A stretch of DNA of 64,000 bases from Clostridia bacterium (GTDB lineage: Bacteria > Bacillota > Clostridia > Lachnospirales > Lachnospiraceae), in assembly GCA_910574255.1 (NCBI GenBank), contig CAJTAK010000001.1:83779-147778 (forward strand), in the 5' to 3' direction. This document shows, piece by piece, positions 1 through 64,000 of the stretch. Each line of letters starts with the position of its first letter. The stretch's first letter is position 1. The position numbers were made by a program, and so were the translations under genes. Under the pieces are notes generated by a model. It did no database searches and had not been told where the DNA came from. It saw nothing but the letters and a program-made list of their open reading frames with translations.

Positions 1-431
1 TACTGGTGGTACTTTTGGTATTGCTGATTAAGCATACGAAGATCGGCATGGCCATGCGTGCAGCTTCCAAGGATTTTGAAACATCACAGCTTATGGGAAT
101 CAAGATTAATTCCGTTATCAGCTTTACCTTTATTATCGGTACCTTTCTGGCGGCCATTGGAAGCCTTTTGTTCTTTACCAACTATACGGGCGTTACGCCT
201 ACAGCAGGAGCCATGCCGGGACTTAAGGCATTTGTGGCGGCTGTGTTCGGGGGGATCGGTTCCATCCCCGGTGCGGTCATCGGTGCGTTTATCATCGGCA
301 TCTGTGAAAATATCATCAAGGGTCTTGGATGGACAACTTTCTCGGATGCGTTTACGTTCGCCCTGTTAATTGTAATTTTAATCGCCAAGCCTACGGGTCT
401 GTTTGGTGAGAAAGCAACGGATAAAGTATAA
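1..431 (+). CDS. livH: Branched-chain amino acid ABC transporter permease (LivH-like), 5' end outside window
   Basis: Frame is open from the window edge. Hydrophobic permease C-terminus (…GVTPTAGAMPGLKAFVAAVFGGIGSIPGAVIGAFIIG…). Followed by livM/livG/livF homologues. Confidence 0.8.
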   Translation, partial: LVVLLVLLIKHTKIGMAMRAASKDFETSQLMGIKINSVISFTFIIGTFLAAIGSLLFFTNYTGVTPTAGAMPGLKAFVAAVFGGIGSIPGAVIGAFIIGICENIIKGLGWTTFSDAFTFALLIVILIAKPTGLFGEKATDKV

Positions 432-444
432 GGAGGCGTTCAGA

Positions 445-1533
445 ATGAGTACAAAGAAAAAAACGGCATGGAACGTGGGCCTTATTGCTGCACTGCTGAT
501 ACTGCTCTTTTTATTGGAGCAGGTGATGCCATCCAGCTCCATGCTTTTCACCGTATTAAAAAAAGGTGCTATCTATGCTTTGGTAGCAGTGTCTATGAAT
601 CTTTTAAATGGATTTACCGGTTTGTTTTCCCTGGGGCAGGCGGGCTTTATGCTGCTGGGTGCTTATACTTACGCCATCCTGACTATTCCGGTGGAGTCCA
701 GACACAGTGTATATCAGTATTTTGACGGAGGAATCATTCAGTTCACGCTTCCGGTACCGGTGGCTCTCATTGCGGGAGGAATTGTGGCGGCTGTCTTTGC
801 TTACCTCATCGGACTTCCGGTACTGCGTCTGAAGAGTGATTACCTGGCGATTGCGACTCTGGGATTTGCGGAGATCATCCGTGCGGTGTTCCAGTGGGAT
901 AAGCTGGGACCCATTACCAATGGTTCCAACCTGCTTCGGAACTTCCCGTCTTTTCGATCTGTAATCTTTCCCTTTGTGGTGGCGGGAATCTGCATTGCCC
1001 TGATTGTGATGCTGATCAATTCCACTTATGGACGGGCTTTTAAAGCTATTCGGGATGATGAAATTGCGGCGGAGGCTATGGGGATAAATCTGGCTCACCA
1101 TAAGCGGCTGGCATTTGTTATCAGTTCTTTCTTTGCGGGCGTTTCCGGAGGGCTTCTTGCCATGTATCAGACAACGATCCAGGCATCTATGTTTAAGTCG
1201 GCTATGACCTATGAGATTCTGCTGATTGTGGTTATCGGCGGCATCGGCTCCGTAACGGGAAGCTGTATCAGTTCCTTTTTGTTTATTGCATGTTCCGAGT
1301 GGTGGCTTCGTTTTCTGGATAATGAGAATCTCTATATTGGCAGTTTTCATGTGCCTTTCCTGCGTCCGGGATTCCGAAAAGTGGTATTTGCCGTTGTAAT
1401 TATGCTAATGGTGCTTTTCTACCGGCAGGGAATTATGGGAACCAGGGAGTTTTCCGTGGAGGGAATTGTCAATTTCTTCAGAAAGAAACCAGGCCGAAAA
1501 AAAGTAAAAAAGGGAGGTGTCTCCCATGAGTAA
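445..1533 (+). CDS. livM: Branched-chain amino acid ABC transporter permease (LivM-like)
   Basis: ATG at 445 behind RBS AAGGAGG (430-436); the track's 403 start is upstream and in frame. Polytopic membrane protein, 363 aa. Sits between a LivH-like and a LivG-like gene. Confidence 0.8.
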   Translation: MSTKKKTAWNVGLIAALLILLFLLEQVMPSSSMLFTVLKKGAIYALVAVSMNLLNGFTGLFSLGQAGFMLLGAYTYAILTIPVESRHSVYQYFDGGIIQFTLPVPVALIAGGIVAAVFAYLIGLPVLRLKSDYLAIATLGFAEIIRAVFQWDKLGPITNGSNLLRNFPSFRSVIFPFVVAGICIALIVMLINSTYGRAFKAIRDDEIAAEAMGINLAHHKRLAFVISSFFAGVSGGLLAMYQTTIQASMFKSAMTYEILLIVVIGGIGSVTGSCISSFLFIACSEWWLRFLDNENLYIGSFHVPFLRPGFRKVVFAVVIMLMVLFYRQGIMGTREFSVEGIVNFFRKKPGRKKVKKGGVSHE

Positions 1534-2377
1534 AGAAAATGTATTAAAAGTGGAAAATGTCACCATGCAGTTTGGCGGCGTTATCGCAGTGGACAATATG
1601 AACCTTGAGGTGGATAAGGGTGAGATCGTATCCCTCATTGGTCCCAACGGTGCGGGAAAGACGACTGCTTTTAACGTAATCACCGGCGTATATGCACCAA
1701 CCAATGGTGCGGTCTATTATAAGGGAAATAAGATTATACAGAACCATCCTCAGGGCAAGATGAAAAAGCTGTATCGGGGAGAGAACCCGGTGATGTACAC
1801 GGGACATCATCCAATCGCACCTACTCCTGATAAGATTACAAGGCTTGGGATCGCAAGAACGTTCCAGAACATCCGTCTCTTTAAGAGTCAGACCGTATTT
1901 GAGAACATACTGATTGCAAAGCATATGCTGCGTACCAGCAATATTTTTACGGCTGCTTTCAAGCTGAACGGCAAGGAGGAGGCCCAGATGCGAAGAGATT
2001 CCGAAAAGCTTTTAGAGTTGATGGAGCTTACGGATGTGCGGAATGAACTTGCCACCTCTCTTCCTTATGGAAAGCAGCGTCATCTGGAGATTGCCCGTGC
2101 CCTGGCCACCAAGCCGGAACTGCTGCTTCTGGATGAGCCGGCGGCGGGTATGAATCCACAGGAGACATTGGAATTGACGCAGTTTATCGGAAGAATTCGG
2201 GATGAATTTGGCCTGACGATCTTTATGATTGAGCATCACATGGATCTGGTTATGGAGATTTCCGATCGGATCTATGTACTGGATTTTGGAAAGCCCATTG
2301 CCGAGGGTACACCGGAGGAGATTCGGAACAATCCCCGGGTTATTGAGGCGTATCTGGGAGGTGCACAGGATGAGTAA
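1526..2377 (+). CDS. livG: Branched-chain amino acid ABC transporter ATP-binding protein (LivG-like)
   Basis: Walker A GPNGAGKTT, ABC signature LPYGKQRHLEIARAL, Walker B LLLLDEPAAGM. RBS GGGAGG upstream of the ATG at 1526. Confidence 0.85.
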   Translation: MSKENVLKVENVTMQFGGVIAVDNMNLEVDKGEIVSLIGPNGAGKTTAFNVITGVYAPTNGAVYYKGNKIIQNHPQGKMKKLYRGENPVMYTGHHPIAPTPDKITRLGIARTFQNIRLFKSQTVFENILIAKHMLRTSNIFTAAFKLNGKEEAQMRRDSEKLLELMELTDVRNELATSLPYGKQRHLEIARALATKPELLLLDEPAAGMNPQETLELTQFIGRIRDEFGLTIFMIEHHMDLVMEISDRIYVLDFGKPIAEGTPEEIRNNPRVIEAYLGGAQDE

Positions 2378-3089
2378 TATATTGGAAGTAAAGAATCTTC
2401 ACGTTGCTTATGGCGGAATCCAGGCGGTAAAGGACATTAGCTTTGATGTGCCAAAAGGCGAGGTTGTCACTCTGATTGGTGCCAACGGTGCCGGAAAGAG
2501 TTCCACCTTACGTTCCATTGTAGGACTGGTAAAGCCGGAGAGCGGCAGCATTCAGTTTGAAAGTACGGAGCTTGCGGGACTTTCCACGGATCAGATCGTG
2601 TCCAAGGGAATCACATTGGTGCCTGAGGGACGAAGAGTATTTCCGGATCTGACGGTTCTTGAGAACCTGAAGATTGGTGCTTATATGAGAAAGGATTCTC
2701 TGGATGAGGATTTGAAATGGGTTCACGATCTGTTCCCTCGTCTGAAAGAACGTTCCTGGCAGCTGGCGGGAACCCTGTCCGGCGGTGAACAGCAGATGCT
2801 TGCCATTGGCCGTGCCCTTATGTCCAAGCCGGATTTGATTATGATGGATGAGCCGTCTCTGGGCCTGGCTCCCATCATTGTTCAGGGTGTGTTTGACATT
2901 ATCCGTGAGATCAATAAGCAGGGAGTAACCATTCTTCTGGTAGAGCAGAATGCCAATATGGCTTTGAAAGCCGCCAACAAGGGCTATGTCATGGAGACCG
3001 GCCGGATTACCCTTACGGGCACGGGCATGGAACTTCTGGAGAATGAGGAAGTGAAAGCGGCTTATCTTGGCAAGGCTAAGGATAAGTAA
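2370..3089 (+). CDS. livF: Branched-chain amino acid ABC transporter ATP-binding protein (LivF-like)
   Basis: Internal ATG at 2370 (MSNILEVKNLHVAYGG…) overlaps the livG stop. Walker A GANGAGKSS, signature LSGGEQQMLAIGRAL, Walker B IMMDEPSLGL. Confidence 0.85.
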   Translation: MSNILEVKNLHVAYGGIQAVKDISFDVPKGEVVTLIGANGAGKSSTLRSIVGLVKPESGSIQFESTELAGLSTDQIVSKGITLVPEGRRVFPDLTVLENLKIGAYMRKDSLDEDLKWVHDLFPRLKERSWQLAGTLSGGEQQMLAIGRALMSKPDLIMMDEPSLGLAPIIVQGVFDIIREINKQGVTILLVEQNANMALKAANKGYVMETGRITLTGTGMELLENEEVKAAYLGKAKDK

Positions 3090-3173
3090 AAAAGGTTTAC
3101 AACAACTGAAAAAGCATGTATACTAGATAACGTTGGCGGCGGGTCACAGAGCCTTTGCAGCCAGCGTTATGTT

Positions 3174-3293
3174 TGCGGAACTGGAAACAGCAATACTCTT
3201 TCAGTACCCAGATGGATTTACGGACACATATTTTGGTGGCCGGAAATTCATCTATGTTGCTTGCGTGCTGAAAGAGTATTGCGGAACTGGGAA
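3174..3293 (+). promoter_or_regulatory. Structured 5' leader upstream of purA
   Basis: A perfect 15-bp long-range inverted repeat: gcaatactctttcag (3190-3204) pairs with ctgaaagagtattgc (3268-3282). A direct repeat tgcggaactgg (3174-3184 and 3281-3291) overlaps the 3' arm. The purA RBS AGGAGG (3295-3300) lies immediately downstream. Confidence 0.3.
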
Positions 3294-3310
3294 TAGGAGG
3301 AATTCAGACT

Positions 3311-4588
3311 ATGGTAAAAGCAGTCGTTGGAGCAAACTGGGGAGATGAGGGTAAGGGAAAGATCACGGATATGCTTGCCCGGGAATCAGACATTATTGTA
3401 CGCTTTCAGGGCGGAGCAAATGCGGGCCACACGATTGTAAACAATTATGGAAAGTTTGCACTGCACACGCTTCCCTCCGGAGTATTTTATGATCACACCA
3501 CAAGTATTATCGGCAATGGCGTAGCTCTTAATATTCCGGTTCTGTTTCGGGAGATCCAAAGTATTGTGGAACGTGGGGTTCCGACACCAAAGATTCTGGT
3601 GTCTGACCGGGCTCAGATGGTAATGTCCTATCACATTCTGTTTGATCAGTGTGAGGAAGAACGGCTGGGCGGAAAGTCCTTTGGCTCTACTAAGTCGGGA
3701 ATTGCCCCCTTTTATTCGGATAAATTTGCGAAGATCGGTTTTCAGGTAAGCGAGTTGTTTGCAGAGGAAAGCTATCTCCGTGAGAAGATTGCCAATGTCT
3801 GTATTCAGAAAAATACGATTCTTGAGCATCTGTACCATAAGCCTGTTCTTGATCAGGAGAAGCTTTATGAGGAACTGATGGAGTATAAGAGCATGGTGGA
3901 ACCTTATGTGTGTGACACCTCTGCATTTCTGTGGGATGCGATTCGCAATGGAAAGAATATTCTTCTGGAGGGCCAGCTGGGTTCTATGAAAGATCCGGAT
4001 CATGGGATCTATCCCATGGTGACTTCCTCCTCTACTTTGGCAGGTTATGGTGCTATCGGCGGAGGAATTCCGCCCTATGAGATCAAGGAGATCGTTACGG
4101 TGTGCAAGGCTTATTCCAGTGCGGTCGGTGCAGGGGCCTTTGTAAGTGAGATCTTTGGGGATGAGGCGGATGAGCTTCGTAAGAGAGGCGGAGACGGCGG
4201 TGAGTTTGGGGCGACTACGGGACGGCCCAGGAGAGTGGGATGGTTTGACTGTGTGGCTTCCCGATATGGATGCCGGATTCAGGGAACTACGGATGTGGCA
4301 TTTACGGTGCTGGATGTGCTTGGCTATCTGGAGGAGATTCCCGTTTGTGTTGGCTATGAGATTGACGGAGAAGTTACGAGAGACTTCCCGGTGACTCACC
4401 TCCTTGAGAAAGCAAAGCCGGTATTTGAGAAGCTTCCCGGTTGGAAATGCGATATCCGGGGAATTAAAAAGTATGAGGAACTGCCGGAGAACTGCCGGAA
4501 GTATATTGAGTTTATAGAGAAGCAGATAGAGTGTCCCATTACGATGATTTCTAACGGACCTGGACGAGAGGATATCATTTACCGATAA
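3311..4588 (+). CDS. purA: Adenylosuccinate synthetase
   Basis: N-terminal P-loop GANWGDEGKGKITD and GGANAGHT. 425 aa, the typical PurA length and motif pattern. Confidence 0.95.
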   Translation: MVKAVVGANWGDEGKGKITDMLARESDIIVRFQGGANAGHTIVNNYGKFALHTLPSGVFYDHTTSIIGNGVALNIPVLFREIQSIVERGVPTPKILVSDRAQMVMSYHILFDQCEEERLGGKSFGSTKSGIAPFYSDKFAKIGFQVSELFAEESYLREKIANVCIQKNTILEHLYHKPVLDQEKLYEELMEYKSMVEPYVCDTSAFLWDAIRNGKNILLEGQLGSMKDPDHGIYPMVTSSSTLAGYGAIGGGIPPYEIKEIVTVCKAYSSAVGAGAFVSEIFGDEADELRKRGGDGGEFGATTGRPRRVGWFDCVASRYGCRIQGTTDVAFTVLDVLGYLEEIPVCVGYEIDGEVTRDFPVTHLLEKAKPVFEKLPGWKCDIRGIKKYEELPENCRKYIEFIEKQIECPITMISNGPGREDIIYR

Positions 4589-4621
4589 CAGTTTAGACGG
4601 CGATATTGATTGGAGACAGCA

Positions 4622-5227
4622 ATGAAAATAACAACAATTATTTTTGATATCGGACGTGTGCTGAATGGGTATGGGTGGGAAACTTACCTGAAGAAAGTGG
4701 TGCCGGATCCGGTGGCATATAAGGCAGTAGAGAACGCCATTTTTAAGAATCCTGCGTGGGTGGAGCATGACAAGGGACTGCTGAGCGAGGAAGAAGAGAT
4801 TCGGGATTTTGTAGCGGCGGCTCCGGAGTATGAAAAAGAGATCCGTGCAGTCTATGAAAATCTGGGGGAATGTACCTGGACCCTGGATTATGCCATTCCC
4901 TGGATCCAGGAGTTGAAAGGGAATGGGTACAAGGTGTATGCTTTGTCTAACTGGCCCAAGCATATTTATGATCAGAGAGGGAAGAAGCTTGATTTCCTGG
5001 AACTGATGGACGGGTATTTTCTTTCCTTTCAGGAGCATTTGATTAAGCCGGACGAGAAAGCGTTTTTGCGGCTGATGGAGAAGTATGGAATCCGGCCGGA
5101 GGAGGCGGTATTTCTGGATGATACCAGGGAGAATGTTCTGGCGGCCAAGAGACTGGGGATACATGGGATTCTGTTTTCTTCTCAGGAGCAGGCCAGGGAG
5201 GAATTACAGGCTTTTGGGATAAAGTGA
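4622..5227 (+). CDS. HAD-superfamily hydrolase
   Basis: N-terminal IIFDIGRVL (DxD-like HAD motif I region), later SNWPK and FLDD. 201 aa from the ATG at 4622; the track's start at 4610 is a TTG. Confidence 0.65.
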   Translation: MKITTIIFDIGRVLNGYGWETYLKKVVPDPVAYKAVENAIFKNPAWVEHDKGLLSEEEEIRDFVAAAPEYEKEIRAVYENLGECTWTLDYAIPWIQELKGNGYKVYALSNWPKHIYDQRGKKLDFLELMDGYFLSFQEHLIKPDEKAFLRLMEKYGIRPEEAVFLDDTRENVLAAKRLGIHGILFSSQEQAREELQAFGIK

Positions 5228-5275
5228 AATTGAAAGCAGGCGAGAGGTCCTATGGCCACTCGCCTGTCAGTCTGT

Positions 5276-5743
5276 TCAGATATCGTTTGTGTGTAAGCCG
5301 CATTCCCGGGCTGTTTTTTCTATCTCTTCTTTGGGCAGCTTTAAGAGAAGAGCAGTTTGACTGATGCTGTGGGTGGAATCCAGTACATTTTTAATGAGGA
5401 GTTTGGTGCTTTGTTCAATTCCTTGTTCAATTCCTTGCTTAATCCCTCGCTCAATTCCTTCCTTAAACCCTTTTTCCAGCCCTTCCTTCCGGCCTTCTTC
5501 AATAGCTTCTTTCCGCAGATATTCCCGCTCCGCTTTTTCATCATACTCTTCCAGCAGCATACTTCGCACCTCCATTCGGCATTTGCTCAAAATATCCACC
5601 AGGATTCCGCATTCCATGCAATACTTCATGGCTTCCTCTACCGCATGATCCAGATCCAGTCCCTCTTGAAGCTTTTGCCGGATTTCTTCAATAAATTCCG
5701 CATATTCCCGCAGCCTTTGGCATTTTTCCAAAAGGGAATCCAT
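5276..5743 (-). CDS. Hypothetical protein with EGxxxG repeat tract resembling the C-terminal region of Rpn/YhgA-like proteins
   Basis: 155 aa. Repeat tract EGRKEGLEKGFKEGIERGIKQGIEQGIEQ, followed by LIKNVLDS.HSISQTALLLKLPKEEIEK. The DNA shows a degenerate tandem 12-15-bp repeat (ttgttcaattccttg…). No nuclease N-domain is present. Confidence 0.45.
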   Translation of the reverse strand: MDSLLEKCQRLREYAEFIEEIRQKLQEGLDLDHAVEEAMKYCMECGILVDILSKCRMEVRSMLLEEYDEKAEREYLRKEAIEEGRKEGLEKGFKEGIERGIKQGIEQGIEQSTKLLIKNVLDSTHSISQTALLLKLPKEEIEKTARECGLHTNDI

Positions 5744-5995
5744 AGTGTCTTTTCTTTTTCATATTTTCTCCTTTTATTATAGGGCTTTTCAATTGGTTCC
5801 GCAAGGATAAAGAATAACAATCATAGGCATCACACTCGCTTTTTATGGGTATGGAGGGGAAAGCTTAAAGATCTGTACCCATATTTGAATTTATGGTATT
5901 GGGAATTGGAAAGCGGAAGTGCTTTCTGTTAAGATTTCCATATTATGGTAGCATCATCCGGGGAAAAACGCAAGAGGTTCAAAAAAATATTATTC

Positions 5996-6047
5996 TTGAC
6001 ATACCTAGATTACAGAGGTATTCTATATACATAGGAAATCTATGTAT
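5996..6047 (+). promoter_or_regulatory. padR promoter with overlapping palindromic operator
   Basis: -35 TTGACA (5996-6001), 17-nt spacer, -10-like TATTCT (6019-6024). A perfect 8-bp inverted repeat ATACATAG-gaaat-CTATGTAT (6027-6047) sits at the predicted transcription start, consistent with PadR-family autoregulatory operators. Confidence 0.4.
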
Positions 6048-6100
6048 AAGATAGCCTGAGAAAAAGGTATTGTATGAGATGCAGAAAGAGAGGTGATTTC

Positions 6101-6439
6101 ATGGATAAGAAGATGATGGCTATGAGTACGGCCATGCTTCTTTTGAAGCTTCTGGAGGAAGAGGATATGTACGGGTATCAGATGATTCGAAAGCTGGAGG
6201 AACGGAGCAGCCAGGTCTTTTCTCTGAAAGAGGGGACTTTGTATCCCATTCTCCATTCTCTGGAGGAGCAGGAGGCGGTGGAGAGCTACGAACGGCAGGC
6301 GGAAACCGGGCGGATGCGGAAATATTACCGTCTGACGAAAAAAGGCGGAAAGCTTCTTCAAAAGAAAAGGGAAGAATGGAAGGTCTATGAGAAGGCGGTT
6401 CATGATGTCATGAGGGGAGGTATGTCCTTTGCGATCTGA
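6101..6439 (+). CDS. padR: PadR-family transcriptional regulator
   Basis: Winged-helix PadR motifs YGYQMIRKLEE…LKEGTLYPILHSLEEQ…RKYYRLTKKG. Likely start is the ATG at 6101 behind RBS GAGGTGA; the track ORF starts at 6074. Confidence 0.85.
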   Translation: MDKKMMAMSTAMLLLKLLEEEDMYGYQMIRKLEERSSQVFSLKEGTLYPILHSLEEQEAVESYERQAETGRMRKYYRLTKKGGKLLQKKREEWKVYEKAVHDVMRGGMSFAI

Positions 6440-7910
6440 ACAACAGGAAAGATTGGAACGTTTTCTGGAGGATGTGGATGAACAGATTTCTTATCGTCCC
6501 ATTCATGCGGCGGTGAATGAGGAGCTGCGGGCCCATGTGGAGGATAAGGCTGAGGTCTATATGGAATATGGTGTGGAGGAGGATGAAGCCTATGATAAAG
6601 CCATTCGTGACATGGGTGATGCTTCTGTGATTGGAATAGAGATGAATGCGACACATCATATTCGAATGGCGAAGCCATTGCTGTTTTCGCTGTTGGGACT
6701 TCTGTGCCTTGGCATAATCGGGAATTTTGTGGACAGAGGGTTTTCCCTGTGGGAGATATCCTATAATGGCTACTTTTTATGGGGATTGATTGTACTGATG
6801 CTTGTGGCTTTATATGGTTATCCGCTTTTGCTGAAGCATACGGGAAAGATATTGATACTTTTGGGAGCAGCAGGAGTACTCTTTGCAGTGGGCCGTATTC
6901 TGATTTTAGATACCGGGATGATAATGCCCTTTATCATAGGATTTGATCCAAATAGCCCCAGTGCGGTTTTTGGAATTCTACAGTTGGCGATTCCCGTCAG
7001 CGTGGTTCTTTTGTACCGCAGCCGCCATAAGGGAGTGTGTTCTCTTATATTGATTGGAGGGGTGCAGCTTCTTTTACTGGGCTTTATCAGTTACTGTTAT
7101 TTTTGGGGATATGCGGATGTGGCTTTTTTGACATTCCTGTTTTCCTGTCTGGGTGCGGAGCTTTATATGGTGGGAAAAGGATACCTGAATGCGGATAAGA
7201 AGAAAGGCTTTGGAACGGCAATTGCCTGCTTTCTTATTTTAATCACAGTCTGGGCAGGGGTTCAGAGAGAACAGGTTTACAAGGAATTGGAATTATTTAT
7301 AAATCCGGAAGCTCAGACGGAAAGTCCATGGGAGGATGGATACAATAATGTTTTGATTCGGGAACTTCTTGGACGGGCAAAAGGAATTGGAAAAATTGAA
7401 CTTAGTCAGGAAGAACTGGTTCGTTATAGGACGGCTCAGTGGTATTATGAGGATGGTCCCGGTGTGTGGGGTGGAAATGGTATAAACAGAACCCTGGAGG
7501 ACTATGTGGATTATCGGATGCAGTATCAGGGTCCATATGAACTGGAGCTTTTGGATATTCTGCCTCAGCATTATCACAATAATTATCGGATTGCAAGGTG
7601 GATTCTCCAATATGGCTGGCTTCCGGGCATAGTTTTGACGCTTTTTCTCTGCACAGCCTATGGATTTTTGTTTATCACAGCTTTTCGGATCAGGAACCGC
7701 CTGGGACGAATCGTAGCTTTGTCAGGAAGCCTGGCCATAGGGATTCAATTCCTGTTTTACCTGTTGGGAAACTTTGGATGTCAATTTGGAATGTTTGGAA
7801 ATCTGCCTTTTGTGTCGGAGGGACTTGCCAGTATTACAGGCAGTGCACTGATGTCAGGACTGATTCTCTCTGCCTATCGGTTTGATACGGTGGTGACAGA
7901 AACGGAATAA
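6429..7910 (+). CDS. PadR-associated membrane protein with DUF1700/HAAS-like N-terminus and polytopic domain carrying a SEDS-like C-terminal motif
   Basis: N-terminus ERLERFLEDVDEQISYRPIHAAVNEELRAHVEDKAEVYMEYGVEEDEAYDKAIRDMGDASVIGIEM resembles the PadR-partner HAAS domain. Then about 10 TM segments. The C-terminus GNLPFVSEGLASITGSALMSGLIL recalls the FtsW/RodA LPFISYGGSS motif. TTG start behind RBS GAGGGGAGG, overlapping the padR stop. Confidence 0.6.
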   Translation: MRSEQQERLERFLEDVDEQISYRPIHAAVNEELRAHVEDKAEVYMEYGVEEDEAYDKAIRDMGDASVIGIEMNATHHIRMAKPLLFSLLGLLCLGIIGNFVDRGFSLWEISYNGYFLWGLIVLMLVALYGYPLLLKHTGKILILLGAAGVLFAVGRILILDTGMIMPFIIGFDPNSPSAVFGILQLAIPVSVVLLYRSRHKGVCSLILIGGVQLLLLGFISYCYFWGYADVAFLTFLFSCLGAELYMVGKGYLNADKKKGFGTAIACFLILITVWAGVQREQVYKELELFINPEAQTESPWEDGYNNVLIRELLGRAKGIGKIELSQEELVRYRTAQWYYEDGPGVWGGNGINRTLEDYVDYRMQYQGPYELELLDILPQHYHNNYRIARWILQYGWLPGIVLTLFLCTAYGFLFITAFRIRNRLGRIVALSGSLAIGIQFLFYLLGNFGCQFGMFGNLPFVSEGLASITGSALMSGLILSAYRFDTVVTETE

Positions 7911-7926
7911 GAATAAGGTTAAATGG

Positions 7927-8124
7927 CTATTTTTTCAAATACCGATAGATCAGAATATAGGCATACAAAAAGCAGGGAATTACGATCGTGCAGATCACGG
8001 ATGCCATCAGCCAGTCTCTGGTGGCGGTGTGGTCCATAAAGGCCAGAACAATAGTGATAAGATACATGCCGGCTAAAAGAACAGCACCTAAAAGGGCCAG
8101 GATGCGTTTGAGCTTCCGAAACAT
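7927..8124 (-). CDS. Small hydrophobic membrane protein (65 aa)
   Basis: Two predicted TM helices. Convergent with the upstream gene. Called only from ORF and hydrophobicity. Confidence 0.3.
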   Translation of the reverse strand: MFRKLKRILALLGAVLLAGMYLITIVLAFMDHTATRDWLMASVICTIVIPCFLYAYILIYRYLKK

Positions 8125-8649
8125 AGGAAACCTCCTTTGAGTGGTATTTCATTTAACATAACACATCTTTAAAAAGAAGTATAGAAATTTTCAACTTTTT
8201 TTGTATAAAGCCGGAATATTGGGTCATACTAGAATTAGACAAAAGAGAAACGAATTACTTATATCCTCCCCTTTAGTGAAATCCTCGCCACAACGATGTG
8301 GCGGGGATTTTTTGCAGAAACTTACAAATAATAGCTTCCATAATATAAGCGTTATGCTGATTTATAAATGTGGTGCTGCCTGATACCAGTCTGCCGCATA
8401 GAATTATGAACTATGGAATAATCTGCGGGTGCTGGTGGATAAAATTGTAATTAAAGAGGAAAAAACGGAAAGTTGCTTCCATATAATTGAAAAGCAGGTA
8501 AAAATTATACCTTTTATATTATTTTTTTGTACAAAAAGTTGGAATTCGTTGGACTTCTACTTATTGTATGGTATAATTAACGAGTTGGTTTTAAAATAAA
8601 AATAAAATTTTTAAAACAAAAAACTTTTCCAAGAGAGGGAGGGACCGGC

Positions 8650-9975
8650 ATGGAGGGAGAGAATTGTCTGAAAGTCCAGATGCTGGGCGATTTTGTAATG
8701 ACCTATCAAGGAAAAATAATACAAACTGGGAGAAATCAGACCACAAAGGTTCTGCAGCTCTTGCAGTTACTTTTGTATGCCGGCTCCCAGGGACTTACCA
8801 GGCTTCAGTTAATCGAACGCTTATACAATGCGGATCTGGATGGCGATCGGTCAAATAACCTGCGTGTTACGGTTTTCCACCTGCGGAAGCTTCTGGAAAA
8901 GACGGGTTTGCCCAAGGAACAGTATATCAGTACAGAGAACGGACGTTATCGCTTTGTCTGTTCCTTTCCCATAGAGGTAGATGTGGTACACTTTGAGATG
9001 CTTCTGGGGCAGGCGGAGCAGACAGAGAATCCCGAACAAAGACTTGAGCTTTTGAAAGAAGCATGTTATTATTACAAAGGATATTTTTTGCCGGCTTTAA
9101 TGGGCGAGGAGTGGGTGGTGATTGCAGGTGCTCATTTCCAGAATCTGTATTTTGCCGCACTGGAGGAAGTCTGCCAGCGGATGCTGGAGCGTAGAGAATA
9201 CACAGAACTTCTGGAACTCAGCAGTTCAGCAGCCGCATTGTATCCCTTTGATGAATGGCAGATTTATCAGATAGAATGTCTGCTGGCTCTGGAACGGCCA
9301 AAAGAAGCCATGGCTCTCTATGAGAGAACCACAGAGATGTATTTTGATGAACTGGATATGCCTCCGTCAGAGCGGATGATCGAATGCTTCCGCCATATGA
9401 GCAGACAGATCCAATTGAATACGGGTGATTTCTATGAGATACAGGAGATGCTTAAAGAACATCCCCGGTTGAATGGTGCCTATTTTTGCACATATCCCAG
9501 CTTTATGGATATTTACCGTATTATCGTACGGACCATGGAACGATCCGGGCAGTCTGTCTATTTGCTGCTCTGTACCATATTGGATGAGAGACAGAAGCGG
9601 ATGGAGGATTCCGAGAGCCTGAAAAAGCTTTCTGAAAGCCTGGCGGAGGCGATTCAGGAGACCTTGCGTCGGGGAGATGCGTTTACCCGTTACAATTTGA
9701 GTCAATACCTGGTACTTCTTACGGGAACCCGCCGGGAAGATTGTCATATTGCGACCAGTCGTATTGATACGTGTTTTCGTAAAAAGATAAGCAGCCGTCG
9801 TGTTCATGTGAATTATCGGGTTGCGTCTATTGCTAATATACCGGGAGATTATGGAGAGAATTTTCCGGATTCTGATCAGGTGGCAGAGTGGGAGGAAAAG
9901 GATGGGTTTAAGAACCTTGATGGTGCTTCTGACAGTCCTGTGTCTTCTGACCGGCTGCGGGAAGAGAACCTCTGA
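8650..9975 (+). CDS. SARP/BTAD-like transcriptional activator (AfsR/DnrI/RedD family-like)
   Basis: N-terminal OmpR-type winged helix pattern LKVQMLGDFVMTYQGKII…KVLQLLQLLLYAGSQGLTRLQLIERLY…LRVTVFHLRKLLEK…GRYRF followed by a TPR-like BTAD region. Good RBS GAGGGAGGG. A 500-bp AT-rich upstream region. Confidence 0.6.
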   Translation: MEGENCLKVQMLGDFVMTYQGKIIQTGRNQTTKVLQLLQLLLYAGSQGLTRLQLIERLYNADLDGDRSNNLRVTVFHLRKLLEKTGLPKEQYISTENGRYRFVCSFPIEVDVVHFEMLLGQAEQTENPEQRLELLKEACYYYKGYFLPALMGEEWVVIAGAHFQNLYFAALEEVCQRMLERREYTELLELSSSAAALYPFDEWQIYQIECLLALERPKEAMALYERTTEMYFDELDMPPSERMIECFRHMSRQIQLNTGDFYEIQEMLKEHPRLNGAYFCTYPSFMDIYRIIVRTMERSGQSVYLLLCTILDERQKRMEDSESLKKLSESLAEAIQETLRRGDAFTRYNLSQYLVLLTGTRREDCHIATSRIDTCFRKKISSRRVHVNYRVASIANIPGDYGENFPDSDQVAEWEEKDGFKNLDGASDSPVSSDRLREENL

Positions 9976-10828
9976 GGAGCAGTTCCCAAAAGATAACATG
10001 CAATCAGTAGAAGCCAAAAGCCCTCTGTCGGATGCACAGGGGGATTTTCGGGTGGTTGAACCAGGCTCTGTTTATACAGGGCCTATTGACGTACCGCTTC
10101 CGGAGGCCTCGGGCGATATAGTATATGAGGGGAATGGTGTCACGGTAGATGCCAGTCATACAGAGGACGGCTACATTATGGTAAAAGGGATACCCTCTGA
10201 TACACGTTTAAAAGCCCAGGTCACACTGGGCGAGGAGACCTATACCTATGACCTGAACCAGCAAGAGGAGTACGAAGTATACCCTCTTCAAATGGGAAAT
10301 GGGTCCTATGAAGTTCAGGTATTTCAGCAAGTAGAGGGAACCTCCTACAGCCCGATTTATCAGACGGAGTTTGAAGTTGAGATGCCGGATACAGATCGGG
10401 TATTTTTGTACCCCAGCCAATATGTGTGGTATACCAATGACAAAAATGCAGTAAAGCTTTCTTACGATCTGTGTGCCGAATTAAGTTCTGATGCCGATAA
10501 GGCGGCCTGCATTTATGACTATATTGTGGCATACCTTACCTACGACAATGAGAAAGCGGCTACGGTGGAAAAGGGATATCTTCCGGATGTGGATGCAACA
10601 CTTCGGGAGCGAAAGGGGATTTGTTTTGATTACGCAGCACTCTTTGCGGCCATGCTCCGTGCCCAGGACATACCGGTACGGCTGGCTATAGGGTATGTAC
10701 AGCCTGAGAATATCTATCATGCCTGGAATCAGGTCTATATAGATGGAGAATGGGTATGGATGGATGCAACCTTTGGCCCATCCTCCTCCCATACGGAAGA
10801 TAATTACACACAGGAACGGCAGTATTAG
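9902..10828 (+). CDS. Transglutaminase-like lipoprotein (Cys-His-Asp papain-like)
   Basis: Lipobox LLTVLCLLTGCGK. Transglutaminase core KGICFDYAALFAAMLRAQDIPVRLAIGYV…YHAWNQVYIDGEWVWMDATF. The 5' end overlaps the regulator gene's 3' end. Confidence 0.75.
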   Translation: MGLRTLMVLLTVLCLLTGCGKRTSEEQFPKDNMQSVEAKSPLSDAQGDFRVVEPGSVYTGPIDVPLPEASGDIVYEGNGVTVDASHTEDGYIMVKGIPSDTRLKAQVTLGEETYTYDLNQQEEYEVYPLQMGNGSYEVQVFQQVEGTSYSPIYQTEFEVEMPDTDRVFLYPSQYVWYTNDKNAVKLSYDLCAELSSDADKAACIYDYIVAYLTYDNEKAATVEKGYLPDVDATLRERKGICFDYAALFAAMLRAQDIPVRLAIGYVQPENIYHAWNQVYIDGEWVWMDATFGPSSSHTEDNYTQERQY

Positions 10829-10846
10829 AGGGGAGTGGGAAATAAG

Positions 10847-11896
10847 ATGAAAGATAAAAAGTCAAAGAGCCTGCCTGCGGCAGAAGTATCTCTGTTTTGC
10901 CAGCAGGCGGCAATGATACTGAAAGCCGGAATTCCGCTGTATGACGGGATGGAGGTTCTGTACCGCAATTATAAAGAGACACCCTACGCAGGAGCCTTTC
11001 AGAAGATTTATGAGGGCGTTCGGGATGGGGGCACGCTGTATGAGGGTGTGAAAGCGGCGGGATTTTTCCCTAAATATATGGTACATATGGTACATGTGGG
11101 AGAGACATCAGGGGAGCTTGATCAAGTGCTGGAATCTCTGGGAGACTACTATGAACGCGAGAGCAGAATGCAGGCATCTATTCGAAGTGCCGTCGTCTAC
11201 CCCCTGATTTTGGTGGTGCTGATGACAGTGGTGATGGCAGTGCTGGTGATTCGGGTGCTGCCCATCTTCACGGAAGTATTTTTGAGCCTGGGAACGGGCC
11301 TGGCAGGGACAGAGGCGGCAGTCTTATCCGGCGGTCTGGCGGCGGGACGCATCGTATTGGCGGCAGCGGCCGTATTGCTGACCTTTGTGCTTCTGTTGTT
11401 TCTTATCTGGAGTGCCGGCGGAAAGCGGATCCTCCTGCGGGCCAGTCAGATTCTTCCGCCGGTCCGCCGGCTTTTGGACAATCAGACGGCTCAGCGGTTT
11501 GCGGAAGTGATTGCCATGGTTCTGGCAAGCGGCTATCATCTGGAACATGCCTTGGAGCTGTTACCGGATCTGCTGCCGGATAAGCGTAATATTCGAAAGG
11601 CCAAAAAGTGCCTGGCATACATGGAGCAAAACGGTGACTTTGCGGCAGCGGTGGAACAGGCAAGTATCTTTCACCCTCTTCATGAAAAGATGATCCGCGT
11701 GGGCGTGGAGTCCGGCCAGACAGATCGGGTGATGGAACGGATTGCCGGAATCTATGAGATAGAAGTAGACGAGGGCATCCACCGATTGGTCTCCTGGATC
11801 GAGCCGGCACTGGTGGCGGTGCTGACCCTGATCATTGGCGGAATCTTATTGTCTGTCATGCTGCCGCTGGTGAGTATTATGATGTCCATTAGTTGA
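10847..11896 (+). CDS. Type II secretion / type IV pilus platform protein (GspF/PilC/ComGB family)
   Basis: T2SSF-domain motifs (…LKAGIPLYDGMEVL… and a repeated second half) and 3 TM segments. ATG at 10847; the track's 10835 start is a GTG. Confidence 0.8.
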   Translation: MKDKKSKSLPAAEVSLFCQQAAMILKAGIPLYDGMEVLYRNYKETPYAGAFQKIYEGVRDGGTLYEGVKAAGFFPKYMVHMVHVGETSGELDQVLESLGDYYERESRMQASIRSAVVYPLILVVLMTVVMAVLVIRVLPIFTEVFLSLGTGLAGTEAAVLSGGLAAGRIVLAAAAVLLTFVLLLFLIWSAGGKRILLRASQILPPVRRLLDNQTAQRFAEVIAMVLASGYHLEHALELLPDLLPDKRNIRKAKKCLAYMEQNGDFAAAVEQASIFHPLHEKMIRVGVESGQTDRVMERIAGIYEIEVDEGIHRLVSWIEPALVAVLTLIIGGILLSVMLPLVSIMMSIS

Positions 11897-11919
11897 CCGA
11901 TGGGAACAGGAGGGAACCC

Positions 11920-12258
11920 ATGCACTTATATAAAAGAAAAAAGAAGCATTTTATACGCTGGGTGCTGGTCCTGGGAATCTTTTTCCTGGCAGTCCTTTTT
12001 CTGGCCGCAGGCAGCAAGCGGATGGAAGAGACAGCCTGGAATGAGCAGCAGGAACTCCTCTCGGATGCGATTAATCAGGCTGTGGTAAACTGCTATGCCA
12101 TGGAGGGCAGGTATCCGGAAAGCATACAGTACCTGATAGACAATTACGGGATACAGGTTGACTTTGACAAATATGCCGTCAGCTATGAGATATTTGCGGA
12201 AAATATAAAGCCTCGGGTGAAAGTGATTCGTTTAGGAGAGGCAGGGGATGGAGAATGA
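11920..12258 (+). CDS. Small single-TM protein, minor pilin/ComGF-like candidate
   Basis: MHLYKRKKKHFIRWVLVLGIFFLAVLFLAAG: basic N-terminus followed by a TM helix. RBS AGGAGGGA upstream of the ATG at 11920. First of four small overlapping genes between GspF and the ATPase. Confidence 0.5.
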   Translation: MHLYKRKKKHFIRWVLVLGIFFLAVLFLAAGSKRMEETAWNEQQELLSDAINQAVVNCYAMEGRYPESIQYLIDNYGIQVDFDKYAVSYEIFAENIKPRVKVIRLGEAGDGE

Positions 12259-12737
12259 GCATGAGAGAGAGAAGACATGGGGTGAACGGACTGCTCACAC
12301 TTCTGATTTACGGACTCTTTGCCCTGTTTTCGCTGCTTCTGGTGGTGGTTGGGGCGAGGGTTTACCGAAATATCGTCTCGGCAGGCAATGCCAATACCCA
12401 GGTACGCTCATCCCTGTCCTATGTGGCGAATAAGGTTCGGATGAGTACCCGGGCGGCGGGGACAGTCCGGCTTTGGGAGCAGGACGGAATAGAAGTGCTG
12501 GTTCTTGAGTCCGGAACAGAGGGGTATGAGACCCGGATCTATTACTGTGACGGCGTTCTCAGGGAAGTATATCAGGCGGCGGATCAGCCCTTTTCTCCGG
12601 AGATGGGTGAGAAGCTTATGGAGATCCCGGAGTTTCACATAGAGGAGACGGAAAACGGACATCTGGTTATGCATACAACGGATGCGGCAGGGAATCAGCA
12701 CAGCCTGCATCTGTATATAGAGGGGAAATCAGTATGA
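12255..12737 (+). CDS. Pseudopilin-like small protein (non-canonical prepilin signal)
   Basis: RRHGVNGLLTLLIYGLFALFSLLLVV: a basic residue followed by Gly then a hydrophobic helix, but no Glu at +5. The ATG overlaps the upstream stop (ATGA), suggesting translational coupling. Confidence 0.5.
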   Translation: MSMRERRHGVNGLLTLLIYGLFALFSLLLVVVGARVYRNIVSAGNANTQVRSSLSYVANKVRMSTRAAGTVRLWEQDGIEVLVLESGTEGYETRIYYCDGVLREVYQAADQPFSPEMGEKLMEIPEFHIEETENGHLVMHTTDAAGNQHSLHLYIEGKSV

Positions 12738-13186
12738 AAATAGCGGAAAAGAGAAATCCGGCACTGGTGGAACTGGTTCTGGTGATTCTGTTCTTTGCTC
12801 TATCCTCCGTAGTGCTGGTCCAGGTTTTTGTAAAAGCACATCAGGTGAGTCAGGAGAGCCAGGCCCAGACCCTGGGCTTAATCTTGTCTGAGGATCTGTT
12901 GGAGCAGTGGAAAGAGACACCGGCCAGTCCGGAACTGCTGTTTTCTCCGGAGAACGGCTGGAGAGAAGAAAAGACCAGAGGCAGCGTTCGGACTTTTCTG
13001 TCAGGCTGCACGGAAAGCATGGAGCTGTCTGCCCCGGAAGATGCGGCCTATGAGATTCGGACAGAGTTGTGGAATGAAGCGACAGAGGCGGGCGTGTTAT
13101 ACCATATCCGGGTATTGATTACCGGTGTGGGGGACGGAAAGCTTAAAACAGAGCTTGAGACGGCCAGGTATGTGCCGGAAGCATAA
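12734..13186 (+). CDS. Pseudopilin-like small protein
   Basis: KRNPALVELVLVILFFALSSVVLV: a class-III-like signal with Glu in the helix but Asn/Pro in place of Gly. Start overlaps the upstream stop (ATGA). Confidence 0.5.
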   Translation: MKIAEKRNPALVELVLVILFFALSSVVLVQVFVKAHQVSQESQAQTLGLILSEDLLEQWKETPASPELLFSPENGWREEKTRGSVRTFLSGCTESMELSAPEDAAYEIRTELWNEATEAGVLYHIRVLITGVGDGKLKTELETARYVPEA

Positions 13187-13207
13187 GCGGGACAGAAAGG
13201 ATCAGAT

Positions 13208-13672
13208 ATGAGAGCGAAGACAGACAGGTGGGAGGGACCGCCGGAACAAAAGGAGGGGGTTCGGGGTATATCCAGAGGGGCCGGGGTAGGAATGGCATCC
13301 ATTCTGCTGATAGTAATGGTGCTGGCCTTTACAACGTTCGGTGTGCTTTCCCTGGTATCCGCCATGACGGATGTGAGGATGAGCCGCAAGTCCCTTGCCA
13401 CAGCCGCCGCCTACTATCAGGCGGAGGAAGAGTTACAAGAGCAGCTGGCACAGCTTGATGCGGAACTTCTGGCGGGCACGGCGGAGATACCCCAGCAGGG
13501 ATTGTGGGAGCTTAAGGCGGACGTACAGGAGATTCAGCAGCTTCTTCTGATCGTAGAGTGTAAGGAACCGTCCGAGGGAGAGGGACGCTATCAGGTTCTC
13601 TGGCAGCGTCTTGTAAATACAGTGGAATGGAATCCGGGACCGGGAGTCAATATTTGGGATGGAGGAATGTGA
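13208..13672 (+). CDS. Small single-TM protein of the filament operon
   Basis: A TM helix ASILLIVMVLAFTTFGVLSLVSAMTDV followed by a coiled-coil-like region. The start is ambiguous: 13208 or an internal Met near 13292. Confidence 0.45.
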   Translation: MRAKTDRWEGPPEQKEGVRGISRGAGVGMASILLIVMVLAFTTFGVLSLVSAMTDVRMSRKSLATAAAYYQAEEELQEQLAQLDAELLAGTAEIPQQGLWELKADVQEIQQLLLIVECKEPSEGEGRYQVLWQRLVNTVEWNPGPGVNIWDGGM

Positions 13673-13673
13673 G

Positions 13674-14735
13674 ATGAGTATACAGATACAGGAGATCTTA
13701 AAGACGGGGTTGGAAATGGGAGGCTCGGATATCTTTGTGATTCCGGGGTCTCCGATAAGCCTGAAAAGGGGAGGAGAGATCTTTCCGATCACCTCAGATC
13801 GGGTGATGCCGGATTCTTCGAAAGAACTGTTGCAGCAGATCTATCAGCTTGCCAATCGTGATATTGAAGAGCTGGAAAGAAGAGGGGACGACGATTTCTC
13901 CTTTTCTGTAAAAGGTGCCGGACGGTTCCGGTGCAATGCCTATAAGCAGAGAAGCTCTCTGGCAGCCGTTCTTCGAATCGTAACATTTGGGCTGCCTGAC
14001 AGTGAACGGATGCATATTCCCCAGGCGGTCATTGATCTCTATCGCCAGAAGAACGGCATGATTCTGGTTACCGGCCCGGCCGGAAGCGGAAAAACTACGA
14101 CGCTGGCCTGCCTGATAGACCAGATTAATCAAAAGCGGAGCGGACATATTATCACCATCGAGGATCCCATCGAGTATATTCACTCCCATCAGAAATGCCT
14201 GGTAAGCCAGAGGGAGATTGACCTGGATACGGAGAGTTACGAGACTGCCCTGCGGGCGGCTCTTCGCCAGACACCTGATGTGATACTTTTAGGTGAGATG
14301 CGGGATTTTGAAACCATTCAGACTGCCCTGACGGCGGCGGAGACGGGACAGCTGCTCCTGTCAACCCTGCATACCATCGGTGCGGCGAAGACCATAGACC
14401 GGATTGTGGATGTATTTCCCGCAGGGCAGCAGGCCCAGGTGCGGGTACAGCTTTCCATGGTGCTGCGGGCAGTCGTATCCCAGCGGCTTTTGCCTGTAGT
14501 TGACGGCGGGCTGGAACCGGTATTCGAGATTATGATTGTAAACCCGGCCATTCAGAACATGATTCGGGAGGGCAAGATACACCAGATGGATAACGTGATA
14601 TATTCCGGAGGAGATGCGGGGATGCGGACCATGGACAGTGACATCCTCAGGCTTTACCGGGCGGGGAGAATTACAAAAGAGACTGCATTGACCTATGCGG
14701 TCAACCCGGAACTTCTGGGGCGGAAACTTTCTTAA
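13674..14735 (+). CDS. pilT: PilT-family type IV pilus ATPase (retraction-type, about 355 aa)
   Basis: PilT_N-like start (…GGSDIFVIPGSPISLKRGGEIFPI…). Walker A GPAGSGKTTTL, Asp box IITIEDPIEY, Walker B DVILLGEMRD, His box LSTLHT. The ATG at 13674 follows RBS GGAGGA; the track start is 13659. Confidence 0.85.
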   Translation: MSIQIQEILKTGLEMGGSDIFVIPGSPISLKRGGEIFPITSDRVMPDSSKELLQQIYQLANRDIEELERRGDDDFSFSVKGAGRFRCNAYKQRSSLAAVLRIVTFGLPDSERMHIPQAVIDLYRQKNGMILVTGPAGSGKTTTLACLIDQINQKRSGHIITIEDPIEYIHSHQKCLVSQREIDLDTESYETALRAALRQTPDVILLGEMRDFETIQTALTAAETGQLLLSTLHTIGAAKTIDRIVDVFPAGQQAQVRVQLSMVLRAVVSQRLLPVVDGGLEPVFEIMIVNPAIQNMIREGKIHQMDNVIYSGGDAGMRTMDSDILRLYRAGRITKETALTYAVNPELLGRKLS

Positions 14736-14753
14736 GTTTCCGCCCTATTTTTG
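14718..14753 (+). terminator. Rho-independent terminator after the pilT-like gene
   Basis: A 12-bp perfect stem GGGCGGAAACTT (14718-14729) pairs with AAGTTTCCGCCC (14734-14745) around loop TCTT, followed by TATTTTT. Confidence 0.7.
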
Positions 14754-14825
14754 CACAAAAACGGATGAATTTTAATGGGGCCATTAACAGTGCGTGAGGT
14801 ACAATAAGGTAGAATAAGTAGAGGT

Positions 14826-15341
14826 ATGCAGATGAGCAGTGAATATATCAGTATAGCAGCCTCCAGTGTTGTCCGGCTCTGCTGTGACAGATTTGAGAGC
14901 GGGGACTGGAGCGGCAGATTTTATACAAGGTATCAGGAGAAGCCGGTAAGCTTTCGGAATACGGGGGAGCTGCTGGAGCGATTGGACGGATTTTATAACT
15001 GGCTGGGGTATCCCCAGGCATCCATGGAAAACCGCAGTTTTCGGAAGAAACCCTCCGAAAGGAGAGTTCTCCAGGAGACGGCTTCCCCACAGGAAGCCAG
15101 AATAAAGCAAAAAGGAGAACGAAGCATAGTGGTAAATGAAGAAGCGATGAACAAACATCAGGGTGAAAAGGCAACTTTCGTGGTACGTATTCAATATCGT
15201 CAGAATGCAAGCTGGCAGGGCCAGGTGACCTGGGCAGAGAAGAATAAGACCGTTCCTTTCCGCAGTGCCCTTGAATTGCTGAAGCTGATAGACAGTACAC
15301 AAGAAGCACCGGAAGAGAGTTGGGATAGGGGTGACGAATAG
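14826..15341 (+). CDS. Hypothetical protein (171 aa)
   Basis: ORF only. Long antisense ORFs overlap it, but operon context with the downstream gene (a 2-nt gap) favours the + strand. Confidence 0.4.
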   Translation: MQMSSEYISIAASSVVRLCCDRFESGDWSGRFYTRYQEKPVSFRNTGELLERLDGFYNWLGYPQASMENRSFRKKPSERRVLQETASPQEARIKQKGERSIVVNEEAMNKHQGEKATFVVRIQYRQNASWQGQVTWAEKNKTVPFRSALELLKLIDSTQEAPEESWDRGDE

Positions 15342-15343
15342 CT

Positions 15344-15859
15344 ATGACAGGAAAAGATCTGAGAAAGCTGGGACGCTCCCAGCTGTTGGAGCTTTTGGTG
15401 GCTCAGGCGAAAGAGATGGAAAGCCTGAAAGAGCGTCTGGCGGAAGCGGAAGCACAGATGGAGAAGCGTCAGATCGCCATTGATGAAGCCGGTTCCATAG
15501 CAGAAGCTTCTCTGGCCTTAAGCGGGATTTTTGAGGCGGCCGAGGAGGCTGTGTCCCAGTATATGGAGAACATCAAGGACCTGAGCGACAGGCAGCAGAA
15601 AGTCTATGTGCAGAGAGAACAGGAAAACAGAAAAAAAGCAGATGAAATTTTGAAAAAGGCTCAAAGAGGAGCCGACCTGCTTCTGAACAGTGCCCGGGAG
15701 GAATGCCGGAGACTGGAGGAGGACACCCGTAAGCAGTGCCGGAGACTGGAAGAGGACACTCGTAAGCGGTGCGAGAATATGGTAAGTTCTGCAAAAAAAA
15801 AGGAAGCAACCAGTGATGTGATAAGCTTGCCGCTGCGGCAGGGAGGGTTTCGTTCGTAA
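15344..15859 (+). CDS. Coiled-coil protein with tandem CRRLEEDTRK repeat
   Basis: Highly charged helical sequence with an internal 11-aa tandem duplication (ECRRLEEDTRKQCRRLEEDTRKRC). Confidence 0.5.
   Translation: MTGKDLRKLGRSQLLELLVAQAKEMESLKERLAEAEAQMEKRQIAIDEAGSIAEASLALSGIFEAAEEAVSQYMENIKDLSDRQQKVYVQREQENRKKADEILKKAQRGADLLLNSAREECRRLEEDTRKQCRRLEEDTRKRCENMVSSAKKKEATSDVISLPLRQGGFRS
15704..15769 (+). repeat. 33-bp direct tandem repeat (2 copies) inside the coiled-coil gene
   Basis: tgccggagactggaggaggacacccgtaagcag and tgccggagactggaagaggacactcgtaagcgg. Confidence 0.8.
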
Positions 15860-15874
15860 GCTTCCGAAGATGCA

Positions 15875-16471
15875 GTGGGGATGATTATGAAAAAAAATAG
15901 TGCAGTCGAGGTGCCGGAGCTCTCCCAGTTGGAGAAAGAGCTGAATAGAGTAAAGTATAAGAAGCGTTACAAGAGCGTGCTGACAAGCACGATCAGTACA
16001 CTGATTGTAGTGGCGGCCATAGCCGTTCTGATTGCAACGCTGCTGATGCCGGTGCTGCAGATATATGGAACAAGTATGAGCCCTACGTTATATGACGGCG
16101 ATATCATCGCCACCATAAAAACCACAGAATTTGAACAGGGAGATGTGGTGGCGTTTTATTATAACAATAAGATTCTTGTGAAACGTGTAATAGCCATGTC
16201 CGGCGAATGGGTGGATATGGATGAGGATGGAAACGTATATGTGAATGATGTGCTGCTGGATGAACCCTATCTGGTGGAACGGGCCGTAGGCGAGTGTGAC
16301 ATTAAGCTTCCCTATCAGGTTCCGGAGAATCGCATCTTCGTCATGGGCGATCACAGAAGCGTTTCCGTGGACAGCCGGAGTACAACCGTAGGCTGTGTGG
16401 CTGAAGAGCAGTTGGTAGGAAGATTGTTATTCCGGGTGTGGCCCCTGAAAGATATAGGGCCGGTGGGATAA
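15875..16471 (+). CDS. lepB: Signal peptidase I (LepB/S26A type)
   Basis: An N-terminal TM segment, then the catalytic Ser box IYGTSMSPTL, GDHRSVSVDSR and the C-terminal GRLLFRVWP. Confidence 0.85.
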   Translation: MGMIMKKNSAVEVPELSQLEKELNRVKYKKRYKSVLTSTISTLIVVAAIAVLIATLLMPVLQIYGTSMSPTLYDGDIIATIKTTEFEQGDVVAFYYNNKILVKRVIAMSGEWVDMDEDGNVYVNDVLLDEPYLVERAVGECDIKLPYQVPENRIFVMGDHRSVSVDSRSTTVGCVAEEQLVGRLLFRVWPLKDIGPVG

Positions 16472-16502
16472 GGATTGTTGGTATCAAAAAGGAGGATTTC
16501 TG

Positions 16503-19500
16503 ATGGAGTCTTCGATTCTGAAGAAAGCGGGAAAGTTCCTGCGTGAACAAGGGAAAAATAATCGGTGGAGAAAGATCCTGACAGTACTGGGTGCGATCGT
16601 GGTGTTTGTGACAGCATATATACTGTTGATGCCTGCGGTTGCCCTAGAACATAAGAGTGTATGCGGACTGGAGGAACATACCCATACAGAAGAGTGTTAC
16701 GGCCAGGCAGCAGTCTGCGGTAAAGTGGGAGCCGGGGATGAGAGCGAAGAACCGGTAACCCTTGAATTTGTCTGCACATTTCCGGAGGAACTGCATGTTC
16801 ATACCAGAGAATGTTATGACGGAGAAGACAATCTGATCTGTGGTTATGCGGATTATGCGGTCCATGAGCATACGCAAGGCTGTTATGAGGATGGCAGGCT
16901 GGTATGTCCCCTTGAAGAGATCGAGGAACACGAGCATACGGAAAGCTGTTACCGGGTCAATGACAGCGGATATATCTGCGGCCAGGAAGAGGCGGAAGCC
17001 CATACTCACGCAGATGCCTGCTATACAGAGCATCGGGAGCTTACCTGTGAGGAAGAAGAAAGGGAGGGCCATACCCATACAGATGACTGTTACACAGAAG
17101 AATGGGTGACCGTCTGCGGCCTGGAGGATGATCCCGAACATGTCCATGACGAATATTCCTGCTATGAAGTCAGCAGGACACTTACCTGCCAGGAAGAGGA
17201 AAGGGAGGGACACCAGCATGGAGACTCCTGCTACCATGTGGAAAGTGAACTGACCTGCGGCAAAGAAGAGAACTTAAACGGCCATAAGCATACGGAAAGC
17301 TGCCGTGGAGTGGTGAAAGAACTGGTTTGCGGCAAGGATGAGGTCATCCTGCATGAGCATACGGCAGAAGACGGCTGTTATGAGGCAGTCATGGATAATG
17401 ACGGAAACCAGATGCAGGATGAGAACGGCGAGCTCCTTTGGAGACTGGTGTGCGATAAGTTAGAGGTGCTGGAGCACGTACACGACAACGGGTGCTATCA
17501 GGAGCATGCACATACGGAGGAATGCTTTGCGGAAGATTTGATCTGCGGCAAGGAAGAGCATGTACATACGGAGGAATGCTTTGAGGGAACGGTTTACTGC
17601 GGTCTGGAGACGCATACCCATACAGAGGAATGCTATGTAGTAAATGAAGCAGGGGAAAAGGTTCTGAACTGCGGCCTGGAGGAGCATGAACACAGCTTTG
17701 CCTGCTATATCGGACCGGAGGTTTCAGAGGAAGACAGAGAGCGGATTCTCTATGTGGATCAGTTGATTGATGAACTTCCCTCATATGAAGAGATTGGCAT
17801 GGAGCTGGCGGCCTATGAGGAAGCGGGGGATGATGAGGGATACGAGGAGTATTATCTTGATACTGCGTTCTGGGCAGAGATTAGCTATCGTTATTATGAA
17901 GATTTGGATGAATTACAGAAGTATGTGGTCAATGGACCAAAGCTTTTAGAAATGAGTTCATTGTGGGAAGCTTCAACCATGGCACTGGACAATACAGCCA
18001 GTGAATGGAAAGTGACATCTGTCAATCAGATGACAGCTAATAGCAATGATAATAAGTGTGCCTTATTTCATGGAGATAATAAATCAATAAGGGATATAAG
18101 CACGTCAACGTTTCTATATTGGAGCGGATGCGTAGTCGGCTGGCAGAATGAACGCTATGAAGTTATTAAGCTGTTGAAGAATGGTGAGAGCAAAGCCAAT
18201 GAGAAGATACCAGAGGGAGGATGTATACTTTTCTTCTATGGGGACGAGGTGAAAGCTTATAAAGTGGGGGACATTGTAGAATTTGCATTAACAAAACCCT
18301 TTAACGAATTGCCTCAAGGAGCCGTAAGAGGAGGATATGGCACGGTATTCATAGGCGATACTCTAATAGCCCCCAAAGAACCCAAGGATAATCAGGTGAC
18401 AACTGTTTCGGACAGGGCGAGCACAGCCGGGCTGATTAACATCAACCTCTACGATTATGGAAGCAATATCAATGATCTTTATAAAAGCGATCACCGGTAT
18501 CCGGGATTTCAGGATGACGGCGGAACGAAAACGATCGATTTAAATAGTGGCAGTCTATGGGGAGCGAAAGGTTCTTACAATTTTGGCGGAAATATTGTTG
18601 CTGATTTGAATACCGGGTTTAGTCTTATCAATCAGGGCGGGCTGATCAATGCCACAGTGGGCGGTGCAAATACCCCCCTTCATGGAGTGGATGAAAATCA
18701 CCCAAGTCCGATGAATCCCAATCTGGGAGAGGATGGCTATCCTGAACTGAAAGAGGGCGGGATATCCCTGGGCTACTTATTCAGTAATAGTGCTTATGCT
18801 ACACGGAAGAACCGTGACGGGCTGGATGGACTGTTCCGTTATGACGAGACTACAGGGGAATACAGCTTTGACAGCCGCAGCAATTTTGCGGAGTTTGATG
18901 CGGCCAGCAATCAGTTTATTGTATATGATGCATTGCTGTCGCCTAATTACATGATGTATCCCTTTGGAAACTTCCTGCCTTTCAGCAAGATTAATACAGA
19001 AACCACCCAGGCCAGTGAGATTAATCGGGATTACTTCCGAATCATTGCGGCGACTGCGTCAAAAAAAGCAAAAGAGACAACCGATGGGAATCTGAAGACG
19101 GCTTACGAAACCCTGAGCAGAAATCTGGAAACATTTGTGGTGCAGATGGACGAAAAATGCGGTTCCAAAGATTGGGGCGGTATAGAAGCAGTCAGTGCCT
19201 ACTTTGCCACATCCGGTATTCCCCGGACCTTTACGAAAGAGGAACTGGCGAAGATATACTCCGTTGACTATGACGAGGCAAAGAATTTCTTCTTTGGCAT
19301 GAGCATGGAGATGGATTTTTCACAGCCGGTAGAGGGCCTGACCGGTCTGACGAATGATATTCCCATGGAATTTAATTTTGCCGGTGATGATGATGTGTGG
19401 ATCTATATAGATGAGATGCTGTACCTGAATCTGTCCGGTATTCATCGTCATGTGGGTGGCAAGATTGATTTTGTAAATGGAAGAATTTACTATTATGATT

Positions 19501-21812
19501 TGACCGTAGAGGCAGGAGATATAACAACAAGTCCCGATCAGACAGATACTTTCGAGCAGGTTATCAGGAGGAGCATGAAAGCGGCCGGAAAGACGGAATC
19601 GGAGATTGTGGCGGCTCTGGATGCAACCCTGAAAAAGGAAAATGGAGTTTATACCACATTTAAGGATAACTCAGCTCATAATTTCAAGTTTTATTATATG
19701 GAGCGTGGTGCCGGTTCCGGTGTGTGCAAGATAAATTTCAACTTCCCATTGCTGGAGAAGAACGCCCTCGCTCTGGGTAAGTCTCTGAGTGTTGACAACG
19801 GGGAAGTGGAAGATCTGTTGGGCAATCCGGACTTCCTGTTCCAGGTATTGGCAGCAAACAGCAATAATCAGAAGCCGGGTGAAAATGAACCGGAAGAACT
19901 CTTCATCAAAAAGGGCACGGCGTACAACGTTTATCGTCCCCGCTGCGGAATGGACACTTCAGAGGAACACCGACACAATGGGGACTGTTATGTGCAGTGC
20001 AAAATGGCGGCATCCGATGAACATCGGCACAGCGGAAAGTGCTATGGAGATAATCCGGCAAGAACGGGTATCACAGGGGAAGGCGGCATTATTACCCTGA
20101 AAAAGGATGAATGTGCAGTGTTCCCGGAACTTTCGGTAATAAGCGGCGGATATTACATTCGGGAACTTTTTGACAGCAGTTCCATTGATCAGTATGCGGA
20201 TGTGCAGGGAGGAGGCAGTTCCACCACTGACCGTAATGATATTCATGTAGGAGATAAGACTTTCGTAGGAAAAGAGACGGAAATTTACCATATGCTGAAC
20301 GGCAGCACGTTCTTTGCTTTTGATAATAAAGTGAAAACTACAAAGCTGGGCAGACTGAAGATTACTAAGGAATTGGTAATAGGAGAGGTGGATGCAGAAA
20401 GTTCGGAAGAGACATTCCGCATAGAAGTGCAGTTAAGCGGCACGAAGCTTCCGGTAGGTACATCCTACACGGTAACAGGTGCCGACGGAACAGAAGAGAC
20501 AAGAACCGTAGAAGAGGAGGGTATTATTCTCTTAAAGGGCGGTGAGACGGCACTGATTGAGAAGATTCTGGCAGGTACTGAGTATACCATTCAGGAGGAT
20601 CCGGCATCCACAGAGGGGTATCAGGTAGATTATACGCCGCCCACTATGGGAACCAAGGTGGCAGGGGATGAAGCCCATTACGGAAAGCCCTATGTGAAAG
20701 GAATTGTCAGCATCTATGATGAGGATGAAACCAAAATTTCTACCACAATAACGAATACAACCAAAGGCACGGGACTGGCGATACCGGTTCATAAGGTGCT
20801 CAGTAATCCTGATGGTAACAGCCATGCATACAGATTCCAACTGGTAGAGTTGGACGGCATACGGGGTAATGCAGTAGAGGACGGAAGAAAGGGAGAGGTT
20901 TCCCTTGTGTTTGAAAAGGGCACGGCTGATAGGGCTTTAGAACAGGAAAAGAGATTTGCTCCGATTCTGTATCTGACCAAGAATCTGAAAGACGGAGAGA
21001 CGGCAACGTATTATTACCAGATCACTGAGCTTGCAGAGGAGACTGAGACTGAAAAAGATCCGACGGTACGATATGACGAGACAGCCTATACGGTGGAAGT
21101 TCGGGTTACCAGAAAGAATGAGACCGTGACTGTGGATGAGGTTCTCATTCATAAAGAGGGGATGGAACCGACGAAGGTTCCCCTTACTCCGGAAGAAAAC
21201 GGAATTGTCACATTCGCAGGCGATAAGAGTCCGCTGACATTTAAGAATACACTGCTCCATGATCTGACAGTGCGGAAGCTGGCATCCGGCGGAAACAGCA
21301 GCGAAGCCACATTCAAGTTCGACATAGAACTGACGGGAAGTAATAAAACGGTAATCGTAGACGGTACGTACCCCTATGAGATTGAAAGGGTTAATGACAA
21401 CCTGGAATCCGAGATACAGACAGGAGAGGTTGCATTCCAAAGTGGAAAGGCATCTATAGAGCTTCGTTCAAAAGATACCCTGACCATCAAGGGTCTGCCC
21501 TACGGAGTAAGCTGGAAAGTAGTGGAGACTACCATTGACGGATATTATGTGGGCCATATCACGGGAGAAGATCCGGTACTGGCAGTTGATGACAGGAAGC
21601 AGGATGAAAATGAGGGGGCCGAAGCCAGCGGTGAACTGACAGAGACCACAGACAGCGTAACGTTCATTAACCGAACCACCTATGAACTTCCGGAATCCGG
21701 AGGGCCGGGTACAAACTTATATACAATGGCAGGCATCAGCTTGTTGCTGATGGCGGGCCTGATGTATAGAAAAAAAATCAGGGAAAGGAGGGCGGGTTCC
21801 TCCAGGAACTGA
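16503..21812 (+). CDS. Giant LPXTG-anchored surface adhesin (1769 aa): Cys/His tandem-repeat region, PA14/fibro-slime-like domain and Cna-B/pilin-isopeptide-like domains; probable pilus tip protein
   Basis: RBS AAAGGAGG. An N-terminal TM/signal segment. About 15 repeats of C-x4-H-x-H-x3-C-Y. The motif GDDDVWIYIDEMLYLNLSGIHRHVGG (fibro-slime/PA14-like). Repeated beta-sandwich-like stretches. A C-terminal sorting signal LPESGG plus a hydrophobic segment plus RKKIRERR. Confidence 0.85.
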   Translation: MESSILKKAGKFLREQGKNNRWRKILTVLGAIVVFVTAYILLMPAVALEHKSVCGLEEHTHTEECYGQAAVCGKVGAGDESEEPVTLEFVCTFPEELHVHTRECYDGEDNLICGYADYAVHEHTQGCYEDGRLVCPLEEIEEHEHTESCYRVNDSGYICGQEEAEAHTHADACYTEHRELTCEEEEREGHTHTDDCYTEEWVTVCGLEDDPEHVHDEYSCYEVSRTLTCQEEEREGHQHGDSCYHVESELTCGKEENLNGHKHTESCRGVVKELVCGKDEVILHEHTAEDGCYEAVMDNDGNQMQDENGELLWRLVCDKLEVLEHVHDNGCYQEHAHTEECFAEDLICGKEEHVHTEECFEGTVYCGLETHTHTEECYVVNEAGEKVLNCGLEEHEHSFACYIGPEVSEEDRERILYVDQLIDELPSYEEIGMELAAYEEAGDDEGYEEYYLDTAFWAEISYRYYEDLDELQKYVVNGPKLLEMSSLWEASTMALDNTASEWKVTSVNQMTANSNDNKCALFHGDNKSIRDISTSTFLYWSGCVVGWQNERYEVIKLLKNGESKANEKIPEGGCILFFYGDEVKAYKVGDIVEFALTKPFNELPQGAVRGGYGTVFIGDTLIAPKEPKDNQVTTVSDRASTAGLININLYDYGSNINDLYKSDHRYPGFQDDGGTKTIDLNSGSLWGAKGSYNFGGNIVADLNTGFSLINQGGLINATVGGANTPLHGVDENHPSPMNPNLGEDGYPELKEGGISLGYLFSNSAYATRKNRDGLDGLFRYDETTGEYSFDSRSNFAEFDAASNQFIVYDALLSPNYMMYPFGNFLPFSKINTETTQASEINRDYFRIIAATASKKAKETTDGNLKTAYETLSRNLETFVVQMDEKCGSKDWGGIEAVSAYFATSGIPRTFTKEELAKIYSVDYDEAKNFFFGMSMEMDFSQPVEGLTGLTNDIPMEFNFAGDDDVWIYIDEMLYLNLSGIHRHVGGKIDFVNGRIYYYDLTVEAGDITTSPDQTDTFEQVIRRSMKAAGKTESEIVAALDATLKKENGVYTTFKDNSAHNFKFYYMERGAGSGVCKINFNFPLLEKNALALGKSLSVDNGEVEDLLGNPDFLFQVLAANSNNQKPGENEPEELFIKKGTAYNVYRPRCGMDTSEEHRHNGDCYVQCKMAASDEHRHSGKCYGDNPARTGITGEGGIITLKKDECAVFPELSVISGGYYIRELFDSSSIDQYADVQGGGSSTTDRNDIHVGDKTFVGKETEIYHMLNGSTFFAFDNKVKTTKLGRLKITKELVIGEVDAESSEETFRIEVQLSGTKLPVGTSYTVTGADGTEETRTVEEEGIILLKGGETALIEKILAGTEYTIQEDPASTEGYQVDYTPPTMGTKVAGDEAHYGKPYVKGIVSIYDEDETKISTTITNTTKGTGLAIPVHKVLSNPDGNSHAYRFQLVELDGIRGNAVEDGRKGEVSLVFEKGTADRALEQEKRFAPILYLTKNLKDGETATYYYQITELAEETETEKDPTVRYDETAYTVEVRVTRKNETVTVDEVLIHKEGMEPTKVPLTPEENGIVTFAGDKSPLTFKNTLLHDLTVRKLASGGNSSEATFKFDIELTGSNKTVIVDGTYPYEIERVNDNLESEIQTGEVAFQSGKASIELRSKDTLTIKGLPYGVSWKVVETTIDGYYVGHITGEDPVLAVDDRKQDENEGAEASGELTETTDSVTFINRTTYELPESGGPGTNLYTMAGISLLLMAGLMYRKKIRERRAGSSRN
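16656..17724 (+). repeat. Tandem array (about 15 units) of the Cys/His motif C-x4-H-x-H-x3-C-Y, encoded by imperfect 60-90-bp DNA repeats
   Basis: Units such as CGLEEHTHTEECY, CTFPEELHVHTRECY, CEEEEREGHTHTDDCY, CGKEEHVHTEECF and CGLETHTHTEECY. Two more units lie near 19940-20060 (CGMDTSEEHRHNGDCY, ASDEHRHSGKCY). Confidence 0.85.
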
Positions 21813-21880
21813 ATATGCGGCCCCTGGCCGTTGAAACTCATTGTTACAAAGTAGATATAAAGGGAAAAGGAGAATAAGTT

Positions 21881-23395
21881 ATGAAACGAGTGAAAAAGTT
21901 GTTGAGCCTTGTTCTGGCTATGATGCTGGTACTGGCGATGGGAAGCACGGTTATGGCTTCAGGTCCGAATGAAGAGGAGCCTGTTCCCACAAATGGAAGT
22001 ATTAAGATTGAGAATGCGATTCCGGGACAGAGCTACAGCATTTATCGGGTTTTTGATTTAAGCTATTCAGAAGAAAATAAGGCATATTCCTATACTGTAA
22101 ACAACGACTGGCTTGGTTTTGTTACAGGTGAGGGTGCAGCTTATGTAACAGTAGAGACAATCGGAACAAACAATTATGTAACCTGGAAAGCAGATAAGAA
22201 CACAGACAAAGATGCTGCAGATTTTGCAAAGCTTGCATTAGCATATGCAAAAGGTAATATGATATCTGCTGTTGGTACAGAAACGGCAGATGGAGAAGGC
22301 GAGACAACTACAGTCGAGTTTACAGGTCTGGGGCTTGGGTATTATTTGGTTGACTCTAGTACAGGTGCGTTATGTTCATTGAATACAGCAACGCCAGATG
22401 CAACAATTCAGGAAAAGAATGAAAAGACTACAGTTGAGAAAGAGGTTGAGGAACCTACGGCTTCTGTAGGAGATGAACTTCATTACACAGTAAAGATTAA
22501 CGTTAAGAGCGGTTCCGAAAAGTATATACTGCATGACAAAATGTCAGAAGGATTAACTTTTAATGCTGACTCTCTCAAGGTTACTCTGCTTGATCCTAAT
22601 GTGACAGATTTAACTGCGGGGGCGCCGGTAGATGCTGATAAGTATACATTATTAACCGAGACAGACGATGATGATACATTTGATGTTGTATTCAATGAAG
22701 CTTACTGTGAAACTTTAGCCCCCAACAGCACTCTTGTTATAACCTACACAGCTGAAATCAACGAGGGTGCGCTAATCGAAGATAAAGTAAATAATACTGT
22801 AAGACTTGATTTTGGTGAGAACAACCGTACGGAAGATAAGACCGTAGAAACGAAGCTTTTTGATTTGGGTATCCAAAAAGTTGATGGCAGAGATAATAAA
22901 GGATTGGCAGGTGCTGTCTTTACACTTTCAAAAGAACTGTCTCTGGCAGATGGAAGTGATACAGCAGAAAAAGTTGGAGTAACTTTTGCGTATAATGATG
23001 AGAGTAAATGTTACGCAGCTACCGGAACAGGTGCGGCAAGCGAAATTAATGTTGAATCGGACGGTTCTCTTAAATTAAAAGGGCTGGGTGCCGGAACTTA
23101 TTATTTACATGAGGTAAAGGCACCAGATGGATATAATGCTTTAAAAGAAGACATAAAAATCGTAATTAATGAGAATGGAAATGTTACTGTAGTATCTAAA
23201 AAGCTGGACGAAAATGGTGTTGAGATGGATGAAGTAGAGACGGTTACAACAGTTACCGTTCAGAATATGACCGGTGCAGAGCTTCCTTCCACCGGTGGTA
23301 TCGGTACTACTATCTTCTACGTACTGGGCGGTATCCTGGTAGTTGGAGCTGGTATCATGTTAGTGGTAAAGAAACGCATGAGCAGTGAGAAATAA
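21881..23395 (+). CDS. LPXTG-anchored major pilin / fimbrial subunit (SpaA-like isopeptide-forming)
   Basis: Signal peptide MKRVKKLLSLVLAMMLVLAMG. Thr-rich beta-sandwich sequence. A C-terminal LPSTGG plus TM plus KKRMSSEK. Immediately followed by a class C sortase. Confidence 0.8.
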   Translation: MKRVKKLLSLVLAMMLVLAMGSTVMASGPNEEEPVPTNGSIKIENAIPGQSYSIYRVFDLSYSEENKAYSYTVNNDWLGFVTGEGAAYVTVETIGTNNYVTWKADKNTDKDAADFAKLALAYAKGNMISAVGTETADGEGETTTVEFTGLGLGYYLVDSSTGALCSLNTATPDATIQEKNEKTTVEKEVEEPTASVGDELHYTVKINVKSGSEKYILHDKMSEGLTFNADSLKVTLLDPNVTDLTAGAPVDADKYTLLTETDDDDTFDVVFNEAYCETLAPNSTLVITYTAEINEGALIEDKVNNTVRLDFGENNRTEDKTVETKLFDLGIQKVDGRDNKGLAGAVFTLSKELSLADGSDTAEKVGVTFAYNDESKCYAATGTGAASEINVESDGSLKLKGLGAGTYYLHEVKAPDGYNALKEDIKIVINENGNVTVVSKKLDENGVEMDEVETVTTVTVQNMTGAELPSTGGIGTTIFYVLGGILVVGAGIMLVVKKRMSSEK

Positions 23396-23521
23396 GACTG
23401 TAAAAAATTTGAACAAAAAAGATTTGTCTGTTGTAGGTCATGTTCACAGTCAAAGACGGTGAACCATGGCAGCCGGAGAGGAATCTGCCTCTCCGGTATA
23501 CAACAGCAAGGAGAATCCTGC

Positions 23522-24337
23522 ATGAAGAAACACTTATCAAACATTATTTTAATAGTTATCCTGCTTGCAGGCTTGTCCTTGCTGCTGTACCCTACAGTCA
23601 GTGACTATTGGAACAAGTTTCACCAATCCCAGGCAATTGCCAGCTATGCGGAGGCCGTAGCGGATTTGGATGATGAGACCTATGAACAGTTGTGGAGTGA
23701 GGCTGTTGAGTACAATCAGTCTCTACGATCCAGGGCCAACCGATATCACCCCACAGAGGAAGAACATGCGGCATATGAAGCTTTGCTCAATGTTTCCGGT
23801 AATGGTATCATGGGTTACATTGAGATAGAGAGTATCAACTGCTATCTTCCCATTTATCATGGTGTGGAAGAGTCCGTGCTTCAGATTGCAGTGGGGCATA
23901 TAGAGGGAACCTCTCTGCCGGTAGGCGGACCGGGAAGTCACTGCGTATTGTCCGGTCATAGAGGTCTGCCATCCGCAAAGCTGTTTACGGATCTGGACCA
24001 GATGCGGGAGGGAGATGTTTTTGTCCTCCGGGTACTGGATGAGACTCTGACTTATGAAGTGGATCAGATCCGCATTGTTCTGCCGGAAGAGGTGAATGAT
24101 TTGGAACTGGTGGACGGGATGGATTACTGTACGCTGGTGACCTGTACGCCTTATGGCATCAACAGTCACCGTATGCTGGTGCGGGGACACCGGATTGACA
24201 ATCTGGCGGATGCGTCTTCCATTCGTGTAACGGCAGATGCCATGCAGTTAAGGCCGGTGCTTATCACGCCGATTTTAATGGTACCCATATTATTATTGTT
24301 GGTTATCTGGTTTCGAATTCGACGCCGAAGAAGATAG
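23522..24337 (+). CDS. srtC: Class C (pilus-polymerising) sortase
   Basis: An N-terminal TM segment, catalytic His in HIEGTSLPVG, the TLVTCTPYG active-site Cys motif, Arg in VRGHRI, and a C-terminal TM plus RIRRRRR lid/anchor. ATG at 23522 behind AAGGAGA. Confidence 0.85.
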   Translation: MKKHLSNIILIVILLAGLSLLLYPTVSDYWNKFHQSQAIASYAEAVADLDDETYEQLWSEAVEYNQSLRSRANRYHPTEEEHAAYEALLNVSGNGIMGYIEIESINCYLPIYHGVEESVLQIAVGHIEGTSLPVGGPGSHCVLSGHRGLPSAKLFTDLDQMREGDVFVLRVLDETLTYEVDQIRIVLPEEVNDLELVDGMDYCTLVTCTPYGINSHRMLVRGHRIDNLADASSIRVTADAMQLRPVLITPILMVPILLLLVIWFRIRRRRR

Positions 24338-24347
24338 AAAGAGAGGA

Positions 24348-25646
24348 ATGAGTATGAGAGGGAAATACAGAAAAAAAGTCTGGCTGTGTGCCGCACTGGC
24401 GGCTGTATTGTGTCTCACACTGATGCTGCCTCATAAGAACAGCCTAGCCAGAGTACTTCTTGATACAGAAAGAGAGAAAAACACTCTGAAAGTAAATAAA
24501 GAAAACTTAACCAGTGAAGATTTGCTGAAAGAAGATGCAAGTCTGGCCAACGCAGAGGTGCAGGTATATCTGTATAAACTGGCGACTGTGGATGAGTACG
24601 GACAATATACTCTGGTTGATGGATTCAAAGATCTGGCGGGTCAGCTTCCGGAGGGGGTGCTTGACATCGAGGCACTGAACAGGACAGTGTTTGAGGCAAC
24701 CTCCGACCAGTGGGAGACAACGGCACACTGGGTATCAGAGCTTTTAGGACTTCCCGCATTTACCAGTGAGAAGAATGAAAATAATGAAGATAGTGATGAT
24801 AAGGAAACTCCTCCGGAGGGAGAGCAGAAGTCAGACGGAAAGAAGTTTTACATCCCAGAGAATGAAACTTTAATCGGTCTGCCATGTTATGATAAAACCA
24901 TACTGGCAGGAGACGGGATAGACTATGATGTAGACCAGGGGCTCTATCTGGTCTGGGCAAAGCCTATTGTGACCGAAAAATATATGTACACATTTCTTCC
25001 TTACCTGGTATCCGTTCCGGACAATGCATATGGAAGAGAGGATGATCTCAATAAGGATTCCGATGATTGGAATTATAATGTCGTGGTAGATCTGAAGCCG
25101 GAACGTCAGGAACGCTATCTGGATCTGGAGATAGATAAGACCTTATTGAATTACCAGCCGACTTCCGGCAAGGCCATGTTTATATTTGAAATCAGGGCTG
25201 AGAAAGGGACGACGGAAGAGGGCGACCCAATCGTAGTGTTTCATGATGTGGTGGGTCTGGAATTCAACGGAGATGGCAACAAGAGTGTGCGGGTAAGGAA
25301 TATCCCGGCAGGCTCCAAAGTGACAATCACAGAGATCCGTACCGGTACAACTTACCGACTGGTTTCCAAAAAAGTAGTTCCGGCAGATGGGGTTACTCTG
25401 GGAACAACGGAGACGGCAGACGGTTTTGTGATAGACAGCCTGTCAGGCAAAGCGGACTGGATATCTTCCCAGGGAACCGAAGAGGGAGAGAATGAACTTG
25501 TAGCTAATGTATCATTTACCAATGATTACAGTGGAGAAGACGGGCCGAAGACAGATGGCATTGTAAATCAATTTACCCGGATTGACGGAGAGTGGAAGGG
25601 TGCACAGATTATAACAAATCAGGGAGGTGGAGCAGCCAATGAGTAA
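24348..25646 (+). CDS. Secreted protein of unknown function (432 aa) within the pilus/TasA locus
   Basis: An N-terminal signal peptide and no C-terminal sorting motif. Confidence 0.5.
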   Translation: MSMRGKYRKKVWLCAALAAVLCLTLMLPHKNSLARVLLDTEREKNTLKVNKENLTSEDLLKEDASLANAEVQVYLYKLATVDEYGQYTLVDGFKDLAGQLPEGVLDIEALNRTVFEATSDQWETTAHWVSELLGLPAFTSEKNENNEDSDDKETPPEGEQKSDGKKFYIPENETLIGLPCYDKTILAGDGIDYDVDQGLYLVWAKPIVTEKYMYTFLPYLVSVPDNAYGREDDLNKDSDDWNYNVVVDLKPERQERYLDLEIDKTLLNYQPTSGKAMFIFEIRAEKGTTEEGDPIVVFHDVVGLEFNGDGNKSVRVRNIPAGSKVTITEIRTGTTYRLVSKKVVPADGVTLGTTETADGFVIDSLSGKADWISSQGTEEGENELVANVSFTNDYSGEDGPKTDGIVNQFTRIDGEWKGAQIITNQGGGAANE

Positions 25647-26187
25647 AAAGCGATTATACCGCAGACGGACGGCTCTTCTGGCAGCCTTGGCCCTTGTGCT
25701 TCTGTTTGGTTCTACATTAAAGGATTCTCTGGCATACTTTACCACTTACACCAGGGTAAACGGCCACTGGCCGGTAACTTTCGGACCGGATACGGAGATT
25801 GAAGAAACGATCGAAGATCTGATTAAGAAGATCCAGATTGAAAATACAGGAGAGACAGACTGCTTTGTCCGGATAAGGGCGTATTTTGGAGAGGACATGG
25901 TTGTTCTTAAAAAGGTAGAGGAGGCGGATGCAAAGGATGGGGCTGCCCACTGGACACAGGACGGTGATTGGTGGTATTACAGTCAGGTCTTAAAGCCAGG
26001 GAAAAAGACATGTGAACTTGCTATGACCTTTGCACCACACCAAAATCTGCATCTCAATCCGGTTATTGATACATTCCATGTGGTGATTGTTCAGGAAACT
26101 GCACCGGTGCTTTACCGTACCAATCCGGACGGCACACGTACACCCTATGCGGAGTGGCCGGAACAGAATGAGGAGGCCGGATTATGA
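25639..26187 (+). CDS. TasA/camelysin (peptidase M73)-like secreted fibre protein with SipW-cognate-type signal peptide
   Basis: MSKKRLYRRRTALLAALALVLLFGSTLKDSLAYFTTYT resembles TasA/CalY signals (…GGGTFAFFSD). About 180 aa, as for camelysin. SipW is encoded 2.6 kb downstream. Confidence 0.55.
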   Translation: MSKKRLYRRRTALLAALALVLLFGSTLKDSLAYFTTYTRVNGHWPVTFGPDTEIEETIEDLIKKIQIENTGETDCFVRIRAYFGEDMVVLKKVEEADAKDGAAHWTQDGDWWYYSQVLKPGKKTCELAMTFAPHQNLHLNPVIDTFHVVIVQETAPVLYRTNPDGTRTPYAEWPEQNEEAGL

Positions 26188-27014
26188 AGAAGAAAAAGAA
26201 AAACAGATCCAGGGGTGCCTACACCACAGGAATTTTATTTGCGGTGGCAGTTCTTCTGCTCCTTGGAAGCGTAGCCGGCAGCAGTCAGGCGGCACTGACA
26301 TATTACAGCGAGAATTATTCGGCACAGCTTCAGACTTTCGATATTGGTGTCACCCTGGTGGAAAACGGCCGTGATGTGAGTTGGCGTAATTATACCCAGC
26401 GGGATGACAAATGGTATGAGGATGGCGTTGGTCTTCTGACTGATATGCTGTATGCCGGACCGAACGGAGAGCAGGAAGCACTTCAGTTGGAGACGTATTA
26501 TCCGGAGGTACTCTGTGTCAAAAACAGCGGAAATATCGACGAATATGTGAGAGTGTTGATTTACCGTTACTGGGTGGATGAAGAGGAGAGAGGCGATGGG
26601 ATCCCAGTTCCCATAGAGGATAGAAAGAAGAGAACGGATATTTCTCCGGGCTTTATTAAGCTGTCTCCCTGGAATGGCACGGAGACAGGGCAAAGCGGGA
26701 CCCTTTCTTACAATGGATGGGTGCTTGATGAGGCGGCCAGTACAAATGAGCGTATCGTTCTCTATTATACGGGGGTAGTAGGAACAGGAAAGACAACTCC
26801 CCCATTTATGGATGCACTGGCTATCAGTAAAGATGTAGAGAGTGAGTTCAGAATCTCGGATTCTGATGGAAAATATACTTACCAGAATGAAGAGTTTGTA
26901 TTAGAGGTTGAGGCGGATGCCGTGCAGACCCACAATGGGGCAGATGCTATCAAGAGTGCCTGGGGTGTTGACGTAATCGTAGACGCATCCGGCAATCTGA
27001 GTCTGAGGAGGTAG
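26184..27014 (+). CDS. Second TasA/camelysin-like protein with SipW-cognate-type signal peptide
   Basis: MKKKKKNRSRGAYTTGILFAVAVLLLLGSVAGSSQAALTYYSENY. Start overlaps the upstream stop. Confidence 0.5.
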   Translation: MKKKKKNRSRGAYTTGILFAVAVLLLLGSVAGSSQAALTYYSENYSAQLQTFDIGVTLVENGRDVSWRNYTQRDDKWYEDGVGLLTDMLYAGPNGEQEALQLETYYPEVLCVKNSGNIDEYVRVLIYRYWVDEEERGDGIPVPIEDRKKRTDISPGFIKLSPWNGTETGQSGTLSYNGWVLDEAASTNERIVLYYTGVVGTGKTTPPFMDALAISKDVESEFRISDSDGKYTYQNEEFVLEVEADAVQTHNGADAIKSAWGVDVIVDASGNLSLRR

Positions 27015-27019
27015 GGAAA

Positions 27020-27793
27020 ATGAAGAAAAAGTTTTGCAGCCTGTTTCTTATCCTGCTTCTTGCGGCAGGAAGTGTTTTGACTGTACATGCGGAGGAACTT
27101 ATAGGCGGAAAGGGCTGGTATGTCCGGTTTACCGGGGATAAGATGGAAAGTAACTTTAATTCGTCTGATGTTACAGAAGCTATTTCAAAAATGGAGCCCG
27201 GAGACAGTGTTACCTTTCATATCAGCCTGGAAAATAATGACACGTCATCTACAGATTGGTATATGACCAATGAGGTGCTCCAAAGCCTGGAGGATAGCCA
27301 GAATGTAGCAGAGGGCAGTGCGTATACTTATATATTGACTTATAAGAACAGCAGCGGACAGGAGGAAATCCTCTACAACAGCGAAAATGTAGGCGGTGAG
27401 ACTGTTACCAGAGCAGGGGAAGGACTTCACGAGGCTACAGACAGCCTGAAGGATTACTTTTATCTGGATAAGCTGGCAAGGAAGGAAAAGGCATCCATTT
27501 CCCTAAAAGTAGCCCTGGATGGAGAAACTCATGGAAATACTTATCAGAATACCATTGCAAAGCTTCAGATGAATTTTGCAGTGGAGAAGCTTAGAGATAC
27601 AAACACAGCCACATCATCCAATGCCAGAAGCGTCCGGGAGGACAATGAGATTTATAAGGTGGGAAATGATGTGCGGACAGGCGATCAGACCCGCATACTG
27701 CTTTGGTCACTGCTGGCGTTGGTGAGCGGTATTGGATTTATGGGACTGGCGACTGCAAGCCGCAGGCGAAAAGGGGGAGAGGAACATGAGTAG
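27020..27793 (+). CDS. Secreted surface protein with non-canonical C-terminal sorting signal (VRTGD + TM + RRRKG)
   Basis: Signal peptide MKKKFCSLFLILLLAAGSVLTVHA. C-terminus …VGNDVRTGDQTRILLWSLLALVSGIGFMGLATASRRRKGGEEHE has the tripartite architecture of a cell-wall sorting signal. Confidence 0.55.
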   Translation: MKKKFCSLFLILLLAAGSVLTVHAEELIGGKGWYVRFTGDKMESNFNSSDVTEAISKMEPGDSVTFHISLENNDTSSTDWYMTNEVLQSLEDSQNVAEGSAYTYILTYKNSSGQEEILYNSENVGGETVTRAGEGLHEATDSLKDYFYLDKLARKEKASISLKVALDGETHGNTYQNTIAKLQMNFAVEKLRDTNTATSSNARSVREDNEIYKVGNDVRTGDQTRILLWSLLALVSGIGFMGLATASRRRKGGEEHE

Positions 27794-28838
27794 ATGTCGT
27801 AAAATCTGGTTTATTGTTCTGTCCTTATGCATGTTTTTTTCGGCGGCTCCTTTAGAAAGCAGCGCAGCACAAGGAGATTCCTATACCTATACTCTGACCT
27901 TTTATGCAGGCAATCAGGGGGAGTTCTCAGGTATTGGAGACTTGTCCGGCCTTTCTTCCGGATATATGATTACAAGCAGTCAGGACAGAATCACCATCAG
28001 CGGCTTAAGCTATCGGGATCGAGTAAGCTTTAATGCAGTATCCCTTATAAAGCTTCCGGAGGACAGTAAGTATTATGTAAAGGGAATCCGTCAGAGCGGC
28101 CGTGATAACAATACAGTAGATCAGGTGAGGAGCAATTCTATCCTTGTGGAAAGTGATCGGGATTATGTGGTAGCTTATGGCATCAAAGGAGATATGGTAG
28201 CTTACCATGTAAATTACAGGGATGAGGCAGGCAATACGCTGGCACCCAGCGAAACCTATTATGGCAATGTGGGAGATAAGCCTGTGATGGCATTTCTTTA
28301 CATTGAAGGCTATGAGCCTCAGGCATACAATCTGACCCGGACACTGGTAAGTGATGAGTCGAAAAATGAGTTCAACTTTGTGTATCGCAGGGCAGCAGCC
28401 GGAGCGAATACTGCAACCGTGACAGGAGGCGGCAATACCTCAACGGCTGTTCCTGGCAGCGTTACGGTAATTTCCGGCGAGGGCAATGCAAGCGGAGGAA
28501 ATGGCACAGGAACAGGCGGCGGGGCAAATGCCAATGCCAATGCAGACACGGACGGAGAGGCAGCAGAGGGTGAAAACGCTGAAAATGCAGAAGCTGAAAC
28601 AACGACCATTCAGGATGACCCAGTGCCTCAGGCGCCGGGAGAGCTGGTGGATCTGGATGACGAGGAAGTGCCTCTGGCAAATCTAAAGGATCTCATTATC
28701 AATTCAGAGGGACGCTTTGTCTATGGTGCATCTATTTTGATAGGCGTATCTGCTGCTGCGGCATTGATTGGAATGGGAATTATGTTCTGGAAAAAGAAAC
28801 ATGTGAATGAGGAAATAGACAATTGGGAGATCAATTAA
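27786..28838 (+). CDS. Surface protein with low-complexity Gly/Asn/Ala/Glu tract and C-terminal TM anchor
   Basis: Signal peptide MSRCRKIWFIVLSLCMFFSAAPLESSAAQG. The tract GGNGTGTGGGANANANADTDGEAAEGENAENAEAE. A C-terminal TM segment ILIGVSAAAALIGMGIMFWKKKH. Confidence 0.5.
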   Translation: MSRCRKIWFIVLSLCMFFSAAPLESSAAQGDSYTYTLTFYAGNQGEFSGIGDLSGLSSGYMITSSQDRITISGLSYRDRVSFNAVSLIKLPEDSKYYVKGIRQSGRDNNTVDQVRSNSILVESDRDYVVAYGIKGDMVAYHVNYRDEAGNTLAPSETYYGNVGDKPVMAFLYIEGYEPQAYNLTRTLVSDESKNEFNFVYRRAAAGANTATVTGGGNTSTAVPGSVTVISGEGNASGGNGTGTGGGANANANADTDGEAAEGENAENAEAETTTIQDDPVPQAPGELVDLDDEEVPLANLKDLIINSEGRFVYGASILIGVSAAAALIGMGIMFWKKKHVNEEIDNWEIN

Positions 28839-29359
28839 AGAAAAAGGAAAAGCATTTTGAGCTGTCTTCTATATGCAGCGGTTTTGGATTGATTTTACTC
28901 CTGTTGGTTGTAGCTCTTTGCCTGCCGCTGACGGTGCCCCGTTTGCTGGGGTATGAGCTTTACGCTATTGTCAGCGGCAGTATGGAGCCGGCGATTTCCG
29001 TCGGCAGTGTAGTTTATGCCAAGCGGATTAATCCGCAGGAGATAGAAGCCGGCGATGTGATCGTATTTTATGGCGGTCATGATTCTTCCGCAGTCATTAC
29101 ACATCGGGCTGTGGAGAATCATAAGGAAGAGCAGGAACTTCTCACCAAAGGCGATGCAAATGCGGGAAACGATATGCTTCCCATTGCATACAATAATGTT
29201 ATCGGCAGGGTAGGACTGTCCGTTCCGATTCTGGGTATTCTGCTGCCATTGGTGACAGAGACTTCAGGAAAGCTTTACCTGGTGGGGATCCTTGGAGCAG
29301 GGGTTCTTTTCCGCATTCTGGGAAGCCGTCTGCGAGATGGAAGTGAGTCAGAAGGATAA
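28823..29359 (+). CDS. sipW: SipW-type signal peptidase (S26B, ER/archaeal type)
   Basis: An N-terminal TM segment, the catalytic motif AIVSGSMEP characteristic of SipW/Sec11-type peptidases, and a C-terminal TM segment. TTG start; no in-frame ATG. Confidence 0.8.
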   Translation: MGDQLKKKEKHFELSSICSGFGLILLLLVVALCLPLTVPRLLGYELYAIVSGSMEPAISVGSVVYAKRINPQEIEAGDVIVFYGGHDSSAVITHRAVENHKEEQELLTKGDANAGNDMLPIAYNNVIGRVGLSVPILGILLPLVTETSGKLYLVGILGAGVLFRILGSRLRDGSESEG

Positions 29360-29398
29360 TTTGTGATGAATTATTTTCATGAGAGAGAAATTTGGACC

Positions 29399-29427
29399 TT
29401 GACAGAGACATACTGGTGTGGTATAAA
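29399..29427 (+). promoter_or_regulatory. Near-consensus sigma-A promoter driving tRNA-Trp
   Basis: -35 TTGACA (29399-29404), 17-nt spacer, extended -10 TGgTATAAA (29419-29427). About 19 nt upstream of the tRNA 5' end. Confidence 0.7.
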
Positions 29428-29446
29428 TAATAAGTACGTTTTAGTT

Positions 29447-29517
29447 AGGGGATTGGTCAAATGGCATGACAGGGGTCTCCAAAACCCTTAGTGGGAGTTC
29501 GATTCTCTCATCCCCTG
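29447..29517 (+). tRNA. trnW: tRNA-Trp (anticodon CCA)
   Basis: Manually folded cloverleaf. Acceptor AGGGGAT/ATCCCCT, D-stem GTCA/TGAC, anticodon stem GGGGT/ACCCT with loop CTCCAAA (anticodon CCA), T-stem GGGAG/CTCTC with loop TTCGATT, discriminator G. No CCA is encoded. Confidence 0.8.
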
Positions 29518-29524
29518 TAGAAAA

Positions 29525-29571
29525 AGCACAGGAAACCTGTAAGACAACAGGTTCCTGTGCTTTTTCTTTTT
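29525..29571 (+). terminator. Rho-independent terminator after tRNA-Trp
   Basis: A 14-bp stem with a 1-nt bulge: GCACAGGAAACCTGT (29525-29539) pairs with ACAGGTTCCTGTGC (29546-29559) around loop AAGACA, followed by TTTTTCTTTTTT (29560-29571). Confidence 0.8.
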
Positions 29572-29701
29572 TGGAAAATAAAAAGAATGACAGGACTTTT
29601 GAGATGTATTATAATAGGAATGAAACCTGTAGAACTCAAAATAATAACCCTTTTTGCAATGCCAATAGGGTTAGGGAACTGAAATTAGGAGGATACATAA
29701 A

Positions 29702-30382
29702 ATGGCTAATATTTTAAAAAGATTTGGCGATATCATGTCAGCAAATATCAATGCACTTCTGGATAAGGCAGAAGATCCGGAAAAGATGATTGACAAATAC
29801 ATTCGGGATATAGAAGAAGACATGCGGGGCGTAAAGGCAGAGACTGCGGCAGTGATGGCGGCGGAGACCAAGGCAAAGCGGGAACTTGCCGAATGTCAGG
29901 ATGAGATTGCCAAGATGCAGAAGTATGCAGAGAAAGCACTGATGGCAGGCAATGAGAGTGATGCCCGCAGATTCCTGGAGAAAAAGGGCGAGTTGACCAA
30001 CAAACAGGCAGGCTTGCAGCAGGCTTACGATCTGGCGGCAGCAAATGCAGCCAAGATGAAGGAAATGCACGACAAGCTGGCCAAGGATCTGGAAGGACTT
30101 CAGGCAAAACGTGATGCGATCAAGGCTAAAGCAGCCGTAGCCAAAACCCAGGAAAAGCTCAACAAGATGGGCACAAATGTATCTGGCGCAGGGGAAGCTA
30201 TGGCAGCCTTTGACCGCATGGAGGCAAAGGTGGATCGGATGCTGGATGAGGCTAACGCTATGGCGGAATTGAATTCTGAGGCAGACAGCATTGACGCTTT
30301 GGCAGCAAAATATGACGGGGATGAGGATACTTCTTCTGTAGATGATGAGCTGGCAGCTCTAAAGGCGAAGATGGGACTGTAA
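29702..30382 (+). CDS. pspA: PspA/IM30 family protein (phage-shock protein A / LiaH-like)
   Basis: MANILKRFGDIMSANINALLDKAEDPEKMIDKYIRDIEEDM… a canonical PspA N-terminus, with a coiled-coil throughout. RBS AGGAGG. Confidence 0.9.
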   Translation: MANILKRFGDIMSANINALLDKAEDPEKMIDKYIRDIEEDMRGVKAETAAVMAAETKAKRELAECQDEIAKMQKYAEKALMAGNESDARRFLEKKGELTNKQAGLQQAYDLAAANAAKMKEMHDKLAKDLEGLQAKRDAIKAKAAVAKTQEKLNKMGTNVSGAGEAMAAFDRMEAKVDRMLDEANAMAELNSEADSIDALAAKYDGDEDTSSVDDELAALKAKMGL

Positions 30383-30386
30383 AAGC

Positions 30387-31553
30387 ATGGAAGAAAAAAT
30401 CTATTACTGCGAGGGCTGCGGCGGTGTCATGGAGTTTGACGTAGCTACGCAGAGCCTTAAATGCCTCAACTGTGACAGAGTGGTTCCCATTGCTCATGAT
30501 GAGCGTAAATTGGTAGAGCACAGTCTTACTCATCATGCCATGAGGACAATTCGGGCCAGCGAGAAGACAACACATACTATGGAATGTAAGGGCTGCGGTG
30601 CCAGGATAGAAGTAGAGGGTACCAGCAGGGCTGCTGAGTGCCCTTATTGCGGTTCGGACTATGTGCTGGCAGAACGGGAGGCGGATGCGGTACTTCCCGA
30701 TGGAGTTCTGCCCTTTCAGGTAGATAAGAATCGGGTAGGAGAATTGTTTCGTCAGTGGATGAAAGGCCGGTGGCTTGCTCCTGGCGAGTTGAAGCATCTC
30801 TATCAGAAGGACCGGCTTCAGGGGATCTACGTGCCCTATTGGACTTTTGATGCAAAGGTAAATGCCCGTTATACGGCCATGGGAGGACGGCACCGGACTG
30901 TGACCCGAAAAGGACCGGACGGAAAGGAAGTGCGGGAGGTAGTTACGGATTGGTACCCTACCTCCGGAAGCATCCGTCATTTTTTTGATGATGTTCTTGT
31001 ACCGGCTTCAGAGAAAATGGATTCAAAGCTGCTGCGGCGTACCGGATATTTTGGCACGAAGCAAGTAGTTTCTTATGCGCCGGAATATCTGTCCGGCTAT
31101 AGTGCAGAGTGTTACACGGTGGATCTGGATGACGCCCACCGGGAAGCAGTGGGAACCATGGAGCGGGAGCTTGAGAGCATGGCCCGCAGTGAGGTCCTTG
31201 GCAGATATGATGAAGTAAGCAATATCCATGTTCAGGCAGACTATCGGGATGAGACCTACAAGCATGTGCTGCTTCCCATGTATTCAACTGCTTATACCTA
31301 TAAAGGGAAGCGCTACCGGGTGCTGATTAATGGACAGAGCGGAAGGGTGGAGGGAGATTACCCCAAAAGCCCGGTGCGGATTGGTGCCATTGTGCTGCTG
31401 GTTCTGCTTATTGTGGCACTGGTATATTGGTTCAGCAGCGGCCCTGATATGAGGGCAGATACTTTGCCTGCCTGGGAAGAAGGGCAAACATATGATTATG
31501 AGATAGAGGAGGATGCAGCATGGGCTTATTTGGAGGACAATTTGCCAATGTAG
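30387..31553 (+). CDS. PspA-associated zinc-ribbon/membrane protein (YdjG/YdjH-like)
   Basis: N-terminal CxxC…CxxC zinc ribbon (CEGCGG…CLNCD) with a further CKGCG…CPYCG. A C-terminal TM segment IGAIVLLVLLIVALVYWF. Positioned as in the B. subtilis pspA-ydjGHI operon. Confidence 0.55.
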   Translation: MEEKIYYCEGCGGVMEFDVATQSLKCLNCDRVVPIAHDERKLVEHSLTHHAMRTIRASEKTTHTMECKGCGARIEVEGTSRAAECPYCGSDYVLAEREADAVLPDGVLPFQVDKNRVGELFRQWMKGRWLAPGELKHLYQKDRLQGIYVPYWTFDAKVNARYTAMGGRHRTVTRKGPDGKEVREVVTDWYPTSGSIRHFFDDVLVPASEKMDSKLLRRTGYFGTKQVVSYAPEYLSGYSAECYTVDLDDAHREAVGTMERELESMARSEVLGRYDEVSNIHVQADYRDETYKHVLLPMYSTAYTYKGKRYRVLINGQSGRVEGDYPKSPVRIGAIVLLVLLIVALVYWFSSGPDMRADTLPAWEEGQTYDYEIEEDAAWAYLEDNLPM

Positions 31554-32482
31554 TGGAGTGGCAGGAATTTCGGGACGATATACTTTTCTGGAAATGGAGC
31601 AATAAAGAGATAAAAAAGGGCAGCCGCCTGATTATCCGTCCGGGGCAGGATGCCATTTTCCTGTATAACGGTAAAGTGGAGGGACTGTTTAGGGATGATG
31701 GAAGCTATGATATTGAGTCCCAGATCATTCCTTTTTTGTCCACATTGAAGGGCTTTAAGTTCGGCTTTAACAGCGGCCTTCGGGCAGAGGTACTGTTTAT
31801 CAACACAAAAGAAGTTCTGGTAAAATGGGGTACCAAGAATCCCGTGCTGATTCCGGCGCCGGGGCTTCCGGGCGGCATGCCCATTCGTTCCTTTGGGACC
31901 TTTAGCTGTAAGGTGGCGGACTATGATGTCTTTATTGAGCGTATAGCCGGAATCCGCCAGCAGTATACGATGGATGAGGTAAAGGAGCGCATTACCTCTA
32001 TGCTGGATCAGCTTCTGATGAAATGGATTGCAAAAGAAGGCAGGGATATGTTTAACCTTCAGGTCAATGCTTCCGAGATAGGAAAGGGCATTCAGGAGGA
32101 TCTGGATATGGAGATGATGAAAATCGGAATCAGCATCACAAGCTTTGCTATTTCCAGCTTTAATTATCCCCAGGAAGTACAGAAGATGGCAGAAAAGGCA
32201 GCGGCCCAGAGTATGATCGGCGATGTGGGACGTTTTCAGCAGGTAGCCATGGGTGAGTCAATCGCTGCCGGGAAGGGCGGCGGTGCAGCTTCTGACATGG
32301 CAGGTATTGCTATGGGAATGGCAATGGGGCAGCAGATGGCAGCTCAGATGCAGCAGAATCAGGCAGCAGCTTCGCAGCCGCAGGCAGCCGTGGGGGGAAC
32401 GGCTCCCAATTTCTGTCCGGACTGCGGGACTAAGACAAACGGAGCGAATTTCTGCCCAAATTGCGGAAGAAAGCTGGTATAA
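31520..32482 (+). CDS. SPFH/Band-7-like protein with C-terminal zinc ribbon (YdjI-like)
   Basis: MGLFGGQFANVVEWQEF…LIIRPGQDAIFLYNGKV… followed by a Q/A/M-rich linker and a C-terminal CPDCG…CPNCG. Third gene of the pspA module. Confidence 0.6.
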   Translation: MGLFGGQFANVVEWQEFRDDILFWKWSNKEIKKGSRLIIRPGQDAIFLYNGKVEGLFRDDGSYDIESQIIPFLSTLKGFKFGFNSGLRAEVLFINTKEVLVKWGTKNPVLIPAPGLPGGMPIRSFGTFSCKVADYDVFIERIAGIRQQYTMDEVKERITSMLDQLLMKWIAKEGRDMFNLQVNASEIGKGIQEDLDMEMMKIGISITSFAISSFNYPQEVQKMAEKAAAQSMIGDVGRFQQVAMGESIAAGKGGGAASDMAGIAMGMAMGQQMAAQMQQNQAAASQPQAAVGGTAPNFCPDCGTKTNGANFCPNCGRKLV

Positions 32483-32539
32483 TCCACATAAATTGGTTTT
32501 GTGACCGGACATTTAATCACAAAGATACAGGAGACTTCA

Positions 32540-34753
32540 ATGAGTATATATGATACTTTAAATCCGGAGCAGAAGGAAGCGGTGCTTCACACAGAAGGAC
32601 CGCTTCTGATTTTGGCAGGAGCCGGTTCCGGAAAGACAAGAGTTCTGATCCATCGGATTGCATGGATGATGGAGCAGGGGGTAAGTCCATGGAATATTAT
32701 GGCGATTACCTTTACCAACAAGGCGGCAGGAGAAATGCGGCAGCGTGTAAACAATTTGGTGGGCCAGGGAGCTGACAGTGTATGGGTGGCTACTTTCCAT
32801 TCTACCTGTGTGCGGATTCTGCGCCGTTATATCGGGCATCTGGGCTTTGACACTGCATTTTCCATCTATGATGCGGATGATCAGAAGACAGTTATGAAGG
32901 ATGTGTGCAAGCGTCTGAATATCGACACAAAGATTTTTAAGGAGCGTTACCTGTTAAGTGTTATTTCCAGAGCAAAGGATGAAATGATTAGCCCTCTGGA
33001 AATGGAGATGGCGGCACAAAATGATTTTCAGAAAAAACGGGTGGCAGAAGCCTACCGGGAATATCAGGCCCAGCTTCGAAGAAATAACGCTCTGGATTTT
33101 GATGATTTGATTGTAAAGACGGTAGAACTGTTTCAGAACTGTCCGGAAATTCTGAACTCCTATCAGGAGCGGTTTCGCTATTTGATGGTGGACGAGTATC
33201 AGGATACAAATACAGTACAATTTAAGCTGATCAGCCTTCTAGCAGGAAAATACCGAAACCTCTGTGTGGTGGGCGACGACGATCAGTCCATTTACAGGTT
33301 CCGCGGGGCGAATATTTATAATATACTGAATTTTGAGCAGGTATTTCCCGATGCGAAGGTAATTAAGCTGGAGCAGAATTACCGTTCTACTCAAAATATC
33401 CTGAATACTGCAAATGAGGTGATCCGCAACAACTATGGGCGGAAAGAAAAGCGGCTTTGGACAGAAAACGAGGAGGGAAGGCCCATAGGGTTCCACCTGC
33501 TTCTCAATGCATTTGAGGAGGCGGAGCATATCATAGGAGATATCAGCAGCCGTGTACGAAAAGGTGAAGCGGATTATCAGGATCATGCTGTTTTGTACCG
33601 AACAAATGCCCAATCCCGTTTGTTTGAGGAAAAGCTGATTATAGCAGGGATTCCTTATAAACTGATAGGCGGTGTAAACTTCTATGCCCGAAAGGAAATC
33701 AAGGATGTGCTGGCATACCTCAAAACCATTGACAATGGAAAGGATGAGGTGGCTGTCCGCCGAATTATCAATGTACCGAAGCGGGGGATTGGAGCTGCCA
33801 CCCTGAACCGGGTGCAGGATTATGCAGGAGCTTATGGCATCAGCTTTTATGATGCTCTTCTTCGGGCTGAGGAGATTCCCAATCTTGGGCGAAGCGGCGG
33901 GAAGATTAAGCCTTTTACCACATTGATTCAGAATATGCGAAGCCAGCTTAAGGAGATGTCCCTGACTGAACTGACGAAAGCACTTTTGGGTGAGACAGGT
34001 TATATTAAGGATCTGGAAAATGAGGGGACAGATGAAGCCAAGGGCAGGATTGAGAATATTGATGAACTGCTCAATAAGCTGGCAGCCTATGAGGAGACAG
34101 CCGATGAGCCTACTTTAAGCGGATTCTTAGAAGAGGTTGCGCTGGTGGCTGACATTGACAGTCTGGAAGAAAGCAGTAATTATGTGGTGCTGATGACCCT
34201 GCACAGCGCTAAGGGACTGGAATTTCCTTATGTATATATGGCAGGTATGGAGGAAGGGATATTTCCAAGCTACATGTCTCTCAATGGGGACAATCCGGAG
34301 GAAGAATTGGAAGAAGAACGGCGGCTCTGTTATGTAGGGATTACCCGGGCGAAAAGAGAACTGATGCTGACGGCGGCCCGTCAGAGAATGGTCCGGGGAG
34401 AAACCATGTTCAATGCTGTTTCCCGTTTTATTCGTGAGATTCCGGAGGAATATTTGGAATCCAAGAAGAAAAAGGAAGGCCCCGCAAAGCCTGTGAATGT
34501 TCCGAAGCAGGCTGCCTGGATACAGTCAAAAGAGAGCTTTCGGGCCAAGCCCTATGAATCTCAGAGCCTTACTGTGAAAAAAGCCTCCGGACTGGAATAT
34601 GGGGTGGGTGATCGGGTACGCCACATTAAGTTTGGAGAGGGAACCGTATTGGAGATTACGGAGGGAAAGAAAGATTACGAGGTCAAGGTGGAATTTGACA
34701 CAGCCGGGATTAAGCGGTTGTTTGCTTCTTTTGCCAAGTTAAGGAAATTGTGA
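32540..34753 (+). CDS. pcrA: ATP-dependent DNA helicase PcrA (UvrD family)
   Basis: MSIYDTLNPEQKEAVLHTEGPLLILAGAGSGKTRVL (helicase motif I), plus DEYQDTN, VGDDDQSIYRFRGA and the C-terminal UvrD domains. The ATG at 32540 follows RBS AGGAGA. Confidence 0.9.
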   Translation: MSIYDTLNPEQKEAVLHTEGPLLILAGAGSGKTRVLIHRIAWMMEQGVSPWNIMAITFTNKAAGEMRQRVNNLVGQGADSVWVATFHSTCVRILRRYIGHLGFDTAFSIYDADDQKTVMKDVCKRLNIDTKIFKERYLLSVISRAKDEMISPLEMEMAAQNDFQKKRVAEAYREYQAQLRRNNALDFDDLIVKTVELFQNCPEILNSYQERFRYLMVDEYQDTNTVQFKLISLLAGKYRNLCVVGDDDQSIYRFRGANIYNILNFEQVFPDAKVIKLEQNYRSTQNILNTANEVIRNNYGRKEKRLWTENEEGRPIGFHLLLNAFEEAEHIIGDISSRVRKGEADYQDHAVLYRTNAQSRLFEEKLIIAGIPYKLIGGVNFYARKEIKDVLAYLKTIDNGKDEVAVRRIINVPKRGIGAATLNRVQDYAGAYGISFYDALLRAEEIPNLGRSGGKIKPFTTLIQNMRSQLKEMSLTELTKALLGETGYIKDLENEGTDEAKGRIENIDELLNKLAAYEETADEPTLSGFLEEVALVADIDSLEESSNYVVLMTLHSAKGLEFPYVYMAGMEEGIFPSYMSLNGDNPEEELEEERRLCYVGITRAKRELMLTAARQRMVRGETMFNAVSRFIREIPEEYLESKKKKEGPAKPVNVPKQAAWIQSKESFRAKPYESQSLTVKKASGLEYGVGDRVRHIKFGEGTVLEITEGKKDYEVKVEFDTAGIKRLFASFAKLRKL

Positions 34754-34794
34754 GAATAAATTTTTCGGAAATGATAGTAATTTGAATGTAGTTG

Positions 34795-34803
34795 TGGTAT
34801 AAT
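34795..34803 (+). promoter_or_regulatory. Extended -10 promoter (TGgTATAAT) upstream of the small acidic protein gene
   Basis: tggtataat at 34795-34803 with no good -35. Followed by a roughly 70-nt leader containing a CACTTA-gta-AGTG hairpin. Confidence 0.35.
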
Positions 34804-34875
34804 ATGAACACTTAGTAAGTGTGAGCCAAGGGCGAAGCATGAATTGCAATTAACGATTAGGAAAGGGTGCGTGCA

Positions 34876-35127
34876 ATGAATAAGATGGAAGATTTTCTGA
34901 CAGCAACAAAGTTGAATGAGCTGATTCATAAGAGAGAGGTAGATGAGAAGAATAAAAATACGGTTCTTTGGATTCTGGCAATCATCGGAGCGGTTGCAGC
35001 CGTAGCGGCTATCGCTTATGCCGTGTATCGTTTCTTTACTCCGGATTATCTGGAAGACTTTGAAGATGATTTCGATGACGATTTTGACGATGACTTCTTT
35101 GAGGACGGAGACGACGAGGAAGAATAA
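34876..35127 (+). CDS. Small membrane-anchored protein with poly-acidic C-terminus
   Basis: One TM segment ILAIIGAVAAVAAIAYAVY, then FEDDFDDDFDDDFFEDGDDEEE. Confidence 0.4.
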   Translation: MNKMEDFLTATKLNELIHKREVDEKNKNTVLWILAIIGAVAAVAAIAYAVYRFFTPDYLEDFEDDFDDDFDDDFFEDGDDEEE

Positions 35128-35308
35128 GAGAGTATGGAAGGGGTTGCAGCAGAGGCGGCAACCCTTTTTCTTATCGCAATAGGAAGACCCTACAATTTTT
35201 TCTGGGATAAAATATATTTACCGCACTGGGGCGGAGAGGAATCAGGTTGATAAAGTGACTCAAGATTCTTTCTTAATTGTATACTGATCTATGAGGGAGG
35301 TACATTTG

Positions 35309-35701
35309 ATGAAGAAAAGGAGAAATCCATTGGGGCAGTTTGTAATTGGGATGATTATGCTGGCGTTGGGGCTATATTGGTTTTTGTCTAATGTGACTGT
35401 GAGCACCTATTTCGGACTTCGGTTTATGGGCATTCGATTTGGCGGCGGTTTGATTGTGATTCCCTTTATTGCAGGGATTATTTGGCTGTTTTTGAATGTG
35501 GACTTAGTGGGGGCAAAACTGTTAACCGGAATCGGGATTGTAATTATTTTGGCATCTATTATTTCCAATATGCAGTTTATATTTCGGGCAACAAGCTTGT
35601 ATGTTTACTTGCTGATGCTCATCCTCTTATTCGGCGGCGGAGCGCTGGTGGGACAGGTCCTGTTTCAATGGCCGAAGGATGATGGAGAGAAAAAGAAATA
35701 G
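35309..35701 (+). CDS. Small polytopic membrane protein (about 130 aa)
   Basis: 4 predicted TM helices. ATG at 35309 behind RBS GAGGGAGG. Confidence 0.5.
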   Translation: MKKRRNPLGQFVIGMIMLALGLYWFLSNVTVSTYFGLRFMGIRFGGGLIVIPFIAGIIWLFLNVDLVGAKLLTGIGIVIILASIISNMQFIFRATSLYVYLLMLILLFGGGALVGQVLFQWPKDDGEKKK

Positions 35702-35746
35702 AAGTAGTATAGGACTATGAAATATAAAAATTATGAGGAGAACGGG

Positions 35747-37381
35747 ATGAAAAAAGGACAGATTTATGAAGGTATGGTAGAGAAAGTGGACTTCCCCAAT
35801 AAAGGGATTGTGACCTGTGAGGAGCGGAATGTTGTTGTAAAGCATACGGTCCCTGGGCAGAAGGTTCGTTTTCAGGTAAACAAGATCCGCAAGGGCAAAT
35901 GTGAGGGCCGGCTCCTGGAGGTCCTGGAGCGGTCTCCTCTGGAAATAGAACCAGCGTGTCCTCATTTTGCGGTTTGCGGCGGATGTACCTATCAGAATCT
36001 GGCTTATGAGGAGCAGATTCGGCTGAAAAGCAATCAGCTGAAGGAGCTTCTGGACAGTGCCATTGGGGAACCTTATCTGTTTGAAGGGGTGAAGGAGAGT
36101 CCGCATGGTGAGATGTACCGGAATAAGATGGAATTTTCCTTTGGTGACGAGGAGAAGGATGGGCCGCTTGCCCTTGGTATGCATAAGAGAGGGAGCTTTT
36201 ATGATATTGTGACGGTGAAACAGTGCCGGATTGTGGATGAAGATTATCGGAAGATTCTTTCCTGTGTGCTGGACTATTTTAAAGAGGAGAAGGTGCCTTT
36301 TTATCATAAGCTGCGTCATATGGGGTATCTGCGTCATTTGCTGGTGCGCAAGGGCGCCAAGACGGGGGAGATTCTGGTGGTGCTTGTGACCAGCAGTCAA
36401 ATGGAGGTTCCGGATGTGCCCTGGCTGGAACGGCTTTTGGAGCTTCCCCTTGACGGGAAGCTTGTGGGGGTTCTTCATACTTATAATGACAGCTTGGCGG
36501 ATGTGGTTCAAAGTGACAGGACAGAGCTTCTTTATGGCAGAGATTATTTTTATGAGGAGCTTTTGGGGCTTAAGTTCCGGATTTCGCCCTTTTCTTTCTT
36601 TCAGACCAATTCTCTGGGGGCGGAGGTGCTCTATGAGACGGCAAGAGCTTATATTGGAGATACGAAAGATAAGGTGATCTTTGACTTATATAGTGGGACC
36701 GGGACCATTGCTCAGATGCTTGCGCCGGTGGCGGAGCAGGTTGTGGGAGTGGAGATCGTGGAGGAGGCTGTGGAGGCGGCCAAGGTGAATGCGGAGCTTA
36801 ATGGGCTTTCGAATTGTAGGTTTATTGCCGGGGATGTTTTGAAGGTAGTGGATGGATTGAGGGAGAAGCCGGATCTTATTGTACTTGACCCGCCCAGGGA
36901 TGGAGTGCATCCGAAGGCGCTTCAAAAGATTATTGACTTTGGGGTGGAGAGGATTGTTTATATTAGCTGTAAGCCGACTAGTTTGGCGAGAGATTTGGAA
37001 CTGCTGCAGGGATGCGGGTATAGGGTGGAACGGGCTTGTGGGGTGGATATGTTTCCTTCGACTGTTCATTGTGAGACGGTTGTGCTTTTGTCCCAACTAA
37101 AGCCAGATGATTATATTGATGTAGAACTGGATTTATGTGAGTTGGATGTTACTGCATCAGAGAAAGCGGCTACTTATCAGCAAATTAAAGATTATGTTAT
37201 GGAGAAACATGGTGTAAAGGTACATACAGCTTATATCGCACAGGTGAAGAAAAAATATGGTTTAGATATGCGGAAGAACTACCATCAGTCGAAAAATGAA
37301 AAATATATTGCAAAACAATGCACGGAAGAAAAGGAGTTGTATATTAAGGAGGCACTGGAGCATTTTGCAATGCTTGGTTAA
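35747..37381 (+). CDS. rlmD: 23S rRNA (uracil-5)-methyltransferase RlmD/RumA with about 95-aa low-GC C-terminal extension
   Basis: N-terminal TRAM domain, a 4-Cys cluster (CPHFAVCGGCTYQ), the SAM-binding fold (DLYSGTGTI) and the catalytic C-terminus …CGVDMFPSTVHCETVVLL. The ORF then continues about 95 codons into AT-rich sequence (…LKPDDYIDVELD…EALEHFAMLG). Confidence 0.8.
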   Translation: MKKGQIYEGMVEKVDFPNKGIVTCEERNVVVKHTVPGQKVRFQVNKIRKGKCEGRLLEVLERSPLEIEPACPHFAVCGGCTYQNLAYEEQIRLKSNQLKELLDSAIGEPYLFEGVKESPHGEMYRNKMEFSFGDEEKDGPLALGMHKRGSFYDIVTVKQCRIVDEDYRKILSCVLDYFKEEKVPFYHKLRHMGYLRHLLVRKGAKTGEILVVLVTSSQMEVPDVPWLERLLELPLDGKLVGVLHTYNDSLADVVQSDRTELLYGRDYFYEELLGLKFRISPFSFFQTNSLGAEVLYETARAYIGDTKDKVIFDLYSGTGTIAQMLAPVAEQVVGVEIVEEAVEAAKVNAELNGLSNCRFIAGDVLKVVDGLREKPDLIVLDPPRDGVHPKALQKIIDFGVERIVYISCKPTSLARDLELLQGCGYRVERACGVDMFPSTVHCETVVLLSQLKPDDYIDVELDLCELDVTASEKAATYQQIKDYVMEKHGVKVHTAYIAQVKKKYGLDMRKNYHQSKNEKYIAKQCTEEKELYIKEALEHFAMLG

Positions 37382-37534
37382 AAGAGATTGTACATCATGC
37401 AGAAAAAATAAATATATTTTTTAAAGTTATCTATTATTATATTAGGTGAGCGAGACACCCTGTTCATAAACAGGGCTGTTTCGCCCACTATCTCCTAAAA
37501 AAATAAATTTATTTTACCAAGAGCAGCCTTAGTT

Positions 37535-38626
37535 TTAAGGTTGCTTTTTCGTCTTTGCTGCACATTTTGAGGAAGAGTGCTTTCTGACTTCTCTCTTTTG
37601 CAGTTCAAGCCCGCAGATTTCATTGATTAGGTTGTAGTCGATGCCAGCATCAATCCATCTGCATAAATCCCTGTGAAGAATGTGATACTTTTCACCGCTT
37701 ACATCGTGAAAAAGTGTCATAGGGCTTTTGATGGAATATCCATGCAGATTCATAAATTTTTCAATCTCAGCAGAAGATGGAATAGTCAGGTAAAATGCAA
37801 GCTGTAGATAAAATTCGGGAATTTTAGGCAGTATTCCTTTCGTGTAATGTTTCCAGTTTTTTCTGTCTATCCATTTCCCTTGGATGTAATTGCTTGCAAG
37901 AACCTTTTCAAATCCGTTAAATGAAAAACAGTCATTTATCGTAAATCTGTTCCTGTTTTTAGCAGGATCGTACAGGTTGTCAAATACTTCTATCAGATAT
38001 TTCATCTTTTTAGGAATATCCAATTCCCTTAAATGTTTATTATCAATGATGTTCATGCCATTCATAGGAAGACTGGTAAAATCAAATGTTGTGTAGAACT
38101 TGTTTCGTGCGAAGGCAAGCTCTGTTATTCTATTGATATAGACCATCTTATGCTTCTCGTAATCGTCAATAAGCGGGGCTGAAAATGCCCTTTGGGGAGA
38201 AGGATCTTTATATAGATTTTTATACAATTTTTTATATTCTTCTAATGCATCAATCCGCTTGCTTGCAAGTTTGCTGTCCTCTGGCTTTGTTTCTATCTGT
38301 TCTGTTAGGTAGGTATAGACAGGCTGCACATCCCTTTTATTTAATTCCCAAATAGGTAATCCAGAAAAATCCATGATTGGTTTATCAAGTGGGTTACGGG
38401 AATCTACACTAATCCACATGCCATCCAGAGTAAAAGGCATGGAAGAGTAGCGGTATGCTTCCCTTGCAGATGCAAATTTTTCTTGCTCCATAATATCGGA
38501 ACTGATGAATTCATCAATGGTATTTTGGAAGCCCTCAAAATCTCCCTGTAACAAAGAATCATATGCAGATGTATTTAGTGCCTCTAATTCTGCATATAAT
38601 TGGCTGTAAGATAATTTATCCTTCAT
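37535..38626 (-). CDS. Hypothetical protein (363 aa)
   Basis: ORF with a good coding look and no recognisable motifs. AT-rich. Confidence 0.45.
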   Translation of the reverse strand: MKDKLSYSQLYAELEALNTSAYDSLLQGDFEGFQNTIDEFISSDIMEQEKFASAREAYRYSSMPFTLDGMWISVDSRNPLDKPIMDFSGLPIWELNKRDVQPVYTYLTEQIETKPEDSKLASKRIDALEEYKKLYKNLYKDPSPQRAFSAPLIDDYEKHKMVYINRITELAFARNKFYTTFDFTSLPMNGMNIIDNKHLRELDIPKKMKYLIEVFDNLYDPAKNRNRFTINDCFSFNGFEKVLASNYIQGKWIDRKNWKHYTKGILPKIPEFYLQLAFYLTIPSSAEIEKFMNLHGYSIKSPMTLFHDVSGEKYHILHRDLCRWIDAGIDYNLINEICGLELQKREVRKHSSSKCAAKTKKQP

Positions 38627-38859
38627 TATGAGACTACTCCTTTCAAGGAGAAAAAATCAATCTATTGCTTCAAAAAACTGCTTTTAAGCTGGAATTGCTT
38701 GGAAATCCTTTAGGGTTTCCGCTTAATAATATACCACATGTCATGGAAAAATGAAATGTTGTTTCTTGTTGTAAAATTAATTTGGGAATGATGAAGGCTT
38801 CTACGGATTACAGCAGAGTACAGAAAAAGTTGCTCAAACAGAAAAAGCTCGTATTTTTC

Positions 38860-38869
38860 GGGGGGGGGG
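38860..38869. repeat. Homopolymeric G10 tract in the promoter region of the downstream surface-protein gene
   Basis: cgggggggggg at 38860-38869, about 70 nt upstream of the ATG at 38941. The surrounding DNA is about 33% GC, so a G10 run is conspicuous. Confidence 0.9.
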
Positions 38870-38940
38870 TAACAAAAATTTGATAGCAACTTATATTGCA
38901 GAAATTATGACTCGTAATTTTCTGCATAGAGACAACAAAT

Positions 38941-40668
38941 ATGAAAAAGAAGATTTTATCTGTTTTGGTTAGTGTTTCTTTGATAATGGGAATCATAGGT
39001 GTGAATGCCTCCAACATTGTTTATGAAGAATCCATTGATGAAGAAACGGCTGTAAATGAAATGGATATAACCCCCTTAATGGCAACAAATGATGCAGTAG
39101 CTTATGCGGATTCAAATGGTACATTGGAATTTGTAAAGACGATACAAGGTTATGGCTATACGGCTTTTATTCGATATGATAATTCAAGTATGTATTGGAG
39201 TAACAATACAAGTTATGATGCTAGATATGAACCATATATAAATGTGCCTGAAATTAACAATGCAAATTGTCCATATTCAAGTTATGGTTCCAGAACCGCA
39301 GAGAAAGTACCTATTTATAAGAATGTCTATCTTTCAAAAGGAAGTATCCTTTATTTTCACTTAAATGGTTCTTCTTGCTCTCATAGTGGTTCAACTGCTA
39401 CTCTTTATTTATCTGATGCATATTCAAGTCCTGTTGCTTATAATTCAAATAATCAGAAATACAATATTGGTACAATGGTAGTCACTTCAGGACAAAATGC
39501 AAGTGGAACAGATTTTTATTACACAATACATAAAAGTGGTTATTATACAGTTGATGCAATGGGGCAAGCTACGGCATGTAGTGTAAGTTATGGTCATGGA
39601 ATTTATATGAATCAGACTTACTATATTTATCGTTATAAATATGATATTTCATACAATTTAAATGGTGGTAATTTATCCAAAATTAATCCAACTTATTATT
39701 ATGAAGAAAACGATGACATTGTTTTAAATAATCCTACTAAAACAGGCTATACATTTATTGGATGGACTAGTCCTGACTTAACTTCTCCAACTACTAGTGC
39801 TATTATTACGAGTGGTTCAGCAGGTGACAAATCTTATATAGCTAATTGGTAGATTAACCAATATCCTGTTATTTACATTGATGCAGATGAAAATGGCAAT
39901 GAAATAGGAAGAACAACCAAGTTAGTAGACTATGATGCACTTGTAAAAGGTTCTGATATTGGAGATGAAAAAACGGATAATGCTTATTACAATCAATATA
40001 GGTATGTTTTCGATACAAGTGCAAAAGTTACTACGGACGGAGCCATTGTTTATCGTGTATTTGAATTTTGTGAGACAGAAGCAGTATCAAACCTCCAATG
40101 GAATGATAACAATAATGCAGATGGTTTCAGACCTGAGAAATATAAATTAAAGCTCAAACAGAACGGAAAGATTATTGATGAAGTAGAATTGCCTTCTGAT
40201 ACTACCAATTATACATTCCTTGATTTACCCAAATATGATTTAGATGGAAATGCTTATAACTATTCCTTTGATGTAGATGCAGGAAGCCGTTATCAGATTA
40301 ATTTTGGAGAAGATGGGAACCTGATTGTAGAAGATTATCTCCCTGCTAATTTTACTGTTGTCATACCAAAAACAATCATCCTTGATGGAAATACAGGCAA
40401 AGCAGATTATCAGATTGCGGTAAATGGAACATTTTATTACAATGATACTCTGACTGTAGAACCTGAAAGCAATTTTACCCTAACTGACAGGAGCAAGATT
40501 TCGACTATGCAGGCCAATGTTAATCAAAACAAAACAGGCTTTACAAAAGAGGATGATATGTCCAGAGGATGCAATACAAAAGGCAGTATTCAGACCGATA
40601 GGGTATTATTCCCAGGTAGCTGGTCAGGAACTTTTAATTTTGATATTAAATTTAAGATGCAGAACTAA
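38941..40668 (+). pseudogene. Secreted Listeria-Bacteroides-repeat (flg_new) surface protein gene interrupted by an in-frame amber codon
   Basis: Signal peptide MKKKILSVLVSVSLIMGIIGVNA. Repeat end …GYTFIGW…KSYIANW, then TAG at 39850-39852. The same frame stays open for 272 more codons to the TAA at 40666-40668. The track's ORF 40189..40668 is the tail of this frame. Confidence 0.6.
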
Positions 40669-40829
40669 ATTTTTGATATATAAATTTTTACTACATGCAA
40701 TCTGTCACAATGGCAGATTGCTTTTTGTATGAGGATATTTCGCTGAGCATTATAAGACGAATAAAGCTGCCTGCATAACACAAACAGCTTATTCATATAC
40801 ATAAGAGGTTGCTATTATTGAAAACACGT

Positions 40830-41966
40830 TTATAAATTATATTTTTCCCTTAACGGGTAATAGATGTAATCTACATGGATATCATCCCAATTCTGCCTTG
40901 GTATTCGCATATTCTGGAAAAAGCATTCCCTTTTGGTAAGGGACTGTTTTTCACATCTGGAATAATCGAAGCCCTGTTCCATTTCTTTTTCACGTAAAGA
41001 TATGATTCTGTCTGCATCTGACATATATACTTGCAAAGTGATTTGTGGGTAAAAACCCAAATACCTTTCCAGCATAAGATAAATGCAGATGATGTTTTCA
41101 TAAATCTTTTTTAAGTACATATTGTTGCATTTATCGAAAGTGCCGATTGTGATTTTTCCGTCAACAGGCTTCCCGATGAAGAAGAATCCTGCGGCTGTCA
41201 TATTGAAAAGGGAATAGTAATTTCTCCTGTATTCCTTTGGGGAAGATAGCAGGTCTTTCTCCCTTTGCAGTTTGTTTTTGATGCCAAGATATGCAGAGTA
41301 GTCATCATCAATCTTATATCCAAGGAAATTACATTGATGATGGTATAGGTCTGCGGTGATTTTATAGTAATCATCCATGAAATCAGATACACGTGGGAAT
41401 CCAGAAGAGATAAGTTCCTTGTCCTTGATGGGGAAGCTTTCATACAGGCTGCCATATAGCTGATAGACGGCCATTTGGTTTTCCGTTGTGAAGATTGAGA
41501 TGCAGTAGTCCGTTAAAAAGTTTAAAAGATTCTGCAGAGTCAGCTCTATGCCAAGCTGCTCCATAAAAAGTACAGCCTGCCTGATAATGAATTCAGCCCT
41601 GTAGACGTTGTTCCATATTTTTCTGTTATTCAGCTTAATGGAACAGGAGTCCCTCGTACTGCATTCGTGGTACATGGCAAGGGGGAATTTGGTCATAATA
41701 TAGATACAGGTTTTTGTGTCCGTGGCCTGTTTCTTAATCAACAAACCGTAGGAGAGCAGGTCTGCAACCATATCGTTAGCCCTGTGTTCATTTATCTGAT
41801 AGAAAATCCTTGCCAGTGTAACCATCTGCTTTTTCAGCATGAATCCATTTCCAATGTAGAAGAGTATATTTAATATGGGAATATTCCTGTTAAAGCATTC
41901 TTCCTTTGCCAGTCTGTTTTTGGTCCTGGCAGAAATATTTTCGTTCCTGTACATATGTGATTTCAC
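40830..41966 (-). CDS. Hypothetical protein (378 aa)
   Basis: ORF only. Confidence 0.45.
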   Translation of the reverse strand: MKSHMYRNENISARTKNRLAKEECFNRNIPILNILFYIGNGFMLKKQMVTLARIFYQINEHRANDMVADLLSYGLLIKKQATDTKTCIYIMTKFPLAMYHECSTRDSCSIKLNNRKIWNNVYRAEFIIRQAVLFMEQLGIELTLQNLLNFLTDYCISIFTTENQMAVYQLYGSLYESFPIKDKELISSGFPRVSDFMDDYYKITADLYHHQCNFLGYKIDDDYSAYLGIKNKLQREKDLLSSPKEYRRNYYSLFNMTAAGFFFIGKPVDGKITIGTFDKCNNMYLKKIYENIICIYLMLERYLGFYPQITLQVYMSDADRIISLREKEMEQGFDYSRCEKQSLTKRECFFQNMRIPRQNWDDIHVDYIYYPLREKYNL

Positions 41967-42145
41967 ACTCCTTTTTCTATTGTAAGTCTTAAAAAGGCTT
42001 ACCTTATATCATAAATAAAAGAAAAGGATCAATAACCAGACAGGAAAATAGGATGCTGTGGCAGAGTATGCGATTGGAATTCCAAACAAACAGCCCCACT
42101 GGAAAGGCGGGGCTGTCTGCATATAAATCTACAGTTTGTTAATTT

Positions 42146-42415
42146 TTAGGCTTCATAGTAGAACGCTTCAAAAAGCCTTTCACAATCTTCAACGGACTGC
42201 AAGTTATAATGCCCGTGGTTAAGTGTCTGCAGTCGTTCATTCCATGAAGACCAGAAAGCATATGAGCCATCTTCTTTTTTTGCAGAAACCATATATAGAT
42301 AATTGTCCGCTGGATGATAGGATTTCTGCCTGATTTCCAATACTGTATACTTAGGAAGATGCTTCTTAAAATAAAGCTCTATATGCTTCCTTACTTCGTT
42401 TAAATTAATCGCCAT
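42146..42415 (-). CDS. Small hypothetical protein (89 aa), last gene of the minus-strand ssb operon
   Basis: ORF, 15-nt gap to the upstream gene. Confidence 0.4.
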   Translation of the reverse strand: MAINLNEVRKHIELYFKKHLPKYTVLEIRQKSYHPADNYLYMVSAKKEDGSYAFWSSWNERLQTLNHGHYNLQSVEDCERLFEAFYYEA

Positions 42416-42430
42416 AAAATGATTCTCCTT

Positions 42431-42892
42431 TCAAATCAATGGTAACTTATAAAAGGAATCCCCCATAACTTTGATTAATGTTTGGGCTTCCCTTTTATTA
42501 CAGGATTGCAGAAAATGGTAGAATATAAGTCCTGAAAATGCCTGCTGTAAAGTTCTGTGGTCTATCGCCATCTCCTTTGCCACTTTTTCCATCTTCACAT
42601 TGCTGACAGATTCCATCTTCTTCTGGACAAAGGGAATCTCCGCAAGCTGTCTGCCTGTTTTGGCGGATGCTTCATTCCTAAAATCTGTCCTGTATCCGCT
42701 GTCAGATATTACCTTTATCCAGCAGATATCCAAATCCTCCATCTGCTTGGAATCCCTCTGTTCCTCTGCTATCTTATCAGGCTTGAAGAACATGTTGTTT
42801 ACCTCATGGGAAAAATACTTCGCAATCTCCTGTGGATTTGCAGTCTTTAAATCCATCATAATATCTACCTCTTTTCCTTTATGCTTTTGCAA
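42431..42892 (-). CDS. Hypothetical protein (153 aa)
   Basis: ORF overlapping the J-domain gene by 14 nt. Confidence 0.4.
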   Translation of the reverse strand: MQKHKGKEVDIMMDLKTANPQEIAKYFSHEVNNMFFKPDKIAEEQRDSKQMEDLDICWIKVISDSGYRTDFRNEASAKTGRQLAEIPFVQKKMESVSNVKMEKVAKEMAIDHRTLQQAFSGLIFYHFLQSCNKREAQTLIKVMGDSFYKLPLI

Positions 42893-43409
42893 GCTTCTTC
42901 TTTTCCTCTGTGTCTTTTTTAAACCTGACTTCTACACAGCCATATTTTTCCCTGATATAACTCATGGAAGCAGATTTTGAACTGAACTTATGGAAATCAT
43001 CAAAATGCAGATACCACATCTGCTTCTGACTTGCCCAATGGAAGCCCAGTTCTTTCAGTTCCTTTCGGTAAGCATAACAGTTTGACACCCATATCCAGAC
43101 ACCAATAATCTCAACCTTGATTCCTTCAAACCTTGCAAGCTGCATGACCTTTTCCCTGATCAGCTTGTCTTTCTGCCAGTCATAGGCCTGCTTCTGCTTG
43201 TCGGTTGCATCTTTGTATGTATCCTTATGCTCAAAGTCACTTTTCAGTCTCTTGAACAAAATGTCATACTCTGCATTGACTTCCTTGATGATTTCTTCGG
43301 AACCGCCGTTATCAGGATGATGCTTCACAACAAGCTTCCTGTACAGCTTCCGCAGTTCTTCAAGCGACTTCACATCTTTGAACCATTTCATGCGTATCTC
43401 TCCCTTCAC
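42879..43409 (-). CDS. J-domain (DnaJ-like) protein
   Basis: LRKLYRKLVVKHHPDNGGSEEIIKEVNAEYDILFKRL: the HPD tripeptide in a typical J-domain helix II/III context. No DnaJ Zn-finger or C-terminal domains. Confidence 0.7.
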   Translation of the reverse strand: MKGEIRMKWFKDVKSLEELRKLYRKLVVKHHPDNGGSEEIIKEVNAEYDILFKRLKSDFEHKDTYKDATDKQKQAYDWQKDKLIREKVMQLARFEGIKVEIIGVWIWVSNCYAYRKELKELGFHWASQKQMWYLHFDDFHKFSSKSASMSYIREKYGCVEVRFKKDTEEKKKLAKA

Positions 43410-43870
43410 AATAAATCTGCTTCCTTAAAACTCAGGTAACTGTTTCCGCCGATAATGATGTGGTCTGCTAAAGCGATATGTAACAGAGCACCTGATTCCT
43501 GAACCTTTTTGGTTAATTTTATATCCGTGTCTGTCGGCGTCGGGTTTCCAGAGGGATGGTTATGGCAGAGTACAATCTGCACCGCCCCAATAAGCAGAGC
43601 CCGTATGAACACTTCCCTTGGGCTTACAAGGCTTGCATATACAGTCCCTTTGGAAAGAAAAAATATTCCCAATATCCTGCAGGAACTGTTAAGGGCGATC
43701 AGGTAACAGTGTTCTTCCGCCAGTTCGCCTATATGCAGGAGGGACTGCAGCATTAAAACGATATTTTCAGGGTGTTTTATATTTGCCCCCTCATAATTGA
43801 TCCCTTTCTCTTTTACTAAAATGGTTGTGCCGTCATTGGCAATCCTCGTGTCATAGAAATTAATCCTCAT
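43406..43870 (-). CDS. radC: RadC-like JAB/MPN+ domain protein
   Basis: The JAMM motif HNHPSGNPTPTDTD plus upstream Glu and the Ser of the JAB domain. 154 aa, as in the short mobile-element RadC versions. Confidence 0.8.
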   Translation of the reverse strand: MRINFYDTRIANDGTTILVKEKGINYEGANIKHPENIVLMLQSLLHIGELAEEHCYLIALNSSCRILGIFFLSKGTVYASLVSPREVFIRALLIGAVQIVLCHNHPSGNPTPTDTDIKLTKKVQESGALLHIALADHIIIGGNSYLSFKEADLL

Positions 43871-43929
43871 GATGCGTTCCTTTCATAAACAAGGGATACC
43901 GCAGAAGCGGCATCCCTGTTGAAATAACA

Positions 43930-45255
43930 TTATTCTGTGTCAGGGTTTATTTCTTCGGGAGGCTTATCTTCCTCTGTCCGTGTGCCATGTTCCAAATCAT
44001 CAGACACGGCATTGGGGAATATGCCCTCGATTGTGGGAGCAGGAGCAGATTCTTCTTCCAGGATTGGACTTTCTTCTGTATTTTCTGCAGGCAATCCATT
44101 TTCTGTTCTGTCCGTATCCGTAGGCATACTGCCATCTGGGAGGGATTCTCCGTCAGGGGAGCTTTCTTCCGATAAAGGAATATCCTGTCCATTCTGTTCT
44201 GATTTTTCAGTCTCTTCCAGCTCAAAATACTTTTTCAAGGAGCTTTCCATAACCTCAATCCTTTTTAAAGTCTTTTCTTTTTTGATGCTGCCCGAAGAAC
44301 AGTACTGCTTATAGTCCTCATAGCATTCATCAAAAAAGTAGGAAAACCACTGCCTGAAATACATGGGGCCTACCCGATAGATGCCTTTTGTGGAATCATA
44401 ATCTGTTCCCATCGCAGTATCAGCCACAAGGAAAACAATTGGAATATTGATTTTTTTAAGCATCTTGTCTTTTTCAGGAAATACCTTTTCCAGATAGTCA
44501 ATGATGTCATAAAGACGTTCTTTCTGTTCTTCCGAATAATTATTTTTGATATGTGCGGCATACCGCATAATTTCATCCGCAGAAATGGAGGAAAATTCAT
44601 AACCCTCATGTCTGCTGTCCAGAAGCATCATGGACTGTAGCAGGGTACACATATCATCAGATTTCCTCCGCTGCAGGGCAGAGAACTGGCAGATATCCGA
44701 AAAGAACCTGTCAGCAAGGAGCGACTTGATGAACTTCGCATTTTCAACACCGCATAAAGGCATTGCCTTTTGGGGCTTCGACAATGGGGCACTGTTATTC
44801 AGACGGAAGAAAATCTCTTCTATTAGGTCATCGTCCGCATCTTCAAAGCCATAGATTGTGAACTTAAAACGAAGTATTTCCTGCTGGCATTCTGCATCAA
44901 GGTCAGTGAAATATCTGCCGCCCAGTTCATAAGTAACTTCGTCAATGACAACGGATGGGGTTTCCTCATCCAACGGGTATCTCCCGTCTATGTAATCAAA
45001 AATCGTTGTCAGACGCTGTTTCCCGTCAAGGATTGAATAGGAATAATCCTTTTCACTGACTGCTTCTTTCAGACAGTAGACAGGGGGAACAGGGTAGTTT
45101 GCAAGGATGCTGTGGATCAGCAGGCTCTTTTTCAGTTTGTCACCGTCCCACTGTCCGCTTTGGCGTTGGATTACGTGATCCATTTGAAGGGTATTTTTCC
45201 CATCATACATGTTCTTTAGATTTTTTACTGTCCAGTTTAAAGTTGTCTTAATCAT
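43930..45255 (-). CDS. DUF262 (ParB/Srx-like nuclease-NTPase fold) domain protein with acidic C-terminal tail
   Basis: DGQQR-type motif SILDGKQRLTTI and an upstream HVIQRQ motif. The C-terminal 100 aa are Glu/Asp/Pro-rich low complexity. No DUF1524/HNH partner domain. Confidence 0.7.
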   Translation of the reverse strand: MIKTTLNWTVKNLKNMYDGKNTLQMDHVIQRQSGQWDGDKLKKSLLIHSILANYPVPPVYCLKEAVSEKDYSYSILDGKQRLTTIFDYIDGRYPLDEETPSVVIDEVTYELGGRYFTDLDAECQQEILRFKFTIYGFEDADDDLIEEIFFRLNNSAPLSKPQKAMPLCGVENAKFIKSLLADRFFSDICQFSALQRRKSDDMCTLLQSMMLLDSRHEGYEFSSISADEIMRYAAHIKNNYSEEQKERLYDIIDYLEKVFPEKDKMLKKINIPIVFLVADTAMGTDYDSTKGIYRVGPMYFRQWFSYFFDECYEDYKQYCSSGSIKKEKTLKRIEVMESSLKKYFELEETEKSEQNGQDIPLSEESSPDGESLPDGSMPTDTDRTENGLPAENTEESPILEEESAPAPTIEGIFPNAVSDDLEHGTRTEEDKPPEEINPDTE

Positions 45256-45572
45256 ACTGATTTCTCCTTTGCGAAATGGATTTTTATATCCATAAAAATG
45301 GAAAGTTTCAATTAGGTTATTGGGATGCCGTATTCACGGGCTGCATCGCTTATTATCTCGATGCAGTCCTGTATGACAGATGCTGAATCAACAAACAGCA
45401 GCCTTAAAATATAATCGCCTGTATCATCCAGACTTCCCAAAGCAGAAAGATAATCCCTCCGCTTATCCGTCAGTGCAGATACGGCCTTTTTGAAAAGTCC
45501 CTCTGCATCAAGGTTTTGGGATTCTGTATTGATGCAGTCTGTTTTCTCTCTGCCATTCCATGTAACTGGCCT

Positions 45573-45911
45573 TCAAACGTCCTGCTTTTTGGTTTCCAGA
45601 AATTCCAGTGAATCAATTACGATTTCATTGGAATATACTTTCTTCCCGTTTTTCTCATAATTATTATTTTTCAGCTTTCCAGAAATGAGGAGTTTTGTGC
45701 CTTTAGAGCAATGCATTTCTACAATCTCTGCCAGTATGTTCCAGCAGGTACATCTGAAAAAGTCAGTAGGGTAGTTTCCCTGTTCGTCCCTTTTCATGGA
45801 CATATCTGGTACGGCAAAATTAAATATGGCATGTGCCACGGGTTCAGTACCCATGCGGTACTTTACTGTTGGATCTTCCGTTAGCCGCCCTGTCAATATG
45901 ATTTTGTTCAT
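45573..45911 (-). CDS. ssb: Single-stranded DNA-binding protein (short, no acidic tail)
   Basis: OB-fold start MNKIILTGRLTEDPTVKY…, 112 aa. Confidence 0.85.
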   Translation of the reverse strand: MNKIILTGRLTEDPTVKYRMGTEPVAHAIFNFAVPDMSMKRDEQGNYPTDFFRCTCWNILAEIVEMHCSKGTKLLISGKLKNNNYEKNGKKVYSNEIVIDSLEFLETKKQDV

Positions 45912-46019
45912 GCTTCATTCCTGCACTTTGAAAGTGCTTATCCTTTCTTATAAATTTTGTTTTTATAAAATTTCTTGAATCTTCCTATAGGGAACTTTTC
46001 GATACTGCCATGTAGAATC

Positions 46020-46916
46020 TTAAAAGACAAATCCCTTGTCTTTGTTGTAGTAATAGGCCTTAGTTCCTAAAATCTCGTTTGCCTGTACCTGCATCATATT
46101 TACTTCCAGATTCATTTTGGTAAGGGAAATGGCATCAAGCCCGCAGGATTCAGGAAGCAGCAAGGCTTCATGTACGGAAGAAAAGATTACATAGAAACTG
46201 CCATACTTTCGAGTAAAATCTTTCAATATATCATCGAATAGTATCGTAACAGCTCCTGCAACCCTTTTCTTGTTTGACAGTACCCAAAAGGGGCAGTCAG
46301 AAGCCTCAACTTCTTTAAAATCCTGAGCTATGCTTTGCAGGACATTTCCCATGTTCTGCAGGCTGGCTCCCATCATAGCCCTTGTATTATGTATTGCATG
46401 AGATATCAGTGATTCCTGATCTACACCCCAAAGGTTTAAGTGATAGTTGTGTACCAGAAAACTTGCCGTTTCGTTTTCTGTTGCACTGACCATGCAGCGG
46501 ACAATAACCGCAAAGTCATCAAGGAACTGACGGTGGGGTACATCCTGCAGTAATTCCTTGTTAAGATGCCTGTTGACCAGTTCCACATAAATCTTTTTAC
46601 GGGGCAGATCGTAAGTTAAAAATGGGGCAGTATCAAAATGGCGGGGATAAACCTTTGAATCAGAATAAATCTGCAGGATTCTATCCATAACATCATCAAT
46701 AGATACACCATTATCAAGTGCTTCATAAAAAGATTCCAGATAAATGGTGGGGGAGATGTTTTCGTTGCCATGCCTGATTGTCAGTCCATCCAGCTTCTCA
46801 TTTGTCTTTAAGACTTTCTGGATGGAAAGGTGGAAGCTATCTCCTAATTTCTTAGAAAGTGCCTCCAAAATCTGTTGTTTCATTGCTTCTTTGTTCATGT
46901 ATTTTTCTCCTTTCAA
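46020..46916 (-). CDS. Hypothetical protein (298 aa), first gene of the minus-strand operon
   Basis: ORF only. Confidence 0.45.
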   Translation of the reverse strand: MKGEKYMNKEAMKQQILEALSKKLGDSFHLSIQKVLKTNEKLDGLTIRHGNENISPTIYLESFYEALDNGVSIDDVMDRILQIYSDSKVYPRHFDTAPFLTYDLPRKKIYVELVNRHLNKELLQDVPHRQFLDDFAVIVRCMVSATENETASFLVHNYHLNLWGVDQESLISHAIHNTRAMMGASLQNMGNVLQSIAQDFKEVEASDCPFWVLSNKKRVAGAVTILFDDILKDFTRKYGSFYVIFSSVHEALLLPESCGLDAISLTKMNLEVNMMQVQANEILGTKAYYYNKDKGFVF

Positions 46917-47534
46917 GGTTGTCTGGACAAAAAAGCAAACATCACTTTATGATGTCTGCCAGTCCATAAGTTACAGTTATCATATTTCACAAAACCTGCT
47001 ATTCGCCAAAATAGTCTTACACTGTATATTGTAGAAGGATATGCATATAAAATAAGAAAGCAGAAAGATAGGATGCTGTCTGTCGGGATGCTATCCAGTC
47101 GTGGAGTTATTCATTGAAGACCATTTTTTATAATGAAAGTGTATAGAGAAAAGGAAGTCATTTTTGACTGTTTGAAAAGGGGCCTTAACATAAGGCATTC
47201 ATCCATAATCTATACTTCTTATAAATATATCAGGGTGCTGTTTAGCATTGTTTAAAAGGGGATGTTTCGGCAGTTCCATACAGGGTACAGGATATATGAT
47301 ATTCCTGCGGACCTGACTACCGCCAACTTAGTTGACATCAGGGTGCCTTGCTTACAGGGTAATGTTATGAGGAAAATGGATGAACAGGGAAAGCGGTAAA
47401 AAGGAAGAATGATATACAGGGTTCATCGGATAAGATGAAGAGCAAAAACTTTTGTTTTTGGGTGGGAATGTCTTTTTGGGATGTTCCCGCTTTTTTATAT
47501 ACATAAAAATGTTCTGGAACAGGAGGTGAAATTG

Positions 47535-48140
47535 ATGAAGGAACATATCAAGCATTGGTATCCAAAGGACGAGAGATTTTTCAAAGTGTTATCCATAGCA
47601 GGGAATATCAGGCAGGAGGATGCCGCAAAGATAGATATTTCGACAAGCAGGCTCAAAAACATGGAGAAAGATAAGCTGATTGAGAAAGTGACTTATCCAT
47701 CCAGATATAATAAGAACCCAAGAAGCAATGTAAGTTATGCATTGACAAAGAAGGGGAAAGATTTTGTCTGTCAAAAGTATGGGATAAGCAGATGCCAGAA
47801 TGCACATGCAGCAGAACATAACTGCAAAGTTGCCGAGGTGATATGCAGTCTGGATAAAAAAGAGATTGAGACAGTGCAGGCAGAATGGCAGACAAGGGAT
47901 CAGATGGAAGAAGCACTGGAGCAGATGAGGCAGGAGGGTGATTATGACCAATATGACTATTACATGGATTTGTGGAAAGCAGGGCTTATCAGTGCGGTGG
48001 ATGTGGCATATATTTCCGTAAAGACAGGGGAGATGGTGTGCTGTGAGGTAGTAACAAACAGTTATAAAGATTCAGATAAACAGGCAAAGGAATACTGTGG
48101 GGAGATTTTGCAGATGGAGGTTGAGTATGTGAGGGTGTGA
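47535..48140 (+). CDS. Hypothetical protein whose 3' end is the recurrent junction of the downstream cassette array
   Basis: ATG at 47535 behind RBS AGGAGGTGA; the track start 47481 is in frame. The last 180 bp recur at 49212-49390 and the last 16 bp at 50935-50950. Confidence 0.5.
   Translation: MKEHIKHWYPKDERFFKVLSIAGNIRQEDAAKIDISTSRLKNMEKDKLIEKVTYPSRYNKNPRSNVSYALTKKGKDFVCQKYGISRCQNAHAAEHNCKVAEVICSLDKKEIETVQAEWQTRDQMEEALEQMRQEGDYDQYDYYMDLWKAGLISAVDVAYISVKTGEMVCCEVVTNSYKDSDKQAKEYCGEILQMEVEYVRV
47962..48140 (+). repeat. Cassette-junction repeat copy 1 (intact 3' end of gene 47535..48140)
   Basis: About 179 bp, about 85-88% identical to copy 2. Ends with ttgagtatgtgagggtg TGA. Confidence 0.85.
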
Positions 48141-48331
48141 TTGAAAAAGATAGTATTTTATATAAAATATTAGTATACAGATAATAAAAATAACAAAAAG
48201 CAGTTCATTAGTATTGTCAATTATGTGGGTATGTGATATAGTTCAATGGTAATATGTTGTGTAAAGGAAATGATTTTAGTGTGCACAAAGACGGGGAATG
48301 TGTAATATAATATATTTACAAAGGAGAAATA

Positions 48332-48967
48332 ATGCGATTTTCTAAAGTAAAAGAGAAACATATATATAATGTTATGTTCGACCCTGTTCGTCAATGTGAA
48401 TTTAATTTAACACATCCTGCAGTTGTCTTAAAAAAGAATAATGATAGTAAAACATGTGTTGTTATGCCCCTGACAACAGAACCTAATGGAGTTGGTGAAA
48501 ATAAAATTGATATTGGATGTATTTCTACTTTGCCAAGTTCGTTAAGGGGCAATAATACATATGCAGTGTTCAATCAAGTAAGAACAGTGAATGTCAACCG
48601 TTTTATAGCATTTAAAGAAGTGATTGACGGGCAAAATACACCTATAGATTGCTCAATGGATGATTTTACTTTTGGAATTTTGTTGCAAAAAGCATTATCA
48701 GATTTGACTTTTGCATACACAATTGACGAAAAAATGGATTTATATCAAAAATTGTATAATGAAGAAAAATTGAATAAGTGCATTAGTATTGCATATAATA
48801 TTAAAAGATTGGATGCAGAATTTGAGGCAATGAATAGCCAGCGGATTCTTTTAAACAATGAGCTTGGGCAGTTGCTTGATAATTTTGATTATGAATTATC
48901 TCAAACTGAACTAGAAAATGGAATTCAACAGGTCTTTGAAAATGCGAAAAAGTCTGTTGACAGTTGA
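48332..48967 (+). CDS. MazF/PemK-like toxin-fold domain fused to a roughly 100-aa helical C-terminal domain (cassette 1 cargo)
   Basis: N-terminus IYNVMFDPVRQCEFNLTHPAVVLKKNNDSKTCVVMPLTTEP matches the MazF/PemK signature (Y.P.RGDI…FDP..G.E…RPAVVLS….vVvPlTS). No antitoxin ORF upstream. Confidence 0.55.
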   Translation: MRFSKVKEKHIYNVMFDPVRQCEFNLTHPAVVLKKNNDSKTCVVMPLTTEPNGVGENKIDIGCISTLPSSLRGNNTYAVFNQVRTVNVNRFIAFKEVIDGQNTPIDCSMDDFTFGILLQKALSDLTFAYTIDEKMDLYQKLYNEEKLNKCISIAYNIKRLDAEFEAMNSQRILLNNELGQLLDNFDYELSQTELENGIQQVFENAKKSVDS

Positions 48968-49211
48968 TTGTTTATGTGTTATCCTAACTATTAAGAAGAG
49001 AGTTGATAACTCGGACAAAAAGTAGTATCGGGTATGAAATCCCAACAAAAAAGAAAATTCTAAATACAAAAAAGCATTGGATTTTAGTATTCAATGCTTT
49101 TTTGTTGTAAAACTTCTGATTGTACAAGAAATCTACTGTAAGCATAAAACAGGTTTGCTAATGTATAAGGATACAAATAAAGTGGATGCGAGCAACATCT
49201 GTCTGTAAGAT

Positions 49212-49390
49212 ATATGGATCTGTGGAAATCAGGGCTTATCAGTGCGGTGGATGTGGCATATATTTCTGCAAATACAGGGGAGAGGGTGTGCTGTGAGGTG
49301 GTGACGAACAGCTATAAAGATTCAGATATACAGGCAAAAGAGTATTGTGGGGAAATCCTGCAGACGGAGATTGAGTATGTGAGGGTGTAG
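49212..49390 (+). repeat. Cassette-junction repeat copy 2 (decayed duplicate of the gene 3' end)
   Basis: Aligns base-for-base with 47962-48140 (…cagggcttatcagtgcggtggatgtggcatatatttc…ttgagtatgtgagggtg TAG). It retains an open frame encoding …YMDLWKSGLISAVDVAYISANTGERVCCEVVTNSYKDSD…EYVRV*. Confidence 0.85.
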
Positions 49391-49702
49391 GGTAGGGAGA
49401 AACTACATTTAGATTTCAGAACAAAGAATGAAAAAAGGTATACTTATATTTTTATTGCAGTGAAAATATTCTTGTTTTAGAAAGTAGGAAATAGGTATAT
49501 GTAATCAAAAAAGATACATAAAAAGAGATAATAATATGATAGTAGTCTCTATATTACACATAATTTAACATGATAATATGTAAGTGTTTTTGTGTGGCAA
49601 TACAAAAAAAGTATTGTGTAAAAAGAGTCATTATAATTATGTGGAAAAATCTGAAAAATCGTGATATACTATACAAATCAAACTTAGAAAGAAGAAAAGT
49701 GT

Positions 49703-50521
49703 ATGGGGAAAAAGCGGTATACATTATATTTGGATGAAAGCAGGACTACCCAGGCACATCAAGGAACCCCTTTTTTTAGTATGGCGGGCATTGTTATACT
49801 GGATAAGCATTATCCAGTCATTCAAACAGAAATTGATGTGTTAAAGCAGAAAACATGGGGAGATTTACCTAATTACAAAGACATCATACTGCACCAGATG
49901 AATATTTCTAATGCGGCTAAGGATAAATTAGATTTTGTGAAATATCCTGAATATGAAAGATTCAAAAGCAAGCCATTTAGAAGGGAATTTAATAGAAATC
50001 TTGCGAATATATATGATTGTAAGAAAATTACGATTATTGGAAGCAGTATTAATGAATCATATTTGAAAAAGTGTTTTGAGGTATCCGTTGTTCAGGAAGG
50101 AAACAGGATTTATAGAAATGTACCTGATGAGAAATTGATTGCATTACAACTCTTATTGGAAAATTACTGTCAATTTTTATGTGAACATAATGGTCTTGGG
50201 AAAGTGATATATGAGTCTGTTGGAGATATACAGGATGAGGCTTTGCGGTGCAGGTTTTATAATATTAAACTTATGGGCTCAATGTATATTACACAAGATG
50301 CAATGGCAAACCATTTGCTTGGAATTGATTTTATCCCTAAGTGCCAGAATAATGCGGGGTTACAAATTGCAGATTTTGTACCTAATGCTTTTGCAAGAGA
50401 CCATGCGGGGTTTTATCAGATTGACAGGGATGAAATCTTATTTAATAAAATGAAATATTATAGATATGATGGTATGGTTGCAAGGGATAAGGATAGGTTT
50501 GGTGTTAAATATATGCCTTAA
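49703..50521 (+). CDS. DUF3800 family protein (cassette 2 cargo)
   Basis: N-terminal YTLYLDESR and C-terminal GLQIADFVPNAF match the DUF3800 signature. Confidence 0.65.
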   Translation: MGKKRYTLYLDESRTTQAHQGTPFFSMAGIVILDKHYPVIQTEIDVLKQKTWGDLPNYKDIILHQMNISNAAKDKLDFVKYPEYERFKSKPFRREFNRNLANIYDCKKITIIGSSINESYLKKCFEVSVVQEGNRIYRNVPDEKLIALQLLLENYCQFLCEHNGLGKVIYESVGDIQDEALRCRFYNIKLMGSMYITQDAMANHLLGIDFIPKCQNNAGLQIADFVPNAFARDHAGFYQIDRDEILFNKMKYYRYDGMVARDKDRFGVKYMP

Positions 50522-50766
50522 TATCCTATAAAAATGAAGTTTATATTAGTTTTTTCATTGTAAACAGATTTTTAATAGATTGTCTACATAAAATTAGAAA
50601 AATTGAATATTGACAAGCAGTGCTGCATATAGTAATATGGATATAGGGATTGGGAAGCAGTCTTGTCATATGCCAAGAACTAGTGTATTGGTATATGTAT
50701 CAGGAATAGAGTCCAAAGCTTGAGTATGCTAATAAGCATACAGCCGTAATCGAACCCTATATCGAA

Positions 50767-50797
50767 AGAGCTACCGTGCTAGGTGGCTCTTTTGTGT
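50767..50797 (+). terminator. Terminator-like hairpin downstream of cassette 2
   Basis: AGAGCTACC (50767-50775) pairs with GGTGGCTCT (50782-50790, one G·U) around loop GTGCTA, followed by TTTTGTGTT. Preceded by the small hairpin GTATGCT-aata-AGCATAC. Confidence 0.45.
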
Positions 50798-50934
50798 TGC
50801 AGAAACACTGTTTTTTAGGGTATCACGTTAAAAGATTTGCTGTGCTGGCTGTTAAAGTGTATGCATATGAAAATTATAATATCACGGTAGTGATTGACTT
50901 TATGGAAAGATGGTATAATGGAAAATATCACTAA

Positions 50935-50950
50935 TGAGTATGTGAGGGTG
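50935..50950 (+). repeat. Cassette-junction repeat copy 3 (16-bp core only)
   Basis: tgagtatgtgagggtg is identical to the last 16 bp of copies 1 and 2 (48122-48137, 49372-49387). Confidence 0.7.
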
Positions 50951-51274
50951 CAAAAATTATAAAGAAAAAAATTAGAATAGATTTACGGAGTACCGCTTGT
51001 GAGTAAAAAACTTCTGCTTGTGCATAAAATCTATTGTAATCCAGAAAATAGCCTGTATAATAAGTAAAAATATGATATTTAGCGATAAAAAGGCAGATGC
51101 TGGTAACATCTGCCTGTAAAATCCAGTGTGCAATCATTCGTCCACACACACTTGATTTCTGTATTATTATAACGTAAAAAGACAGAAAAACAATAGATTT
51201 ACTGTATGATAAACAGTATTTGAATGATAGATAGAATGATTGCTCCTGACATCTGTGATGAAGGGAGTATTTTT

Positions 51275-52912
51275 ATGGAATTTAGAACAATAGAGCAGGA
51301 TGCACAGCTTAAGACATTAGATGATTATTTTGAAGTGAGGAATCCATATCTTTTATCAGAATTTTTTAAGCGGGAAAATATCTATGATGATGACCTGCTG
51401 GCAGATGAAGGATGTTATACATTTTTTCAGGAAATCCATGCACATAACCTTAAAAGTATGCTTGTCAATTTTACCTGTATCTATGCACCGCCGATAGACA
51501 GGGATGCTTATGGGGCGAAGGATGCAATGGACATCCTTGAAGAAAAGCAGAAAGAGGATACTTTTGTTTTTGAGGTATTGATACCAAAAGGAAAAGTAAC
51601 GGAAAGAAAACTTAGGTCAATGGTGGCATTTGCGAACCATCTTGGAATGAGCATTTATATGAGCGTGGCAGATTATGTCAGGATGAAAAGGGTGTCGGAT
51701 AACTTGTATGGGGTAAGTTCCATTGTCCTTGATCTGGATACATACCATTCGATTTATGAGTATGATACGGATGAAGAAATGATGCAGGAGATGCGGCCAG
51801 TGATTGACAGGATTGGCATAGAGCCTAATATGTATATCAATTCAGGACGTGGCAGGTATCTTGTCTATTCTTTCAATAATATCAATTTAAGTGTCCCAGA
51901 AATGAGGAAGCTGTATCAGGAGACAGTAAAGAAGCTGATTTTCCAGTTTAAGGAGTTTGGAGCAGATGCGAAATGCTCCGATATCACAAGGGTATTCAGG
52001 GTTCCTGGCAATACCAACCCAAAGACAGGGGAGAAGGCATATATTGTGGAATGCGTTGAAAGCAGGGGAACCTTATCAGAACTTGCTGCGGCAGTCGGCA
52101 TATGCAAAGGGAAGACTGTATCTGAGAAGAAGAACAGGAGCAGGCAGAGAAAATATGAGATGTATCATCTCTCTTTAGGGAAGAGCAGGTATACAAAGGT
52201 CAATATGCAGAGGGATGATGATTTTAATACCCTGTTGGAGCTTCGGGGCTATGATATGGAGGGTTATAGGAATATTTTGTTTCATTTAATGTCGGTGAAC
52301 TGCTTTTATCTTGGCATGGATGAAGATTCCGTAAGGGATTATCTGGATGAAATAAACAGGTCATTAATTGTACCATATGATTCCCTTGATGCAGTCATCC
52401 GTTATGCAAAGTCTAACCATGAGAGGTATGAAGATGATTATGAGGGAGCTGTCAAATATACAAACCGCACGATTGTGGGGCTTCTTGATATCACAGAGGA
52501 AGAACAGAAGTATATGAAACAATTAATCGGGCAGGAAGAAGCCGACAAAAGGATAGAAGAATCTGGTAAAAAGAAAATAGATAACCAGATGAAGAAAAAG
52601 CGGGAAGGCACGGAGAAAAAAGCTGTCAAGTTAAAAGAAGAGATGCTTGCACTTAGATATGGCAAATTGCTTGACAATAAGCAGATTGCTCAGGAAGTCG
52701 GCAAAAATGAGAAGACAGTGGACAGGCAGATTGGGCTGACACCAAAGTTTGTGCTAGTTGGAAGGATGAGCAGGGAACAGGCAGTCTATTACTATTGCCA
52801 TTGGGAGCATAAAACAAATGTTGAGATTGCAGAGATTATGGGTATATCTGTAAGCAGCGTACATAATGCAAAGAGGAAATTGAAGGATATGGAACAGTAT
52901 GCTGACATGTAA
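51275..52912 (+). CDS. Replication initiator / primase-like protein (prim-pol-like N-domain, PriCT-like region, C-terminal HTH)
   Basis: …RVFRVPGNTNPKTGEKAYIV… resembles plasmid/phage primase-Rep catalytic regions. …YRNILFHLMSVNCFYLGMDEDSVRDYLDEIN… resembles the PriCT_1 motif. C-terminal sigma70-r4/LuxR-like HTH VEIAEIMGISVSSVHNAKRKL. ATG at 51275 behind RBS GAAGGGAG; the track ORF starts at 51224. Confidence 0.55.
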   Translation: MEFRTIEQDAQLKTLDDYFEVRNPYLLSEFFKRENIYDDDLLADEGCYTFFQEIHAHNLKSMLVNFTCIYAPPIDRDAYGAKDAMDILEEKQKEDTFVFEVLIPKGKVTERKLRSMVAFANHLGMSIYMSVADYVRMKRVSDNLYGVSSIVLDLDTYHSIYEYDTDEEMMQEMRPVIDRIGIEPNMYINSGRGRYLVYSFNNINLSVPEMRKLYQETVKKLIFQFKEFGADAKCSDITRVFRVPGNTNPKTGEKAYIVECVESRGTLSELAAAVGICKGKTVSEKKNRSRQRKYEMYHLSLGKSRYTKVNMQRDDDFNTLLELRGYDMEGYRNILFHLMSVNCFYLGMDEDSVRDYLDEINRSLIVPYDSLDAVIRYAKSNHERYEDDYEGAVKYTNRTIVGLLDITEEEQKYMKQLIGQEEADKRIEESGKKKIDNQMKKKREGTEKKAVKLKEEMLALRYGKLLDNKQIAQEVGKNEKTVDRQIGLTPKFVLVGRMSREQAVYYYCHWEHKTNVEIAEIMGISVSSVHNAKRKLKDMEQYADM

Positions 52913-52925
52913 GGGTATGGAGGAA

Positions 52926-52952
52926 TCCATATCCTATTTTTTGTTGTGGTGT
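52926..52952 (+). terminator. Putative terminator after the primase/Rep gene
   Basis: TATGGA-ggaa-TCCATA followed by tcctATTTTTTG. Confidence 0.4.
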
Positions 52953-53436
52953 AATGCAAAGTGATTTCTTAATCAAATACATAAATTTGAAACGGCTATT
53001 TTAAGACAATTTCTTTAAAAGGCATAAGGCTACCTAAAATACTAAAAACTCGCTCTACGAGGCTCACGGAAGCTCATAGAGACATAATACTATATCCTAA
53101 TTGTTAAAAAATTAAGAATAAATGAATTGTAAATATGGTTGTTGAGATAGAGATTATTCAAAATAGGAATAACATTAAAAACAAGAAAAAGCATCATTTT
53201 CATCAAATTTTTGAAATTTTAAACGGACAAAGATTTTTGGTCCGCTCGAAAGAGTATATGTTTGGTGGTATCAGTTTTTTTCTCAATTTTGCACACTTAT
53301 TATAAAAAGTATCATATGTGGATGTAGGACAATATGGGAGTATTGTGGGGAGATATTTCAGACATAGGAAGAGTATGTGAGAGCATAGTAAAGAGGGGGA
53401 TACCATATGGCCTCCCCCTTTTGATGATATAGAAAA

Positions 53437-54279
53437 TCATGCAACTATGTCTATATTGAAGTAATATCCAAGGACTTCCAAAGCCTTCTGGTCACGGTAC
53501 ATTTTCAAAACCACATCTTCTGGGAAACAGCATCTTTTTTTCACGATTGGCTCAAAATTGCCTATTAGGGAAATTTCCTTTAGGCAGGTGTCTTGAAATC
53601 CGTCAGGAGGGAAATACAAGGATTCTGCATTACTCCATAATGACAAGGATTCTAAACCATCTGCACCTGAAAAAGTGCGTTCTTCCAGCTTGTCAAAGCT
53701 GCCCTTTATTTCAAGAGATTTAAGGGAATGGCAGCCACTAAATAGATCGTTTCCTAATTGCTTAATCTGGTATCCTAAGTCCAGGGTTTCCAGACTGGTA
53801 CACCCTGCAAAAGCCCCATCTCTGACAGTCTTTAAAATGTAAAAATGTGCTTCTTTCAGGCTTTTACATCCTTTAAAGGCATTATAGGAGATTGTGTTTA
53901 GACCAGACTGTGCCCGAATAGATTGCAGGTTTTTGCAGTTTAAGAAGGTTTCTTCCTTAATAATATGCAGGCACCTTGGAAGCAGTATCTCTTCAAGTTC
54001 ACTGCCTGCAAAGCATCTCTTGCCAATTTTAAGACCTCTTGGCAGTTTTACATTTAGAACGTGTGCATTTTCCAAAGCACAGTCATCCAGATATTTTACA
54101 CCTTCCTCTATGCAGAGGAGGTTGATCCTCAGATAATCAAAACAATGGGGGCTGATGCGGTCAATCTGCTTTCCCTTATATTGATGTGGGATGATAAGAT
54201 AATCCAGCCTCTCCCACATCATGCTATGATTACATTTAACTAATGTGTTGGTTGTTTCGTCTATAACGAATCTTTCCAT
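53437..54279 (-). CDS. Leucine-rich repeat (BspA-type, LRR_5) protein, no signal peptide
   Basis: Repeated …F.gC.sL..i.l… units: CFAGSELEEILLP, FLNCKNLQSI, AFKGCKSLKEAHF, AFAGCTSLETLDL, FSGCHSLKSLEI. Confidence 0.65.
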   Translation of the reverse strand: MERFVIDETTNTLVKCNHSMMWERLDYLIIPHQYKGKQIDRISPHCFDYLRINLLCIEEGVKYLDDCALENAHVLNVKLPRGLKIGKRCFAGSELEEILLPRCLHIIKEETFLNCKNLQSIRAQSGLNTISYNAFKGCKSLKEAHFYILKTVRDGAFAGCTSLETLDLGYQIKQLGNDLFSGCHSLKSLEIKGSFDKLEERTFSGADGLESLSLWSNAESLYFPPDGFQDTCLKEISLIGNFEPIVKKRCCFPEDVVLKMYRDQKALEVLGYYFNIDIVA

Positions 54280-54587
54280 ATAAATTTCCTCCTTTTTGAT
54301 TTTCTAGTGTTATTGTCTCATATGGAAAAAGGGAAATCCAGAGATAGGAGAATTGGGACGTGCTGATTGAGCACGAAAGGAATATATTGATTAAAGAGTA
54401 AAAAGGGATGCTAAATTGATAATGGTTATTGGGAAATAGGTAGATGGATATAGGGGAAATGTTTTTTTTGTACAGATATGTTTTGTAAAACTGGTTGACT
54501 GATATGAACGAAAAATATAAAATAAATATAGAAAAATTTGTCAAAGTAATGGTTATTTGAAAAAATAAGATTGGGGATAAAGGGCTT

Positions 54588-55802
54588 ATGAATATACTTG
54601 TGATTGGGAATGGGTTTGATTTGGCTCATGGATTGCCTACAAAATATGAGAATTTTTTGGAGTTTTGTGAAAGAGTCAAAGGAATTTATGATTTTCCTAA
54701 AAATGCATCCTTAGGTGATTACAGAGCTAAATATATTGATAATTGGAAAATGAATGATTATATAAAGACTGCATTATTGGAGGATTTTGAGAGAAAGCAT
54801 AGCCAAGGTGTTAAGATTAGTAATAAAGCATTGGAGGAACTGTATAAGCATATTAGACAAAACACGTGGCTAGAATATTTTTTGAAATGTCATAGTTTTG
54901 TGGGGGAAAATTGGATAGATTTTGAGATGGAAATTTCGAGAGTTATTCAAAGTCTGGATCAATTAAGAGAGGTGACAAAAAAGAATTTAGATATTCAGCA
55001 AGTAGATCAAGAAAAGCAAGAAATATTAATGTCTTTGTTAAAAGCATCAAAAGGAAGTACGAAAACAGATTATGGGAGTATTAAAGGAATAGATAACTAT
55101 GTCCAATTTCTAAATGTAGAATTAGAAAGATTAATCAGAGCATTAGAAATATATATTGCAGAATTTATTGCTAAAATTTCGACATCTCTAAGAAATAGTG
55201 ATATAGGACAACTTGCCATAGGGCATGTGCTGTCATTTAATTATTCTGATACATATAAAAAATTATATGGAGCAAATAAAAAAATTAGATATGATTATAT
55301 TCACGGCATAGCCAACATTAATAATACATTACAATCTAACAATATGGTTTTAGGTATTGATGAATATCTTTCTATTGAAAAAAGAGATAAAGAAATAGAA
55401 TTTATTGCATTTAAAAAATATTATCAAAGGATATTTAAAGGAACAGGTTGCAAGTATAAAGAATGGTTTTTTGATATGAAAGAAAAAAGTAAAACTATAG
55501 AGTCTGAACTAAGGCATCAATATCCTGTACAAATTCCATTTGAAAAGTTTACAAATGATACAAAAAATTATCTTTATATCTTTGGCCATTCATTGGATAT
55601 AACAGATAAAGATATATTTAGAGATTTGATTTTAAACGATAATGTGTATACAACAATTTTTTATTATAACAAGAATGATTTAAGTTCAAAGATTGCAAAT
55701 CTTGTTAAAGTACTAGGGCAAGATGAATTAATAAAAAGAACTGGTGGCAGTACAAAAACAATTGAGTTTAAGTTACAACAGGATATGATGGAGAAAAAAT
55801 AA
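54588..55802 (+). CDS. abiH: AbiH-family abortive-infection protein
   Basis: N-terminus MNILVIGNGFDLAHGLPTKYENFLEF matches the conserved AbiH start (…IGNGFDL.HGL.T.Y.DF). 404 aa. Confidence 0.7.
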   Translation: MNILVIGNGFDLAHGLPTKYENFLEFCERVKGIYDFPKNASLGDYRAKYIDNWKMNDYIKTALLEDFERKHSQGVKISNKALEELYKHIRQNTWLEYFLKCHSFVGENWIDFEMEISRVIQSLDQLREVTKKNLDIQQVDQEKQEILMSLLKASKGSTKTDYGSIKGIDNYVQFLNVELERLIRALEIYIAEFIAKISTSLRNSDIGQLAIGHVLSFNYSDTYKKLYGANKKIRYDYIHGIANINNTLQSNNMVLGIDEYLSIEKRDKEIEFIAFKKYYQRIFKGTGCKYKEWFFDMKEKSKTIESELRHQYPVQIPFEKFTNDTKNYLYIFGHSLDITDKDIFRDLILNDNVYTTIFYYNKNDLSSKIANLVKVLGQDELIKRTGGSTKTIEFKLQQDMMEKK

Positions 55803-55858
55803 TTTTATGGAATTGTATTAAAAAATGATAAAATTTATTATAGGAGGGATAATTTAAA

Positions 55859-57982
55859 ATGTATCAAAGTCCAAATGGAAATAAGACAATCAAAATGAAT
55901 CAACGAAATAACCCATTTTCATTGGGGAATAATAATTTATATGCTAGGTTTAAAAAAGCATTATCTATTCTGTTATCTGTAGAGTATTACGAGGGGTCTG
56001 AATATGGGATGTTTTATAATAAATGTGGAGAAGATGGCAGAAGTCAGATATATGTTGCTCAACCTGTGCTTGAAAAAAAGCTTAAAAAAGAATTTATTGA
56101 TGTAGAAGGTGACATGGTTAAATTTTTAGTAGGGCCAACAGGAACAGGAAAAACTACACTTATTAGAAATATGTTCCACGTTTTTGGAAGAGATGTTGTC
56201 GTTGTAGATAATAATTTAGTAATATATGTGTCATTTTATTCTATGGTCTCATATTCAGGTAATATAGAAGATGCAAATTATCTTATACGAGATGCCTTGA
56301 TTGGATCAATTAATGAGGCCGTTTCGTATTTAAATGACAAAGATTATATTGATAGATTATCTGGCTATGATGATGCATATTATAATGATTTTTATAATTT
56401 TTTGAAATCTAATAATAAACATTTGATTGAAACAGTTCCTAGTACTTCGGATAATGTGGAACAGATAAGAAATGGTAATGGTAAAAAGTTTGTTTTGGAC
56501 TGGATTGCTAAAAATAAACCAGTTGACTACTATATGTGTCAGTTAAAGTATGAACTTTATTTATATAAGAACCGTACAAACAATATGTTTGATAATATAA
56601 TATTGATTTTTGATGATTTAGAGTCATTAGCTTCTAAATATACAAACAATATAGTAGGATATGCATATCATTGTAAAAAGTGCTTACAGGCTAACTTTAA
56701 CAGAAACTATCATTTTAAAGTTTTAGTAACAATGAGAAATTATTCATATCGTATTGGACAAAACAGAAAGAAAGAAGCATTTCGTGAGATATCGTGGGAT
56801 GACATAATAAAAAAAGATACGGCCCCAACATTAAGTGCGATACTAGATAAAAGGGTAGCATATGTGATGGATTTAGATGAAGTGATAAATTCAGTAGATG
56901 ATAAAATGGCCTTTCAGAGTGCTAGTGTTAGCTTGAAAGTAATATTACAAAGGATGTATGGCCAATACGATAATATGCTTCTTTCGTTGAATCATAATAA
57001 TATTTTTAAAAGTATGACACTTATTTTTAGAATTCTTACAAATAAAGCACATATGGGAAAATATGAAACTGATAGAAGGGAGCGAAGTGGTGCTTTTGAG
57101 GTTTCCATAAAAGATTATCGTGTGGAAAATCGTAGTAATAATTCTAAGATACCTGGAAACGATGAAGTATTTTATGCCTTAGCATATGGTGAAGAAAAAC
57201 TTTATTTTGATAGTGAAGATTATTATTTAACTAATATTATGCATTATAAGAACTCTGAGGGTGAAAACACAGAACTGCTTGGGATTTATATTATTCAGTA
57301 CTTTATTCATAAAGGCGTTAATATGGATGATCCTGATTATGATGGTTTCGAGAGTCTTTCGTGTACTAATACTATTAAAGAAATAATGTCTCTTTATTCA
57401 TTTCCTACAGACGCAAAAGCTGATTCTATACATAGAGGATTTGAAATTATGATGGAGCATTTATATAAAGGAGGGGTATTACTACAAAGTATTATCGAGC
57501 CAATAATAGAAAATGATGATGTTACTCATAGAGTATATAGGCCTAAAATGAAAGTGTTTCTGTCATTAAGAGGAAATCAACTTTATAACATGCTTTCATA
57601 TAATGCTCTGTTATTTACAACTTATAGGGATGATATTGTTACTGATATAGAAGACAACGATATTCCTACATTAGATATGTCTATGGGTGATCGAATATGT
57701 TATTGTCTTACATATATTGATTATTTAGCAAGTAAAGAGATTGAGCTGTTTCGATGTGTATTAAATTATAAGAATTATAAAAATGTATTGGGGAATGAGT
57801 TGGTAGTTGTAATACTCATGAAAGGGATGAAAGAGACGATTAAAACATATTTTAAAGATTCTACTCCAGAACAGCAAGAAATCATGCAACGGTATAGAAT
57901 AATACAGCAAAAATTTAACGATTTTCTTGATTCGATTTATGATGAGGTGCAAATTGAATTTGTTCATATCGAGCCGATCTAA
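55859..57982 (+). CDS. Large P-loop NTPase of unknown family (707 aa)
   Basis: Walker A VGPTGTGKTTLI (about aa 90). A KAP-like Walker B NIILIFDDLESL about 160 aa downstream. 56-nt gap after abiH, 15-nt gap before the next gene. Confidence 0.6.
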   Translation: MYQSPNGNKTIKMNQRNNPFSLGNNNLYARFKKALSILLSVEYYEGSEYGMFYNKCGEDGRSQIYVAQPVLEKKLKKEFIDVEGDMVKFLVGPTGTGKTTLIRNMFHVFGRDVVVVDNNLVIYVSFYSMVSYSGNIEDANYLIRDALIGSINEAVSYLNDKDYIDRLSGYDDAYYNDFYNFLKSNNKHLIETVPSTSDNVEQIRNGNGKKFVLDWIAKNKPVDYYMCQLKYELYLYKNRTNNMFDNIILIFDDLESLASKYTNNIVGYAYHCKKCLQANFNRNYHFKVLVTMRNYSYRIGQNRKKEAFREISWDDIIKKDTAPTLSAILDKRVAYVMDLDEVINSVDDKMAFQSASVSLKVILQRMYGQYDNMLLSLNHNNIFKSMTLIFRILTNKAHMGKYETDRRERSGAFEVSIKDYRVENRSNNSKIPGNDEVFYALAYGEEKLYFDSEDYYLTNIMHYKNSEGENTELLGIYIIQYFIHKGVNMDDPDYDGFESLSCTNTIKEIMSLYSFPTDAKADSIHRGFEIMMEHLYKGGVLLQSIIEPIIENDDVTHRVYRPKMKVFLSLRGNQLYNMLSYNALLFTTYRDDIVTDIEDNDIPTLDMSMGDRICYCLTYIDYLASKEIELFRCVLNYKNYKNVLGNELVVVILMKGMKETIKTYFKDSTPEQQEIMQRYRIIQQKFNDFLDSIYDEVQIEFVHIEPI

Positions 57983-57997
57983 TTTAAGGAGGAAAAT

Positions 57998-59236
57998 ATG
58001 GTTCCTAAATATACTTTTGAGCAAGATAAATTAAATAGGAAATTTATATCAGAAAATATTGAAGAATATTTAGAACTTATACAAAAGAAGAATTCTGGAC
58101 ATGCTGTTTCTTTCGCCATTAATGCAAAGTGGGGAGAGGGTAAGACATATTTTATTAGTATGTGGAAAACTCAGATTGAGGAGAATGAAAAAGATGTTGC
58201 AGTTTACTATAACGCATGGGAAAATGACGATTGTGATTCTGCAATCCTTCCTTTGTTATATAATATTGTTTCTAACGAAGAGGATAGAGATTCCGATAGA
58301 TTTCTTGAATATATAAAAATCTTTATGAAAACTTTGGGGATTAATACTATAAAATTTGGTGTTAATAAAGTGTTTGGTGATAATAAGGAAATAGCAAAGA
58401 TAATTTCAGAAAGTATAGGTGAGAAAAAGGACTATTCGATTAGTGATATCTTTTCGGAATTTGATGAGTACTATGGTAAGAGGAAAAAACTTCAAGAATC
58501 ATTAAGGAGTTTTGTTCCAAATGGGGGGAATCTTTGGATTTTTGTTGATGATTTGGATCGCTGTAACCCAACATTTGCTATTAATACTTTGGAATGTATA
58601 AAACATTTTTTTAATATCGAGCATATAATATTTATTTTTGCAATAGACTATCACCATCTTACAAAATCTGCTGAACAAATTTATGGGAGAGAAATAGATT
58701 CAGAGTCTTATATGAAAAAATTTTTTGATGTTATATACCAATTACCATCCCCAGATATACAAAAGTATATAGATTATAAAATAAGTAACATTCAAAATAA
58801 TAATATACAAAAATATATAAAGAAGAATGTGCTGGTTTTTTATTTTAAGCACTTTGATTATTCGCTTAGGGATATTGATTTGACTATGATTCACATAGAA
58901 ATATTTCTTTTGAGGCATATAGAAAAACTAAAAGAATGTTCAGATATTAATAGAGCTCTTGATGTTTATTTTTATTTTATGGTTATTAAAGATAAGTACA
59001 ATAAGCAATATTTTGATATTATACATGGTCATTTTTTGATTGGTAAATCAAAAGTTAAAAGGTGGCCAATCATTGAAAGAAAATTTGTTATTAATGATGA
59101 TATTAAAGGTTTATTGGAGAAAATTTCAAATGGGCAGGCAGAGAGACATACAAAAGATATTATGGCAAGTTATTCATTGATTAACATTTCATCATTAAAT
59201 AAATTTTGTGAGCATATGGAGTATGTTTTGGGATAA
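57998..59236 (+). CDS. KAP-family P-loop NTPase
   Basis: Walker A AKWGEGKTYF (KAP G.WG.GKT.F) and Walker B LWIFVDDLDRCNP (KAP DDLDRC). RBS AGGAGG upstream of the ATG at 57998. Confidence 0.8.
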   Translation: MVPKYTFEQDKLNRKFISENIEEYLELIQKKNSGHAVSFAINAKWGEGKTYFISMWKTQIEENEKDVAVYYNAWENDDCDSAILPLLYNIVSNEEDRDSDRFLEYIKIFMKTLGINTIKFGVNKVFGDNKEIAKIISESIGEKKDYSISDIFSEFDEYYGKRKKLQESLRSFVPNGGNLWIFVDDLDRCNPTFAINTLECIKHFFNIEHIIFIFAIDYHHLTKSAEQIYGREIDSESYMKKFFDVIYQLPSPDIQKYIDYKISNIQNNNIQKYIKKNVLVFYFKHFDYSLRDIDLTMIHIEIFLLRHIEKLKECSDINRALDVYFYFMVIKDKYNKQYFDIIHGHFLIGKSKVKRWPIIERKFVINDDIKGLLEKISNGQAERHTKDIMASYSLINISSLNKFCEHMEYVLG

Positions 59237-59242
59237 TTCTAA

Positions 59243-60343
59243 TTATGTTTCATAAGGCACAAATTCAATTATAGACATAAAATTAATGATTTTTTTACTC
59301 ATTTCAATTAGCTGACTTTTCCCAAAAGGAACAAAAGCAAAATTATTGCCATAAGGTTTAGTGTTCCAAAAAGCTCCTTGCATATCAAAATTAGGAATTT
59401 CTGTACCAGAATCTTCACAAGATTTATAAAATTTCTTAGGAGATTCTGATTGAGTAGGCAGAGGGAAAACAGCGAATACTGGTCCATCTTTATAATCTGA
59501 ATCAGATACTATTAACACATTTTTTGAGGGAGAAGCATAAATACTGGCAATTTCATGTTCGGAATCATCCTTTTGCATAGTAAACATACCATACATAAAT
59601 TCAGCGTCGAATGTTGTTCCGAAATCGGCGCTGATATTTTTTTCTAGCAGATAAGAGGTTATTTCATCGCTATGAAATACACTATCAATTTGGTCGCAGA
59701 TACACTTAATTTTAGATTTATTGACCTTTCGCCATATGCTGTCTTCCAATGTAGTAAAGGTAAATTCGATATCTATGATATTACATCTAACTTTGTTGAG
59801 ATGCTCTTCATCATAATCTAATCCATACAAAATATTGAAATGTACATAATTTAAAATATTAGCAATCCTGCCTGCCAAAACAAAATATTCATCTTTAGAA
59901 CTGATACCTAAATGGGTCAGTTTATTTCGTATATTGTTCAGTATCATAAATTCTTCTTTGTAACCTTGTGGAACAGAATAAAGAGTACAATAAAGCTCAA
60001 TGCACTTTGAGTAATCTATTGTATGAATGTCGGAATTTTCGATTATATAGTTATACAAAGGCTCACCTGTTGGATAGCTTGTCTCTTGTATATAATAATC
60101 CATTATTTCTTTTGGAAGTGAATCGGTAGAAACATGTTCATAAATGAACAAAGGATTAATAAGACTTATCTTTGCTTTAAAGAAAAGCTCTAAGGAAGCA
60201 TTTAGAGATAATATTCCCTGTTTTAAATAGGTAGTGCTTATATCAGGTGTTTCAAAATAGCCATCCAACTCTAAAAATGTTCTGAAATGTCTTAATGACC
60301 ATTCAAAAGAATCTATTGCATTGTCCAAAAGTAATATTCTCAT
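59243..60343 (-). CDS. Hypothetical protein with HEPN-like R-x4-H motif
   Basis: …EEFMILNNIRNKLTHLGISS… fits the HEPN RNxxxH signature in a helical context. 366 aa. Convergent with the KAP gene (6-nt gap). Confidence 0.35.
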   Translation of the reverse strand: MRILLLDNAIDSFEWSLRHFRTFLELDGYFETPDISTTYLKQGILSLNASLELFFKAKISLINPLFIYEHVSTDSLPKEIMDYYIQETSYPTGEPLYNYIIENSDIHTIDYSKCIELYCTLYSVPQGYKEEFMILNNIRNKLTHLGISSKDEYFVLAGRIANILNYVHFNILYGLDYDEEHLNKVRCNIIDIEFTFTTLEDSIWRKVNKSKIKCICDQIDSVFHSDEITSYLLEKNISADFGTTFDAEFMYGMFTMQKDDSEHEIASIYASPSKNVLIVSDSDYKDGPVFAVFPLPTQSESPKKFYKSCEDSGTEIPNFDMQGAFWNTKPYGNNFAFVPFGKSQLIEMSKKIINFMSIIEFVPYET

Positions 60344-61024
60344 AAAGCCTCCATAAATGTTGATAAAATATATTATACATTAAATTCCATAAAGAGTATA
60401 GGACTGTATTTTTGATTCGTGCATAAAAACAAAATATTGTCCAACAGTGGAATCTATACTAAAGCAAATAGGATTTAAACAGACAGGATTCTATCAAAAA
60501 CAGAAATGAATTAAGAATTATAAATGGCATGAAGAAAACTATTCAGATAAAGAAAACCACGTAGAAAACTGAAAAGTATGTAGAATACCTATAAAATAAA
60601 GTTTTCTATATGAAGAAAATAAATAGAAATACTAATAACAACCATTATTCTACCATTGGTAAAGAAAATACATATATTTACCTTTAATGGCTATCCTGTA
60701 TCAATAAATATTAAGTTCTGTTTAATTTGAATTAATTTTTATATATGAAATGCTTAGAATACATGAGTTTACTTCACTTTTAAGAGATATTTCCATTCAG
60801 GGTTGTATGGTATTCTATGAAGAATAGAGAAAAGTTCAATCTATAAAAGAGAAAATTAGAAAAGAGCTTTAAACCTGCTTAAAATGGAGTTTTCTCTGGC
60901 TGCTCTTTATGAAGAAAATATATGTATAATTTTATTTCTATTTTAATGATTCGTGTCTATAATTCAATGTTAAATAAAGAATAGCAGGTCATATGTCTGA
61001 ATGGCCAGAAAGGAGATAAAAGGT

Positions 61025-62188
61025 ATGGCAAGTTTAAAATGGAAAAAGCTGATCATGAAAGAAAAGGTCCAGAGAGCAGACGGGGAACACATACTTCACA
61101 GGATATACATTACCCAATATAATACAGAAACAAATGAATATTTGATTTCGCCGTTTTCAGATTTTCTGAATGAATTTACACTCAATAAAGCAACAAGTGC
61201 GAATATGGCGGCTGACATTGTGGCCAGATTTTTAAATTATCTCTATTTTACGGCAGATAAGGATATTTATAGTATCACCATTCAGGATACAGTGGATTTT
61301 ATAGAGACACGGAACATACAGCAGGATACACAACGCTCCTATACGAGTTATCTGACAAAATTCTATCATTTTGTTGCTGAGAGGCTTCCTCTACAATACA
61401 TTTCCCTGGATAATTTCACTTTCGATAAAGATAGAAAAGGCCACATGGTTATGAGAAACCTGTTTACAGACCATATGAATATTAAGAAAAAGATAAATCC
61501 AGAAATCATCCACAATATTAAGAAGGAATATATTTATACCTTTATCAAGACAGCGATGGATGTTACACCTGACATTGCTTTTGGGATATATCTGCAGTGT
61601 TTCGGCGGTTTAAGGAAGTCGGAAGTGATTTCTTTGGAATATAAAAATATTGCGACAGCGGTGATGGGTGGAAGGAAGACAATGCAGATTACTTTGGAAG
61701 ATAAAGATTTAAGGGAAGACATCCCGACAGCATTTATTTCAAAATGCAAGCGGAACAGGACCCAGACAATCATACCTGTGTTTGATGACATGCTGTGTAT
61801 GCTGTATGAAAAACATAAGGAAAGATATAAAAAGAATGGATGCTCCGCTGTGTTTGTCAATTCCAACGGCAAGGCAATGACGGATGCTACATACTATAAG
61901 CGATTTAGGAAGCTGAAAGAAGCATTTATCAAAAGATTAGAAGAAGCAGATGATTTTGAAGTGAAAAGCTATGGCTTCTTTTTAAGGAGCTATAAATGGT
62001 CCACCCACATATGCCGAGGGATATTCAGCAACCTCATTGCAGAAAATACAGACAATATCATGGAGATTGCAACATGGAGGGGAGACAGAAGTTTGTCGGC
62101 AGCTTTAAGCTATCTTACGGACAGGCAGCAGACAGGTGAGAAAGTCGTGCAGTCTATGAATGAACTATACAGGAAGGAGGGTACATAG
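61025..62188 (+). CDS. Tyrosine-type site-specific recombinase (Tn554 TnpA-like)
   Basis: Catalytic residues in conserved contexts: GGLRKSEV (Arg), HICRGIFSNL (His-x-x-Arg), WRGDRSLSAALSYL (Tyr). The ATG at 61025 follows RBS AGGAGA; the track start is 61001. Confidence 0.8.
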   Translation: MASLKWKKLIMKEKVQRADGEHILHRIYITQYNTETNEYLISPFSDFLNEFTLNKATSANMAADIVARFLNYLYFTADKDIYSITIQDTVDFIETRNIQQDTQRSYTSYLTKFYHFVAERLPLQYISLDNFTFDKDRKGHMVMRNLFTDHMNIKKKINPEIIHNIKKEYIYTFIKTAMDVTPDIAFGIYLQCFGGLRKSEVISLEYKNIATAVMGGRKTMQITLEDKDLREDIPTAFISKCKRNRTQTIIPVFDDMLCMLYEKHKERYKKNGCSAVFVNSNGKAMTDATYYKRFRKLKEAFIKRLEEADDFEVKSYGFFLRSYKWSTHICRGIFSNLIAENTDNIMEIATWRGDRSLSAALSYLTDRQQTGEKVVQSMNELYRKEGT

Positions 62189-62190
62189 AC

Positions 62191-64000
62191 ATGGAGGAAC
62201 TTTCCTTTAAAGAGATTAGGAAACAGTATTATAAAAAAGAAAAGAAGTGGCTTAGTTCTGATGACCAGAATTTAATGAAACGATTGACAGGATTTCAAAT
62301 AGCGGAAAGAAACGGGGATTATTATATTATGGCACAGGACAAAGAGCAGGAATGCGAAGAGATTATAAAGATTCTGTGGCTGCAGAAAATAGTTTTAAAA
62401 GAAAAGGATATATGGAAGAAGTATGATCTTCTAATCCAGACATTACCCCAAAGGCAGAGAGAGGCTTTCCCTAAGACAATTGCACTGCATCAAAAGTATA
62501 TTAGGATATTTGTTGATGGCAGGAAGGAGCAGATGACACGAATGAGACATTCTTTTACGGCATTATCAGTGATGCTGTCATTGATGGATAAAGAGATTAT
62601 GGATTATTCTGACATGGAGCTTGTGGCATTGATGAAGGATAAGACATTTTCCAGTACACAAAAGCAGTATGCAGTCTGGTTCTTGAAATATATTTACGAG
62701 CAGATGCCAGAAAGGTGCCGCTTTAATGTGGAAGTGTCCTTACTTAGAAAAGAACGGATCAAAGAGGACAGTGATTTTTATTCCCCCAAAGAATGGGTTT
62801 CTTTTATCAATCTATTCTGCGATGTTGACAGGAATATTGACTATGCCTATGAAAGCCATATCTTTGCGAAATACTGGCTGTATGTAGTTTTGCATTTATC
62901 GCTTGCATGGAGGAAGGCCGATATCCTGAATATTCCTGCATTGGATATACTTGGAAATGTGGAAATGTATACCCAGGAATGGTTTGACAATCATACTTTC
63001 ACCCTTGCGGATGCACAGCGGATTATTAACTGTGTAAAACTGACCGTGGAGCAGTATTGTGTCCAGAAAACAGGGGCAAGGAAGCACTTCAATATCCACA
63101 AAATCGCTCTGATACCAACAGCCATTGCTTTTATTATCTGTGAACAGTGGCGAAGAAAAAGTGGCGATATAATACTATTTGGAAGATTTAATGTTCTTAC
63201 ACAAAGAATTACATACTTCTTTCATCTGGAAACATCTTTTTACAGTTTGAAGGCTAACAGGACATTATTATCTTTCTTCAATGAAAAAACAAGCGAAATA
63301 AATGCATTGTCTGGACAGGCAGCCTTTCTCACTTCTTATATCAGATCCCACAAGACAACCGTGATGGGAAATGGCGATACTACAACGGTTTATCTTCGTT
63401 CTACCTATGATGAAAGGGAAACCCTTAGTATAGGGAAACAGATTATCGACAGGGGAGCTTTTGGAGAGGTGTACCACAGGCTTCTTATTGCGGCAGGGGA
63501 AGAAAAGCCTACTTTTAGGGAAAATACAAGCCTGATTGCAGAGATGAGAAAGAATATCCCTTTGCAGAAAGCGGAAGGCATTTCAGAAGTGCTGGAATCC
63601 ATTGCTGTTGAGAGGGACGCATTATTTGAAGAAATTTATTCATGGCATGAAGATGAGATAAAAGAAAAAGCAGGGAAGCTCCTTAGTGGGGAACTTTTGA
63701 GCAAAACGGATGATGTTTATTGTCTGATGAACGGCAAATGTCCAAATCCTGTTGAAAATAACTGTATCCTATGCAGGTATTCTATCCCTACCACATTTTC
63801 GTTGATGCTGGTGGGAGGGGAACTGAAAAGGCTGCTGACAGAGCTTGGCAGGACTGCGGAGGAATACAGGATGGACCGCATCAGGCTGACCTACCAGATC
63901 GGCAAACTTATCCTGCTTGTAAAGGAGGCGATTGCAGAGATGGGATATGAATATATAGAGGCTTATATCAATCAGGAAGAAATCAACGGACTGATACGGA
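62191..64000 (+). CDS. Second, larger tyrosine-recombinase-like protein (Tn554 TnpB-like), 3' end beyond window
   Basis: Frame checked codon by codon: open from the ATG at 62191 to the window end (over 600 codons). It is absent from the ORF track because it has no stop. Starts 3 nt after the upstream recombinase stop. Contains …LAWRKADILNIP…, …SYIRSHKTTVMGNG…VYLRSTYDE…. Confidence 0.5.
   Translation, partial: MEELSFKEIRKQYYKKEKKWLSSDDQNLMKRLTGFQIAERNGDYYIMAQDKEQECEEIIKILWLQKIVLKEKDIWKKYDLLIQTLPQRQREAFPKTIALHQKYIRIFVDGRKEQMTRMRHSFTALSVMLSLMDKEIMDYSDMELVALMKDKTFSSTQKQYAVWFLKYIYEQMPERCRFNVEVSLLRKERIKEDSDFYSPKEWVSFINLFCDVDRNIDYAYESHIFAKYWLYVVLHLSLAWRKADILNIPALDILGNVEMYTQEWFDNHTFTLADAQRIINCVKLTVEQYCVQKTGARKHFNIHKIALIPTAIAFIICEQWRRKSGDIILFGRFNVLTQRITYFFHLETSFYSLKANRTLLSFFNEKTSEINALSGQAAFLTSYIRSHKTTVMGNGDTTTVYLRSTYDERETLSIGKQIIDRGAFGEVYHRLLIAAGEEKPTFRENTSLIAEMRKNIPLQKAEGISEVLESIAVERDALFEEIYSWHEDEIKEKAGKLLSGELLSKTDDVYCLMNGKCPNPVENNCILCRYSIPTTFSLMLVGGELKRLLTELGRTAEEYRMDRIRLTYQIGKLILLVKEAIAEMGYEYIEAYINQEEINGLIR

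Follow-up and report, generated by a model that had tools for sequence, protein, structure and literature searches.

Single-gene KAP NTPases of gut Firmicutes block phages in a Walker-B-dependent manner, and the validated examples are EF_KAP and a set of gut-metagenome KAPs (PLoS Biol 2026, PMC13552941). Another KAP family, PDC-S20, is labelled in PADLOC as an unvalidated candidate defined as a single gene, and no mention of it was found in the literature searched. AbiH, predicted to be SIR2-like, forms a system on its own, and a single-gene abortive-infection phenotype is known for the lactococcal protein only (PMC13064643). In this study, we relate these systems to a locus of Clostridia bacterium within a 64,000-nucleotide stretch of DNA, here called the window, in which genes of these families lie side by side. 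The best explanation, to which we give a probability of roughly 60%, is that the locus holds three independent modules, among them a two-gene cassette of a 707-aa ATPase (N707) and a KAP NTPase (KAP) that would work as a switch-ATPase defence unit. The cassette is probably an uncatalogued anti-phage module, and we regard it as a two-gene variation on the KAP-based defence candidates, so far unvalidated, with a mechanism that we infer.

The locus contains exactly four ORFs in the ORF list, arranged as the sequence-only reading had described them: AbiH, N707 and KAP are co-oriented, with gaps of 56 nt (AbiH/N707) and 15 nt (N707/KAP), and a gene for a 366-aa protein (H366) converges on them, its stop codon 6 nt from that of KAP. 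The replication gene and recombinases that it placed on the flanks were also recovered. Upstream of the four genes, a 562-aa protein shows a weak RepB_primase match and a sigma-70 region 4 HTH in the profile search; on the other side, the same search identified a Phage_integrase-family recombinase (61001-62188), and a second recombinase ORF continues past the window end and matches another locus, L024, at 87% nucleotide identity. The suggestion of AT-rich accessory mobile DNA with defence-type genes agrees with a GC content of 0.28-0.30 over 54-61 kb, compared with 0.45-0.53 in the first 36 kb of the window. L024 has the same Rep/recombinase backbone and H366, with other cargo and without N707-KAP (blastn), while L010/L011 represents a sister copy of the window's element (87-90% nucleotide identity). 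The window carries a small integrative element, laid out as Rep gene, variable cargo slot and tyrosine recombinases, and its cargo slot holds three independent defence-type modules: AbiH, N707-KAP (55859-59236) and H366.

The main finding concerns the pair of NTPases, which had been proposed as a genuine unit and is conserved as one. A KAP gene adjoins an N707 homologue in 8/8 independent loci, with homologues 85, 69, 63, 45, 38, 38 and 38% identical to N707 and surroundings that are otherwise unrelated. One of these pairs is divergently oriented; spacing ranges from a 1-nt overlap to +28 nt in six of the seven co-oriented loci. In the window, N707 (55859-57982, forward strand), the first gene of the cassette, is preceded by a GGAGG ribosome-binding site (55843-55847, forward strand) 11 nt upstream of its start. 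The strong ribosome-binding site of KAP (57998-59236, forward strand), AAGGAGG at 57986-57992 on the forward strand, lies 5 nt upstream of the KAP start and only 3 nt past the N707 stop, a sign that the two genes are tightly coupled. With L001 and L012, DNA homology covers only 55856-59229, from the N707 start to the KAP end; it begins at 55856-55859 with these loci and at 55817 with L010 (blastn). Across the eight loci, the pairwise identities of the N707 proteins correlate with those of the KAPs (r = 0.987, slope near 1), and eight further pairs were deduced from the equal size of the longest contigs for both homologues. Together, these data show that N707 and KAP are inherited and co-evolve as a single unit, which moves from genome to genome and is bounded by the ends of the two ORFs. 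Searches of the phage and plasmid collections did not recover the cassette, and what is known of its mobility routes therefore comes from metagenomic contigs only. Neighbourhood conservation, which the sequence-only reading had offered as a check, therefore extends to N707-KAP in all eight loci, but AbiH and H366 are not kept beside the pair beyond the sister element.

KAP is a P-loop NTPase of 412 aa, and its designation as a bona fide KAP family member was correct: it matches Pfam KAP_NTPase (PF07693) at E 3.7e-36 (125.3 bits, cutoff 20) over aa 21-274. Its Walker A, WGEGKTY(F), starts at aa 45 (WGEGKTY, aa 45-51) and is separated by ~130 aa from the Walker B FVDDLDRC (aa 182-189); this agrees with the family pattern of GxxGxGK[ST] and hhhhDD(L)DR parted by a long insert. 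Across 28 sequences, G46, G48, K49, D184, D187, R188 and C189 do not vary. Transmembrane helices are inserted in the NTPase domain of many KAP proteins, though not of all. No 19-aa segment of this protein reaches a Kyte-Doolittle value of 1.6, and it is predicted to be a soluble KAP variant. Against the PADLOC PDC-S20 profile PDLC04959, KAP scores 224.9 bits (7.4e-67; aa 4-348 on positions 13-363 of 464). Five other KAPs match PDC-S20 likewise, with PDLC04959 the best profile for every N707-linked KAP tested (E 1e-62 to 1e-67), and KAP falls in a divergent subclade of this candidate family. No named system had been recognised in the pair beforehand, and membership of both NTPases in one had been named as what would count against its novelty. 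This view stands for N707, which is in none of Pfam, NCBIfam, PHROGs and PADLOC v2; it does not stand for KAP, which belongs to PDC-S20.

The PDC-S20 assignment raises the alternative that KAP is a self-sufficient defence protein of this type, with N707 as an add-on regulator or specificity extender, or as a second, hitch-hiking defence gene. Solo KAP relatives without an N707 neighbour exist only at <=34% identity (P0128, P0134 and P0138), and they match PDC-S20 even better than the paired KAPs (246-279 versus 211-225 bits), suggesting that KAP may not need N707. Phage resistance conferred by single-gene KAP NTPases (PMC13552941), and the non-KAP partners of other N707 relatives, are in line with this alternative. 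Against it, adjacency holds in every locus of the clade down to 38% identity, the two proteins have diverged in step with each other, and the cassette boundaries enclose both genes exactly. Moreover, the paired KAPs (409-450 aa) are shorter than the PDC-S20 profiles (~450-464 positions) and score lower on them, consistent with function having passed to the partner. We therefore consider self-sufficiency of KAP unlikely, and favor the joint N707-KAP unit.

N707 consists of an N-terminal extension (aa 1-68), an ATPase core (aa ~80-335) and a C-terminal helical half (aa ~340-707). The Walker A GPTGTGKTT (aa 92-100) and Walker B IILIFDDLE (aa 247-255) noticed in the sequence-only reading are present, separated by a helical insert of ~110 aa, and their residues are invariant among homologues. 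The 'KAP-like' character that it gave to the Walker B is a motif resemblance only: no PF07693 match was obtained at E <= 1, hhalign gave the N707 family against the KAP family a probability of 0.8%, and what N707 and KAP have in common is limited to the DD(L)E/D Walker B and the helical insert between the Walker motifs. In the profile search, P-loop matches were at the Walker A level only. Those to the STAND profiles NACHT (14.9 bits, cutoff 26.7), NB-ARC (13.1, cutoff 23.5) and nSTAND3 (13.0, cutoff 27.2) all remained below threshold and were confined to the Walker A region. By fold, N707 matches Cdc6/ORC, plant NLRs, Avs3, RdrA and BrxC, and we classify it as an AAA+ ATPase that resembles ORC/Cdc6 and STAND proteins; for the C-terminal half, no fold match was obtained in the PDB. 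The family of N707 comprises 433 representative clusters and carries no annotation. Other relatives have as their partner, instead of KAP, either a NACHT protein or a small protein with two transmembrane segments.

Another reading is that the pair serves the mobile element itself, for example by initiating or loading its replication as an ORC/Cdc6-like protein and accessory NTPase, or by acting in partition or addiction. Yet N707 scores no better on ORC-like folds than on NLRs, Avs3, RdrA and BrxC, and the element already has its own Rep. The cassette also occurs outside the Rep/recombinase backbone: in L004-6 it sits at a prophage end, directly past the lysin and holin genes, and other settings are a chromosomal glycosyltransferase cluster and a T7SS/toxin-immunity region, where conserved replication or partition genes are absent around the pair. 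In addition, known defence genes repeatedly adjoin it, namely AbiH and PDC-S32 in L010, a Stk2/PD-T4-6-like kinase in L002, a dCTP deaminase in L012, and Menshen NsnA/NsnB with NERD-UvrD in L007. A service role for the element is thus improbable to a marked degree, while a defence role of N707-KAP is suggested through guilt by association: by these neighbours, by the prophage-end position in L004-6, by the PDC-S20 match of KAP and by the phage resistance known for single-gene KAP NTPases (PMC13552941).

As a defence unit, the cassette could work as follows. N707 would be a nucleotide-switch ATPase of the ORC/Cdc6-STAND type that binds ATP and oligomerises upon an infection cue. The oligomer would then act through a partner. 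For this clade, that partner would be the KAP NTPase of PDC-S20 type; sister clades would combine the core with a NACHT NTPase or with the small two-transmembrane protein, presumably a membrane effector. Either the infected cell or the replication of the phage may be arrested as a result. Since no nuclease, NADase or protease is recognisable in N707 or KAP, the oligomerised NTPases might exert the effect by hydrolysing or depleting NTP, or the conserved C-terminal half of N707 might have an activity that is not recognised. Such a model is supported by the fold matches and by the modular partners (KAP, NACHT or two-transmembrane protein). More tentatively, and with the odds against it, the N707 family as a whole could be the core of a new modular immune class, in which an ORC/STAND-like switch ATPase is joined to interchangeable KAP, NACHT or two-transmembrane partners. 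If this were true, the versions with KAP or NACHT would amount to 'paired NTPase' immune receptors of bacteria, with a logic like that of plant sensor/helper NLR pairs, and the conserved C-terminal half of N707 would harbor a previously unseen effector or interface domain.

The sequence-only reading had gone further and joined AbiH, both NTPases and the convergent HEPN gene into one operon or functional unit. Tight spacing of the three co-oriented genes, the lack of a terminator-like site between them (N707/KAP junction included) and the position of the region's best promoter-like site (54495-54523) upstream of AbiH speak for such a four-gene system, as does the presence of the same four genes in L010/L011. 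The latter, however, is the same element as that of the window and hence not independent evidence, and within it a 308-aa AbiJ-like gene (AbiJ_NTD4/DUF7014) splits AbiH from N707. All four genes were found together only there, whereas the pair occurs without AbiH and without H366 at seven other independent loci. The AbiH-family protein (54588-55802, forward strand; 404 aa, starting MNILVIGNGFDLAHGL) was correctly assigned, with a match to the full Pfam AbiH profile (PF14253; 9.6e-43, 147.6 bits, cutoff 30.9; positions 1-260 of 260, aa 3-359). It matches PADLOC's profile for AbiH weakly (37 bits, confined to an N-terminal stretch), which makes it a distant member of the family. It lies near the pair only in L010/L011, where the AbiH DNA is 73-83% identical, in pieces. 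Given that AbiH is known as a single-gene system, the window's copy is an independent single-gene abortive-infection candidate outside the conserved cassette.

H366 (59243-60343, reverse strand) combines an N-terminal HEPN domain with a beta-rich C-terminal domain. The HEPN-type motif reported earlier proved well conserved: IRNKLTHLG (aa 138-146) fits the HEPN Rx4-6H motif (R139-N140-K-L-T-H144), and R139, N140 and H144 do not vary among 26 sequences with identities as low as 35%. H366 also came out as a HEPN helical bundle in the fold test, while no family match was found in Pfam, NCBIfam or PADLOC (E <= 1) or in PHROGs (E <= 0.1), and no fold match for the ~130-aa C-domain. H366 joins the pair only in the sister element. 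Fourteen homologue loci have neither N707-KAP nor AbiH and lie beside other defence systems, and L024 retains backbone and H366 and not the pair. H366 is therefore an independent single-gene defence candidate that moves together with the element's recombinase side, and a single four-gene system is very hard to uphold. Even less credible is the idea that accessory ORFs with no relation to one another, some perhaps decaying, have gathered here by chance and without joint function: unrelated genes do accumulate in AT-rich cargo DNA, but all four ORFs are intact with catalytic motifs invariant among homologues, the exact proteins recur (N707, KAP and AbiH on 26-29 contigs, H366 on 9), and the N707-KAP linkage, kept down to 38% identity, contradicts it for the pair, 'independent neighbours' being our conclusion for the wider four-gene cluster only.

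Compared with known systems, the two single-gene modules are the simpler cases. The window's AbiH resembles that of Lactococcus lactis in matching the full Pfam profile and in its location, lactococcal abiH also being on an integrative element (PMC13064643), but is distant from it and unlinked to an NTPase pair outside this element lineage. From HEPN toxins (HepN/MNT type, the HEPN domains of AbiA/AbiD/AbiJ, Csm6), H366 differs in that no Pfam HEPN model matches it, no MNT antitoxin lies beside it and its HEPN domain is fused to the beta-rich C-domain. KAP shares the KAP NTPase domain with QatABCD and PifA, and matches QatA (55-60 bits) and PifA (43 bits) weakly. However, NCBIfam QatA reaches 60.1 bits against a cutoff of 600, no QatB, QatC or QatD genes are here (ORF list and Pfam show neither QueC-like nor TatD-like genes in the region), and PifA has 720 aa and is borne by the F plasmid. 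RADAR requires the RdrA ATPase and the adenosine deaminase RdrB, the latter absent here; in STAND/NLR-like ATPases (Avs, bNACHT), as in RADAR, there is one NTPase rather than two. Unlike the STAND/NLR-like proteins, N707 reaches the threshold of no Pfam NACHT, NB-ARC or STAND model, and has neither TPR, LRR or WD40-type sensor repeats nor a fused effector among Pfam families. PDC-S20 is closer, with the KAP domain, Walker A, DDLDRC Walker B, a similar length and residence in defence islands, yet its single-gene organisation is replaced in this subclade by linkage to a second NTPase of ~700 aa that is absent from PADLOC. The validated KAPs (PMC13552941) likewise come from gut Firmicutes, lie on or near mobile elements and have no known effector domain. 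By description, they are single polypeptides that have transmembrane helices and a large C-terminal fusion of unknown function, whereas the window's KAP has no transmembrane helix and a tail of only ~140 aa, its 'extra' part being encoded as a separate ATPase gene.

Only two of the four genes at this locus belong together, the 707-aa ATPase N707 (55859-57982, +) and the 412-aa KAP NTPase that follows it (57998-59236, +); the four are not one unit. The sequence-only reading had joined both NTPases, an upstream 404-aa AbiH-family protein (54588-55802, +) and a 366-aa HEPN-type protein, H366 (59243-60343, -), into a single system, a proposal rejected by the gene neighbourhoods. Its description of the DNA itself was accurate: the ORF list places all four ORFs at exactly the positions it had reported, the motifs it quoted are found in the sequence (IGNGFDLAHGL in AbiH, GPTGTGKTT and IFDDLE in N707, GEGKTYF and DDLDRC in KAP, RNKLTH in H366), the gaps are 56 nt between AbiH and N707 and 15 nt between N707 and KAP, and the region is AT-rich, with a GC content of 0.28-0.30 at the four genes versus 0.45-0.53 in the first 36 kb of the window. 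The stop codons of KAP and H366 are convergent, with 6 nt between them. A promoter/terminator scan was uninformative: promoter-like sites numbered 42, with 48 expected, and the sole terminator-like site lay upstream of the four genes, inside a gene that comes shortly before AbiH and encodes a BspA-type LRR protein (53437-54279, -). An Rfam scan found no RNA family in 50-64 kb of the window.

A word-indexed search identified 44 N707 clusters, and genomic contexts were retrieved for nine lineages. All lineages with an N707 identity of at least 38%, except one, have an adjacent KAP gene (409-450 aa), namely P0002 (85%), P0006 (69%), P0010 (63%), P0018 (45%), and P0035, P0040 and P0042 (38% each). 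The neighbourhood test suggested for the 707-aa and 412-aa proteins thereby comes out in favour of the pair, the KAP neighbour being kept down to 38% identity. In P0035 the two genes are divergent and lie where a prophage lysis module ends. Across eight loci, the window included, pairwise identities of N707 and of KAP are nearly equal (r = 0.987), and when the window is compared with the unrelated contexts L001 and L012, DNA homology is confined to 55856-59229, from the start of N707 to the end of KAP. Eight further N707-KAP pairs were inferred from longest contigs of identical size in both hit tables. These data show N707 and KAP to be a co-inherited cassette, with NTPase motifs intact in both proteins. 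The whole region had no megablast match to plasmids, N707 was not found by tblastn in plasmids or phages, and neither N707 nor H366 was found in IMG/VR scans; tblastn of KAP against plasmids and phages returned distant, domain-level matches only (26-33% identity, at most 72% coverage).

The 404-aa protein belongs, as first proposed, to the AbiH family, and matches the Pfam family over its full length (E 9.6e-43). In lactococci, AbiH has been described as an Abi system of one gene, for which a SIR2-like nature is predicted and which is frequently found on integrative elements (PMC13064643). Both AbiH and H366 accompany the pair only in L010 and L011, two loci that carry the same element as the window (87-90% at the nucleotide level). 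There, an AbiJ_NTD4/DUF7014 gene (PADLOC PDC-S32; L010 7019-7945, +) separates AbiH from N707, so that the Rep-recombinase slot swaps individual defence cassettes. H366 is similarly detached: at 14 metagenomic loci with homologues of 57-91% identity, none of N707, KAP and AbiH occurs within 8 kb, and in L024, whose Rep and recombinase backbone is that of the window, H366 is kept (92% at the nucleotide level) with different cargo, homology breaking at 59259, the 3′ end of H366. No match to H366 was found in Pfam, NCBIfam, PADLOC or PHROGs; it has a HEPN fold with an invariant RNxxxH and a beta-rich C-domain without a match, and comprises 53 clusters. Its homologues (L024-L037) lack a conserved partner and adjoin IetAS, a type IV REase with a PLD protein, HEC-01/AriA-like ATPases, and PDC-S02/PDC-M68A. 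Since it lies beside varied defence systems without the pair, H366 is probably a single-gene candidate of its own, for a HEPN defence protein or toxin, and so far unlabelled. In the protein P0089, the N-terminal ~250 aa are those of an H366 homologue and are followed by the C-terminal part of a DUF5688 protein; recombination or a chimeric assembly would account for this. The window, too, has a DUF5688 gene (46020-46916, -).

A rumA/rlmD-type methyltransferase ORF (35717-37381, +) is ~95 aa longer than would be expected of such enzymes, and directly after it the GC content falls from ~0.47 to 0.29-0.40, a pattern that would fit an insertion of mobile DNA at the gene's 3′ end. The resulting low-GC tract (37400-64000) continues past the window end. 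Besides the four genes, the tract holds further conflict-type cargo, the window's element also carrying genes for a GmrSD_N/DUF262 protein (43930-45255, -), a PemK/MazF-like protein of 211 aa, extended at its C-terminus (48332-48967, +), and a DUF3800 protein (49703-50521, +); the BspA-type LRR protein named above counts among this cargo as well. At other loci, neighbours of the pair include AbiH and PDC-S32 (L010), a Stk2/PD-T4-6-like kinase (L002) and a dCTP deaminase (L012), and in L004-6 the pair is located at a prophage end, adjoining lysin and holin genes.

N707 showed nothing beyond Walker-A-level matches in Pfam, NCBIfam, PADLOC and PHROGs, and the same holds for solved structures, among which it has no sequence relative. 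Its AF2 model is confident (pLDDT 85.6, pTM 0.85) and has an AAA+-type core in which a ~110-aa helical insert separates Walker A from Walker B. Fold matches of this model (Cdc6/ORC, NLR, Avs3, RdrA, BrxC) extend over at most 290 aligned residues at 9-13% identity; Foldseek was in agreement, with ORC4 at E 4e-5 but low TM. The C-terminal half (aa ~340-707) has no fold match, and holds blocks conserved to the same degree as the P-loop; conserved blocks of N707 lie at aa 361-390, 451-480 and 571-600. The sequence-only reading had termed the Walker B of N707 KAP-like, but homology to the KAP family was negative at profile level (profile-profile hhalign probability 0.8%), and the idea of a divergent KAP protein was rejected. 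At the extreme N-terminus, MYxSPN (aa 1-6, window 55859-55876) is kept across the whole superfamily, with N6 in 90% of 120 representatives, a degree of conservation that N-terminal tails do not usually show.

Exhaustive HMMER searching with an N707 profile recovered 433 representative clusters, of which 336 reach E ≤ 1e-10; almost all have a length of 600-730 aa. Ten distant representatives were scanned and could be placed in no family of Pfam or PADLOC. In an alignment-wide view of 120 members, the conserved residues are those of Walker A and B, R293 and R332, and, in the C-terminal half, N395, Y449, N459, R590, D592 and E627. The partner gene varies by clade. In one lineage of 39% identity, a 641-aa NACHT protein is found upstream in place of KAP (L007-L009, 6020-7945 with N707 relative at 8001-10100, both +), with a NERD-UvrD helicase on one side and a Menshen-like pair, NsnA/NsnB, on the other. 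In a more distant clade (28-36%; Roseburia, Oscillospiraceae and Ruminococcaceae MAGs), all six loci have a 200-250-aa protein directly upstream (L017 7369-7974; L019 3319-3987; L020 7345-8001; L021 5339-5971; L022 2703-3452; L023 5886-6500), which has a helical tail and belongs to no Pfam family. For five of these proteins, computation gives two TM helices at the N-terminus, that of L023 being judged from its hydrophobic N-terminus alone, which suggests a membrane effector that replaces the KAP partner. The N707 partner family is large, unannotated and modular (KAP, NACHT or 2-TM). We infer that N707 would be an ORC/STAND-type ATPase that oligomerises and works as a nucleotide switch, acting with an exchangeable partner, KAP here and a NACHT or 2-TM effector-like protein elsewhere. 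Neither cassette protein has a recognisable effector domain; the assembled NTPases may act by hydrolysing or depleting NTP, or the conserved C-terminal half of N707 may hold an activity or interface that has escaped recognition.

The 412-aa protein was correctly read as a KAP-family NTPase (Pfam, 3.7e-36). It has no transmembrane segment by hydropathy, and solved structures include no sequence relative of it. Among defence databases, its top match is PDC-S20 (7.4e-67), a PADLOC candidate of which we found no mention in the literature; judged by these profiles, the protein belongs both to the KAP family and to this unvalidated candidate. Relatives at 34% identity or less occur solo, without the partner, and score slightly better against PDC-S20 than paired KAPs. 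The claim that the pair falls in no named system holds for the two-gene architecture, which like the N707 family is absent from Pfam, NCBIfam, PHROGs and PADLOC v2, and we found no paper in which KAP is paired with a second ATPase; it is qualified by the placement of KAP in PDC-S20. Were the N707 family annotated, several hundred gene clusters of gut Firmicutes and Bacteroidales that current defence finders miss, or call a lone PDC-S20, would gain a label.

KAP NTPases were put forward as conflict-system components two decades ago. Among named systems, the KAP protein matches QatA and PifA only weakly (NCBIfam QatA, 60 bits against a cutoff of 600). Phage blocking by KAP NTPases was first shown in 2026, only for single genes, which came from gut Firmicutes, and was Walker-B-dependent with its mechanism unexplained (PMC13552941). 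The cassette would join the KAP/STAND-type NTPase defence candidates, with the difference that its KAP NTPase appears split from a presumed accessory function, placed in a second, co-evolving ATPase gene. With this function in a separate gene, the cassette would be a natural dissection of a KAP system, and hence a tractable, clean and testable two-protein model of how KAP NTPases are triggered and act.
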